Source: Utricularia gibba | Lineage: Eukaryota > Plantae > Magnoliophyta | DNA length: 64,000 nt | NCBI GenBank assembly: GCA_002189035.1 | Contig: NEEC01000002.1 | Coordinates: forward strand, 4,402,001-4,466,000 | Reading direction: 5' to 3' | Part shown: positions 1 to 64,000 of the stretch, one piece after another | How positions within the stretch are numbered: the stretch's first letter is position 1 | Layout: each line of letters begins with the position of its first letter | Program-made: the position numbers and the translations under genes | Notes under the pieces: model-generated | What the model was told of the DNA's origin: nothing | Databases searched by the model: none | What the model saw: only the letters and a program-made list of their open reading frames with translations

Positions 1-1046
1 TTTGGGACTAAATCATAATTTAATCTCAACCTCAAACTTAATTGTTTTCTGGAGGAATGTAGCAATTGTCAGCCAACCCAATTCCTAGGAGTCGAGAAGA
101 GTATAGTGAAATTGATAAAAGTATAAAGAAAAAGTTGAAGGTAGCAATGTAATTCCAAAGAAGTAAAAAAGTAGATTTTTGGAAATGATGGGAGAGAGAT
201 AAGAGGAGAGAAGACCTTGAACAACGGACCAGACACTTTTGTGGGGGGAGGGGGATTTGAAGAAAAACTCGCAAGAACTTGCAAGAAAAAATAAGCAGAC
301 ATCCCAAGAATGAAGCTCATGTCTAAAGACTGTCTTTTGATTTCAAAGAATATTACTCAGTTAAGAGTAGCTTGCGACAGTTTTAGTTTTCTGTTGGACT
401 TTTTACATTCCATGCTTGTTTGTTTTCTGGTTATCGAACTTTGATGATATTTTATGTTTTATTTTCATTTATCTTAAGTATGAGTGACTAAGCACTTAGG
501 GATGCCTTGAGGCCAAAGAGGTGTAATGTGCTAATCAATCTTTTGACCTTATTAATCATATATCACACTACTTCCTTATCAAACTAGGATAGATCTAGGA
601 GGTGGAAGGAGTGACATTGATGTTAACAACCCTAATTAGAGGTAGATCAAATATTAGGGAAAAACAAGGGTTTAAGTAGATCTAGACTTTTACTTGTTAG
701 ATGTATGATTTGTGGTATATATAAGGTTATTCTGGTGATGAGCATGCAAGTTTTAGAAGCCCCAAGGTATCACTTTCTTTCACTTTAGACAAAGATTTGT
801 TTCTACCCATTTCCTATCTTTCTGCTTAGTATCGTTGAACTACCTTAATTTTAGCTTACACTATATCTCTTAATCGTGACATCTACTAAATGCATTGATA
901 ATCACGTAACAAGCACCTGCTCTTCGTATTTGACCCTAATCACTATGCTCATAGTTGTATTATGCTTGAATGTGTATTAAGTTTATAAATTTTATTTGAT
1001 AGAAGAAATTTGCATTTTAACGACATTGAATATTTTTCGTTTATCA
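1..1046 (+). mobile_element. Athila-type Ty3/gypsy LTR, 5' end cut by the window edge
   Basis: Aligns by eye with 2498-3645 and with the reverse complement of 46827-47986 (e.g. tctaaagact..aagaatattact..agttaagagtagc). Ends in the family terminus ...ttcgtttatca at 1046. Confidence 0.8.
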
Positions 1047-2306
1047 ACTACCACTCAGGGTGATGGAGGTGGTTCTAGTGTCACTTTGAAATTTTGTTGT
1101 CTTTTTCGCACAAACAAATCTTTGTTCTATAGGACTCAAGGTGCTAGAATTGAGTTACACTGTCACATTGGAATTATCCCTTCTTTGACTTCTTCCCTGA
1201 AACATGTTCAAGTTCATCGAAAAATCTCACCCAACATTTGAAATCTTCGTTCTCTCTCTCTCTTTACTCGATCGCATGCCCCTATGGTGTGCCTTAGAGA
1301 GGCTTAGCTTTTTGCGGATACAAATGCATAATTGCTATTTTGCCCTTGGACTAATAAATATTACGCAGAGTTGTAGAATACATGATATAGCTCAAATGGG
1401 CTGACCATTCTTGGGCTTGGATGAAATAGTAAGGTCACCCCAAGAAATAGATAGACATAAAATAGATCCAAAATATGTTTTTACACACACTAAATTTACT
1501 AACACTAATTTTGATATTTTTACCTATTCGAACTCACCTAACTCCTCTTCCTAACACTGAAAAAGAACACGAATATTACTGATTTTGATTTAACATCAGT
1601 GCTAAATTGGATTTCCATACTTGTTCTTCAATTCAAAGGTTCTTCTCTAAAAATCGTGTTCATCCTTCTTCCCTTTGTTGTGATGTCTCTATATAGCCTT
1701 CTTTTGCGGTTTCTCTCCCTTCCAAATTTTCTCCTTCTTTTATTTTTCAATGCAAGTATGGTTTGTAAAAATTGTACTATTTCTAGCTCTAATTAATAGT
1801 TTGCTATGACGAAAGTTGCAGTCTCTTTTGTGTTGTGTGTCTTGATGTCTATTGAGTAACTCCTGTACAAAATTTATGTCTTGCCCCTAATTCTAAGACC
1901 TTCTTGCTAGACTCAAAATCAGTTAGAATAGAGAGTGGGATTTTGCCCACAAGCATGCCAAAACATACGTATTCCTAAATTTTGGCAAGATACTTAAAAT
2001 CATACAATAAACACTCATAAAATAATTAAAAAGTTACAATTTTCATATCCTAAAAATACTAAAATTCATATGTTATCACTGTTTATAACAATAAACAGCA
2101 TCCAAGGCTTATTGGTTGATATATTATTATACAGTTTCAACTATTTCATTCTTTACACATACATATTCATAATGTTCTATTTATTGATTAAAAAACTATA
2201 GTTATGGCATTGTTAAATATAAACTACAATTAAGTTTTTGAAATATTTATGTGAAATTCTAAATGTTTCAAAAAAATTAAATATATACCTACCTCAATAT
2301 AATACA

Positions 2307-4300
2307 TGATAAATTAAAAAATTGATACTATTGTAATAAAATCAAATTTCATATCAAATAAATTTATAAGTTCTACTATTCAAAAAATACAAGTTCATAG
2401 AACATGCATAGTGGTTTTTGGAATCGATCACAAGGAGCGAATACTTGCGATGTGTTATAGTCTTTGCAAGATCAAAGAGTGACTTCAGTTTTAATCTTGA
2501 TAACACATATTTTTGAGTAATTGAATATAGGGAAATGACTCATATTGTACTACAAAACTTAAGCTTTATTGTCTATTTTTATGTTTTTTTACAAATAATA
2601 TCGTAGTTGTGTTTTTTTTATTCCTACATTAGTTCTAATAGTTTTCTTTGAGAAATGCACCGCATGTCGGCAACCCAAATCCCAAGGAGGCGGATATGAA
2701 CAGCGTAGTGGTAGAGGATGAGACAAAAGGCTGTAAAGAAAAACACAAAATCCAAGGACAGGAAAAAGGGAGATTTCGGACACAAAATGAGACAAGATGG
2801 AGAGAGAAACGAGATCTCTCCCATTGGGGCAAATGATACATTTTTTCAGGAGAAGGCTTCTTGGGGAAGAAGAAGGGAGACGAACCAGAAACGAAACTCA
2901 TATCTAAAGACTTTCTTTTGTTTCCAAAGAATATTACTTTCAGTTAAGAGTAGCTAGCGACAATTTTAATTTTATGTTGAAATTTTTAAATTCCTTGCTT
3001 GTTTATTTTTTTGTTATTGACTGTGAGAAGAGTACAATGTGGATGATGTTCTACTTTCCATTTTCGTTTACCTTAAGCATGAGTAAATAAGCAATTAGGA
3101 GTGCTTTGGAGGTGAAAAGAAGTGAAATGTGCTAATCAATCTTTAAACTTTACTGACTATAAGTCATGCCACTTTCTTAACAAATTAGGATAGATCTAAG
3201 AGAGGGAAGTAGTGAAACTCATCTTAACAATCCTAATTAGAAGTAGACCAAAGATTAGGGGGAAAACAAGAGTTCGGGTAGACCTAGATTTTGTTTGTTA
3301 GATGTTTGATTTATGGTCTATGTGAGGGTGTTTTAGTGATAAGCATATATCTCCTAGAAGTTCCAAAACATCACACATTTCATGTCAACAACAACTGAGT
3401 TCAAAAGTTTGTTACTTTTTTTTACTATATTTCATCATAATCCTGTCTTTGTCCTAATTAAGACCAAATCTATTAACGTGACACTAATTGCATGTATTGA
3501 TAATCATATGACAAGCAGTTGCTCTTCATGTTCAACCCTAAACACTATGTTTATAATTGTATTATGTTTGAATGTGTATTAGGTTATAAATTTTATTTGA
3601 TAGGAAGATTTACATTTTAACGACATGTAAATTTTTCATTTATCAAGTCTAAAGTCAAACTTACGACAATAGAAAAACTCGTTAAGTAAGGTCAAGTTGC
3701 AGAGTAGAAAATAACAAGTATTGGTTCTAAGTACAGGATAATACTAAAGTATCTCAAGGGTACGCAGGTGATGTGGTACTAAGATTCTGAATTTAATTTA
3801 CCACATTCATATACTCACAATTTAAAATACCTAAGTGTACCCAGGTCATTCATTATATTTCAGCAAAGATAATCTTCATTATCATTACCAACTTCGCAAT
3901 TAAGTCTACCCACATGTAAACTATATAAAATAAATATATCCGTTTCTACTGGTTCTATTTTGGACTAAGACCTATTGTCCTCGCCTTGATTTAATAGTTT
4001 ACCTCTAATCAAGTATTTGAGTTATAAAGCTATTTGTTCCCCCCTCCCCTTCCTTGTCCTTTTACGTCTATCCAAAAAATGATAGAAACAAATACTAAGA
4101 AATAATGACCAATAATATTATAAATCTTAGCCCCACATCACCATTATATACTTTAAGACATTTCTAAAGTTTAGTTACTTATGTATGGAAAATAAAGAAA
4201 GATTTCATCATAAGCTGAAGAAAATATTTCAAAATTATCAAATAAACATCCAGCAAAAGTAAAACGGTCAGCAAACTAAGCACATAAAATATTCGGTTTC
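2307..4300 (-). mobile_element. Older degenerate Athila-type LTR interrupted by the solo LTR at 2498-3645
   Basis: 2307-2497 and 3646-3800 are reverse-complement similar to the 3' part of the LTR at 61786-63159. Starts tgataaa at 2307. Right boundary approximate. Confidence 0.55.
2498..3645 (+). mobile_element. Solo LTR (Athila-type), 1148 bp
   Basis: TGATAA...TTATCA termini. Flanks aatct/agtct are a 5-bp TSD with one mismatch. No adjacent PBS or PPT. Confidence 0.8.
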
Positions 4301-6281
4301 CGTTTGCTACTGTTCACAGCATGGAATAGTAGTGTTAACTGGGTTCTTGAACTTGTTCTTCTCGTTTTAAACCTATTGCTGGACTCAAAGAAGGTTACTC
4401 ACATGGAATGAGCTAAATAGAAGGATTTAGCCCATTTGTATACAAAATTAATATGTTCCCTGAATTTGGTAAAACATTCGAAACTATAAACTAAACAATT
4501 AAGACATAATAAAAAATCACAATTTTCTTATCATAAAATAGGAAAATTTGTGTGCTATTAATATAAATCAACTTTTTCCCTAAATCCTAACCTTTTTTCT
4601 CGTCTATTATCGTTTATATTTTTTATTGTGTAAATTTGATATGATTCAATATAAAATATAATTATTTTCAAGTAAGATGATCACATATATATTTATATAT
4701 ACATAATTATATAGTATGTTATCTATTGTCAAATTTACTTTATTATATTTTTTTCTTGATTATCCATACAAAGTAATATTTAGCATGCTTAAATCTATAA
4801 AAATTTCAAAAAATCGTTCACAGCTTGATTACAAATACTAAAAAAATATTCTTGTCTACACAGATATGCTTATAACATTGATCAAGATCATATATTAAAT
4901 CTAGATTGAATTCAACATATTTAATGTTTCAAAAAATATCGTTTTGTAATAACTACATTATCCTATAATATCTGACATTCTTTGTTTATTTGAACTAAGG
5001 AAGAATAGGTGATAATAAAGAAAATATATGATCTCCTGACACAAATTTATGAGATTATGATTTTAATATAAAGATCACAGTATTTAATTTCTAACTTGCA
5101 TATAAAAGTTTCAATGATTGAATGGAAACTTAAATAACTCTCAAATTCCAAGGATGAATTGATAATGACACTGATAGTAAGAATGGAATAGAAATTTGAT
5201 AATTAATGATAAATTTAGACCTCCAAAACATTAATTTCTCATACTCTTATTCATTGATAATTCATAAAATGTACATTTTAAATTAGTTACATTGATAAAC
5301 ATCTATCTTACCTGAAATGTTTCTTATTCCCTCCATTCAAAATAGCTCAAAGTACGACATATGAAGTGATCCTTATCACTCTTTTGAATTTCTTTGACTT
5401 TCTTTGTTTAAGAACCTATTATCACTCTTGGTTGTCCTGATGATTCCATTACAACTGTAATCTGTTGCCATAATATTCTTTCAAAATATTTCAAACAAAC
5501 TCTATTTTCTTGTATTTAATCTAATAATGCATAAGTTTTCAGTGTTTTAGAACTAGCAAATAATTAATATTATGCTATTAAATTAGGATTTTATTAGATA
5601 TTTATGTATTTTATGATTAGTAGTGTTATTTACTTCTTTTGTTCCAGATTGTATTCCAACCTTTGTTTTAATCACCTTTTTTGGACAATGTAGCATGTTT
5701 TCAGTTGTATAAATTTTATTTTATAAATGAATTTGCATTCATATGACCAGTGCAAAAATTTTCGTTTATCACAGCCAAACCATGGTAAATTGATACCGAT
5801 TTTCTATATTCCTCGCACATAAAAGACATAAGTACATGTTTTTGATTGAATGATTCTACAGTGGGTAATAACCATCTATCTCATTTAATGATTTGCATCT
5901 CACATATTTCGTCCTTTTTTATTGTCGTAGTAAGTCATACAAAATACTAATCTTTACCACTGAGAACTTTTCACGTTATGCAAGTATCCATCTCGTTGAC
6001 TTAATATCTGAAGTTTATTGCCTTAAAACCGCTAGCCGCCGTTCTCCATGTTGTCTTCCACACTCACACCACATACTTCATCTCTCCCATTTCATTAACA
6101 TTTGAATATGTATATTGATTTTATTTTAAAAATAAAATAAAATGTTTTTTACTTAAAAATATTATTAAAAAATTAATTTGAATATTTTATTACTATAGTA
6201 GAATCATATTTATTTACGTATGGTCGTATTGTTCTGATCCACCGTAGACACACGCGGCCCCATAGAGCTCAGCGGAGAGGT

Positions 6282-8691
6282 TCAGGAGATGGGATGAGGA
6301 GCGCCGTTCCAGGCGCTTAAGCACTTGAACAATGGATCCACGATGAGGCCGTTGCTGATCGCTGTGAAAACCTTCTCAGTGACCTCGCCTGGTGAAGTGA
6401 CCTTCTCTCCCGTCAGGAATTCCGCCCCCAGCTCCTCCCTCACAAACTTGTACAGCGGGTACGATCTGCATTCTGTAATCCTGTTTGGGACCCCTGGATT
6501 TCCATTCTCGACTGCGCTTCTCGCGCCCTCAACTTCCTTGGGCAAAAGGGCCTTCAGATCTTCCTCGAAAGATTCGATCTTTTGGAAGATGGAAGTGTTT
6601 GTGTTCTTCTCGCCTTCCCCGTTCTTCAGGGCGTGCTCGACAAGGACTTGTCTGAGTCTCTGCATCAACGGGTATGCGGCGCTGCAGGGGTCGTCGATGT
6701 AGGCAAAGACGCATTCGCGGTCTACTACGCGGAGTAAATCTTTCTCGCAGAATCGTGAAGCGTGGAGCTCGCCGTTGTGGCCGGTTGCTAGCTTTCTCTT
6801 CGCCACTTGCGCGACAGTGTTCTTCACGGCGAGGCGGAAATTCTCCTCCAGGTGACGGAGATCAATAGCTTGGCAGAGAGCAACCAAATAAGTGGAAGAC
6901 ATTAGCTTCAGAATGTCTAGAGCTTCAGCGGTTTTCCTTGAAGAAATCAAACCCAATGAGTTCACGTCCTGGTTGTGTTGCTCCGCGCTTTGGGCATGGC
7001 TCGTAACTGGATTGGCCAAGAATTGGACCTCAGAGCAATAAGCAGCCATAGCAATTTCGGCACCCTTGAGGCCGTAATCAAGGCTGGGATTTCCCCGCCG
7101 GAGAGATTGGACGGCAGCCCGTTGTTGTAGAAATCATTTACCAGTTCAGAGAATTGGGCGAACATCAGCTTCCCGATTGAAGCAATCGCCAATCTTGAGT
7201 TATCCATCGCGGTTCCAATTGGAGTCCCCTGAAAATTTCCTCCATGCAAAGCCTTGTTCCTGGAGACATCGATCAGAGGATTGTCATTAACAGAGTTGAT
7301 TTCTCTCTCAATCATTTTAGTTGCAGTTCTGATGACTTCAATCTGAGGTCCCAACCACTGGGGCGAAGTTCTCAGAGCATAGCGATCTTGCTTAGGCTTC
7401 TGCAACGGATCCATTCATGAAGCTTCTGAGCAGCTTTCACATACGAACTTCCCTCGAGTATGTGTTCCATTATCGCAGCAGCCTCAATCTGGCCAGGATG
7501 GTGCTTCAGCTTGTGCGTCAAGTGATCGGTGAACTCCGGCTTCCCATTCATAACCTCCGCAAAAACGGCAGACAAAACCACCGAGAGGACGGCGAGAATG
7601 TTGGCCTCGTAGAGAGCAATCGAAGCCAAACCGGAACCGACGGCAGTGCCATTAACGAGAGCGAGTCCCTCTTTTGGCTGCAGCTCGAAGAAACCACAAT
7701 CGACGCCAGAGATCTTGAAGGCTTTCTCCGCAGTGACAATATCTCCGTCGGGGCCTACCGCCTTCGAGTTGGGGCGCCCTGTTAGAAGCCCGGCGATGTA
7801 GGACAACGGTACAAGGTCCCCTGAGGCTGTGATCGTGCCGCGGAGGGGCAAACAAGGGGTGACGTTGCTGTTGAGGAACCTGGCCATGGCTTCCAAGATC
7901 TCGAAACGGATTCCGGAATACCCCTGGAGCAGCGTGTTTATTCTAACCAGCATCGCCGCCCTCGTGGCTGAGCGAGGCAGCGTGTGGCATGATTCAACGC
8001 CGTGCCCGAAAACGCCGGCATTCAAGAATCTGAACAAGTTCAAAATAAGCAAATCTCGATTAATTACTCTGTAACAGATTGTCAAGATGAACAAAAATCC
8101 ACGTGTCTCCCCAGCCATGTGTGAGTTTCGTTCAACTTGTATCAAAATTTGGTTGTTCATCGGCACGTGCCGATCGCCGGAGTCATCACGTGCCACTGCC
8201 CGGTTCCACCGAGCAGCCCACCGGATGTACTCAACTAAGCCATTTTCTGTAACCTTGTACGATGGAGCGTGTCTGGTGATGGAAGTTGGAAAAGAAGGGA
8301 GCAAAATGGGGTACCTAATGAGCTCCTTCTGCAGAGCGCCGCCCTGTTTTGTTCTCCGGTAGGAGGTGCCGCCGAAGCCAGTGGTGACGCCGTAGCTATC
8401 TGTCCCTTTATTCATGCTGTCCATAACCCAGTCGCTGCTGGCCTCAACGTCGGCCCTGGCGGACTCCGCGAGCACCACCTTGACGGCATTCTCTGTGGCG
8501 GCGATGGAAGCCACCTGCGATATCGTCAGCGTCTCGCCGCCGAGCTTCACCTCCGCCTTCCTGAACTCCTCCACCATTCTCCTCACCTCCCCCAGATGGC
8601 TCCCCTTCAGCGCGGCCGCCGCAGTGTCCCAGTTCAGCGGATCGTCGCTGAGGCAGAGCCCATCCTGACGGTGGTTCCCATTCCGAGCCAT
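6282..8691 (-). CDS. PAL: Phenylalanine ammonia-lyase. Exon 1 8691-8315, intron 8314-8030, exon 2 8029-6282. About 708 aa if two 1-bp frameshifts (~7414, ~7095) are corrected; pseudogene or assembly error.
   Basis: Motifs [22 protein letters not shown]|FLNAG (canonical intron in the Arg codon, GT..AG seen), MIO-forming [39 protein letters not shown] and C-terminal WNGAP. F-L at the substrate-selectivity position indicates PAL rather than bifunctional PTAL. Confidence 0.95.
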
Positions 8692-8767
8692 CGGAAGCAA
8701 GTGGGTAGAATGGTGAACCACGGCGTGATTGTGGTTAATCGAGTGGGGAAGAAGTTGGATCAGCGGG

Positions 8768-8775
8768 TTTAAATA
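8768..8775 (-). promoter_or_regulatory. Putative PAL TATA box (TATTTAAA), with AC-rich tracts further upstream (~8895-8945)
   Basis: CTATTTAAACC on the minus strand about 77 nt upstream of the ATG at 8691. CCCCACC/ACCACCC tracts resemble the AC elements of phenylpropanoid promoters (position inference only). Confidence 0.5.
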
Positions 8776-10199
8776 GATGAATGCCGTCTACTTTCGAAGG
8801 TGGGGCTTGAGAGGAACGTTGAGGGCTCATCGCAGCCGCACAACTCCCTATTTACAAGAAAACACAAACAAGCCCACGCAATTTACATAGAATAGAAAAG
8901 CGGGTGGTAATTCCAAGTAGCTCGGCTCGGGTGGGGATGGGGTTTATTCCGTCCTCCGATGTTTTCCGAGAATCCAAATCTGCAATAAATGTTGCTGGCA
9001 CATGTTTCATTACCGGAAGGGCTGTGCCTGTGGAGTTGAAGGTCGGATTTCCTTCAAAGTCTTCTTGTCGGCTAGCGCGAACGACCAGTGAGAAAAGCAT
9101 GCATTACCGGATTCGACATCACAACCGTATATGAAAGGCATAATCATCGCATAGCGATTGAACACCCAATGGTCTGATGTTTATTAAAACAAATAATCTC
9201 ACAATCACAAGTTAAATAAAATATTTATATATATAAAAAATTACAAATAATTAATAAATAATTAGATCCCATCTTTTTTAAATATAATCTACATTTTTTT
9301 GCATACTTGAATTTTACATATACTCATTGTATTTTTAATTAGATCGATATATAATTGAACATATTAGAACATATAATTCCATATAGAAAAACTAAGTATA
9401 TAACAATTTTAAATTACTAGTAATCAATTAAATTTAATCTTTTTTAAATATAATTTACGTTTATTGTATATTTGAATTTCATATGTATTCACTAGATGTA
9501 TCAAATTTGTAATTTTCAAAATGTAAAGACATCAAAAGGGAAGCCATCTGACTCAAATTGCCCCCCTACTTTTTGGTTTGGGCGTAGCAGCCCTCGACGT
9601 CAATGGAAGCTAGCGGGTTTCTTTAGGCCTATTTTTGGTCCCACCTCTTTTACCGCCTTCATTTTTGCAGACAATAAAAATGAAAACGAATCTCCACACA
9701 AAGCATCAGGCAACACTTCAGTGTTCTATGCCAAATGAATTTCAATTGGGCGCTGCCTTCTAACTAGAAGATATAGAAAGATGTTCAATCTAAATCGATG
9801 CATGTATTTGAATGGTGGTTGTGATTAGAATTGAATAAATCATTAGCAAATGAACAAACATCATAATTGCAATACAAAAACAAACCCAAATCATATAGAA
9901 AACAAAAGGATGGCATTGCTTATCAAATTTCAAAATGTATACTACAAAATACTTATCTAAATCTGTATATATATATATACATATAATCGTCTATAGTGCA
10001 TTATTATACATTTTGAAAAATCATCTTTTAAATAGGCGAATTTTTATTAATCTTAATAATAGATTCATTGCTAGATCTATTTTACATATGGTGTTGATAT
10101 ATTAATAAGAGTTTAATTCGATGTCTTTCAGATATGATGAATTTCTCAAGGCATAGTTTCATTGACATGGGTGTTGCTTGTTGGATTGATGCATTGACC

Positions 10200-10600
10200 A
10201 TAGAAATTTCCTCTATTTTGGATAGGGTGTACACATCCACATATCTCACTATTCTCATAATTAGTTCATTTGAACTAAACCTGTTCTATGAACGCAAGCT
10301 TGGTATTTTATGCCTGATAAGCATTTGATCATCATATCAATCTATCACTTTCTATACATAAATCTCCCCATTAGTGATAACATCTCTAATCCAATGATAT
10401 CTTATTTTCACGCATATTGTCCGAGTGTGAAATGCTGCGCTTTTGCTCAATGCCAAGGTGCTTTGATTGTAGCAATACATGGTGGTGATCTTTCCTTTCA
10501 GTCCAAAATGATTCATCACCTTTCTCATCCAAACAACTTCTTTTACAGTTCTGAATACATTAACATAAATTCTTTTGAGGTACTAAGAGTTATGATGCAC
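10200..10600 (-). mobile_element. Ty1/copia RNase H C-terminal fossil
   Basis: Minus-strand translation TVKEVVWMRKVMNHFGLKGKITTMYCYNQSTLALSKSAAFHTRTICVKIRYHWIRD resembles the copia consensus EAIWLR...LYCDNQSA...FHxRTKHIxxRYHFIRD. Confidence 0.7.
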
Positions 10601-11107
10601 AAATTCTATTATTTTATTCAAATTCATGGATTCGTAGATATACATAAAGATCATATATGTATATCCAATAAATTTTTATTAAAAATAAAAAATATATATA
10701 CAAAAATATTATTAATCAATATATTTTCTCATTCTATGTTTATATCATCGATGATTGTCATTGAAATGATCATTTATAATATATTTTCTTTATTATTTAA
10801 TTTATTATTCATCATATGTATAATTCAAAGTATGATATATTAATTATAAAAGTTTATCAAACATACTAATTTACTATTGAACCATTTTGAAATTGAACTT
10901 ATGTTATTCTTAATGTTTATTTTGATATTTCCAATATTAGATTTCTTTTTTAAATATGGATGTAAGTGATATTTAAATATTGATTTATTACTTTTATTAT
11001 TGATTATTAAATTTAAAATTTTATATATTAAGATAATTATTTTTTATTTTTAAAATTTATTTTTAAAAAAATTGATTTTATTTTTAAAAGTAATATTATT
11101 TTAAGTA

Positions 11108-11628
11108 TGTTGGGGGTAAAATCGAAATCCGATGGAAGGCCGATTTTAGGGTGATAAGTGCAATCGGAAATGTCACACTTAGTTACGTTTTTCACGGTTG
11201 ATTCGGTTGAAATGAAAGTAAGCGAAGATTTTTACGTGGAAATCGCCGGAAGATGGGAAAACCATGGAGCTATCGGAACTCGGCGGAAAAGATTTCCACT
11301 AAACGGAGATGGCGAAGAAGAGGATACAAGTTGAATAATCCTTCAAGTTCAAAAAAAAATAATCATCATCCTTTCTCCGTAATGGTTTCTCCTATTTATG
11401 GAAGAGCCCAATCTGGCCGAATCCCGATGTTTGCCAACATCGGTTGCTTTCTGCACATGTTATACGATCTCGCTTTTTAGATTTCGGCCGCCTGTTATGC
11501 CGTGATTCGGTCGCTTTTTAGACTGCGCCTCTGATTTGCATCATTCGGTCGACTGGCGCGATCATGTCAGAACATCTCTTGACAGCTTTTCAAAGGTCGA
11601 CTGATTATACCCGATTTGTACCCCATCA
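11108..11628 (-). repeat. 3' LTR of element B
   Basis: Direct repeat of 19396-19915, TG..CA termini. Confidence 0.95.
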
Positions 11629-11640
11629 TTCAGCCCCTCT
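11629..11640 (-). other. Polypurine tract of element B (AGAGGGGCTGAA)
   Basis: Abuts the 3' LTR; identical 12-mer at 29093-29104 in element C. Confidence 0.85.
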
Positions 11641-12121
11641 GATTCGCCGATATTGGCTCTTTCGGGAAAATCGGTGAATCAGAAATATGACTACACCGAT
11701 ATCCTGCATGCCGTTTCTCATGATTGAGTCTCGAACCAACCTGAACCGATTTCTGTGCCACGCGTCAGCTCCCGAGCGGGCCGCGCTTTTTCCTGCTCGC
11801 TCTGGGTATTCTAAACGTCGTGTCGTTTCGTCTCCCGAACGTCTCCATTATAAATATGCGTTCCCCCTATCATTCCCCTCCTTTGGTGTCTTTGTTACCT
11901 GTAAGGTTCCTGCGTTCTCCATGCTCTGTTGCGCTCGTCCACCGCTCGACCGTTGTGATACCCATTGGAAACCGCCAGTTTTTCAGGTACCAGCCGATCT
12001 TTCGTCTTTTCCGTTTGGTCCTTTGGGATTTTTGGTGAGTCACCTTTATCTTTCTGAGTCATTCGCCCTTTCTGACTTCTGCCTCGCTCTAGGGTTTGGG
12101 TCCTCTTTTGATTTTTCGAAA

Positions 12122-13443
12122 ATGGGTAGGCGATCCAGCGAATTGAACATCCCTTCCCTCCGCGTTTGATACTCGATCCATGATGAATACCAACTCTCTG
12201 ATGCTCGGGACACCGAAATCCCTTGGGGGATTGGTGAGAACCCCCTACCCCCATTCAGTCTCCCTATTCCACTTGCCTATTTTGAAAGCGATTTACGCTT
12301 CCCCCTTCATCCTCTGATAGTTCGCTTCCTCTACACTTTTGCGATTCCGCTTTATTGTCTCGCCCCGAATTCCATATTCTGCTTTACCACCTTCCTCTTC
12401 TATTCGGCCGGTATGGATCCGGCCATGACTCTGATAGATTTTCTTCATCTCTTCAAAATAGCTGTTCGTAAAGCGAAATCCCCAATGGATGGCCGATCTC
12501 ATTTTCAATTCCGCCGATTCGAAGATAACCCCAATGGATCTGCCCCCGTAGAAGTAAGGGATAACCCGGCGCTCCCCCACCTTCGATTCCAGCCGAACTA
12601 AGGAAAATCATGGAGGGAGCTATGTCGAATACCTTGGATGTTCAGCCGGATACTGTACTTGAGGGATCTGGCAGGTACGCGTTCTGTTTTCCCTTCTAAA
12701 CTCTGTATAGTCGGTCCTTGACTTGGCAATGTTCCTTCAGGCTTTAACTTTCGGGTGGGGAGTGGTTAGAGAGATTGGTTCGCAATCGGAGACACTTTCT
12801 CGGCTTCAAGCCCAAGTTGTGGCTCAGAACGCCCAGATAAAGTTGCTGGAGGAGGAGGGGAGTTCGCTGAAGACCGTTCTAGGGAAGCGCACCCACCCGC
12901 CAGGAGGAAGAATTGCGGAATGTGGTCGAAGAAATGGGAAAGGCGGTCAATGATGCTAAATCGGAGAGAAAAGCCTTCAAAGTCCGATTTGAGGAGGCAG
13001 AGGCAGAGTTAGAGCATGCTAGGGGCCGCATTTCGGCACTAGAGGCCGAGTTGCTTGATCAACAAGCGTCTCGGCAGGGTCTCTTGGAAAACTTCGTTAA
13101 CTCGGGTTGTTTTTCCGAACTCTGATATCTATGCAGGGGATCTAATCGACCTACTTCTATATTGCTAGAGGCGACGATACAGCCGGGAATTCAGGCTTTC
13201 AATCATGGATCCGCGCTTCGACAGGATAAATCCCCTGACGAAGGATGAGAACATGCTAGACGTTATCGCGGATACGTTCCAGGCCCGGAATTCAGGTTTG
13301 AAGCTGATCGGGAGCGGCTGATTGCGCTGATTCGGGCGAGGATAGGGCGAGAGAATGACGCCAAGCTTAGAGCGAGGATGGAAAGACATACCGGTTCCTC
13401 TGCCGATCCACCTGCCAATCCCCCATCTCCTCCTGTACTTTAG
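12122..13443 (+). pseudogene. Antisense extra ORF of Retand element B (Transposase_28/PF04195-like domain plus coiled coil), with a 66-nt intron at 12675-12740
   Basis: AYFESDLRFPLHPLIVRFLYTFAIPLYCLAPNS resembles the recalled PF04195 motif. E/K-rich coiled-coil region at 12741-13125. Stops and frameshifts present. CAG|GTACGC...TTCAG|GCT splice sites at the same position as in element C. Confidence 0.75.
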
Positions 13444-14372
13444 TGACTTTTCTTAACTTGGTGTTTTTCCCCCTGCTGTGGGGCTTTGTCGAACATTTTC
13501 ATTATCCCGGTTCAAGATCCTTTTCCAGTTTACTCAGTTTTTGTGCATCACTGTTGCCCTCATTGATTTCCTCGTTTAATATGTTGCGTGATTCGCTGAT
13601 CTCCTAGTGGGACTTCTCTGCGTGCATGCGTGCTAAGGCTATGACTCGGAACCCCCTCGCGAACTGAATCGTTTCTTCCATTTAGGTGGATCTTCCACAT
13701 CTTTCAGCAAGATTTATTCCGATTGTATTTGCTGCTTCAAGGCCTAGCGGTGAGTACCCCGCTTTGGGGCTTAGTCATGGATCTAGGGGGAGGGTGTCTT
13801 CTTGCCAACCCTTTGGTTGGGCTTTTGGGTTTTGGTTTGCCTTAGTATTTCCTCATACGAGCTGAACCGTAGCTAGGGAAGTAGGTCGGAACCCCTCATG
13901 GGTTGAGCGACTTCTCCAATCTGAAAGGACCCTCTTCTAGCCGAACCCCATTGTTTTGAACATGGGTGGATTTGCTTTGGGTGCTCTTGCCGTCTCGAAA
14001 TTTCGACAATAAGGTCAATACTTAAGGGCTTTTCGGGGCTTACGCGTGCGGTTTATGGAAACCGGTGCCCGAATTGTACCAGGGCTTATTCTTGTCCCTA
14101 GCGCCTGGGTTTGGGAGATCCCATACCCCCGAGTTGACTTGCTGGATCCCGTAGGGGATGCCGAATTAGGTGATTACCCTGGGCTTACGTTACTTGGCCA
14201 GAGCTTATGGTTTAGATCTTTGAGGGTCTGTCTAGGCTTACACGACTCGGCCAGGGCTTATGGTTTCGTTTACCCATCTCCACTTTGGAGGAATTTATAG
14301 GCGCTTGAGTGTTTTGAGGAAGAGAATACCGAATTCTGCGCAAACCTGTGATGGAGATTGATATTGAGCCAG

Positions 14373-17300
14373 TTAGGTGTAGAATTTTTTTAGGTGTGAT
14401 GCATTCCACGACCTTGGGAATTCCACGCCATCTAACTGTTCTAGACGATATGCTCTTTTTCCGATCACCCTTGAAATCCGATAAGGGTCTTCCCGATTGC
14501 GGTCTAATTTCCCAATATGTCTCTGTGGTTGGATGTTTCGGAGCACCAAATCTCCTTCGGAGAATTCCCTTGGGCATACTGACTTGTTGTAACTCTTCTC
14601 CGTTCTTCTCTGATAAGCCCCTAGTCGGTTATAGACGTTTTGTCATTTTTCTTCCAACAGCTCCAACTCCAGTTTTCGCAGGTCAACATTTTCCTCTTCA
14701 TTGTAGTGCTCCACTCGGTAGCTTTTCAGGGTTAGTTCAATCGGGCATACGGCTTCTGAACCGTAAACCAATAAGAAAGGAGACTCTTCCGTGGTGGTTC
14801 GAGGGGTGGTGCGATACGACCACAGCACCTCCTCCAAGCAATCTGCTCATGACCCTCCGAAATCCTCAAGCTTAGTCTTCAAACCTAGTCTGAGCGTTCG
14901 GTTTGTTACCTTCGTGAGACCATTGCTCTGCGGGTGATACACCGAAGTGAAGTTGTGCTTGACCGAATATTTGTCCAGGAATGCATCCATTCTTCCTCCA
15001 GCGAATTGGGTTCCGTTATCGGTCACTAGTTCTTGAGGAATCCCGAACCGGATGAAGATATTTCTCCACAGAAATCGAATAACGGTCTCCTCTGATATTT
15101 TTGCCACGGCTTCAGCCTCTACCCATTTGGAGAAATACTCAACTCCCACGATGACAAATTTCCTTTGACCTGAGGTTTGGGGGAACGGCCCCATAATATC
15201 CACTCCCCACCGATCGAACGGGCATGAGAATGGAAGAGAGGTCAGGCCGTTTACCGGTTTTCTTGGTATACTCGCATGGTATTGGCATACTTTGCACTTC
15301 TTCACCATTTCGGTAATATCCCGCTTCATAGTTGGCCAATAATATCCGGTTCTCAAAGCTTTCCTACACAAGGATCGCATCCCGACATGGCAGCTGCATT
15401 CCCCTTCATGCATATCGGTCATAAGTTCTTGAGAGTGCTTTGTCCCAACACACCTCCCAGTTCCTTGGCAATTTTCATTCCTTCAATCAGGGCTTCATAT
15501 TCGGCCACGTTGTTGGAGGCAGGGAATAAGAATTTCATCGTAACATAAATATGTTCTCCTTCCCGGGTTCGGATGCCTATTCCTCCTCTGGCGCCGTTGT
15601 ATGTTGAGCCATCAACGTACATAGCCCATCAGTTATTGGTTTCTATGAAACGATCAATAGTCCTGGTCATTTCAACCACGAAGTCGGCAAGGAAGTAGCC
15701 GAGTTACTGGCGTCATCCAATGAGGGTAGTATTCGCCATGCACACATGGAATTGTACACATTCGACCAGCGGGCCGTGCAAACTACTGAGAAAATAACAC
15801 TGCCCATAACATTCAGAGCGACAGGGCAGAGCCGAACCGAAAGGTTGGAATTCTTGATCCTGGATTCGGAGACCTCATACAACATCATTCTCGGGCGACC
15901 CGATATCAACCAATTCGGTATGTTACCCTCTACTGTGCATTTAAAAATTAAATTTCCGACATCGAGGGGCATCTGCACGGTGGACATTGACCAACCAACC
16001 GCCCGATCCTGTTATGTATCTTCTTGCCGGGACCTCTGTGCGAAAGAACCGAGGGTGATGAATGTAGAGAGGGAACCTCGGGAACCTCCCTGACAAGCAA
16101 TGGAACCAGTGGGGTATAAGTCGGTGCAACTAGTGCCAGGAAATGCGCAGAAGGCAACCCGCGTTGGTGTTAATCTAGACACTGTATTCGAGGAGAGGTT
16201 AGTTGAACTTTTGATGAAGAACGTCGATATTTTTGCCTGGACTGCTGCAGACTTTGTAGGCATTGATCAGTCCGTTGCTGAGCATCACATTAATACTTAC
16301 TTGGGGGCAAAACCAGTTCGGCAGAAGCAACGGCATTTCTCCGAGGAAAAATGCCAAATTATCAAGAAAAAAACGAGGGAGCTCCTGGAAGCTGGTTACG
16401 TGAGGGAGATCCATTACTCCGAGTGGGTAGCCAACCCAGTTGTCGTCCCGAAGCCCGGAGGAAAGTGGAGAATGTGCGTAGATTTCACCGACCTCAACGC
16501 CTGCTGTGAAAGAGATCCTTACCCCTTGGCAAAGATTGATAAGCTAGTGGACGCTATCGCCGGATCCCGATTTCTGAGTACCATGGACGCCTATTCGGGG
16601 TATCATCAAATCTTCGTTGCCGTGAAGGACCAACCGAAAACCACCTTCTACGCCAAGGATGGGGTTTATGGCTACGTGGCGATGCCCTTCGATTTGAAGA
16701 ACGCTGGGGCGACTTATCAGAGGTTGGTGAATAAAATATTTTCTTCTGAAATCGGTACCTCGATGAAGGTATATGTAGACGATATAATCATGAAATCTAT
16801 GAATGAGGACGACCATTTAGCGTATTTGGACTCTTGCTTCTCTCTATGTCGGTCGTACGGGTTAAAGCTTAACCCGCTGAAGTGTTGCTTCGGAGTGCAA
16901 AGTGGAAAATTCCTTGGGTATTATGTGTCAAAAAGAGGAATCGAAGCTAACCCCGAGAAGATTAAGGCAATATGCGAAATGCAACCCCCAAGGACGGTCA
17001 AGGAGTACTAGAGTCTCACGGGAAAATTTGTTGCCCTCAGCCGCTTTATATCTCGGTCAGCCGATAAGTCAGCATCTTTCTTGAAGGCCCTGTGGAAGGG
17101 AAACGCTTTAGAGTGGGATGAGGACTGCCGGACTGCCTTTGAAAAACTCAAGAAATATCTCTCATCGCCCCTGCTTCTTGTGGCTCTGAAAGCAGGGGAG
17201 CCCCTAGGACTATATCTGTCGATATCGCCCGTTGCAGTCAGCGTAGTCTTAGCGACCATCTCAGCAGATAAGCATTTACCAGTATATTATGTGAGCAAGG

Positions 17301-19320
17301 TTCTGTTACCAGCCGAAACCCGGTATACGGTGACAGAAAAATTCATCTTAGCTCTAAAAATGGCGGCCACCAAATTGAGATCATATTTTCAAGATCGACA
17401 CATCGTGGTGTTCACAAATCAGCCTTTGAAGAATATCTTGTCTCGACCAGAGATTTCCGGAAGGGTTGCCAAATGGGTGGTCAAATTGAGTACGATGGAT
17501 TTGAGTTTAAGTCGAGAACGGCAATCAAAGCTCAACCTTCATGATGTTGCACGAGGATCCTTGATCAATAAGGATCCTCCTTACTTTGGTGCTCCCGCAT
17601 ATTCTTGATATCACCAAAGGCTCGTTTCTTGTGGCTGGGTTGACCGGAATGTCTCTGTCGGAGAACTGACCTCTTCCTTTTCCCAAGCGGCTTTCTCATT
17701 CGGACCACTCCCAATCTCGAAAACTTCTCCTCTGTCTTCGTCCAAATATCTCTTTCGTGCTTTTCCTGATGCATCCATCTCGGTTCCTCCGAATATCATA
17801 TGGATTTCCCGAATATAGGGGGGACTACCTTGCATTTGATGGGTGTTCCTTGAACTTTCCGGTACGTCTTGTCTTCCTCTGGGACTCGGTTCTCTGTTGG
17901 TTCTCAGATTTTCCCTCACTGGTTTTGGGGGGAACTTCGGATATCGGTTACCCTCACTCCTCAAATGCTCATTATGCCCCCTTTTTCTTTCCGTCACTTG
18001 CGTAGGTGTCGTGTTGCTTGTTCCCCCGTTGGCATGATATTGTTCAATCAACCTTTTCATTATCCAACAATCGGCCGTATTGTGCCCTGTTGTTGTGTAT
18101 CTCACAATAGGCATTCGCTTCGATTGGTTCCACCTGATAGACTTCACGGCGCTTATTCGGCCGGTGGGCCCGAATAGGCTGCATTTCTTGCTGTGGGGCC
18201 GGACGGATCTCGACACGGCTCTTCATTTCAGCCCTGAGGTCATCATCCACCCGGATGTACTTCATGATTTTCTTTAGCAATTCCCCGAGGTTTTTCGGGG
18301 AGGATTTAAATAGACTCTGCCCTAACTTCGATGTTCCCAGGGCCCGCTTCATTATCTCCACCCTCTCCTTTAAATCCAGTTGGACGTCTTGCGCTTGGCA
18401 GTTAAATCGGTCGACGAATCTTCTCAAACTCTCTTTTCGGTGGTCCTACCGAATTGAGTACAGTGCTGCCTTTGAAGGTGGAGCTTCGATGTTGACAGCG
18501 TGTCGGGTAGTGAAGAGCAGCACTAACTCCCGATAGGATGCCACACTACATGGTTCTAACTGTTTAAACCAAGTCTTTGCTCCCTTTTGGAGCGAGCAAG
18601 CGAACAGCTTACACTTCATGGCTTCTGAATGTCGAACCGTGGACATCCTCATGTCGAAGTCAGTTACGTGCGATATGGGGTCCCCTTTTCCATCATACGT
18701 GGTAATCCGTCCGGGACTCTGAATCCTCTCTCGGGCTCTTCCTCGACTAAATCGTCCGAGAAAGGGTCAAAGTGCAGCGCTGTATTCCCAGCTGCTCCCT
18801 CAACTCCATTCTTCAAGGTCAGAGCAATATTGGCAAGAACATCCCCTCTCCCGGTGGATACGTTCTGATCGAAAACATCCCTGAAGCCCCTATCCTCTCT
18901 TCTCCCTGACTACATCTGTTTGTCGATAAGTCTTCTCCTCTCGCGGATCTGGTTTAACTCTCTCTTCATCTCTTCTTCCCTTTTTTCCAAGATTTCGCCA
19001 GTCATGTTTTCCCTATCAGTTCCTGGCTCATATATGACTTGGTTGCGCCTTTTCCTTCGTAGTATCTCCTCTTCAGTTTCGAACTCAGTCTCTGTGTCTG
19101 AGGGGTATTCCGGAACCGGGGGTCGCTTCTTCGCTCGTGGTGCGGTTTCGGGTGTCCCCTCCTGGGCATTGGAATTGAGGCCCGAAGGTGTCCTGAAATC
19201 GGTGAGGATTTTCGTTAGAAGGGCCTTTAGCTGTTGCCTGCTGGTGATCATAAGGCAAGGGTCTTGTGCGCTAGCGCTTCCGTCATGGATCGGGTTGGTG
19301 GCTGTGCTATTTTCCGCCAT
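14373..19320 (-). pseudogene. gag-pol of element B. PR C-half, RT and RH lie on the + strand inside inversion 15689-17539.
   Basis: Gag from ATG 19320, protease ILIDQGSSCNIM, RT YVDD, RH, additional RNase H MYVDGS, integrase H-x-C/WGVDIMGPF/TDNGTQF and a GPY-like tail ending at TAA 14373. Many stops and frameshifts. Confidence 0.92.
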
Positions 19321-19374
19321 GATCAACACTTAGTGGCTGACTCTCGTGGATTTCTCGAGTGGGGTTGTAGATCT

Positions 19375-19392
19375 GCCCCACGGTGGGCGCCA
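19375..19392 (-). other. Primer-binding site of element B, complementary to the 3' 18 nt of tRNA-Lys(CUU)
   Basis: TGGCGCCCACCGTGGGGC, 3 nt inside the 5' LTR; matches the recalled plant tRNA-Lys 3' end GCCCCACGGTGGGCGCCA. Confidence 0.88.
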
Positions 19393-19395
19393 AAA

Positions 19396-19915
19396 TGTTG
19401 GGGGTAAAATCGAAATCCGATGGAAGGCCGATTTTAGGGTGATAAGTGCAATCGGGAATGTCACACTTAGTTACGTTTTTCACGGTTGATTCCATTCAAA
19501 TGAAAGTAAGCGAAGATTTTTACGTGGAAACCGCCGGAAGACGGAAAAACCACGAAGCTATCGGAGCTCGCCAGAAAAGATTTCCACTAGACGGAGGTGG
19601 CGAAGAAGAGGATACAAGTTGAATAATCCTTCAAGTTCAAAAAAAATAATCATCATCCTTTCTCCGTAATGGTTTCTCCTATTTATGGAAGAGCCCAATC
19701 TGGCCGAATCCTGATGTCTGCCAATATCGGTTGCTTTATGCACCTGCTATACGATCTCGCTTTTCAGATTTCGGCCGCCTACTATGCCGTGATTCGGCCA
19801 CTTTTCAGACTGTGCCTCTGATTTGCATCATTCGGTCGACTGACGCGATCCTATCAGAACATCTCTTGGCAGCTTTTCAGAGGTCGGCTGATTATACCTG
19901 ATTTGTACCCCCTCA
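19396..19915 (-). repeat. 5' LTR of element B
   Basis: Direct repeat of 11108-11628, adjacent to the PBS. Confidence 0.95.
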
Positions 19916-20192
19916 AAGTATGAATACATTTATATTTCATGAATTTGCTCCAATATTTATGAATTTGTATTTGTACATCATAGATTGAAATCAATTTTCT
20001 TCTGTAATTTGGAGTGCCATGACATAGCTCCACTTCGTAAAAAAGAGATCATGCCCAAGATGAATTTTTGAATGCCATACCTACTGCCATATTTGCATCA
20101 GTGTAGATTTGAGATTTTAAGGCTTCTTCTTCATAGTATAGACGAGACTTGGTTCCCTAAAGATATTTGAGTATCCATTTTACAACATTTTT

Positions 20193-22741
20193 GACAACAC
20201 ATATTTCATTGGTATTTTTAATTTACGACATTAGTGTATTTTCTTGTAAAATTAGATGTTTTCAGTATAAATTCCAACATTTTTGTAATTTCACTAGTAT
20301 TATTATTTTTATACTCTAAAGTGGACTAATTATTGATTTACTCAAATTGAAATTTTAAATGACCATTGTTCTTGAGTTTTAGCAACATGTTTTCCAAATA
20401 TCAATAAATAAATTCTCACAAGCTTTGTATACGCAACTCAATGGAGGGATTAAATAAAAAATAGAAAAAAAAAATGGACAAGAGCTTTCATGTGCACATT
20501 TCAACATGATAGCTGTACAATCATGATATGTGAGGAGTGAAGCTTCTAAGAAAAGAAAGAAATGATTGCAATGTACAAGTTTGAAGAAAAGAAGGAGAAA
20601 GAGATATATATATTTTTTATCCATCCGAAGCAAAAGAAAAAGGACAAATGAGAGGAGGGACTTTGAAAGACAAAATTTAAGATCACAAAAAATGAAGAAC
20701 ATGAAAAGAAATCGAAAAAGGCGATGGAGGCATATCAGCTCAATTGATGAACTCGATTTCATTGTAAAACTATTATTCTCAACTAGAACTAATATTGGAA
20801 GACCAAAATCGACTATTTGATGTTTTTTAGGATTTACTTGCTTTTGGACTATGTTCACTTTCTACTTTTAGAATTGTGATAATGGAAATACTCTCATTGT
20901 TATCCAATGCAATCTTTGTATTCATATCTAGCATGAAAAGTCGAATTAGAGTGATGCCTCAAGGAGGGGAAGGATGTTCATTTTCTTATGAGAAATAGAT
21001 TAAGCATATAAACTCATAACAATTTAAGGTAGATCCAAGAGGAGAAGAGGAAAATACAATTATCTTAGGAAATCTAACCTAAAGGTAGATCAATGGGTTT
21101 GAGATCTAATTACATAAATGATTTTATTAGGTATAAATCAATAGAATTGAATAGATCCAATATTTTTTAATTATTAAATAGTAAAAAAAAAAGTGTAAGA
21201 TATTCTAGTGATAATTGATTTTGTATCACTTATGTTTGTAATTTTTATATCTATGCTAGGTTAATTTTGCATTCATTTTATTCAACTTTTTTATATTTTT
21301 AGATGAATTTTATAATTTTCATATCATTTTGATCTTTTTGGGAAAAAAAATATGTTTTATGATTTTTTAAGATGATTTTGATCGAATTTTGAGAAAATTT
21401 GAATTGACATTTACATGGATAAAGATTTGATCTATCCAGATGAAGAGTTGATCAAAAATTATTGAATAAAAAAATATTTACATTTTATCTTAGAAGATTC
21501 ATATAAAAAATTTGATACGAGATTATCAGAGAGAGGTCTTGCAAATCTCTATCATTATATAAATATCTGAGCATCAAAATGTCGCAAGGAGATCGAGAAT
21601 AAAGTCTTTCAATCAATCTAGTAGTCTAGAATCAATTCTTGCACCTTTTGATTCATTTCATGTCATTTTTCATCAATTTTTGTGTGTTAGAGTCGAGGAT
21701 GCTCGTATAAGCACTTGCGATTAAGAATTTATGATGAAACCTTGCTTGCACAAGTTATGTGCATGTGATTAATTTACTATATTCTTTAACGTTTAATTTG
21801 AGTTTTGATTCTATTTTTCATAATGTTTTCTTTACCAATATACTATATAATACCATATAACAATAAAGGAGTATAAAAAAAATTTAGATTTCCTTCAAAT
21901 ACCTAAGGAGAAAGACTTAAATGAATATCATTAATAAGACACAATCGGTCTAATCTATTTATGCAATGAGATATATAGATGCTAGACTTGAGTGTAGGGA
22001 AAATATGAATTATTACAAGAAGTGAAATGGATCTGGTAGTATGATTGATTTAATAATCTCACTAAATAAAAGACAATGTTATAATAGATATCGAATAGTG
22101 CTACTTTAGAATAACATCTCTAGAACTTGTACAAGTTGTTCATTTCTTAAGGCCTACACACACAAGTATGGACAAATTTTTAGCAAGATGTATCCTAAAT
22201 CTTGCAATCGATTTTTTGTTTTTTTTTTTGTCATTTTTGAGTTATCACGAAAATTTCAATAATAATTCCTTGTGAATAGGATATTATTTTATTAATTTGA
22301 TTATTTTTGTGTATTTGTAAAAATACTATCATCTAGGAAATCTAAAAAAATGGAAATTGAAAAAATAATAGAGATTGATTCAAGTAGATTTAAGCCATCT
22401 TGAGCTAGTTTGTGCAGTATAATTTTAGAAATGCAAATTGAGTGAGCATACCATCTATAAAACTTTGAGGCCTTACACATATTTTTTTAATTAGAATTAG
22501 AATCATGTTATTTTTTTTTTACCTTTAGTTGTAGTTTATATCCTATTAGTTGAAACTTAAAAACTATTCTGAAACTAAAATGCATTAACGTTCACAATAT
22601 AATCATTAGACTCCTTGAGTTTGATACTGAAGTATTATACATTTTCTTTAGATTTTCAGATTCATATGCATTAGGGTATTATAAATTTATTTAATATAAT
22701 AATTCTATTATTTTGCAATGACTGAGATTTTTCGTTTAGGA
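20193..22741 (+). mobile_element. Two degenerate Athila-type LTR remnants (~20193-21180 and ~21209-22741)
   Basis: Starts tgacaacacat and tgataattg. Internal motifs shared with 61786-63159. The second ends with an ataaatttattt...tttttcgttta family-like terminus. No TSD found. Confidence 0.45.
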
Positions 22742-25203
22742 TTTAAACTGAATGTGCTCACAATTTCTTACAGTAGTAATGAGATAACCATCAGATACAT
22801 CAGTGAAGCGTATGGAATCTTTTTCATTTCATTTCACTCATCTTCAAAAGGGATAAACAGATTGGGGTATTTGGAGAATAAAAACTGCTTTAGAAATTAA
22901 TATTTAATTCTAGTATTTTCCTTTGCAATGATACTGTAAAAACAAGGTGTAAGGGGAGCTTATGAACCCCAGACGTTGTTCCTTGTTTCATCATAGGTCG
23001 AGGAAGAAGGTAGCAGATGTTCAACTGGTATTGGTGACTTGGTTGAGTTTGAGTTTCCCCCACCAGCATGTGACTAGATCACAAGCTAGCATACATAGCA
23101 CGCAGGTGGTGTTGGTTTTCCGAGAATGGAGCATGTGGGGAAGCTGAGGCTGAGGCTGCTGCTTAGCGATTCATCTTCCAACCTTTGTAACAGGAACACA
23201 GAGTTGTATTTGGGGATAACTGTGACCAAGGTGAGTGATAGTTCAACATCGTGATCGAGAGCTGTAGCGTGCCATGTTCCATCATATTCTTTGTTAGAAA
23301 ATGTTAGTATGATATTTCACGTGCCACACCTAGGGAAATGAGAAAAATTGGGTCACGATGAAGCTCCAGGAAACTGTTAAATCCATGATGATTAGGTTGA
23401 AGGCTGTCTGTCGCCCCCTATTGCTCCCAGGCTCGGGCTCAGGTTCTTCACTCCGAGGAGCAAGTTCTGATTACCCGAATCACCTACATGTATTTCATGT
23501 CCTCAGGGGCGTCGCCTATCTTGCACTGAAACCCTACCAGATAGGCGGCGCCACTGAGGACATGACATGACATACATGTATGCCATGCCCGCCGTCCACC
23601 GCCGCCACTTTTCATCATGCTATCTTCCCACTGGTTTTTTCTTCAGGAGCTCAAATGAATGCATTAGCATCCAGAAATGAATCAAGTGTGGAGTGTGGTG
23701 TTTCCTCGGCCTCCGCCTCCACCTCTGCAGTCTGCACCATGGAGATATCCATCCATCCACGCTGCTTGGGTTCCGTTCAGAGCAGGCGCAGTTCATATTA
23801 CAAACCCAGTTAATAAAAATAGTTGGGAAACAGATTAAACCCGACAAGGTGATTGAAGTTCCATTTGCTCTTTGCGGGGACGGCGACAGAAATTCCTCTT
23901 AAAGCTGGGACATGGTCGGCACAAGTTGGCCCACTGACCCCTCGCTCTCAGTTCCCCATCCGCTCCTGTATTTTTTCGAACCCATACCATTGGGTTGTGC
24001 AATGGCATGTCGGGGTCCGCGAATCCGTGACACCAAATTCCTTCCATAATGAACCAACCCAGAGGACCGGATGATTAAGCAACTGCATGAAGTGTTTGAA
24101 GCAATTGGGTAGGATAAAATAGGGAGGGGGATAGAGAGGAGAGACACAGCACATGAAACACCGGCAGAGTATCCGGCCTCCACCCTCTTTTCAGAAAAAT
24201 ACGGGTGTGGACGGACCGGATCGAACCGGACCACTTTGACCTAAAGGTAATGGGCCAGTTATCTTTCAATGAGTGGGGCACCACCCCCCCTCCAAGTCCA
24301 ACCCCAACCCCAACCAGCAGCAGCAGCAACAGCAGCAGGAGCTCATGGAGCTGGGATGATCATTTTGTTCCTTAGAACGTGGGAAGTTTTAGACTTGAAG
24401 TCAAATCCGTGTTTGAACACACACAGTGAGCAGTGTGTTATGATGACTCACAAACCCACCAGCAGACACAATCACTGCCTCCTCCACCCAACACTTAGAG
24501 AATCACCACAAAATCATCTCGCTCGCACTTTGTGGAACACATTGGGACAAATGTCAATGCAAACCCCTCCCTCCTGTAGGGGGAGGAGGAACAATTTTAG
24601 CATCATCCTCTCCGGTTTTCCGTTTTTGTGTGTGTTGGGGGCTTTGGATTCAGGCGTGGAGTTGGGAAAAGGATAGAACAGTAAAAGCAGCTTAGTTTCT
24701 GCAATTCAGTGGTCAAACATGCCTACTTTCTTCCCCCTGGTGTTTTTACTTCTTCGAGGTTGCATAAAGAGAAGCTGGTGAATTTGAACAACGCATAAAG
24801 CAGCTCAGAAAGGGGATCTCTTTGTATGGATATGTTTGGCCTCGGCGCATGCATCATTACCAGTCGTACATGTTGCCATATGGTCAATCCAATTCTCCCA
24901 TGTAACAAAAAACAAGATGGATAGAGATGTCTCACATTTATGCGTCACACTCCTTTTGTCTATTTAAGCTAGGAACTAAAGGGAATCTTCCTTGTAGCAC
25001 TTCCGCCTTGTGATGAATAAGTGAAACAAACTCCTCCATTGCAGGGCAGGTAGGTGAAGAGCCAAAACTGGTAAAGCATGCTCCTTGTACTATTTCTCTA
25101 TTTATATCTACACACATAAAAGCATACAGACTTCCCTTCCACCTTGAGGATAAAAAGAAGGTCTGCGTGTTTGCATACCAGGAGCAGCCACCAGGGGAGA
25201 GAG

Positions 25204-26983
25204 ATGGAGATGAACTGTGAAGCCAATGCATCCAGGTTCAAGACGATTTGTGTTTTCTGTGGGAGTAGTCAGGGGAAGAAGGCTAGCTATCAGGAAGCTG
25301 CCATTGAGCTTGGCAGAGTTCTGGTATGCTTTTTGTTTTCTTTTTTTCCCAACTGCTCGCTCATTTCTTCTATTCTCACACCGAGGCGCAGATGGGAAAC
25401 TTCCTTCTTCATCCTTTGTTTGTTCAAGGTATCGAAGAGCATTGATTTGGTGTATGGAGGAGGCAGCATAGGGCTGATGGGCTTAGTTTCACAAGCTGTT
25501 CATGAAGGTGGTCGCCATGTTATGGGGTGAGCATCTCTCACCAGATGAATGAAAACCAGTCACTGAAAATAGCATACTCTAAACTGTTGTCATCTTGCTG
25601 TCTTTAGGGTGATTCCCAAAACTCTCATGCCTCGAGAGGTATGTATGCTTGTCAGAAACCAACAACTGCAGATTTTCTTGTGTTTGCTGCTGTTGAAATT
25701 ACAAATCTCCAATTTCATTCCTGTCTTGGTAAAAGGAGTTTCATCTATTCTGCAACATCCCCACCTTCTCTCTTCAGGGTTTCTGAAACCTGTTCATTCA
25801 GTCACATGATGAAATCAATTTCATCCTGCTCATTGAAACGTTTTTTGGTCTATAAATGCTGCCCAGACAGACATTTCCTTATATATCCCTGCATGTGGTG
25901 GCAGAACTTGTGATTAAACTCTTTGTATTTTTCTCCCTTGTCCTTGACTTCTTCTGCCCCAGAGATTTGAATGATAATACCACAGCCACTGCAGGAACAT
26001 TTAAAAGCAGTTTCATCTGATTTACCGCACTTCAACCAACATGGGCTCCGTGTATTTTGCAGTTAACTGGGGAAACGGTGGGCGAAGTGAAAGCAGTTGC
26101 AGATATGCATCAAAGGAAAGCAGAAATGGCAAGGCACTCAGATGCCTTCATTGCCTTACCAGGTTTGTATAAGATCATTTTTTCCCTGGTTAAGTAGGAA
26201 TTGACCTCTGATTCTGCAATAAAAACCAAGGCCATCAATTTTTGGTTTTTGTTTGGGAGAAGCAACATGAACTCCCACAATTCGTTGTTAGTCCCCTTTC
26301 GCACATGCCCTTGTCACTACTTTGCTGTGCCCGTGCTTGAAACATTGGTTGTGCATGAGGGCCACCTAAAAAGCAACCGACTTTATAAATAAAAAAAAAA
26401 AAGAGCAACATAACATTCAAGTAGTTGGAAAGTTGTTAGAATGAAAGATGAGGCGTAAAGGTCAAAGAACAAAAATAGTCTTTTACAGAATCATGATGAT
26501 GGAGATGCAATATGTATACAGGCGGGTATGGAACTTTGGAGGAGCTGCTTGAAGTCATAACATGGGCTCAACTAGGCATCCATGACAAGCCGGTACTTAA
26601 TGACCTCAAGCAAAACAAGCTGCACTTTGCTACCCCAGTGTTCAACTAATGGCCTAATTATCTCTTCTTGTAGGTGGGATTGCTGAATGTGGATGGATAC
26701 TACAACTCTCTGCTTTCGTTCATAGACGAAGCCGTAGAGGAAGGATTTATTAGCCCTACGGCTCGTCACATTATCGTATCAGCACCCACCGCCAAGGAAC
26801 TTGTCAAGAAATTGGAGGTAACAATTGTTTTTTTTCAAAAAAAAGAAAGAGAGGATTCTTTCAAAGAATCAGTTGCCTGAAATCATTTTGTGCATGCAGG
26901 AATACGTTCCTCAACACGAAAGACCTATTTCACAACACAGCTGGGAAATTGAGCACTCCCAGAAATGCAATGTGTCCAGTTGA
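25204..26983 (+). CDS. LOG: LONELY GUY cytokinin riboside 5'-monophosphate phosphoribohydrolase, 215 aa. Exons 25204-25323, 25429-25526, 25608-25638, 26063-26162, 26522-26592, 26674-26817, 26900-26983.
   Basis: All six introns GT..AG and in phase; 648-nt CDS without stops. Motifs [40 protein letters not shown] and GLLNVDGYY. Confidence 0.97.
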
Positions 26984-26999
26984 AGAAAGACAGACATGC

Positions 27000-27660
27000 A
27001 AGGTGTGCATGAAAAAGGAGAAGCTAAACTCAAAGCATGATTTTTTGGCTGGAAGGGGGAGATGTTTCTGTATATTCATCAGCTCATGCGATGGATGATA
27101 GCTTCACATATGTTTCCAAACTTTGTTTGCTTTGCTTAAGATGTAGTAATGCAGCTAGTAGTGCACGTTGTAGTTCCCTTGTTGATCATTCATTCCTTCA
27201 AAATTTCAACTAGTTTTCCTTGATTCCTGGTTTAAAACAGTCAGTAAAATGGTTGGGAAGTGAAAACGGAATGGGTGAAAAAGGGAAGGATACAGGAGAA
27301 ATGAATGGGTAAGTTAAAAGCATCATGACAATGGTCCCATAAACAGAAACCACTATGTGTCGATTGGTTTCATCCACAGATCACAGTCCCCATACATAAG
27401 CCTGAGGTTGATTAGTCTCTTTCAAGTCAGAATAGCATAGCAGAGTGTCATAAGAATTATAGAAAAACTGGAGATTTGAATTAGATTCACATGAAATCGA
27501 AAAAGAAAAGCAACTTCTAGTGACAAGTTGTACCTGCAATTTTCCGATACCGTTCCAACCGAGACGGAGGGGACCGCCAGTATTGCCGGCGACCGGGGAG
27601 GCGCACTGGAGGTCGTTACGGGGGCCGTAGGCTGACCAACAAGTGCTGGTAATTAGGGTA
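27000..27660 (-). ncRNA. Putative spliced antisense transcript convergent with and likely overlapping the LOG 3' end (exon 1 ~27660-27534, intron 27533-27227, exon 2 from 27226)
   Basis: Donor GCAG|GTACAA. Long pyrimidine tract, CTGAC branch-like motif and acceptor AAACCAG|GAA. GC-rich first exon preceded by two site-II motifs (TGGGCC). Ends are estimated; no expression data. Confidence 0.45.
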
Positions 27661-30600
27661 AGGCCCATTAGAGTCAGTTGGGAGTGTTTACGATTGGCCT
27701 TCAGCGGGCCCAGTCCCAAAATTACATGTCTGCCAATTTCCTTGGGCAATCTTAAATTGCATCAAAAAAAATTTCAAGTTTTATCATTTTGATAAAATTG
27801 GTCTCTACTTTTTAATATAAATTACGTAATTCGTCTTCGTTGGCAAAATCAACTCCCAAACTTTAATGCATACGTATTAATAATCTTCAAAATTTTACAT
27901 TTTATGCATTTTTTTATCCTTCACTGTTTCAACACTGAGCACAATTAATCTCTAATTAGAAATGGGCAAAAGATCCAACCCCTTGGATACCCACCCCTAC
28001 CCAACTTGTGAAGGTCAGATTTATAGTGGACAAGGGATGAATATGGATTTTATAATCTTAAACCCATGTTGGGATGGTGCACGGATGGATTTTTAGAAAA
28101 AAATATTAATACTCGCTCCACATACCTAGCCTATAAACCCATTTCTTAAAAAAATAATTGTAACAAATTTACGTGTTTTGAAAATAACATGACATAGATA
28201 TGATGAGCAACTCTATTAAAAATTTATATATACTTCTATTACCATATTTTTTATTCCACTTTTATTTCTAGTTTTCTTTTCTCTAAAAAAGAGATGATGC
28301 TCTTCAATAGGAGCTAAGTTGGAGGGAGATTCTGATGCAAATAGGTAGGCTGAGGACTACGAAGATTGGAGAACTTGGTTATCACAAACAATTTTTATGA
28401 TGTAGAATTTCAAATCAAAGAAAGTAAGATTTCTTTTCACAATCTCTTCTTATGTTCATTGCATCACTTTTATTTTCAGTGGTATGATTTCAGATGAAGA
28501 AAATTCTATCATTAGTAGCAAAATTTGGTACTCCTTCTATTATGGGTGAAAATTGGTTGAGTGGGTTGAGCCGATTTTCTGGTTTTGGATGTGATCGGAA
28601 AGGCAACTTTTTTGTATACTTCTTTTCGTGATCTGTTCGGTTTGACCGGGTGAATTGAATGTAGTCAAAGATTTTTTTACGCCAAAACCACCGTAAGACG
28701 TAAAAACCATGTAACTGTCGGAGCTCATCGGAGAAGACTTCTACTAGACAGAGGTGGTCGAGAAAACGATACAAGTTGAGGAGTTTTTTTTTTTTTTGGT
28801 TCCCCCCCCCCTCCTCTTTTCTTTAGAACTTCTCCTATTTATAAAAGAGGCTGCTCTAGCCGATTCCTTGCTTCTACAGGTGTCGGTTACTTTTGCGCCT
28901 GCTATGCAATCTCGCTTTTCAGATATCGGCTGCTTGTTCTGCCGTAATTCGGCTGCTTTTCAGACTGTGTCATATGGCCACCGCTGTCAAATTTCTGATA
29001 CATAGCAAGCTATCGACTGGCGTTATCCTATCAGGGCTTCTTTTGGCAGCCTTTCTCAAACCAATCATCCCCAGCTGATTTACACCCCATCATTCAGCCC
29101 CTCTGATTTATCGATATTGACCTTTCCAAGGCAAGTCGATGGATCAAAAGTACCGCTATACCGATTTCTGGCGTGCTGCTTTTCATGGGTTAGTCTCTAG
29201 CTGATTTAGACCGATTTCTATGCCACGCGTCGTCTCCTAAGCGTGCGACGTTTTTTCCCGCTCATTCTGGGCACCTCAAGCGCCGTGCCGTTTCGCCTCC
29301 CGAGTACCTTTTCTATAAGTATGTGCTCCTCTCGTCACTTCACCCCCTTTTGCTTCCTCTGATCACTCGCGGGATCTTAGCACTATTTGTGCCGCGTCAC
29401 TCTCGTCTGTTGCCTGCGCCGCCGTACTTCCACCCCGAACTGTGAATTTTCAGGTACCAGTCAGCTCTTCACACTCTCTGCTGGGCTTTTTTGAGGGTTT
29501 GGTTGGATTCTGATAACACCATTTTTATTGTGTTTTTATATATGTTTTTAAGTGTGTTTTGTAGGGTTAAATGTTGCTTAGGGTGCTAAAATGTCTTTTT
29601 TTGTGCATTTAGTCTGTTAAAATGTGTTTATTGTGAAAATAGGCTTAATTGTTGCCAATTGAGCCGAAAATTCTAATATTTTATCTAGTTTGTGTTTTAA
29701 GTCTTACCAGGGTAAGAGCTAGTACTGCAGCAACGTACTTTCCGCGTTGAGAAGTCAAAAAGGGATAGAAAAGATGTGCAAAAGCCACTTTCCACCGAAA
29801 GTAGCCGCCCTTTTGAAGAGATAAGATATGGAGCAGAGATCTCCCTTCTACAAGCATGAGGAAAAGATCAAGCATGAGCATCAAAAGAGAAAAGGAAGGG
29901 AGAGAGAAAAAAAGGAGTACACTATGCACGCAGAGTGTGCAGACAGCGAACAGGAGCAAGCGGGAGCGAGGAGAACGTTGTTTCTCCGGCAAAAATCTCC
30001 GGCGACCTCCAAATCTGCGTGTCTACACCACCTTTTCGGCTAGAACTTCGATTTCCAGCAGATCTCCAGCCCACAGAAGCATACTACAACTTTTATTTAC
30101 GCATTTTCTGCTCTTCCATTTCTGCGAGAACCTGTTATTGTTACTATTTTCATTTCTAAGCTTTCTGCTGCTTTTCGAAACCTTGCTGTGAACGGGAAAC
30201 TCGTTGTACAACTTGCTTTAGTTTATAAACATGTCTCTGTTTAAGCTTTTCACATTTGATTTTAAGCTTGATATGCCATTTGCTGTTCCTGCGCACGCAT
30301 ACTCTGTTTTCGCACACTCTTACTCTGTTTTTAAGCTTTCTTAAGCTGGGTTTAAGCCTATGGGCCCTGTTGAGTGACACAAGAGGCTGAACCAGGTGTA
30401 AAACTCATTCAAATTACTTTTATTTTATGTTTTCTGCATCTTTATATTAATTTCAGTCCCTTTTCACCCTTGCAACCCATTCCTTTCAGTCATTGTTATT
30501 TTAGATCTTACCCGCATTAGAACTAAATCCCAGAGAACGCCCTGTTTCAAGTAGTTGTGTTGAACTTCATAAAATTGCAACCATTCCCTGTGGATTCGAC

Positions 30601-30728
30601 CCTTGCTTGCCACGCTACATTAATTCTTGTGATTTGTGTAGTAGAATAGCTCGGTTTATAAATTTCTGTTGACGCTTTGAATGTACTAAACCACGACATT
30701 TAGCAACCCATTCCAAGGTTCATCAAAA

Positions 30729-30746
30729 TGGCGCCGTTGCCGGGGA
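30729..30746 (+). other. Primer-binding site of element D, complementary to the 3' 18 nt of tRNA-Asp(GUC)
   Basis: TGGCGCCGTTGCCGGGGA, 3 nt after the 5' LTR; the typical Athila PBS. Confidence 0.92.
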
Positions 30747-30790
30747 ATGGTGTCTGTTTATTTTTTTGTGGTTAATGCATTTACGTTCCC

Positions 30791-33700
30791 TTGCAGGTCC
30801 ACTTGAACCCCTTGGATTTTGAGGTCGAGAGGACTAAAAGAATAATGAGAAAGAAGCACAAACAAAGTCAGCAAGAGGCTAATTTGAGGGCCATAGAGAT
30901 GGCTGACAACCACTCAAATAATCAGCAGCTTGTGGATATTTTGGAGAAGACCATTGGGGAGTATGAGTCACCAGATCATACATATCGAGGGCATTGTATC
31001 ACCTTTCCTACAACAGCAATTAATCTGGAGTTGAGACCAGGGACCCTTGCCCTGTTTCCTAAGTATTATGGGAATAAGAATGAGGACCCTCACATGCATA
31101 TTGATGATTGTATTGCTGTTGGAGCTGTGCTGCGACCCAAGGACGTGACTGAGGATGATTTACTACTCAAAGTCTTCCAATTTACTCTTGAAGGATATGC
31201 CAAGACGTGGTTCAATACACTTGAACCTGGAAGTATTAGAAGCTGGATAGAAATGAAGAAAGCATTTTTAAATCAATTTTTTCCCACCTCTAGAGCAGAC
31301 GAAATTTGGGGCAAAATTGAAAATATTTTTCAGGATTATGATGAACCTTTACATGAGTATTGGAACAGGTTCACAACCCTTCTTTTGAGCTGCCCACATC
31401 ATGTATATGACAAATTGAAGCAAGTGAAGTGTTTTTTGAAGGGTTTGACTGCTGCTCAAAGAGATAAGTTGGATTCTACTGCACATGGTAATATGAGAAC
31501 TCTTACCCCATCTGAAGGCTGGGAGAAAATTAAAGAAATGGTTGGTCATTCCAGGCATTCTCAGTCTCGATCTCGAGCCCAGTGACAAGTGCATGAAATG
31601 GGGATATTGAGAGAGGATGAAGCAGCAAGAAATGACAATGATATTGCTGAATTGAAGGATATGGTGAAAGGTTTATTTCTTGTTCATGCAAAATCCATGC
31701 CTTGTGAAGTCTGTGGAAGTCTGGGACATATGCCTGATCATTGCTCCATGAAAGGAAATCTAGAAGAACCACTTGAAGGAGTGAATGCAATGGGGTACAT
31801 GAATAATAGAGCGGATTATTTCAAGCCCAAAAATGACCAGCGATTTGAGCCTATGAGGAATCATCCCAATTTTAGTTGGAGAAGCACCAACGTGGAGAAT
31901 CCACAACATTTGGGATTCACTCAACCGCAGTAGCAACCAGCTCCACCAATTTCGTTTCAACAAGGACAAAGTGTTCAGTAGGGGAATAGGTATCAAAGTA
32001 GGCCTTATCAACCCCCACATCAAAGAGTCGACCAGCCAAGCACTTTAGGTATTAAACCATCTCCTTCCACTGAAGAAATGATGAAGATGATGCTGGAAAA
32101 CATGGCCAGACATGATGCTGAACAAGCAAAAAGGGATGCTGAACAGGCCAAAAGGGATGTTGAATCTGAGAAGATGATGAAGAGTATTGAGAGGCAAATT
32201 GGCCAACTTGCTATAGAGCTCACTGAACTGAAAGGAAACTCACGGAAATTACCATCTCAGCCCAATGCTAATCCGAAGGCCAACATTTCTGCTATAGAAC
32301 TTTGTGGGGGAAAGCAGCTCCCTAACTGAAAAGCCCCTACAAGCCACACCAAAGCAGCAGAAGGGATTCAAATTAATTCTGAGGATAAGGTGCAGCATGA
32401 AAAGGCAGCAGGGGAACTTGTTTTTGAGATCAAGAAGACGCCTCCTTTTCCTGGAAGATTGCAAGCTTGAGCAAGGCAAGAAGAAAAGGACTCTATCATT
32501 TCAGCCTTGGACTCTGCAATGATCACCATGAAGGCTATAGATTATTTAAGGCAAGTGCCGAAAGGGATGAAAGTATTGAAGGACTTGTGTAGTTCGAAGA
32601 GGAAAAGCAAGGATGAGGACGTGATCAAAGTCAGTGCTCAAGTCTCCGCATACCTGACCCAACCGATGCCAGAAAAATGTTCAGACCTTGGAACATTTTT
32701 TGTTCCTATCCAGGTAGGAACTAAATTCATCAGCAGGGCAATGGCAGATCAAGGTGCTTCAATCAACATGATGCCTTATGAAGTTTATTTGCACTGGATT
32801 TGGATCCCCTCAGGCCAACCAACTTGAAATTACAACTTGCAACCAGATCCGTGGCCATTCCGGAGGGTATTGCTGAAGATGTTCTTGTTAGAATTTCTAA
32901 CATCTGTTATCCTTGCGATTTTGTTGTTGTTAAAAGCCCTCCAGCTAGGGTGAATGATAATACTTTAATTCTGGGACACCCTTTCTTAGCTATTGCAAAT
33001 GCTCATATTGATTGTAGGAAAGGAGCCATCACTATTGGCTATGCTGATGATATCTCCATCTTTAAGACCAATGAAGTTGAAAAATTCCCTGATGATTTTG
33101 CACCTGTGACTGGAGTTGATGTCGTTGATGAATTAGTAGAGGAAGTTTTTGATGAAGAGCAGCATGATATTCTTGAATTGTTTAGACAAGATGCTGAGCT
33201 CGAAGAGGAGGAAGCTGAGTATGTAATTCTTGAATGTTTCATTGAAGATAAAGACTTGGTGAAGCTTGGAGAGGTGACTAGTGTTGCATCACCAGAATTG
33301 AAACCCTTGCCTTCACATCTCAAGTATGCATTTATTGGTGACAATTCAAAGCTAGTGATTATTAGTGCTGATCTTTCTTGTGAAGAAGAGACGAAGTTGA
33401 TGGACGTTCTCAAGGCTAACAGCAAGGCTATTGGCTGGACATTAGATGATATAACCGGAATTAGCTCTTTTGTCACCATGCATAGGATTTATCTTGAAGA
33501 CGGAGCAAAACCGGTTAGACAACCACAGAGAAGGCTCAATCCTACCCTCATGGAGGTAGTGAAGAAGGAAATACAGAAGCTGTTGAAAGCTGGAGTGATT
33601 TATTCAATTTCTGATAGCACATGGGTAAGTCCTATCCACGTAGTCTCTAAAAAGACAGGAATTACCGTTGTCGAAGATGCTGATGGAAAGAAGGTGGCGA

Positions 33701-36206
33701 CGTGAGTTCAGAATGGCTGGAGGGTATGTATTGACTACAGGAAGCTAAATGAAGTCACAAGGAAGGATCACTACCCTCTACCCTTCGTGGACCAAATGTT
33801 GGACAGGTTAAGTGGTAAAAGTTTTTATTGCTTTCTTGATGGGTACTCAGGGTATAACCAGGTTGTTGTGGCACCGGATGATCAAGAAAAGACGACTTTT
33901 ACCTGTCCCTTTGGCACCTATGCGTACAAGAAGATGCCATTTGGTCTCTGCAACGCCCAGCGACTTTTGAAAGGTGTGTCACCAGCATTTTTTCGAATTA
34001 TATTGATGATTTCATTGAAGTATTCATGGACGACTTTACTTTGCATGGAACTAGTTTTGATGATTTTTTGAATCATTTAGAACTTGTTTTGAAACGTTGT
34101 GTTGAGAAAGATTTAGTTTTGAACTCTGAAAAATGCCATTTCATAGTATGCCAAGGAATTGGACTTGGGCATGTTGTTTCAGCAGCAGGTCTTACGGTAG
34201 ATCCTGCTAAGGTAAGTACTATTTTTGGTTTACCATATCCATGTGATGAAAGAGAAGTTCGTGCATTTTTAGGCCATGCCGGATTTTACAGGAGGTTTGT
34301 TAAAGGTTTTTCTCAAATTGCTCGACCACTAACCAATCTCTTGTAGAAGGATGCTGAGTTTATTTTTTCAGATGAATGTAAGCATGCTTTTGAAACTCTC
34401 AAGGCAGGCGTGACATCAGCTCCTATCATACAAGCGCCCAATTGGAGTGAACCATTCCATGTGATAACTGATGCATCCAACTATGTAGTAGGAGCTGTGT
34501 TGGGCCAGAAACTTGATGGAAAAGACACTGTCACCAGCTATGCCTCCAAAACCTTAGATAATGCTCAAGCAAATTACACTACAATCGAGAAGGAGATGCT
34601 AGCTGTTGTATTTGTCTTGGAAAAGTTCAGAAGTTAATAGTTGGGTAACAAAGTGATTGTCCATATAGACCATGCCGCCATCAAACACCTCATGTCCAAG
34701 AAGGAGACCAAGCCGAGGCTTATGAGGTGGGTCTTATTGCTGCAAGAGTTCAATGTGGAAATCATGGATAAGCCTGGGAAGCTCAATGAAGTTGCAGATC
34801 ATCTTAGCAGAATCGAGCAACCCATGGATGGTGTTCCAATTGTTGAAGAATTTCCAGATGAACAACTCTGTGCAATTAAGGCTGATGCAGGTAAGACTAG
34901 TGAACCATGGTATGCTGACATAGCCAATTATTTGTGCACTGGAGAGATGGCTTTGGACTTAAAGAGTTATGAGAAGGTGAAGTCGAAGAGTGAGAGTAAG
35001 CACTATTTCTGGGATGACCCCTATCTGTGGAAAAATTGTGCTAATGGTGTTGTGCGACGCTGCTTGACTGAAGATGATATTCAGCAAGTGTTGGCATTCT
35101 GTCATGCATCTCCTTGTGGAGTGCACCATGGTCCTAACCGTACTGCCAAGAAGGTGCTGGATTGTGGTTATTATTGGCCAACAGTTTTCAAAGATGCCAA
35201 GTCTTACTGTAAGAGCTGCGAGAACTGCCAAAGAATAGGGAATATCTCAAATCGGCATGAAATGCCAATGCAGCCAATTGTGGTTCCAGAAGTGTTCGAT
35301 GTGTGGGGAATAGACTTCATGGGGCCCTTTCCTAACTCTGATGGCTATGAGTACATTCTGGTGGCAGTGGACTATGTTTCAAAGTGGACAGAGGCAATTC
35401 CCACCAAGTCACAAGATACTCATTCAGTCATATGTTTTCTGAAGAATAACATCTTTGTGAAGTTAGGAACACCCAAAGCCTTGATCAGTGATCGCAGAAG
35501 CCATTTCTTTAACAAGGCTATAGAGAGATTGCTGAAAATCTATGGAGTCTGGTATAAGCCATCTAATTCTTACCACCCTCAGACCAATGAGCAGGCAGAA
35601 GTTTCTAATCGGGAGATCAAGCAAATTCTGGAAAAGACTGTGACTTCTTCTCGCAAGGACTGGAGCTCCAAGTTGAATGACACCTTGTGGGCAATTCGCA
35701 CAGCCTTCAAAACCCCCATCGGTATGTCTCCTTTTCGTCTTGTATATGGTAAACATTGCCATTTGCCCATTGAATTAGAGCAGAAGGCAAGATGGGCGAT
35801 CCAGTGAGTGAACTTGGAGATTCAAGGCAGTGGTGACTTGAGAAAGCTCCAACTTTCAGAGCTTGATGAACTAAGACATGAGGCCTACATGAGTTCTAAA
35901 ATCTTCAAGGAACGCACGAAGTAGTTCCATGAACGTCAGATCTTGCAAAAGCACTTTGAACCTAGACAAAAGGTATTATTATTTCAGTCTAAACTCAAAC
36001 TTCACCCAGGTAAACTGAAATCTCGTTGGGAAGGACCTTTTGTGATTAAACATGTGAATCCTAATGGTTCCATTGAGTTGTTTGATAGAGACATGCATAG
36101 CTCATTCACTGTGAACGGTCATAGATTGAAAGTGTTCCATGAGCTTATGATTGATGAAGTGGGACACCTTGTGGATGCGGTGGCATTCACTGAAATTCCC
36201 CTCTAA
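30791..36206 (+). pseudogene. gag-pol of Athila element D (decayed)
   Basis: Retrotransposon gag (FTLEGYAKTWF, AFLNQFFP), protease AMADQGASINMMP, RT FLDGYSGYNQ/MDDF, RNase H TDASNYVVGAVLGQ and integrase [10 protein letters not shown]. Multiple stops and frameshifts. Confidence 0.92.
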
Positions 36207-36569
36207 GTGATTCTGCACTTAAGTCTTACCCTAAGAATTATTCTAGGGTCCTCGATGGTGAGGTTACCAGTATTTTCTCCTTTTATTTTCGTTATGCATC
36301 TTTATTTTATTTATGCACTTTCAGTTATGCATTTTGCCTTTTGTACTGTTGCAATATGTTATTTTGTTGTTTCTTTCTGCCCCACTATTAGTTTCTAGTG
36401 CAATGGGCAATCTCTTGTATAGTTGCAACTCTTTCTTTATTTTTAGTTACACAAGCCCAGTGGGTTTAATTTTAAAAGGGTGGGAAACCCTTTTAAATCC
36501 TTCTTCCCAACAGTTACTCTCCCTCTTTTGCACCCCTTGCCTCTTTCTCAGAACCGTTGCAACTCTTCC

Positions 36570-38683
36570 ATGGCGAACCTCCCATCCTCAAACTCAACCA
36601 CCGTGCCACTGGCCACCCTTGACCACCCATCTGTTCCGACCGCCTCCATAACCACCAACCCAACCTCTGCCATGCCACGCACTATTCAGTTTTTTCCCCA
36701 ATCCGTTACCGCACCCTCTACCGCGAGCCCTAGGCCCTCTTCCGACGAAATGCTGCTCGCCACGCATGTAGAAGCTGACATTCTGCAGTTGCTGCTGAGT
36801 TTACGCGTAGCCCATCTTCATACCCTTGCCTCTAGCGCCTCATCACCCATTCCTATGCCACAACCATCCCCTGTCGCTGCTACACCCTCACCGCGCTAGC
36901 GTTCCCCACTACCGCGTGCTTCTCCGATCCCGAATCTGGTGGGTGTGCTTGATTTTTCCCTTACTTTGGCTACTCCTCGCCCTTCGACTACTGCCCCGTC
37001 CACCCACCACCGCACCCCTTCTCCACCTCTGGTGGTTACTATTTCTGCTACTCCTCCGCCACCGGAGCGCTTCACTCTTGGACCCCCGCTTACACCCGAC
37101 TCTCTTTACACTGATTTTCTTGACGACCAGGAAATTTCAGACCCCCCGGAGGGAGGTATTCCCAAGAGTGCGACCCTTGCTATCACTTTTGCTCCGGATG
37201 CTGTCCCAAATGCCTCCAAGAGCACTGCTCCAGCAAGGAAGACCACACAGTGGGAGGCAAAAAATGCTACCAGCAAGAAGAAGGGTATGGCTGAAGCAAG
37301 CAAGAAAAAGGAACCGGAAAAGGAACCTACCCGAGCACCCTCTGAGCCAACAAGAGAGGCAGCAGCTGCCAATAAAAAGAAGGACACGGCAACAAGCAAG
37401 AAGCCTCCAGCGAGGATGAGCCCTGAATCAACACCAGCACCCATCGAGACAATAAGAGAGGAAGATGCCACTATCTGAAGGGAACGACCAGAGAGAGCCA
37501 CCAAAGAACAAAAGAAACGGCCACGAGAGGAGAAGGAGGCTGGAAAAACACAGAAGGGAGGAAAAGCAAAACAACGCAAGGATGAGAAAGGTAAACAGAA
37601 AATGACTGAACCCCCTGTTGGCTCTACCATTTTTGCAGATAGGGACATCACTATGGTGGAATTGGAGGACTGCATTTTTACAGAGCACCTACGATTCAGC
37701 AGCAGAGCCCACAAGGAAAAGCTGGATACAATTTTTGGAGCAGGGCCAGAACCGGTGCGCTATCTAGACACTAAAACACTTCAGCACCTTGGCATTGAGC
37801 AAGAGGTAAACGCACGGTTAGCAGGAACACCGTTTCTTCATATTTTTCAGAACAAGCTGTCTGCCTGCGCTGAATTGTGTTATGAATTTTTCACGACATT
37901 TGTGTATGATGTGCCTGAAACTGTTTTTGCTCCTGGCATCATTCGGTTTAGATTGACTGGAATAGAGCCTTAGGATTTGTTTCTGAAAATGATTTGAACT
38001 CCATTGCTTTTCAGACTTCCATGTTTGATTTTCCTGGTGTTGAATATGTTGATGAACATGAAGTTTATGAGCAATTGACTGGGCATTATGAGGTTATCTT
38101 TAAGCAAAAAGGGACTAAGGCTAGTTTGGTAGTAGACCCTGTGTGGAGGATTATTCATGTGCTCCTTTCTACTTCCTTTTTCCAGCATCAACGCGCCTTC
38201 AATTCCTTGTTTAAAAATGAGACTTTTATTTTGTGGAGTTTAATGATGAAAAGGCCATTGAATGTTGGTGCTTTACTTGCTGATTTGATGAAGAAAGAAG
38301 TAGGGAATAGAACGCGTGTTTTGACTTTGCGGTTGTGAAACTGGGTCTCTTATTTGGCTTTAAAAGAATTTGGTCCTGATGCCTTAGAAAATGCCAACTT
38401 GCACATTGGACCCCCTCATCTCCCCATTAACTTATCTTTTCTCACAAATATTGGAATGATTCGACTTGCCAAAGGCAAGATCGTATTTTTATTAAGCATA
38501 GGTGAAGGAAACGTTGTGGAGCAGCCCTTGCCCAATGCTCAGGAAGCTTCTGGATCTGTTGGGGGGGGAAACACCTGTGAAAAGCGGAAACTGCTGTTGC
38601 TTGAGGGAAATTCGAGAGTTGAGAGGCACTATAGGCACCCTGAAGCTGTATTTAGAGACTGCTTGATTTACAGGCGGGCGTAA
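36570..38683 (+). pseudogene. Athila env-like/extra ORF (decayed)
   Basis: Follows integrase. Pyrimidine tract plus CTCAG acceptor at 36551 before ATG 36570. P/S/T-rich then K/E-rich region, then VRYLDTKTLQHLGIEQEV...ELCYEFFTTF...IRFRL resembling the recalled ATHILA ORF (PF03078). Confidence 0.75.
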
Positions 38684-40034
38684 GTCCTATTGTGCCTCCT
38701 AAACCTTGACTAGACTTTTTACCTTGTTTGTTTTGTATATATGTGTTCTTTGTTTTATGTGATTTAGTTTTCCTACTTGTCGTTGCACGTGTTTTGTAGT
38801 TGTGTGTCTGTCTTTTGGTGCCTTGAGTACTGCTGAGCATGTATAGGAATTTCGGATCATGCTTGAAATGTAAGATGCCTACCCCTTCGCTTCTGTGAGG
38901 ACTCGGCCTTTTTAGCTCTTACCTGCTTAAAACTTATATGAGGGTAGCCAGATTTTGTAGAAAAGTGCACGCATGCGGCCTCTGTTTTGCTCCATCTGCA
39001 CTAGGACTTACTTGTAAATTGCTTGTACGTGGCTTGCTAGTATGCGGATTTGTGGGTTGCATTGAGTTAGATACATAGACTGTGGCTGATGCACATAAAA
39101 GATTTTTGATGATAAAAGGCAAGCTTCAATCTAAAAAGTCGAGCTATATAAAAACAAAAAAAAAAGAGAAGAGAAAAGCAGCGAGGTACAAAAGGCAGGC
39201 ACACCAAAAAAGCCGTGCTGTAAAAAAAAATTCTTGTAGGAAATAAGAGCTTGAGGCTTAGACACTATGAACTCATTACTTTCCCTAAACATTTTTGTGG
39301 CCTGGCCAACCACACAAGGAGAAATAAGGATGAGCAAAGGGAGGGGAATGTGACTAACTCATAGTGGAAGAGTTCTCAAGTTTCTATGCTTTTGTTTAGT
39401 ACCTCCATGAGCATGACTTTCATTTTCAGCCACACTTTTGTATGTGTCTTGCAAGGTACAACTCATACATGTCACTGTTAGTATGCTACCGCATTTTAGG
39501 ATCAAGTTTGTACACGTGCAGATGTAATTTTTGAACACTTGAAGCATGCGAGTAACTCCTACTATCTATGCTTGAGTGAAACTGTTATTGCCCGCACTTG
39601 CTACCTCTCCTCTCCACTCCTTGCATGGATAGCATGACCAGAAACCTTTTCTTTGTCTCAGCAGACTCAACCTTAGATTTTCTGTTTTATTTTCTGTTTT
39701 ATTTTCTATTTTAGACTTGAGGACAAGTCTAGAGTCGTTGTAGGATAGTGTGATAACACCGTTTTTATTGTGTTTTTATATATGTTTTTAAGTGCGTTTT
39801 GTAGGGTTAAATGTTGCTTAGGGTGCTAAAATGTCTTCTTTTGTGCATTTAGTCTATTAAAATATGTTTATTATGAAAATAGGCTCAATTGGCAACAATT
39901 GAGCCGAAAATTCTAATATTTCATCTACTCTGTGTTTTAAGTCTTACCAGGGTAAGAGCTAGTACTGCAGCAACGTACTTTATGTGTTGAGAAGTCAAAA
40001 AGGGATAGAAAAGCTGTGCAAAAGTCTTACCAGG

Positions 40035-40640
40035 TTGGTCTGCCTGAAGTCTCCCCGAACGTCAATGATCACCCGCTGAGGAGGATCAAATAACAGAACT
40101 CTCCGGGGCTCAGGATCCGACTCCCTCTCCCCGATCGGAAAGAGAAAAGAAAAGATATTGCCTTCTTCCAATCTCAACGGAGCGCCGGCTCGCAGCACAG
40201 GGCTCCTTTCAGCGGGTGCTTCCACATCGACTACCCCGAATGAAGCACAAGGGGCCCTACTCCGATAGAGGTAGAAGACGATCCCACGCTCCCTCCGTCT
40301 TTGGTACCGGCCGAATTAAAGAGAATGTTGGACGAAGCTGTGCCGAGTCTTCGGGACGTTCAGCCGGAAATAATACTTAAGGGGATTTGGCAGGTACTGA
40401 TCTTTTGCCTTCTCAGTGTCATTCATAACAGATTTCCAACTTAGCAATTTTTCGTCAGGCCTTGACTTTTGGATGGGAGCTGGCCAAGAAAGTCGGGTCT
40501 CAACTCGAGGAGGTTGTTCGATTTCAGATGCAGATGGAGGCTCAAGATGCCAAAATGAAGTTCATGGCTGAGGAAGGGCAAGCTGGAGGCGAGGCTTCGA
40601 GGGCATGTTGGACCCTCAGTCGGTCCTCGCTATGATCTCC
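40035..40640 (+). pseudogene. Remnant of the antisense extra ORF of element C, with a 65-nt intron at 40394-40458
   Basis: DVQPEIILKGIWQ|ALTFGWELAKKVG aligns with DVQPDTVLEGIWQ|ALTFGWGVVREIG of element B. Phase-0 GT..AG intron. Confidence 0.75.
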
Positions 40641-43600
40641 CTCCTCCTCCTGAAGTTTAATTTCTTTATTTCTTCTTTTGCTGAACTAATGTTCTTGTCC
40701 CCAATTCTGGGGTTTTTGGATACTTTGAGATCCTGGTTTGGGATTCTTCTTTCTGATCTACTTATCTCTTGCTTTTATCGCTTTCGCCTTTACTAGTATT
40801 TATGAGTTGCATGATTCGCCAATCACCCGATTGAGCTTCTCGCTCAAGTACTATCTTATAATCGCCCGATTTCCGATAAGGACATGCACTGGAACCCCTT
40901 GGGCTTGAGTTATTTCCCCACTCCGAATGCGTCTTCAGCTGGTCGGATCTATGATTTCAAGGCATATCCGGATCAGCTTCGGGCACGTTTACTGTTCCAA
41001 TATTTGGTAGCATGCTCTTTATTTAGAGCTTTTTTTGGTGCTTTATACGAACGTCATTTAGGAAGGACTGGTACCCAAGTTGTGTTAGGGTTGGCCCTTG
41101 TTATTAGTGTGTGGGTTTTGGGAGGTCTTATATTTCGGGGGTGTCCTGATTCAGTTTGTTGTGCCCAGGGCGGGTTTAAGCCTGGGGGGGCTTACGCAGA
41201 CGGTTGCAGGGGATACTGATACCCGAGCTAACCCTTATCACTGGAGCCTAGGCTTTGGAGATCACATGTTTAGGAGAGAGCCTCGAGTTGGTTTGCTGTG
41301 CTCATAACGAGGCTTAGATTTAGAGGGTTCGCCAAGGCTTTTGTGTCCCGGGGGATGGGTGTCTTTTTGCCAACCCTTTGGTTGGGCTTTTTGACTTTGG
41401 ATTGCCTTAATATTTCCTTACGTGAGCTGAACCGGGAAGTAGACCAAGACCCCTCATGGGTTGAGTGACTTCCCCAATCCGATTGGGCTCTCTTCTGGCT
41501 GAATTCCCATTGTTTTGAACATGGGTAGATTTGCTTCGGGTGCTCTTGCCGTCTCGAGATTCGGCAGTAAGTTTTGAACTTAAGGGCTTTTTCGGGGCTT
41601 ACGCAGACGGTTTTAGGAAACCGGTGACCGAGTGGTACCAGGGCTTATCCTTATCATTGAGGCCTGGGTTTCGAAGATTTTACATTTCGGGGGATCCTGA
41701 GTTGATTTGTTGTGCTTGATAGGGGGTGCTGATTTAGAAGGTTTGCTTGTGCTTACATGACTTGGCCAAAGCTTATGATCTTGCTAACCCATCTCTGCTT
41801 TGGAGGAATTTATAACCATCCATGTGTTTTGACGAAGAAAATTCCAAATCTAGAAAGGACTTGTGATAGGGATGGTATTGAGCCGATTATGCATAGAATT
41901 TTCTTACATGTGTTGCGTTCTAAATATCTCGAGAATTTTCCCACATGTCATTGTGTTTGGATGCTTCGGAGCACCAATCTTCTTCCGAGAATTCCGTTGG
42001 GGATACAAACTTGTCGTAACTTTTTTTTTCGTTTTTCACGGATGAGCCCCTAGTCAGCTATAAATAGTCTGTCGTTTTTCTTCCATCAATTCCAACTCCA
42101 GTTTTTTATAAGTTAGCGTTCTCCCTATTTGTTTCCAGTTTGTTGATGACTTGGTTACGCCTCTTTCTTCGCAGCATCTCCTCATCGGTTTCGGATTCGG
42201 TTTCCATGTCCGGGGGATATTCCGGAATCAGGGGTTGCTTTTCCACTCGTCGTGCGGTCTTGGGTGTCTCCTCCTGTGTGTTGGAGTTCAGACCTGAAGT
42301 CGGAGAGAATTTCCGTTAGAAGGGCCTTCAGTTGCTCCTTGCTGATGATCATAAGACCGGGGTTTTGCTTCCCGGCACTTCCTTCGTGGATAGAATTCAT
42401 GGCCATCTTATTTTATGCCATGGTTGATGTTTGTTGAGCGGCTTCTGTGGATTTCTCGAGTGGGACAATAGATCGGCCCCACGGTGGGCGCCAAAAATGT
42501 TATGGGTGAAAATTGGTTGAGTGGGTCGGGCCGATTTTCCGGTTATGGATGTGATCGGAAAGACAACTTTTTTGTATACTTCTTTCCGTGATTTGTTCGG
42601 TTTGACTGGGTGAAATGAATGCATGCAGAGATTTTTTTACGTGGAAACCATCGTAAGACGGAAAAACCACGAAGCTGTCGAAGCTCGCTGGAGAAGACTT
42701 CTACTAGACGGAGGTGGTCGAGAAAACGATACAAGTTGTGGAGTTTTTTTTTTTGGTTCCCCCCCCCCCCCCCTTTTCTTCAGAACTTCTCCTATTTATA
42801 GAAGGGGCCGCTCTAGCCGATTCCTCACTTCTGCAGGTGTCAGTTACTTTTGCGCTTGCTATACGATCTCGCTTTTCAGATATCGGCCGCCTGTTCTGCC
42901 ATAATTCAGCTGCTTTTCAGACTGTATCATACGGCCACCGTTGTCGAATTTCTGACACATATCGGCCTGTCGACTGGCGTTATCCTGTCAAGGCTTCTTT
43001 TGGCAGCCTTTCACAAACTGATCATCCTCAGCCGATTTAGACCCCATCACCTTCAACAAATAATCAAGAGATAGAGTAGAATGATGAATATGATTATTCA
43101 AAATTGATAAATGAGGTTTGAAAACATTTTAAAAAGGCACAAATTGATGAAAAGTAGAAACCAATATGTAATTAATGCTCATCATCAATTATTTTTGAAA
43201 CAAAGAGTAGAACGTTTCTTAAAAGTATAAAAAGCATGGCGCTCAATCATATATTTTTTAGATATAAAAACGTTCAAACATTTCTTATGCTTGAAAGTGT
43301 CATTTCCTATAAAAAATTTTTTTCTATATATTGGAAGAAGGAGACCTAAAATATAAGCTTAGTTTGTTGGAAGAAGATTAGTTACTTTCAAAGATTTTGG
43401 AAGTTGAGAATCTTTCATGAGGCTATAAAATTATTTTAAGGTATTTATATCTTGTTAACATTATTTTTTTAATTTTATATAGTTATGATTTTTAGATTTA
43501 ACATTTAATAAATTTTTGTAGGGGCATGTTATCCTACTGCAAATTTATTATTTTCCTAACAATTTGTAATCAAATTGACCTTAAACAAATGAATTAATGA

Positions 43601-44440
43601 TCTAGATGAATTGAGAAGAGATATGACAAGTAAGATGTTTGATAAATTTATAAAATATTGGAATATGATTCATGATATTATGAGAGTTGCTTATTTGTTA
43701 AATCTGAGATATAAATCATATTTTTTAAATTATGGCTGGGAGAGTAGTAGTCATGTTGAGAAAATTGTGAACATTTGCTTGATAATGTTGTTTAAGTATC
43801 AAGGACAAAAGAAAAGTTTTTCATCATTTGTAGGATCTAGTTTTAGTATTGGTTCATATATGCAATTTTATGAACTTTATTAGTTCTAAAAAGAGCAACG
43901 AGTCCAACTTTTAGTCAAAGTTTGATTACTACATAAATGATGATGTCTTGTGACTATCTAAAAATTTTGCTAAAATGTATTGATGGAATACAAATGAAGT
44001 AAAATATTCAACTCTACAAAAAATTGCAAGAGATATATTAGATATCTATGTTACCTTAGAGACCTATAAATTAGTTTTTAGCACATGAGTTGGATCATTA
44101 ATCCACATCAGAGTAAATTGTATTTATCTCTAGTTGTGACTTTCGTTTGTTTAAGGAATTGAACATCTAATAAAAAATAATAAACTATTTATTATCAATG
44201 TTTATTTCTTATTTTATTTATTATTAAATAATTATAATTGCATTAATTCTATTTGTCACATTTATGTAAGATGGAGAGGGGATGGTAAAATCCAAAGAAA
44301 TATATAATTTTTTTGCATTAACTCCAAACTTTTATGAATGGATTATTTTTATCCAATCTTTTGGTATGTTAATTGTTAACTACTGTATGATTTTGAAAAG
44401 GGACAAGGAGGTTGTAAAACTTTTGACTCTTAAGAGTATG

Positions 44441-45015
44441 TGATAAACAAAAAAATGTTGCAATATTGTTAATTTGTAAATTTTTCTATCAAATAAAATT
44501 TATAAATCTAATTCACATCAAACCATATGAAAATATGAGTATAGTGGACTAGGGTCGAACACAAGGAGTTAAGTGCTTGCTATGCGAAAGTTAATGCATG
44601 CAATCAATGTCATGTTAATATATTTGGTCTTAACTAGGACTAAGACAGAGTTACGATAAAATACAGTAAGGAAAAGTAACAAACTTTTGAACTCGGTTGT
44701 TTCTAAGATGAAATGGGTGACGCCTTGGGACTCTTAAATAATGTATGCTTATCACTAAACACGTTCACATAAACCATAAGTCAAATAACTAATAAACAAA
44801 GTCTAGATCTACCCGGACTCTTGCATTCCTCCTAATCTTTGGTCTACCTCTAATCAAGGTTGTTAAGATGAGTTTCATTATTTTCCCCTCCTGGATCTAT
44901 TCTGGTTTGTTAAGAAAGTGGCATGACTTATGGTTAATAAAGTCTAAAGATTGATTATTACATTTCTCTCCTTTTTAACCCAAGGCACCTTTTTAAGTAC
45001 TTAGCCACTCATAAT
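44441..45015 (-). mobile_element. Truncated Athila-type LTR (3' part only)
   Basis: Aligns with 46827-47400. Intact family terminus at 44441; breaks off at the foldback. Confidence 0.8.
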
Positions 45016-45210
45016 AAGAGAAAAAAAAACGTTTTCATAACATATTCTAAACAATATTCTGGTATCAAAGTTAAACAATAGCAATTTGTTGGGATCCAAA
45101 TGAGAGTACTTAAAAATTAATGCACCTTTTTTAATCCAACATTTGCTATTGTTTAACTTTGATACCAGAATATTGTTTAGAATATGTTATGAAAACGTTT
45201 TTTTTCTCTT
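45016..45210. repeat. Near-perfect inverted repeat (arms ~68-78 bp, ~40-nt loop), followed by short tandem duplications to ~45280
   Basis: aagagaaaaaaaaacgttttcataacatattctaaacaatattctggtatcaaagttaaacaatagcaa and its reverse complement at ~45143-45210, differing only in A-run length. Confidence 0.9.
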
Positions 45211-46826
45211 TTAATAAAGTACTATTCTCTTTTAATAAAGTAATTTTTAATAAAGTACTATTCTCTTTTTAAGTACTATTGATGGATATACATAATGGGC
45301 AGATTACCACAAGTGTTGGGTTTAGATTTGGATTTAAAAAAAGGTGGGGCGGGTATAGATTTGATAAAACCCACTCCACGCGCATTCATGTGTCTAATTA
45401 TTAAAATTAGACACGATTGGTTGTGGATTAATTTTTTTAAAATTTTAAGTAATTTGCGGATTAATTCTAAAGGATTTTTTAAATATATTTTTAAAAAAAA
45501 TTAATTTTTTTAAATTTTTAAATAATTATTTCAAACATTAAGGATTATTAATGTCAAATTGGTGAATGCTAGAATGCTAGAACCGATTTTTCCTATGTAT
45601 TGAAAAAGTGAATACCAATTTTATCATTATTTTAAAATAAAAAAGGTCATTGTTATAATTTTTACAAATATTAGGAGCCCCCCCATAAGTAGTGAATAGG
45701 GGATGGCGGCTCTTAATCACAAATTCCAACCCCATTACCTGATCCTTATCCTCCACGTGTACTCATGCTGCTTCACTCTGAGTCTGATGGGGAATCAAAC
45801 CCAAGAGTTGATCATGGTATCGCATTCACGATTCAGGATTATATATAAAAGTGGTCATTCTCTCAATTCTCAATAATCATAATTAGAAAAATAACCACCT
45901 TTTTTTATTTTTTTAAACACAAAACAGGTAAACACATTATTTCGTGCAATAAATAAACAGGACTTTTTTAAATATTTTTTTAAATCAGTTCAGAGTTAGG
46001 GTTCATTAAATATCATAAATTACGATAATTGGAAACTATTTTCAATTACTTACAGAAAAAACTAAATAATAGAAAGTGAAGTTAATGCAGATGATGCTGC
46101 ATTTATTCAAATTATTGATTATATTCTACATTCATCTTCTCAAACTTATACACATTATTATAATGAGGAAATGGGTGGCACCTATCAAGTTATAGACCTC
46201 GCTGAAGAGTACTCACCATTCTAGTGGTCCCTACGTGAGGACTTGCCAAATGCCAAGGGGAGGAGCAAGTTGGACTAGTAAACAGAACGGGACCTCGAAG
46301 AGAGACAGGATCCTAACTACGTGAGGATGTTGCATGTTGGACTTGGGTCTACTCTCAACCTATAGAGGCCTACCACGTGGCGTAGATGAAGGGGGGGGGG
46401 GGGGATTTCAGTTGCCCAGCCCCCTAATCATCAGCTCATCTCTGCGTATCTGAGTATTGCACCACCAACATATGGGATGAGATGTCCGTCCCTTGTTTAG
46501 GGAGGGAGATGCACAAAAATGATATCATATGGATGCTTTAATGACTTGTTTTGTTATTATCACTCAATAATTGATGAGTATACGCATCCCAAGACAAAAA
46601 TAAAATTTGAAATGAGGTGAATCCTTACGAAGCTTAGGTTTAATAAGGTGGTACATGGTATTTCTCTTACTTTGAAGAAGAGGGTGGAAACATTAAGAAA
46701 CTACCTCGACCCATGTGATTTGGGCAAGACACAGGCATATCGGATCTGCATGTGTGCTAAGTATATACTCTTGGATGATACCTTATTAACGATACACGTT
46801 GAGAGAGAATGAAAGGGAAATCAGAC

Positions 46827-47986
46827 TGATAAACGAAAAATTACGCAATGTCGTTAAATTGCAAATTTCTACTATCAAATAAATTTATAACCTAATATAC
46901 CTTCAAGCATAAAACAATTATGAGCATAGTGATTAAGGTCGAACACGAGGAGCTAGGTGCTTGTTATGTGAAGGTCAATGCAAGGAATCAATGTCACGTT
47001 GGTAAAATTGGTCTTAGATAGGACTAAAGCATAACTAAAATGAAATACAGTAAAGAAAAGTAATAAGTTCTGAAGCTCGGTTGTTTTTGGAAGAGAATGG
47101 GTGATGCCTTGAGACTCCTAGGGGATGTATGTTCATCACTAAACAAACTCATACAAACCACAAATCATACAAATAACTCACAAGATCTAGGTCTACCCGA
47201 ATTCTTGTTTTTTCCCCTAATCTTTGGTCTACCTCTAAGTAGGGTTGTTAAGTTGGGTTTTACTACTTCCCCCTCCTGGATCTATCCTGATTTGTTAAGG
47301 AAGTGGTGTGACTCATGGGTGTTTAGATCTAAAGATTGATTAACATGTTTCTCCCCTTTTTACCCCAAGACACCCCCTTAAGTATTTAGCCACTCATGCT
47401 TAAGGTAAACGAAAGTGGAAAAGAAAACATCACCCACAATGTGCTCATTTCATAGTCAAATACCAGAAAGCAAACAAGCAAGTAATGTGAAGTGTCAACA
47501 AAAACTAAAAAACGTCACTAGCTACTCTTAGCTAGGAGTAATATTCTTCGAAGACAGAAAATAATCTCCAACTTCACCTTCGTTCCTGTTTGTCTTCCTT
47601 CTTCTTCCTCCCCAGAAAATGTGTTCATGAGTCTCCAAGGGGAGATCTGCTTCTCTCTTCACCTTTCCTCCCTTTTTGTCAAAAATCTTCCTTTTTCACC
47701 TCCTTGGACTTTGTGTGTACTCTTCTTCAGACTTCTGTCACCTTTCCTGCCACCACACTGTTCATACTCAGCTCCTTGGGATTTGTGTTGTGACCCATGG
47801 TGCATTGCTCGAAAGGAACTATTAGAAGGTTGGGACTAAATCGCACATTTAGTCCCAACTAAGACTAAAAGTGCACTCCTACGGTACTTATGTGCAAAAA
47901 TATAGAAATAGGCAATTAAGCTTAATTTTTGTAACATAAAATGAGTAAATTCAATGCATTGAGCCACTCAAAAATATGTGTAGTCA
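46827..47986 (-). mobile_element. Solo LTR (Athila-type), 1160 bp
   Basis: Reverse complement of the 2498-3645 family. Perfect 5-bp TSD CAGAC (46822-46826, 47987-47991). Confidence 0.9.
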
Positions 47987-49260
47987 CAGACCAATGACAC
48001 ACGTATGAGGAAATCATGGTGTAGAATACTTCCTAGCTCCCCAAAAAGAAGCCATGCCCAAATGTAGTCAAAGACTGGGATATGGAAATTTTGTACGTTC
48101 CGTCGGACTACATCTCATAACACCAAGATAGGATATTTTGCTGATTGGAATGGATAAAATGAGTTTAATTTACTTGAGTTTAAATAAATGTGATGTAATA
48201 TAATCAATTTTTTAGGTACCGTTTAGTTATTGAGATAGAAACCCATGTAATCTCATCAACTAAACACATCCCAAAGTATGTGCTTTGTCCTCCATGAACT
48301 TAGAATAGGTGCTAGAATAAGATTATTGATGGCTCCCGAGGTGAGGAGGGCAACCCGTGGAGGCAGAGGAAGGAACGAAGTCAAATGACCTCTGATAAGT
48401 ACTTGCATCTCCTCTCGGGTTATATATGTGGTAAATGAAAATTTCAAGATCTTTATAAAATATAAATTTTTTTATTAAATAAATTTATAAAACTATAATT
48501 CAAATATGATGTAAATCAAACAAAAGATGTATCGTGAATTTCGGAATCGAATATAAGGAAGTGGTGCTTATGGTGTTAAAGTTCATGCATTTTGATTGTC
48601 ACAATCAAATTTTAAATCTTAGTTAAAACTAATATGGTGTAAACAATAATATATAACATTACAGAAGACAATATAACAACCACTAAATATTAACTTTAAT
48701 AGAGTTAAAACATGTGTGCATCAAAAGTGTGATCACTTGACCTTTGATCTAAAAACTCTAAAGTAATAACTTGATATAGTCCAGGTCTACATAAACTAAC
48801 CTTTATGATTTTTTTGTTTTAATTTTCCTAAACTTTTTAAAACCACCTCACATTTAGGTTTATCATTCATAAGATAAATAAAAATTACATTCACTCGATC
48901 CTATTTATATCTAACTTAAAAAATTATCTATGAAAATACATCTCACTTCTTTAATTTACTTCTAATGTTGGGTTTCCGAAGTTAAGTATACTAGTCTTTT
49001 CCTCTCTTGCATCTTTATTGGTTTGTTAGGAAAAGTCATATAAATACGTGCAACTTTTCAAGTCTTAACCAATATTACACCTGATAAAACTAATCAAAAC
49101 AATTTCATAAAACAAAGACAACAATATGTTCATAAAGCTTTGAGATAAAATAATGAATAGAATCTTGATATTATTAAACAATTGAGTCCTATGCCACGAC
49201 ACTAATTCTAGCTTTGACTAGTAATGCATGGAAATTGAATTGAGTTCCTCAACTGAAAGA

Positions 49261-50120
49261 TGTTGAAAGTAAGGATCCGATGGGTCATATAAATACACAT
49301 GAAACTTAAATATATAAGAAACATAGATCATACTATAAAATATTTGATCCAATCGATTACTAGTGATTCATAATTTCTTATATACGTGATTATTTTATTT
49401 TCAAATCCTAATGTGGTATCGTTTGTTCTAATACCTGCCCTCAAATCAAAGTGGTCTTTTTTTATTCAATTAATACTTTTTCCTTTTTTTTTTTTTGGAT
49501 TGTAGGTAGTGCTTAGATCATAGATCGATTTAATTTTTGTCAACTAAACTCAATACATCTTTTTATTTTTTTTGTTTAACCAAAACTTAGACTAAAACGA
49601 AAGATATCTTGGCCACTAAGCCATGCCATGAGGCAAATGCTCTAATATCATGTTGAAAGTAAGGATCTGATGGATTGAACGATCATACGTGAGTCCCAAG
49701 TACATAAAAAATCTAGATCACGTTAGAAAAACTTAGACTTAATCGATTACTAATGATTCATAATTTATTATATACTTGATCATTCCACTTTCATTTTCCA
49801 ATATGAGATTGTTTATTGTAACATCCGCCCTCAGGTCAAACTAATCTTTGATCCAATTAAGACTTTTTTTTTTATGATTGCAGATAGTGCTCAGATCATA
49901 AATCAATCTATTTTTTGTCACCTAAACCCAATGCATCTTCTTGTTCTTCTTTTTTCTTTTTTTTAACCATGACTTAGATCTTACGAGAATTTCAAGTACA
50001 TAAGAAACGTGGATCATATTAGAAAACATTAGACCCAAATGATTATTAGTAATGCATAATCTATTATATATGCGACTATTTCACTTTCAAATTCTGATGT
50101 CTGATCATTTGTTCTAATAA
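49261..50120. repeat. Diverged tandem repeat, 390-bp period, about 2.3 copies
   Basis: tgttgaaagtaaggatc at 49261 and 49651; gattactagtgattcataat-like blocks recur; third partial copy from ~49985. Confidence 0.75.
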
Positions 50121-50641
50121 AAGAAAATTTCTCCATGTTCTTCATTGGGTTTTTACATTCTCACCTCTCCTAAGATGCCTAGTCTGATTGTTTGTTGTTC
50201 GAATTCCCCCTGTATATCCCTTGAAACTGTCTATTTCTCTCCCGTTCCTTGGTCTTCATGTATATTATGCCACTTTTCTTTCATCTTTTTGGTTGCTACT
50301 TTGATTTTATGATATTCAATCATCTTTTCTGTGTTTTGAGGTGTTGCGACTTTTAATTGAGAGCAAGTTATCTCCTTATCATATCAATTCATTTTTCCAT
50401 TTCATTCATCTTGTATTACGTGCTATTGATTATTTTTGCTAGATTTTCTCTAAAATACTGCTATTAATACTTAGGAAAAGATTAGAAAACATAAGATAAA
50501 CTAAATAATTAATTTAGTCCACATTTATGTATTAAAATACACAAAATACTAAAATTACCAAAATACAAGTTAAAATACCTAATTTCACTACTAAACATGT
50601 CCATTTTGTGTTCTAAACTATTAAGAAAATGTGTATTATCA
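50100..50641 (-). mobile_element. 5' fragment of an Athila-type LTR
   Basis: Reverse complement starts tgataatacacatttt, resembles 20193 onward, and carries the same GTGGACTAAAT dyad about 120 nt in. Confidence 0.5.
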
Positions 50642-53021
50642 ATATAGTAGTCTCATAGGCAATGATGAGTCTTGTTTTGGTTGATATCTCATTGGAGACT
50701 CATTGTCCAATGTATTATTCGGCATACCCTTATGGTGACTTGGCCTATCTTTGCTAGCTGTTATCCATTTTCTGTTTTTTTTCTCTATTTTTAATCAAAT
50801 GGCCGTGTTAATCTTACATTTACTTTGTTCGTATAATCCATAAACGTATACAAAATATTCCCCACGAGTTAGGTGACTATAAACATTTCGCATGTGGTGT
50901 AACCTGTAGTGGGATGTTGTCATATAACTATCTTATCCTGTATGCAATGCAAATTAGTGGATGTAGTGTCAGGTAGTGAGTGAGTTTATCTAGAAACGTG
51001 AAGTTTATGGGGTCAATGCCATTACTTTGTCTTCATTGGCTGATGAAACTAGGAGATTGCTGAATTACTATTTATGCCTCCCTTCATTGAATCATTTGTT
51101 TGGTTCATGGTGTTGGATAGGTTACGAGGTCACTACCATGTTATAATTGCATTTAGGTCTATTGACCTCCCTCAAGCAGCACCAAGGCTTATGCATTGAT
51201 TTAAGGTTTTCGCAGTTGAGTCTTTCGTCCTCTTAAACTAAACAATATTGAGGATTTTTGCATCATTTTTTTAGAATTGTTTTTACTTACTCTATGTTTC
51301 AATTTTACATTAATTTATATTGATTATATATATTTTCTATAATAAATTGATATTTTTATAGAAAAATTTTATTTTATAAATTTTTAGGATATTTTTGAGT
51401 TAATCGAAAATATTTCAATATCCCATAATTTATGCATTTGAAAGTAGACGAATTTGGGCTTAAGAGGAGGTTTATGAATAAAGATTAGATTCAAGATTTG
51501 AGACTTGGATCAAAATTTGAAAATAATTATTAAAGATTTGAATAAGAGATTTAGATAAATAGAAAATTTTATCTAAGTCCATAAATCCAAAGAAAATTAA
51601 AGTCTTCTCTCTAATGAATGTCTCATCTGTCAACTGTTAGAGACTTTTTTTGAAAACTTTTCTCTTTTATTTTTTTATTTTTAATGCATTAAAATCAAGC
51701 ATATGTATGTTGCAACTTGCGACTAAGGATATAAGGTGAAACCATATTTGTGTAAGATTCTTATGTATATAGTTGTTTTATTATATTATTTAATATTTAA
51801 TTTGAAATTTGATTTTTTTTATAATTTTTATTTGCGAACGTGATCTTAATTATGACAAAATCTTTAATAAATGTGAGAGAATCTTAATATGATCTCAAAT
51901 AGCTAAGAAGAAGAGTTCAATTGAGTATCATTAGCAAGATACATTTGGCATAATCTGTTTATGAGGGTGTGAATTGCAAAGTTTAAGATTGAATATGAGA
52001 AAAATATGAGTTATTAGGAGAGGTGAAATAGATTTGATGGTGTTATTGATTTTATAAGTGGGATGATGGTACATTGATTATCGGTTAACACTAATTTAAA
52101 ATAATATCTTTTAAATTTGTGCAAGTCAGCCTTTAGGTTTATACATGCAGAGAATGAGCACTTTTTTGTATTGTTGTAGCATTGTTCCAAAGATGCTATT
52201 TTCATTTGTTTTGTATATCTATTTTATTTTTAGAATTGTTTGTTTTTAAATTTGTTTCGAAAAAATTTGAACGTGTCAATTCTATGTGAAGATAATTTTT
52301 TTATTGTTTCATCAATTTTTGTGCAGTTTTAGAATTACCATTACCACCCAAATTATTTAGCTATAGTTTCATTTTTTCAATAACTCTTTTATAATTTTTT
52401 CATAGTTGAATTTGATATTAATAATATTTTTCTATTACTTGGACGTTTATGAAGAGGTTAATAATAATAATTGAAAATGATTAGTTAAGTTATTGGTGAA
52501 TTACATTAATATTACATTGTTTTTCGAAGACATAATCTTATGTAGAACATAAGTTAATAATGTATTATAGATGAAAACTAAAACGCGATTGAATGTAGAA
52601 GAATAATCGTATTGGATAAAAAAAAATATGTCACAAAATGTGATGAAAAAGTTGTGCATTTCAATATTCTCCCTTCTCAAATATTATACATGAAAAAGTT
52701 AGGAGGATGACCAGCAACCCTCGGTGTTGGAAATTCGAATTAATTTCAAATTTGATCCAAAAGCGAAATTGAAAATTCCAATACACAGACCACTGGAAAG
52801 TAGCCTGATTTCAGCCTCTCCTTTTTTGGCACCCACCAAAAAAGAAGCACAATATTGCCTTCCTTGTTGTACCACATTAACCCACATGTTTTTATTTCAA
52901 TTAAAAATTGCACACTTGGAACGTTTTGGGTGTAGCCAAGGAAGCAACAGATAGGCGAGGCGACCTACAGCATCAACTCTACCCTCACTGCCCTACTGGG
53001 TGTGAGAGTTTCCCACAGGAA

Positions 53022-53046
53022 GGATCGGATCGGATCGGATCGGATC
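53022..53046. repeat. (GGATC)5 microsatellite in the TLP promoter
   Basis: Directly visible. Confidence 0.9.
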
Positions 53047-53172
53047 GGCATCCAAATGAGAAAGAGCACCCAACTCAACACCTGACGGAGACGACAGACA
53101 CTATACACTCTCATGGGAGCCTTGCGCAAGTTGAACTTTCATGATTCATTATATACCAATAACGTCCTCATC

Positions 53173-53180
53173 TATAAATA
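53173..53180 (+). promoter_or_regulatory. TATA box (TATAAATA) of the TLP locus
   Basis: CTATAAATA about 50 nt upstream of ATG 53227. Confidence 0.7.
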
Positions 53181-53226
53181 GAGATGTTGTCGTACACATG
53201 AAATAGCAAACGCCGGGCATTATCAA

Positions 53227-54319
53227 ATGATGTGTCGTTTGCATGCGATTCTACTTGCCGTGGGGGTCGTGGCCTCGTGTCTACGGGCTGCAGACTCAGA
53301 AGAGGTGGTGCTGAAGCTCCCCAGCCAGCGGATTCCGGTAAAAGTCACAAAATATACAGAGTACGCGGCGGAGCAAGCTAATGCTAAGGCACAGGAGTGG
53401 TCTTATGGCTTCTTGGGGGCTGTTAAAGACCCTTTTCTCACCTGGCTCAGAGGACGTGGACGTGGTCATGGTCATGGTCATGGTGGTCTGTGGATAACAC
53501 CCAAAATCCTGCTGCTATTTTCTTCCTCCTTAATTGCTTCCCTAATCTAACATCAATACAATACTAAGGAGACCCCTTACTTGCGTTTCGTGAAATACTA
53601 TGGAATGAACCTTTGATTTTTGTCACAGAAAACAATATTTTAAACATGGCAGGGGGTGTTCCAAATGCTGTTTTCACCGTCTACAACAACTGTCCGTACA
53701 CAATTTGGCCGGCGACTCTCACCAGCAGCGGAGGTCAAATCTCGTCCACTGGATTCGAACTTCCTTCGTGGCACGTCGCAACACTCGATGCTCCCCCCAA
53801 TGGTCCGGAAGAATATGGGCGAGGTTTCAGTGCTCTTGGGGCGGCAGCGGCTTCAGATGCAACAGTGGGGACTGTGGCTCTGGCCAGATTCCATGCAACG
53901 GTCACGGAGGCGCTCCACCAGCGACACTCGCCGAGTTCACCCTCAGCGGAAGCGGCAACCAGGACTTCTTCGACGTCAGCCTCGTCGACGGTTTCAACCT
54001 GCCCGTAAGAATAGATCCGGACGGCGGTTGCGCGTCCGCAAGCTGCCCTGTCGATATAAACGCTCAGTGTCCGAGTGAGTTAAGCATATGGGATAACAAC
54101 GGCGGAGTGATCGGGTGCAAGAGTGCGTGCGTGGCATTTAATCAGCCGCAGTACTGCTGCTCGCCGCCGAACAACACGCCGGATACTTGTCCGGCGACGG
54201 ATTATTCAGAGCACTTCAAGCGTCTGTGCCCTCAGGCTTACAGCTACGCTTTTGATGATCCATCCAGCACCTTCACGTGCGCTGCTGGAAGAAGCTACAC
54301 CATCACCTGGTGCCCATGA
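53227..54319 (+). CDS. TLP: Thaumatin-like (PR-5) protein, long 16-Cys type, with signal peptide and N-terminal extension. Probable intron 53486 to 53628 or 53652; 1-bp frameshift in the C-run at 53793-53798.
   Basis: AVFTVYNNCPYTIWP, PATLAEFTL, DFFDVSLVDGFNLP and CPQAYSYAFDD..STFTC. All 16 Cys and the R/E/D/D/D acidic-cleft residues present after adding one C. Exon-1 junction inferred. Confidence 0.9.
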
Positions 54320-55103
54320 TCAAAGTTGCTGTGAAACCAGATGGTTGAATAAAGCAGCTGCTGTTCTTCGCGGCAGTTGCTATGTTTCACGCAATCTTGT
54401 TGTGTGTGTTTAACTGCGCAGTATTTTGAGTATGACTCATATTTTATAAGGGAAAGGTTAACTTTGATTACGTGACGTTTGAAATTTTTTAGATACTAGT
54501 TGATGACGTTAATAAAATTAGAGAATTTGTATATAACGTTTTTAAAGTTGCTCAAACAAAACATCACGTTTTGAAAATTACTTAATACCAATATTACATT
54601 TTGAAAACTATTCAATAAAAATATTATGTTTCAAATATTGCATTTTTAAAACATCAAGTTTTGAAATTAATTAAAATAGTACATCACCTTTAAAAAGTTT
54701 CGGTTTTGGTCTTTGATTTTTAAAAAATTCATACGATATTGGAAAAATACGAAATCATTCTATTTGATAGCTATATTATAGATTGACATATAAAAATTTC
54801 AAAACATAGTTAAGATAACTATAGAATATGTTTTCAATTTTATTAAGATTTAGGTTCCCTAAGTGAATTCCAAAGCCCAAATTTGGCTCATTTAATGTGA
54901 TGCGTTTGCTTAACATATTCAATCACCGCCATCTCCCGTTCATTCCCTCCATGAACGCTTGGTGAAATGATAGCTGTACAAAGAAGACAACGGCTTCATA
55001 ATTGCATTGCCCTGCCTTGGAGTTTCAAAAGGCTTCGATTTTTAGGGTTTAAGCTTAGTGGTGCATCTTTTGTGAGCATTGCCTCCATTTTTGTGTTCAT
55101 GAG

Positions 55104-58100
55104 TATAGATGTTCATGAGTCGGTTCTGGGTCGATTCTATGCCAACCCAGAACCGACCCAACTATAAAGACAAAGACCCGGAACCGATCTAGACCCGATT
55201 ACTAACCAATAGACTAAGAGTCATGGTTCTTTATCGGTTCTGGGTCGGTTCTTGGTCCTTACTGGCTTTGGTTTTTACTAAAAACATTGAATTTGAAAGC
55301 TTTTAAACAATATAAGAACAATGCATTAAAAGGCACAGAAAACTAACAAACACTAGGAAAAATGCTTATACAAATTAAAAGGGCTACGTTTAGTTTTGAT
55401 ACAAAAGTAGGGCTGTTTCACACATTTGAACACACATGTTTGTAAAAATCACATTGAAAACAACGTTTCTTGATATTTAATTGATTTGATGCAAATGTTT
55501 TCATAAATTTAATTTTGAAACAAATGTTTGTGAAAACACAATGTTTTCAACATAAACGTTCACCAAAAAATATATTTTGATTAATGTATTAAAAAAATAC
55601 AAATATATTAATACATTAAATATTAGATCTAACGTTTGCCTAAAAATACATAAATCAATTCAAAATTAGGGTTTTAATTTCAAACCCAAATTAACTTTCA
55701 TTCTTTCAGAAACTTCTACCGAGCTCCAATTCCAATGACAATCGTTGGTAAAATGATTCAAAACGAGTGTATATTTTTTATTTTAATATTTTTATTAGCA
55801 TTCGATCTTTAGATATGATTCGTATTGAGCGTATATTTTTTATTTTAATATTTTTATTAGCATTTGATCCTTAGGTATACTTTGGATCGAGTGCATATTC
55901 ATTTATTTTAAATTTTAATTAGCGTTCGACCCTTAGGAACAATTTAGATCGTGTATACATGACAACCCACACAGGCATGGTTTATGCATAAGCCACGCCC
56001 ATGTGCATACACACCAGCACCACAAGATCACACGGTCGTGGTTTACACCCGTACACACACAGCAGCATGACAATGCCACACGGGCATGGTTTATGGATAA
56101 ACCACGCCCATGTGCACATGCAACAGCATGACAAGGCCACACAGCCGTGGTTTATGCACAACCCACACCCGTATGCCCTTGTCATGTATACACAATCCAA
56201 ATTGCTCTTAAGAGTCGAGCGTTAATATAAATTTAAAATAAATAAATATCCACTCAATTCGAATCATAACTAAAGATCGAATGCTAATAAAAATATTAAA
56301 ATAAAAAATATACGCTCGATTAGAATTATACCTACGGATAGAATGCTAATAAAAAAATTAAAATAAAAAATATACATTCGATTAGAATCATAACCAATGA
56401 TCGAATACATATTAAAATAATTAAAATAAAAATACACACTCCATCCAAAGTATAACTAAAGATCGAATGCTAATAATATTAAAAACTAAGAAACTTTCAT
56501 ATTTATTATATGATTTAATAAATAACATATTTACATTATTTATATTTTAATAAACATAACCAATGATCGAATCCTTTTGATTTTTTCTTCAAATTAAAAA
56601 ATGATCCGAGTTCAAAAAACCGAACTTCACGCTTCAGTGGTAAATAAGCTATCATGAATGTTATCATCTTCAATCAGTTCGTCTTCAAGTAATGAGATTT
56701 GTTCCATATCTGCATCACAAAAAAATAAAATACGATCAGATTAGGCAATTAGAAAATATTATCAAATAATGATAATAAATAATGCTTCAGGCTTACCCTT
56801 GATCTCATTCCATAGCCAATATCTAGTGCACATTTGTGCTTCTAGAATATCTTCCTTCAACCTACTATGAAGAGTGGTAACAATTTTTCCACCAATACTG
56901 AAAGCGGATTCTGATGCTACCGTAGAAATAGGAATAGGTAGAATATCACTTATCATTTTCCTTAATGTAGGATGAGTGACATTGCCACTTACCGACCACC
57001 AATTAAGCACATTGAAATTTTCCATTCGTTGCAAGACCGGCTCTTTGAGATAGTAGTATAACTCTGATTCAAGGGGATTTGAAACAATTCTGAATTCGTT
57101 AGTCATGAATTGATCATACATCGACAAAGTGGACGATCCAGATCTACTCATAGTAACTGAACTAGATGCAGAAACATGGTCAACCGCCTTCAAAGATGAT
57201 AAACTCGAAATAGAAATATCTAGAGACTTGTATTCTTTTAAAAGATCTCTCACACTCTTCAACACTTCTTCAATATGAACACTAGCATTTTGCCATAAAT
57301 AAAAGGGAAATAGAATTCAATGAGCTTCATTTTATACCTTGGATCCAAAACCACAGGAACTCCTAAGATTAAATGACGAGTGTCCCAATATTTAGAGAAC
57401 TTGGCCGTCATCTCTTCTACCATTCCAGAAATGGTCTCATCTGCACTCTTAACCCATTCATTTAGTTGAATCTTGATTTCACAAACTGTAGGAAAAAATA
57501 AGTTGGTAATGGGGTGAAGAGTTTGTGAAAACAAGAGACTAGCCTTATAAAAAATCTCTGATTTGCCATAAATCTTATTAACTTTGACCCAATCATCTTT
57601 AATAGGAAGATATTTGTACTACCTCTCTATAAGTGCTACTAATGGAAACACATCTTTATAAAAAATAGCAGCTTGCAGCATCAAATATGTTGAATTCGAG
57701 CGAGTCTTGCAATCAAGTGTTAGCTTCTTGTCACCACCAATGCCAAATTGGTTTGTAGCATGATCAAATGTTTCAACTCTCTTTTGTGAAGGCGTCCAAA
57801 ACATAATACTCCGACGAATTTTTTCAATTGCTCTCTCAATCTTAGACAACCCAACTTCAACAATTAAATTCAAAATATGCGCATTACAACGCATGTGAAG
57901 TACTTGACCACCAAGAAGCAAATCTTTTGTTGAGAGCTTTAGGAGAATCAATTCCATCACAAGATCATTTGTTGAACAATTGTCAACAGTAGTTGTAGAC
58001 AACTTCCGATCAATATTCCACTTAATAAGCGATTGAAGCAACACATCTGAATTTACTCCAGTAGTATGTGGTGAAGGGACATAAACAAATCTGAAAAAAC

Positions 58101-58972
58101 GATAAGTAAATTGAGAGAAAAATCATAAACAAATCATAATGAAAATACTGCTAAATACATTCACTTATTTAAATGATATTAAAGGAACCTCAAGATACAA
58201 CTCTGTAGCTTCCAATCTTTATCAATAAAATGTGCCGTAACTGCCATGTATCCTTTCATATTATGATCGGCTGTCCACATATCTGTCGTAATTGCCACTC
58301 GATTTTTTGTTTTTTGTAACAATGAATAGCACTTGGATTTGTAACTCAGATGCATTTGACTAATATCCCTTTTGAGAGAATGCCGAGAAATCATAGAAAA
58401 TGCAGGATTCAGGCTTGCACAAAATCTTCTAAATCCGATATGCTCAACCATGACCAATGGATAATTATGTAAAACAACAGCTTTTGTGATTCCTCTAATG
58501 CCACTTTGGGATCAAAGTCAAACTTTTCAACTGCACCTTTTCTTCCAATCTGAAGAATAGATTTTCTAATATCCACTTTGACTTTTTTCTTGATATAAAT
58601 ATTATAGTAATGCTTCCAGAGACTTGAGGTGCCATTGGGTGTTTCTGTCGAAATGGTTCTCTTGCAATAATTGCATTCTGTCAACCATTTTTTTTCATCA
58701 AAGAATCTCCTAAAATGATTCCAAATATCTGAACTTCGTTTCCTTGTATTATTGCTTTGAGTCTCCTCTTCATTCCTTGTTGAGTCTGCTCTTAATCCAG
58801 AAGTATAGTCCTTGTCATTAATATCCGTTCCCAACCCTCTTATATTCTGCTCGTCTTCCATAATTTGTGGTCTTGTGGAAGATACAATAGAATCATCATT
58901 TGATGCCATCTCTTGAAATCTTATAATCAGAATGCACAAAATTAAACTAAACCACACAAATCTAATACACAA
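55104..58972 (-). mobile_element. hAT (Ac/Tam3, SLEEPER-like) transposon fossil; transposase CDS 58909-56627 with introns 58198-58091 and 56796-56710
   Basis: BED finger (DIWNHF..CNYCK..GTSSLWKH), catalytic TTDMW / VDNCSTND / STVASESAFS motifs and dimerisation domain. GT..AG introns seen. Several frameshifts. AACCG/ACCCG subterminal repeats near 55120-55260. Confidence 0.88.
55757..56480. repeat. Foldback structure: inverted arms built from a 62-bp AT-rich unit around a 213-nt GC-rich spacer of 109-bp (60+49) repeats
   Basis: Perfect inner ends gtgtatacatgacaa (55951-55965) and ttgtcatgtatacac (56179-56193). Unit starts at 55765, 55827 and 55889. Confidence 0.85.
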
Positions 58973-59481
58973 TTAATAATAAACCCTAAATAGAGCAGAT
59001 AGAAATTGAATCAGTCAAATCTCAACGACCTATCTCAATGCCTAAACCATAACATGCATGACACCAAGTCAGCAACATGAAAAATCAAAAGACTACTCAA
59101 ATCCACAAACCCAAATCGACAAGGCTATCTCCGTCGCTGCAAAGCCCCCACTTCTTTCCACAAATATGAGCCCCATTGTCATTTAATTATTTAAGTAATA
59201 ATAATAATACTAAGTGTTAATAAATAATATGATGAAAACATGCTGACAGTGCACAACCTAACATTCTTAGTGGTGGAAGATTGAAATGCACGTGAACTAC
59301 AAATTATTCTGTATACGGGAGTTGCTGATGAAATAAGTTCATTCCCTGATCCGAATTACCCCACATTTCACCCTAATGGACATTTGACAAAAGAAGATTT
59401 AATGTATGACTCTTCTATTCTCATGAATCTGAAACTGTAGTATATATATGATGCTCTTATCTTTATTGTATTAATGCTTTC

Positions 59482-61040
59482 ATGTTGGGTATTCAATTTA
59501 CGTCAAATGTAGAGGCTAATATTCCGTTAACCAACTTTTCTATTGAAGAGGGATTTGAGTTTTATGTGTCCAAAAACAATGCACAATATCTCAAGTTTGT
59601 GTGTGGTACTTGTAAGGAGCATTTGACATGGAAAAATGCAGCGAATGATCAGGAGATAACATGTGCTTGTATTTGTTATGTACCACGATAACATCAGTTC
59701 TATATTGGATCTTAAATTTGTTTTCTTCATTGGAGAACTCTCAAAACCCAGTAGAATGATGTCCTTGGTTTGTGTTGGTTCATGCTACAAACACAAAAAC
59801 GTTTGATTGATGTCTGATATTGAGCTACGACACAAGGATGACTATCATCATGTTAAGAAAAATCGTGAAGTAAGATCTGGTTGGATTGCTAAGAAATTCC
59901 TTCGGAGTTTCACTCAAAAGCTAGGAATGATGATTTCAGAGTTACATCGAGAGGTTTTCAATGCTATCGGAGTGGATGTTCATGAGGAAACTTTGCACCG
60001 AGCTTGCAAGAAGGCAAAAGAGATCATTTTTTATCGACGTGTGGAGGAGTTTAGTCGTTTGAAGGATTTTAAGGAAAATTTCTTTAGTTAAATCCGGGGA
60101 GTACTTTCGTGATCAACACAGAAATCGTTAGTGAGGGAGAAGAGACGTTTAAAGCATGTTACATATGCCCCATAGTATTGATCCAAGGCTGGAGGACTTG
60201 TTATATGCCCTTTATTAATATCGACACTTGTCATGTGAAGATCGAAACTGCTGGTTTTATCTTTGTTGTCGTTGGCTTGGATTCCAATAATGGTACATAT
60301 CCATTTGCTTGGGCAATTTTAGGCAAGGATGCGAAGCAAATTAGATGTGGTTTTTAAATCTATTACATGATGATTTGAACATTGAGAGATTGGATGAAAT
60401 ATACATTATATCAGACCACGATGTATCTATTTGGGAAGCTATTGCCAACCTATTTTTGCGCTGTGAGGTAGTTCTAACTACAATCAACACAATCACATTT
60501 GCTTTTATAGATAATTTTATGTTAATTTGATGTTGTTTTATGTAGCATTGTCAATGCTTTAGGCATATACAACAGAATCTTAAAGGAAAGCCCAGTGAGA
60601 AAGATTGCGGAACAAGGCACCAGGGCATAATGGAAGGCTGAGACACATGCGCTGATGAAGATGAACGAGAAAGCGTATCTCTACATGTTACGTATCCCAC
60701 CAAAGCATTGGTGCATTGTTTTTTTTAGGCCATGTAGCAAGTCTGATGCCCTATTGTTTTTTTTTAGGGGCGAGGTTGAAGCTGATAATCCCCTTGTTAG
60801 AGGTAATTTGAGTTTTATTGTATGAGCGTATTGTCGTAAGACATGACGGGGCCACACGTATGGCAAATGTCGCCTGCCCTAACATTTTGGGAGTAATGAT
60901 AGCAAGGGCCAAGAAAGGATGAGAGGGCCGAATACATAGCTCCACCCGTGATCGTTGGGAGTGGTCGTAGGCAAAGACATTGAAAGATTTGACTTGGCAA
61001 ATAGAGTATGTAGTTGCAGCATTTGGCAAAATCGAGGTGC
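59482..61040 (+). mobile_element. Mutator/MULE (MuDR-like) transposase fossil
   Basis: FEFYVSKN..YLKFVC..C..TW (MuDR DNA-binding-like) and INIDTCHVK..GFIFVVVGLDSNNGTYPFAWA..WFLNLLHDDL..IISD (MULE DDE domain). Many stops and frameshifts. Confidence 0.85.
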
Positions 61041-61599
61041 GTATTCTATGCTATTAAGATTTGAGTATTCTTGACTGATGTTAAAGCAATGGTTTTTGAT
61101 AGTATTGTGCCTGAATTTTTAAATCTGTTAATACTTTATTGAAGTGTTTTATTGCAGCAATACAATTGATTCATTGAGACGATATTTTTGGAGGTTTGTT
61201 ACAATAACTAAGCAAATTGCTTTTTGATAATATTGTGCCTGAATTTTTAGGTCTGTAACTGTAGTATTGAAGTTTTTTATAATAACATTGTTGCTGATTT
61301 ATTGAGGTGATTTTTATGGGTCTATTACACAAGTAATTTAAGATCTGTTATAGTATTATATTTGAATGTGTTTTTAATAGTATTATGTATGATTTTTTAA
61401 GCTTTGTCATACAAGTATGCTTGATTGGTTAATGTCAGTTACAATAGTATTGTTGATTCATTGTGATAGGTATATCATGTTGTCATGCTGTCATAGTCAT
61501 TGATTAACTAGGAAGGCCAATGCACAATTATGTAGACACCTACTATTATGTAGACTCATACAGGGGGCTATATGATTAATCGCTACATGATGTCCATTC

Positions 61600-63159
61600 A
61601 TGCACAAGAGGAATCTATTCACGCACATTTGAGTGATAACATGACATGCACACTAGTACTCTTGTGGCTCATACATCTGAATTTTATCAAAGTTGTTTAT
61701 GTTTACCATTGGTGCTGACAAAGTTAGTTTTATGTTAGTCTTAGCTAGGACTTGGGGGCAAGTCTTGTGTCGTTGTAGCATAGTGTGATGAAACACATTT
61801 TCTCTGAATTTTATAATACAAAATAGTTATATGTTATTGTGGTTTAGGTTAGATAAATGTGGTTTTTTATGTTTGTAAGAGTTTACGTTAATTTTGTATG
61901 TTTATGTTAAAAGTGAACTAAATCCTTTGATTTAGTCCACCACTTTTGTTACTTATGTTTGACTAAGTTCAGGAGGGAGATCAACAGAAAATCAGACTTA
62001 CAAACGTGTGGAACAAGTGAAAAAGGGGCACAATATCCGAAAGAGACAAAGAGCACTGTTTTGCTGCCACCTGCAGTCTGCAAGTTCAGGCTGGAAACAA
62101 TGCTGGGGTCAGGAATAGTGCAGTGGAGTGAAGGAGAGGAGATATTTTTTCGAAAAAGAGGGAGAGAACGACGGAAGGAGCACAGAACACACGCAAGGGG
62201 GCTTCTCGCCAAATGCAAAAAACACCAACCAGAAGAGGGGAAGAAGGTCTTCATCGTCAAGAGCAGCACTAGAGCCCAGCCCAGCGCTACTATTCCGGGC
62301 CGTGAATAGTAGCAACCGGGCAACATAAAAGTCTTTATTTCCTTTATGTTTTCTAAATGTTTCGAGTTCTTTGTACCTGACTTGCTTACAATGTTTCTGT
62401 CCTTTTCGCCAACTTATCTGAATGAAATCATGTTTTATTTTCCAAGTATGAGTAGCTAAAATCTTAAGGATGCCTTAAAGTAAAGTATGGTGATGTGTGC
62501 TTAGGGTTAATAATGAAATTTATGTTTGTTTCTTAGCTCTTGTTTCTATTAATTCATGGGTAGACCTGAGGAGAGGAACAAGTAGCTTCACTACTTAGAT
62601 GCTTGATTTAGAGGTAGACCAAAAAATCAAGACGGGAGTAGTAGGTTTTAGTCCGGGGTAGAACTAGTAGTACCGGGTAGACCTAGTTTTATATGTTTTG
62701 CATGTGGGTAGACCGAATTGCAATGTTGGTTATGATATTGAGGTCTGACTTAGCCGAAAATATGATGAATGACTTGGGTAGATTTAGGATATTTGAAGTT
62801 GTGAGTATAGAAACATGGTAAATTAAATTAAGGATCTTAGCATTACACCACCTACAGACCCTTAAGGTATCTTTGTATTATTTTGAGTTAGAACTAGTAC
62901 TTGTTACCTTTCGCATTGAAACTTGATCTTATTTACCGAACTTGTTTACCACTGTTGGTCCGAGGTTAGACTAAGACCACTGTTATTCCGAATTATGCAT
63001 TTACTAAAACATTTAGCAAGTACAAGCTCTTCGTGATCGACCCCGAAATCTGCTATATAAGTTTTCTAAATTTCTATTTTGTGTAGATTAGGGCTTATAA
63101 ATTTATTTGATATTGATTTCTATTTTTATTGCAACGATATTAGGAATTTATGTTTATAA
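61600..63159 (+). mobile_element. 3' end of another Athila-type element 'E': 3' UTR remnant plus 3' LTR 61786-~63159
   Basis: LTR starts tgatgaaacac directly after a motif shared with element D (gacttg..caagtc..gtcgttgtag.atagtg). Family-type 3' terminus; no PBS follows. Confidence 0.75.
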
Positions 63160-63299
63160 GGTAAGGAACATGAAGATCTAGATTTTTTGTTTTGTCTTAG
63201 TTTGATTCTGATCTTTTTTTTCTTTGATAGCAAAATAGTTGAACGATCATCCAAAAAGAGTGGTGAAAGTGTGAAGACTAAGCATCAATGGAAATCATA

Positions 63300-63913
63300 G
63301 ATGGAGGTTGGAGAGCAGAAAATGGTTTCAAAGGAAATTATCTCCAAGCACTCGAAGAATCTTTTCTCAAGCTCAGTCCAAGATCAAATATTTGAGCCAT
63401 GCCTCATCTTCAATCGAAGGTGGATAATTGGAAGAAGAATTACCACATTATTTATGATTTTCTGAACAAATCAGGCACACGTTTAACAGCATAACCAACA
63501 TGTTGGATGCATCTGAAGATATGTGGATGGAAATCAAAGAAGTAGGTCTAGAACATCCTTTTTTATCTTTTCGTTATTATATTCTGCTACAATTACTAAT
63601 TTTTTTTGTCTTGTCTTGCTTGAAGCACAATGAGAAGCTGTATAACATTTTGAGGTTCAAGCAATGGCCTTTTTATAATGATTGGTGTTTTATTTTTAGT
63701 AAGAATAAAGCCACTGGTGAATTTGCAGAGGATGCTGCTCAAGCTATTGAATCAATGAAAGATGAAGTCTTTACGTATGCTGCAAATTATGTGGAAGCAA
63801 CAAAATTTCTAGAGTATATAGAGACCCCATCTGACCACCATTGGACTGATGATACTCCCACTTTTGAAGCTTCTTCTACATTTTCAGCAGATCAAAGTAA
63901 GATGAAGAAGTAA
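63300..63913 (+). mobile_element. PIF/Harbinger-associated Myb/SANT-like ORF remnant
   Basis: PHLQSKVDNWKKNYHIIYDFLNKSG...FKQWPFYNDWCFIFSKNKATGEFAE resembles the recalled Myb_DNA-bind_3 proteins (..FPxYDDLxxxFGKDRATGxxAE). Confidence 0.7.
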
Positions 63914-64000
63914 AACTCATCTGGATGGTGATCGTGCTGTGGGAGTCTGCTAAGAGGAGCAAGAAGAGGCCAGTGTTAGAACTTGATGCCTTCGTTGAGC

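Follow-up and report, generated by a model that had tools for sequence, protein, structure and literature searches.

How is the plus strand started in an LTR retrotransposon that carries, at the position of its polypurine tract (PPT), a copy of the 5' end of its own primer tRNA? LTR retrotransposons and retroviruses are taken to share an element-encoded, purine-rich plus-strand primer, and minus-strand priming is known to vary, with whole-tRNA, half-tRNA and self-primer forms. The question arises from an Athila-type element in Utricularia gibba, found in a window (the whole stretch of DNA analysed) of 64,000 nucleotides, positions 4,402,001 to 4,466,000 of contig NEEC01000002.1. The original prediction was that one tRNA, tRNA-Asp, might serve this element as two primers.

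All features of the element lie on the plus strand. Its 5' LTR (29511 to 30725; 1215 bp, TGATAA...TCATCA) is followed, after an AAA spacer of 3 nt, by the PBS TGGCGCCGTTGCCGGGGA (30729 to 30746), which is complementary, as had been predicted, to the 3' 18 nt of tRNA-Asp. Next come a broken gag (30776 to 31582; PF03732, E value of 1.8e-21) and a pol region with RT, RNase H and integrase (33709 to 35804) that is in pieces, interrupted by stops and frameshifts, and recognised by Pfam profile matches. Athila elements often carry an extra, env-like ORF in the 3' region, and here the ORF list gives broken extra reading frames without a Pfam match from 36447 to approximately 38700. A conserved pre-PPT hairpin, TAGACTTG-AGGA-CAAGTCTA (39712 to 39731; 8-bp stem, AGGA loop, z of -2.5), is separated by a 2-nt linker, GA, from the 17-mer GTCGTTGTAGGATAGTG (39734 to 39750), a sense copy of tRNA-Asp nt 1 to 17 at the PPT position. 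The 3' LTR begins with TGATAA at 39751 and is a remnant, its first 274 bp (39751 to 40024) being present and the remainder missing; over these 274 bp it is 93% identical to the 5' LTR (K2P 0.069). Read contigs back the LTR start at 39751, with loose ends and unrelated flanks before that base in 4/4 runs (agreement of 0.38 to 0.55). From about 40025, past the remnant, the sequence is internal to a host Tat-type element, an older element (window positions 28540 to 43049, apparently minus strand) in which the Athila-type element is nested and whose outer LTRs (28540 to 29092 and 42500 to 43049) are 88% alike.

The Ty3/gypsy features are present: an LTR pair (the 3' member being the 274-bp remnant), a PBS, gag, and then the RT-RH-INT order. 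No Pfam match to an archaeal RNase H or a chromodomain was obtained at an E value of 0.05 in the three plus-strand frames of 30729 to 39750, read with X at stops, a sequence in which decay could hide one. The integrase is 49 to 57% identical to those of three canonical hairpin-PPT elements and 33% identical to that of the Tat-type element of the window, and a 20-row integrase tree, which has no named Athila reference, is mostly unresolved. Judged from sequence, the element fits the Athila clade by its PBS, LTR size and domain content. According to the supplement of a survey, a tRNA-Asp PBS is found in 72% of 1046 Athila elements (PMC6317226), and the letters of the PBS are those of the FIDEL PBS, annotated as Asp tRNA (PMC2844528).

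On rereading the sequence, the coordinates first given for the hairpin, the 17-mer, the LTR start and the PBS all held. The predicted 16/17 match of the site to nt 1 to 17 of tRNA-Asp was borne out against published sequences of other plants (N. benthamiana and wild soybean), which may not be those of the host itself. They are the N. benthamiana primer tRNA-Asp_1F, GTCGTTGTAGTATAGTGG (PMC6521008), and wild-soybean small RNAs of 23 to 24 nt that begin with the tRNA-Asp 5' sequence and are listed as novel miRNAs (PMC3519564). The same 5' sequence has been catalogued as a plant microRNA, as miR6300 (PMC6636069) and as novel PC-4 (PMC3519564). The sole mismatch in the first family is at position 11 (base 39744), where the tRNA has T and the element G. 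The 17-mer carries T2, as does the tRNA 5' strand, against C in the PBS, in agreement with the prediction that it is not a PBS duplicate; its nt 1 to 7 pair 7/7 (one G-U, giving T2) with the 3' strand of the acceptor stem as deduced from the PBS. A second PBS at the 17-mer was ruled out, the 4 nt upstream being TAGA and TTGT and not TGGC. A tRNA gene or pseudogene was also rejected: the likeness ends at nt 17, with no cloverleaf beyond the D-loop, ARAGORN reported 0 genes in the window, and there was no Rfam tRNA match at an E value of 1. Pairing of the site elsewhere in the element RNA, with G-U allowed, reached runs of 10 to 11 nt at best, in GT-rich stretches, with nothing near the PBS.

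The same arrangement occurs a second time in the window, again on the plus strand. At 61747 to 61789, the order of hairpin, 2-nt linker, 17-mer and TGAT is that of the first family: the hairpin AGGACTTG-GGGG-CAAGTCTT (61747 to 61766), counterpart of the first family's hairpin, is followed by a sense copy of tRNA-Asp nt 1 to 17, GTCGTTGTAGCATAGTG (61769 to 61785; 16/17, with C for T at position 11), and by an LTR-like repeat starting with TGATG (61786 to approximately 63160). We call this second family Athila-type from its junction alone, the window holding a short 3' piece and the LTR of the element but neither a coding region nor a PBS. The 17-mers of the two families differ only at position 11 (G versus C; T in the tRNA). 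The hairpin and linker together are 16/22 alike, and the 100 nt on either side are 47% and 53% alike. The 2-nt linker itself differs, and in both families the identity begins at tRNA nt 1 and ends exactly at the TG of the LTR. Decayed LTR-like repeats at 1 to 4550, 44422 to 48650, 50469 to 50641 and 22359 to 22772 are related at 60 to 79% to each other and to the second-family LTR; none of these repeats has a recognisable tRNA-like junction within 4 mismatches.

To see what usually occupies this position, we compared metagenome contigs, scanned with a pattern of the hairpin core and TGAT at a distance of 22 unconstrained bases, from which the tRNA letters were left out. The scan gave at least 116 loci, and since it fixes the spacing, that spacing is seen to be common, not to be the sole one. 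A plant-type set of 59 of the matches listed (GC of at most 0.45, stem of at least 6 bp) shares the hairpin core CTTG-RGGR-CAAG, the other 57 having been dropped as probable chance matches. Among the matches listed, 41 of the 59 plant-type junctions carry at least 4 consecutive G within their final 12 nt, and the 17-mer occupies these same columns, as the original prediction had placed it. None of the 116 matches listed has a tRNA-like junction, and none comes within 6 mismatches of the site; the 46 distinct plant-type spacers among them show 7 to 14 differences of 16, the closest 7/16. Eleven of the loci listed have a gag or pol similar to that of the element, but its best protein relatives are only about 57 to 60% identical, so that the sample is without a close relative from another plant. 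The 0/116 tRNA-like and 41/59 G-run junctions (among the matches listed) thus indicate that the tRNA copy stands where the PPT would be and, within what was sampled, is restricted to this lineage. ARAGORN found no tRNA-Asp gene in 45 + 4 loci and locus L001, and reported one tRNA-Ala there.

Canonical Athila elements (non-chromovirus, OTA; FIDEL and Brassicaceae ATHILA) share much with the element described here. Common to both are the tRNA-Asp PBS, an LTR of >1.2 kb with TGAT...ATCA ends, an AT-rich spacer before the PBS, the gag-RT-RH-INT order without an aRH match, the pre-PPT hairpin, and its 23-nt distance to the LTR. They differ at the tract itself, where FIDEL is described with a G-core PPT, ttgggg (PMC2844528), and this element has a sense copy of primer tRNA nt 1 to 17 instead. 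The ATHILAfinder preprint likewise describes a conserved G-core PPT in Athila, with 97% junction conservation in Brassicaceae. The original prediction had said that there is no purine tract before the 3' LTR, and this stands for the G-run, the longest in the last 12 nt being 2 in the first family and 1 in the second. It does not stand for purines in general: the last 12 nt of the first family still hold 8/12, equal to the mean of 8.0 for canonical junctions among the matches listed, and the 3' end of the second-family site holds 7/12. No other G-run lies close to the 3' LTR, and the nearest purine run of at least 11 nt is at 39336. In three metagenome loci (L043, L056 and L091), the hairpin CTTG-AGGA-CAAG stands 23 nt before TGAT and precedes GA-rich purine tracts with no G-run, so that the hairpin may extend beyond Athila; a literature search found no plant paper giving its letters.

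Read contigs from four runs, from three studies of the organism, were mapped to 39560 to 39960 at 80% likeness; two of the runs (X1 and X2) may be the source of the window. The contigs mapped numbered 149, 271, 480 and 661, and their summed depth over 39714 to 39755 was several-fold above that of the sequence upstream. To a 60-nt junction, 39, 65, 34 and 2 contigs mapped, with at least 4 different upstream flanks and at least 3 different downstream flanks; contigs of 47 to 51 nt that matched it exactly occurred at high depth. Base 39733, just before tRNA nt 1, is strongly polymorphic in 4/4 runs (A to T in 182/425, 320/1206, 2135/3220 and 376/2290 depth units). Among the best-supported 40 of 183 differences, which include 39729 and 39733, none falls inside 39734 to 39750. 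Contig depth drops at 39744 in 3/3 DNA runs, a weak hint that copies vary at position 11. In run X9, the RNA nature of which is a guess, 2 contigs span the junction, and these were not counted as expression. The original prediction had allowed that the family consensus might show a normal PPT; when this was examined, the tRNA-like site proved to be family-wide and present in the second, diverged family as well. These data support the tRNA copy as a family-level trait common to both families and not the decay of one copy. In two diverged families of one plant, then, the Athila PPT has been replaced, as a real and family-level change, by the 5' sequence of the primer tRNA.

What the replacement does is less certain. 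We propose that in this Athila-type lineage nt 1 to 17 of the element's own primer tRNA-Asp took the place of the G-run PPT and that the 5' part of the tRNA primes the plus strand, a reading of the sequence to which we give even chances. In a fuller version, which we hold to be slightly short of even, one host tRNA would prime both strands, using its 3' end at the PBS and, for the U3 boundary, its 5' arm or a 5' fragment, and the position-11 mismatch would block Argonaute slicing. The tRNA-Asp bound at the PBS would prime the minus strand, and its acceptor stem would be opened, freeing nt 1 to 7. After first-strand transfer, RT would copy the site and RNase H, meeting no G-run, would remove the genomic RNA, which would leave 17 nt complementary to the tRNA 5' end exposed on the minus strand. 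The tethered 5' arm, or a free 5' fragment cut in the D-loop, might then pair with this stretch. RNase H, or D-loop cleavage by the host, would generate a 3'-OH at nt 17 or slightly before it, from which the plus strand would be extended, beginning at the LTR edge. Since the base that follows, the first of the LTR, is T, fragments longer than 17 nt would have no partner for nt 18. The mismatch at position 11 would then be tolerated, or even favoured: Argonaute slices between nt 10 and 11, and we take the mismatch to coincide with the slicing position of a tRNA-Asp 5' fragment. A site of tRNA sense leaves the tRNA only minus-strand DNA or antisense RNA as pairing partners.

Several components of this scheme have been described in other settings. 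That the primer tRNA is joined to the minus strand and has its acceptor stem opened by PBS binding is established for tRNA priming, according to a Ty3 review (PMC5371799). In Arabidopsis, 5' D-loop fragments of nuclear tRNA-Asp(GTC) are reported among those enriched and abundant, and plant 5' tRNA fragments are given as mostly 19 to 20 nt across tRNAs (PMC5389709). Several features of the locus argue for tRNA priming. The boundary of identity lies at tRNA nt 1, with linker and flanks diverged and base 39733 polymorphic; the copied tRNA appears, from the sequence of the PBS, to be the one already bound there; and the G-run is absent, with the first 7 columns held as they are not in most canonical pairs. 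For this last comparison, we used 33 non-redundant G-run junctions with full flanks, giving 528 pairs, of which 480 have flanks less than 60% alike; the pairs are not independent. Among the matches listed, 7/480 diverged pairs share all of the first 7 columns, so the 5' half of the junction is not normally so tightly held.

The strongest competing account, which we consider unlikely although it deserves serious weight, is that a past template switch of RT, to the tethered tRNA 5' arm and back again, installed nt 1 to 17 in place of the PPT, and that the element's own RNA copy now acts in cis as an atypical PPT, its tRNA likeness being historical. The characterised LTR elements in the literature consulted all use an element-encoded plus-strand primer (PMC5371799). 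Several observations favour such a primer or count against tRNA priming. The genomic RNA's own copy matches the minus strand perfectly and is already in place, its 17-nt RNA/DNA hybrid has a predicted stability of 50 to 51 C, and no new chemistry is required. By comparison, tRNA nt 1 to 10 alone would give 27.5 C; the mismatched tRNA hybrid would lie between these values and would gain from tethering. The last 12 nt, with 8/12 purines in the first family, are as purine-rich as canonical tracts, and the second family keeps 7/12. The position-11 mismatch, present in both families, is not favoured by pairing alone. Diverged canonical families can have tight junctions too, as in the ATHILAfinder figure for Brassicaceae and in 7/480 diverged pairs (among the matches listed) that share at least 16 of the last 17 nt; the conservation between our two families is thus unusual, yet within reach of a cis signal, and does not demand tRNA pairing. 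The commonest 5' fragments, at 19 to 20 nt, are longer than the 17-nt match, and only those of at most 17 nt would have a paired end. Finally, a plus-strand start exactly at the LTR edge is assumed by homology. In canonical junctions among the matches listed, 3 to 5 nt separate the G-run from the LTR. The true start may therefore precede the TG by a few nt, and if that gap holds here, a tRNA primer would end near nt 12 to 14. From the outset, a purely cis-acting relic would nevertheless have needed to be a precise primer resistant to RNase H, and this in the absence of the G-run that other plants retain. Its conservation starts exactly at tRNA nt 1, more 5' than in usual canonical junctions, and action in cis gives no reason why the conserved letters should be those of the primer tRNA 5' end from nt 1.

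The tRNA might also pair with the complement of the site without acting as a primer, either as a tether between the two minus-strand ends (for strand transfer or RNase H positioning) or at a non-cleavable site for Argonaute-bound fragments on antisense RNA. The Ty3 review describes tRNA contacts at both genome ends (PMC5371799), and 5' tRNA fragments are reported to load into AGO1 and guide the cutting of Gypsy RNAs, Athila6A among them (PMC5605234); the single mismatch at position 11 in both families, with the depth step at 39744 in 3/3 DNA runs and its weak hint of polymorphism, would suit such a role. A plus-strand primer would still be needed, however, with no other G-run near the LTR, the tRNA sense of the site means that neither the tRNA nor its fragment pairs with genomic RNA through it, and a regulatory site has no need to adjoin the LTR, so that we regard a non-priming role as improbable. 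Far less credible is an RNA polymerase III promoter role, as in Helenus TRIMs, for an A box left over from a tRNA gene or a tRNA-derived SINE. The A box corresponds to tRNA nt 8 to 19, most of which the site presumably covers, and tRNA-derived promoters inside LTRs are on record, but the B box is missing, which disfavours this reading: the best match within 220 nt has 2/7 mismatches in both families. There is, besides, a T4 run at nt 29 to 30, no tRNA gene or Rfam tRNA match in the window, and a position outside the LTR, and Helenus retains a normal PPT (PMC10886601). A Helenus-type TRIM, a short non-coding element with a tRNA promoter, is also rejected as a class for this element, which encodes gag-pol.

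Equally hard to credit is the idea that an ordinary PPT diverged until it happened to resemble tRNA-Asp. By local composition, the chance of the 16 letters at a fixed position is log10 P = -9.4, or -8.2 with any one position free, and under the profile of plant-type spacers P is ~1e-11; moreover, the tRNA that is matched, from nt 1 on, is the element's own primer. Against the 17-mer, the window has 2 sites at 1 mismatch or fewer, none at 2 to 4 and 8 at 5. With a threshold of 3 mismatches, 5/100 shuffled windows gave 2 matches, and both real sites agree at all 16 specified letters. Being related by descent, the two families are not two independent draws, and one canonical spacer among the matches listed falls within 7 mismatches. 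We retain the chance reading only because exact 16-letter matches occur in collections of 600 Gb, one in viral contigs and one in GTDB. The GTDB match (n = 1), which is followed by TGAT, lies inside a bacterial ORF at ~60% GC and was treated as chance; the viral contigs gave 1 match to the 16-mer, 29 to the hairpin pattern and 4 to the PBS, none resembling a plant element.

Priming of the plus strand by the tRNA would have partial parallels elsewhere. In HIV-1, U3 carries a tRNA-Lys3-like sequence, so that the primer tRNA is related to the genome 3' end, but that site pairs with the tRNA on genomic RNA and acts in minus-strand initiation or transfer, and HIV-1 has a PPT. The bipartite PBS of Ty3 similarly relates the primer tRNA to sequence at the genome 3' end; its sites too are described as pairing with the tRNA on genomic RNA in minus-strand initiation and transfer, with the PPT kept (PMC5371799). 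The closest working analogy is the DR1 to DR2 primer translocation of HBV, in which plus-strand synthesis is primed by a short piece from an RNA 5' terminus, annealed to a direct repeat of the minus-strand DNA (PMC11767736). HBV, however, takes this primer from the 5' end of its own RNA, uses a protein to prime the minus strand, and has neither LTRs nor a tRNA. Half-tRNA priming (copia, Ty5, Osser, Bryco and Bianca) also uses a host tRNA 5' piece as primer. In the accounts available, these systems cut the tRNA in the anticodon arm, prime the minus strand and bind a complementary PBS, whereas the site here is of tRNA sense and lies where the plus strand begins. Helenus TRIMs, the nearest published case and a promoter case, have a tRNA-derived piece fixed in an LTR element, with A and B boxes inside the LTR and PBS and PPT retained, and the available part of the paper reports that its authors found no priming role (PMC10886601). 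As far as their available sections go, a survey gives three minus-strand primer types and no plus-strand alternative (PMC6317226), and an Arabidopsis VLP study gives PPT and central PPT priming only (PMC7197481). A tRNA 5' copy at the PPT was not described in our full-text literature search, whose coverage leaves out most subscription journals, so that absence is not proven.

A many-copy lineage without the G-run and with the primer tRNA 5' end in its place would represent either a new priming mode, for which the chance is roughly even, or a natural tRNA capture that rebuilt a core replication signal. If tRNA priming is true, retrotransposon replication would be linked to 5' tRNA fragments, which are abundant in plants. 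Annotation tools that rely on the PPT would probably score such elements wrongly. Position 11 (G or C in the element, U in the tRNA) is the base that would distinguish cis from trans priming.

Other features of the window are also of note. A Tat-type element at 11107 to 19915, with LTRs 93% alike, has its integrase on the minus strand (15455 to 14466) and its RT and RNase H on the plus strand (16139 to 17536), opposed domains that reflect either an internal inversion or a nested insertion. Pieces of an aromatic amino acid lyase (PAL-like) gene lie in two frames at 6282 to 8787 on the minus strand, and a thaumatin-family gene lies at 53609 to 54319 on the plus strand. A perfect inverted repeat of 63 bp with a 58-nt loop (45012 to 45216) has a weak Rfam MIR859 match, far below the gathering score. 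At 55753 to 56484 there is an inverted-repeat element of ~730 bp, MITE- or foldback-like, with 62-bp units in both arms.

Follow-up and report, generated by a model that had tools for sequence, protein, structure and literature searches.

A tRNA-Asp-like block occupies the polypurine tract position of two Athila-type retrotransposons in Utricularia gibba

Two LTR retrotransposons in a 64,000-nt stretch of Utricularia gibba DNA (contig NEEC01000002.1, positions 4,402,001 to 4,466,000; hereafter the window), which we call D and E, carry a 17-nt block immediately 5' of the 3' LTR, at the polypurine tract (PPT) position, that agrees with nucleotides 1-17 of tRNA-Asp at all but one position. Judged from sequence comparisons, we put at roughly one in two the probability that this block marks where plus-strand synthesis is primed in a single Athila sublineage, a captured 5' end of the primer tRNA having taken the place of the usual tract in register. 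Below we describe the two elements and their junctions, compare these with junctions of related elements from other plants, and weigh the reading against four others.

D is a Ty3/gypsy element on the + strand (29511-40024). Its 5' LTR of 1215 bp (29511-30725) is followed by a primer-binding site (PBS; 30729-30746, +) identical to the FIDEL PBS that was assigned to tRNA-Asp, and by a broken gag-pol (30791-35807, +) in which Pfam matches to + strand ORFs follow one another as gag, RT, RNase H and integrase, all on the same strand. The polyprotein is 41% identical to that of an intact relative over 1550 residues, and since the comparison with this relative revealed two frameshifts and nine in-frame stops in gag-pol, D is dead. 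A post-pol region of ~3.9 kb (35808-39711, +) contains small ORFs and is U-rich just 5' of the hairpin described below; LTRs of over 1.2 kb together with a long post-pol region that holds an env-like ORF are an Athila trait, and none of the post-pol ORFs of D gave a Pfam match, the Athila ORF-1 family included. The 3' LTR is reduced to its first 274 bp (39751-40024, +), which agree with the 5' LTR at 93%. D's integrase shows 55-61% identity to proteins from elements with the same PBS and junction, and by its domain order, PBS, junction and best matches D is probably an Athila-type (non-chromovirus Ty3/gypsy) element. The window also holds two copies of a second LTR family, both in minus orientation (11107-19915 and 28540-43043), and D sits between the LTRs of the latter. 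In the 11107-19915 copy, the RT and RNase H ORFs lie on the + strand and the integrase on the - strand, and because of these mixed strands that copy is taken to be nested or mixed.

E is a 3' fragment. Its 3' LTR (61786-63142, +; the end, judged from the second copy described below, is approximate, at 63134-63142) begins with TGATG at 61786 and is preceded by an AT-rich, non-coding internal remnant with a 126-bp tandem repeat (61084-61746, +; the 5' bound is nominal). No 5' LTR, PBS or pol attributable to E was found within the window, and no protein likeness of the internal remnant to D or to the fetched loci of relatives was found. Part of the LTR (62403-63134) recurs on the minus strand at 72-73% identity (4224-2331, BLAST). 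This second copy belongs to an E-like LTR fragment (2331-4558, -) that is interrupted by ~1.2 kb of foreign sequence and has a large deletion relative to E; neither hairpin nor block was found beside it. Based on its junction and LTR termini, E is probably a 5'-truncated Athila-type Ty3/gypsy element. Upstream of the E remnant lie a hAT transposase remnant in several ORF pieces (56762-58972, -; BED finger, RNase H-like fold and dimerisation domain), adjoined by two arrays of 62-bp tandem repeats (55753-55938 and 56237-56481), and a thaumatin-family gene (53705-54316, +). Since the Pfam match of the latter lacks the first ~30 profile positions, the gene either starts elsewhere or has been cut. 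Elsewhere in the window, a phenylalanine ammonia-lyase gene (6282-8721, -) is spread over three ORFs in different frames and is a pseudogene or interrupted; its best matches, at 88-89%, are Lamiales proteins (Sesamum, Andrographis), which makes Lamiales the probable order of the host.

An earlier note on this DNA, made from the letters of the sequence, had described a module of hairpin, spacer and block at the PPT position, and our reading of both junctions, which belong to + strand elements, agrees with it. In E, the hairpin (61747-61766, +) has an 8-bp stem, formed by arms at 61747-61754 and 61759-61766 with one G-U among its eight pairs, and a 4-nt loop made entirely of G (61755-61758). A 2-nt spacer (61767-61768, +) separates it from the 17-nt block (61769-61785, +), which abuts the first base of the LTR. 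D has the same arrangement, i.e., a hairpin with an 8-bp stem and the loop AGGA (39712-39731, +), a spacer of equally 2 nt (39732-39733, +) and a 17-nt block (39734-39750, +) abutting the 3' LTR, which begins at 39751. Both hairpins are predicted by folding, with energies that are by themselves unexceptional (z = -0.7 and -1.6); the support for them comes from the covariation described below. A canonical polypurine tract is absent from both junctions: of the last 11 bases of the block, 8 are purines in D and 7 are in E, and the G-run that eight relatives have directly 5' of the LTR is missing. When up to three mismatches were allowed, the 17-mer occurred at two places in the window, namely D and E, against 0.03 expected, and none of 100 shuffles yielded two matches.

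The likeness to tRNA-Asp was confirmed against printed sequences. The 5' end of tRNA-Asp is printed as the PCR primer tRNA-Asp_1F, a string of 18 nt (PMC6521008), and small RNAs of 21-24 nt that start at the same end are filed as miR6300 in papers on soybean and peanut (PMC3519564, PMC5335773). The 3' end is printed as the small RNA miR8175 (PMC5335773), and the PBS of D (30729-30746) is the exact complement, over 18-19 nt, of the small RNA listed under that name. Since the printed acceptor-stem halves pair with each other, both printed ends derive from one tRNA. The miR6300 and miR8175 of many plant microRNA papers match the two ends of tRNA-Asp and are, therefore, probably tRNA fragments. 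Compared with the printed 5' end, the D and E blocks each match at 16 of 17 positions and read in the same sense as the tRNA; the sole mismatch is position 11 in both, as the earlier note had it. Agreement with the tRNA breaks off precisely where the LTR begins, and the tRNA beyond nt 17 differs from the LTR. Neither the D nor the E variant of the 17-mer was found in the literature searched. ARAGORN detected no tRNA gene in the window, and neither junction matched the Rfam tRNA model, even at E-values up to 10; a complete tRNA-like fold is, therefore, rejected. The second LTR family of the window served as a control; it has a different PBS and an ordinary purine tract, without a copy of the acceptor strand of its primer.

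To place the two junctions among those of related elements, we used the integrase of D as a query, which returned thousands of plant protein matches, the best being ~59% identical. Loci were fetched via seven integrase-matched proteins and came from Hibiscus, Malus, Gossypium, Rhodiola and Erythroxylum, together with three loci on two ENA contigs, giving eight junctions, attributed to six other loci. These relatives are resident copies in plant genome assemblies, some of them of crops, and were compared unaltered, without consensus building, repair or joining of sequences; their 3' junctions were located from LTR pairs, and the Brassicaceae lie outside the sample. All of the fetched relatives have a PBS of the tRNA-Asp type, either exact or with 1-2 mismatches. 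Two of the loci, L007 and L008, are tandem Athila-type elements that share LTRs on one ENA contig; they have a tRNA-Asp-type PBS, the same junction module and, after the integrase, an extra RNase H-like (RVT_3) ORF. Such an ORF is given as a trait of the Tat clade (PMC6317226).

The junctions of the relatives all follow one plan: U-rich sequence comes first, next a purine-looped hairpin and a short linker, and last a G-run tract that borders the LTR, which begins with TGAT or TGTT. Together with D and E they form a set of ten that aligns almost free of gaps, the stem base falling in column 42 and the LTR in column 62 in every row; the distance from the stem base to the LTR start is 18-19 nt throughout. 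Hairpins occupy the same columns in all ten junctions, with 87% of the stem cells paired, and six of the eight pairs are altered on both sides in a compensatory manner (15 cells). None of 500 shuffles reached the observed pairing, and partners slid out of position paired at 27-48%. The stem was defined from D, which is itself one of the ten rows; the compensation is plain in the others. The earlier statement that the stem is kept through compensatory changes is thus upheld by covariation across the ten junctions. The hairpin is, however, not peculiar to D and E, as had been supposed, since Athila-type elements from at least five further genera of plants have it too, and on the evidence of this alignment it is a lineage-wide Athila-type feature.

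The block is distributed differently. The 17-mer was absent from the eight other junctions, even when 3-4 mismatches were allowed, and the D/E block fills the same 17 columns that hold the G-run block in these eight. Compared with nt 1-17 of tRNA-Asp, the eight G-run blocks match at 5-8 of 17 positions, which is not above the level at off-register offsets. Since the eight relatives combine a tRNA-Asp-type PBS with a G-run, the primer tRNA neither requires nor predicts the block. The 17-nt block appears to be a derived state of one sublineage, an equal-length, in-register swap of the G-run tract.

Plus-strand synthesis in LTR elements is primed by the stretch of RNA directly 5' of U3, and the 3' end of this RNA sets the first base of the LTR. 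Given that the block is located directly 5' of U3, its most likely job is that of plus-strand primer: RNase H would spare the RNA of the block on the minus-strand DNA, and the spared RNA would prime the plus strand, its 3' end setting the first LTR base. [quoted passage not shown] According to the literature, PPTs need not be all purine, and they co-evolve with their RT. The hairpin, standing at a fixed distance, may help to set or protect the plus-strand primer, either by making the polymerase pause, which would bring the coupled RNase H cut to the border, or through binding of Gag to its G-rich loop. The unvarying distance of 18-19 nt between stem and border suggests a part for the hairpin in positioning the cut, and in retroviral enzymes the polymerase and RNase H sites stand about as far apart.

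As to the origin of the block, a 5' fragment of packaged tRNA-Asp probably once primed in register, or else the polymerase switched templates to packaged tRNA-Asp, the resulting copy then becoming fixed. After such a capture, the ordinary constraint on a primer site would have retained the tRNA copy. The likeness ends at the joint between primer and U3, a joint that is unique to plus-strand strong-stop DNA, and this points to capture, while selection towards the tRNA sequence could also have given rise to an equal-length, in-register swap. We infer the priming role, the hairpin role and the capture origin alike, and the account of the capture is a reconstruction.

A rather unlikely, but not negligible, alternative is that host tRNA is in live use at this site. 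Either the 5' portion of tRNA-Asp or a 5' fragment in free form would land on the minus-strand DNA copy of the block and prime the plus strand. Both strands would then depend on a single tRNA species, and the ordinary RNase H-resistant tract would be dispensable. The sublineage would then have given up its RNase H-resistant primer, leaving the 5' end of tRNA-Asp to start the plus strand and the hairpin to measure the site. This would account for a 16/17 identity that stops exactly at the LTR border and for a block that is purine-poor for a PPT; small RNAs that begin at nt 1 of tRNA-Asp occur in the small-RNA sets of many plants, and tRNA-Asp is also the minus-strand primer of D. However, position 11 is mismatched in both copies, the printed fragments are 21-24 nt rather than 17 nt long and their extra 3' bases would be unpaired with the LTR start, and eight relatives with a tRNA-Asp-type PBS manage without the block. 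The word "mimic", which the earlier note had used of the block, is not supported in the sense of a present-day, tRNA-related function, of which our results give no sign. Two other readings were considered and rejected. Circularisation through pairing of the block with the 5' LTR/leader of D gave -16.9 kcal/mol, compared with -16.0 +/- 2.0 kcal/mol for shuffles, and a further hairpin that would join the block to the start of the LTR was predicted in E only, mostly from G-U pairs.

The comparison of D with E bears on whether one event or two must be assumed. By BLAST, the sole stretch shared by the two elements is a 48-nt island (~45 nt) at the junction. Aligned in register, the blocks are identical at 16 of 17 positions and the hairpin part at 16 of 21, while the flanks show 20-35% identity, which is the background level; the strong divergence of the LTR and UTR of E from those of D that had been noted earlier is, therefore, real. 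Conservation at the junction is far above that of the flanks, which argues for constraint. The earlier argument from conservation to function holds to this extent and does not extend to a present tRNA-related role. The presence of the block in two families with unalignable LTRs suggests a long compatibility with copying.

The same unalignable LTRs and UTRs could be held to favor two separate acquisitions of the tRNA-like block, and E had indeed been called an independent second instance; repeated capture is conceivable, provided that priming by a tRNA fragment is possible there. We consider this improbable. The two modules share identical bounds, a 2-nt spacer, the hairpin core and the deviating position, all in the same alignment columns, and LTRs within a lineage commonly diverge past alignment while junction motifs persist. 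Because the bounds and the spacer are identical, independence is less likely than descent. The D and E modules are thus best regarded as homologous parts of one lineage-wide junction, for which shared descent fits better, the block having apparently been kept by two related families of which D is the fuller representative.

Even less probable is an interplay with small RNAs, in which the transcript of the block would be a decoy, or its antisense a target, of Argonaute-loaded small RNAs derived from tRNA-Asp. Both ends of tRNA-Asp do occur as plant small RNAs, and 3' tRNA fragments are reported to target the PBSs of LTR elements. However, since block and 5' fragment share one sense, the transcript of the block cannot pair with that fragment; with the 3' fragment it can pair over 7 bases only, and the exact LTR border would be left unexplained. 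Lastly, although half-tRNA primers exist in some plant copia lineages (PMC6317226), it is most improbable that the block reflects chance or the PBS of a minus-strand element pairing with the 5' half of tRNA-Asp, considering that 16/17 identity to a given 17-mer is expected at ~3 in a billion per site and was seen twice at the same structural spot, that matches in bacteria and metagenomes lack the hairpin and occur at about the chance rate, and that the coding strand and ordinary PBS of D fix its orientation and contradict a minus-strand element.

Further carriers of the block were sought in sequence collections. An exact pattern scan gave no matches in viral contigs and none in metagenome contigs, and prokaryote genomes yielded one match, located in a coding stretch of 60% G+C, where the hairpin was absent. 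With a relaxed pattern, eight matches were obtained from metagenomes, none with the hairpin. The frequency of these bacterial and metagenome matches is about what a rough estimate predicts for chance, and they are attributed to chance. No carrier was recovered by a protein-guided scan of viral contigs, and a gag search for block-carrying relatives found none. A plant-type integrase, P0015, is filed under Salmonella enterica on a 2.8-kb contig, which is most likely contamination with plant DNA. A literature search for tRNA copies at PPTs likewise found none. A tRNA copy at the PPT position thus seems to be new to the literature; its role we infer.

Parts of the junction have been described before. 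D resembles Athila, Calypso and FIDEL in its Ty3/gypsy domain order, its tRNA-Asp PBS, its long post-pol region, its LTRs of over 1.2 kb starting with TGAT and the presence of a conserved motif just 5' of the 3' LTR. With reference to Wright and Voytas (2002), the FIDEL paper names an Athila-type "conserved core of the PPT"; ATHILAfinder (2026 preprint) uses the conserved internal-3' LTR junction as a seed. In the E hairpin, the 5' arm together with the loop is the counterpart of the FIDEL "core". Both texts, in the portions accessible to us, treat the motif as a PPT or as a seed and mention neither a covarying hairpin nor a likeness to tRNA. D and E differ from these Athila-type relatives in having tRNA-Asp nt 1-17 in place of the G-run. 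Sireviruses offer a parallel, as a vastly diverged plant LTR lineage with a fixed inverted repeat beside the terminal PPT; they belong, however, to another superfamily, and the repeat is of different sequence and lacks a tRNA-like block.

Two known uses of primer tRNAs also invite comparison. Yeast Ty3, in work attributed to Gabus et al. in 1998, is said to have a bipartite primer-binding site of which the 3' site is complementary to the tRNA. D and E resemble Ty3 in having a link between the primer tRNA and the genomic RNA's 3' end, within U3 or beside it. Whereas the 3' site of Ty3 is complementary to its tRNA, the D/E block has the same sense and is unable to pair with the tRNA 5' end, and position 11 of the block breaks a pairing of the D-stem type. 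A 3' site complementary to the primer tRNA, which marks a Ty3-type bipartite PBS, is thus lacking in D and E. The half-tRNA primers of copia-type elements, listed for plant lineages (PMC6317226), are a further case of an LTR element using a 5' piece of a tRNA. There, however, the site follows the 5' LTR and is complementary to its tRNA, whereas the D/E block precedes the 3' LTR and has the sense of the tRNA itself. Athila junction motifs and the Sirevirus inverted repeat at the PPT are already described; the restricted distribution of the block and its exact border are worth following.

Annotation tools that find Athila elements by a junction seed would miss the sublineage represented by D and E. 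The block also links the 5' fragments of tRNAs, plentiful in plants and frequently catalogued as microRNAs in error, to the biology of retroelements, and if the host tRNA were in live use, the very tRNA that starts the minus strand would start the plus strand as well. Plus-strand priming is, to our knowledge, the least understood step in the replication of LTR elements, and we know of no sequence rule for the primer tract. A sublineage in which a copy of its own primer tRNA has taken over from the G-run in register, with a hairpin standing in front at a constant distance, would provide a natural contrast to its relatives, and suggests that distance from a structure, and not purine content alone, may fix the site at which the plus strand starts.
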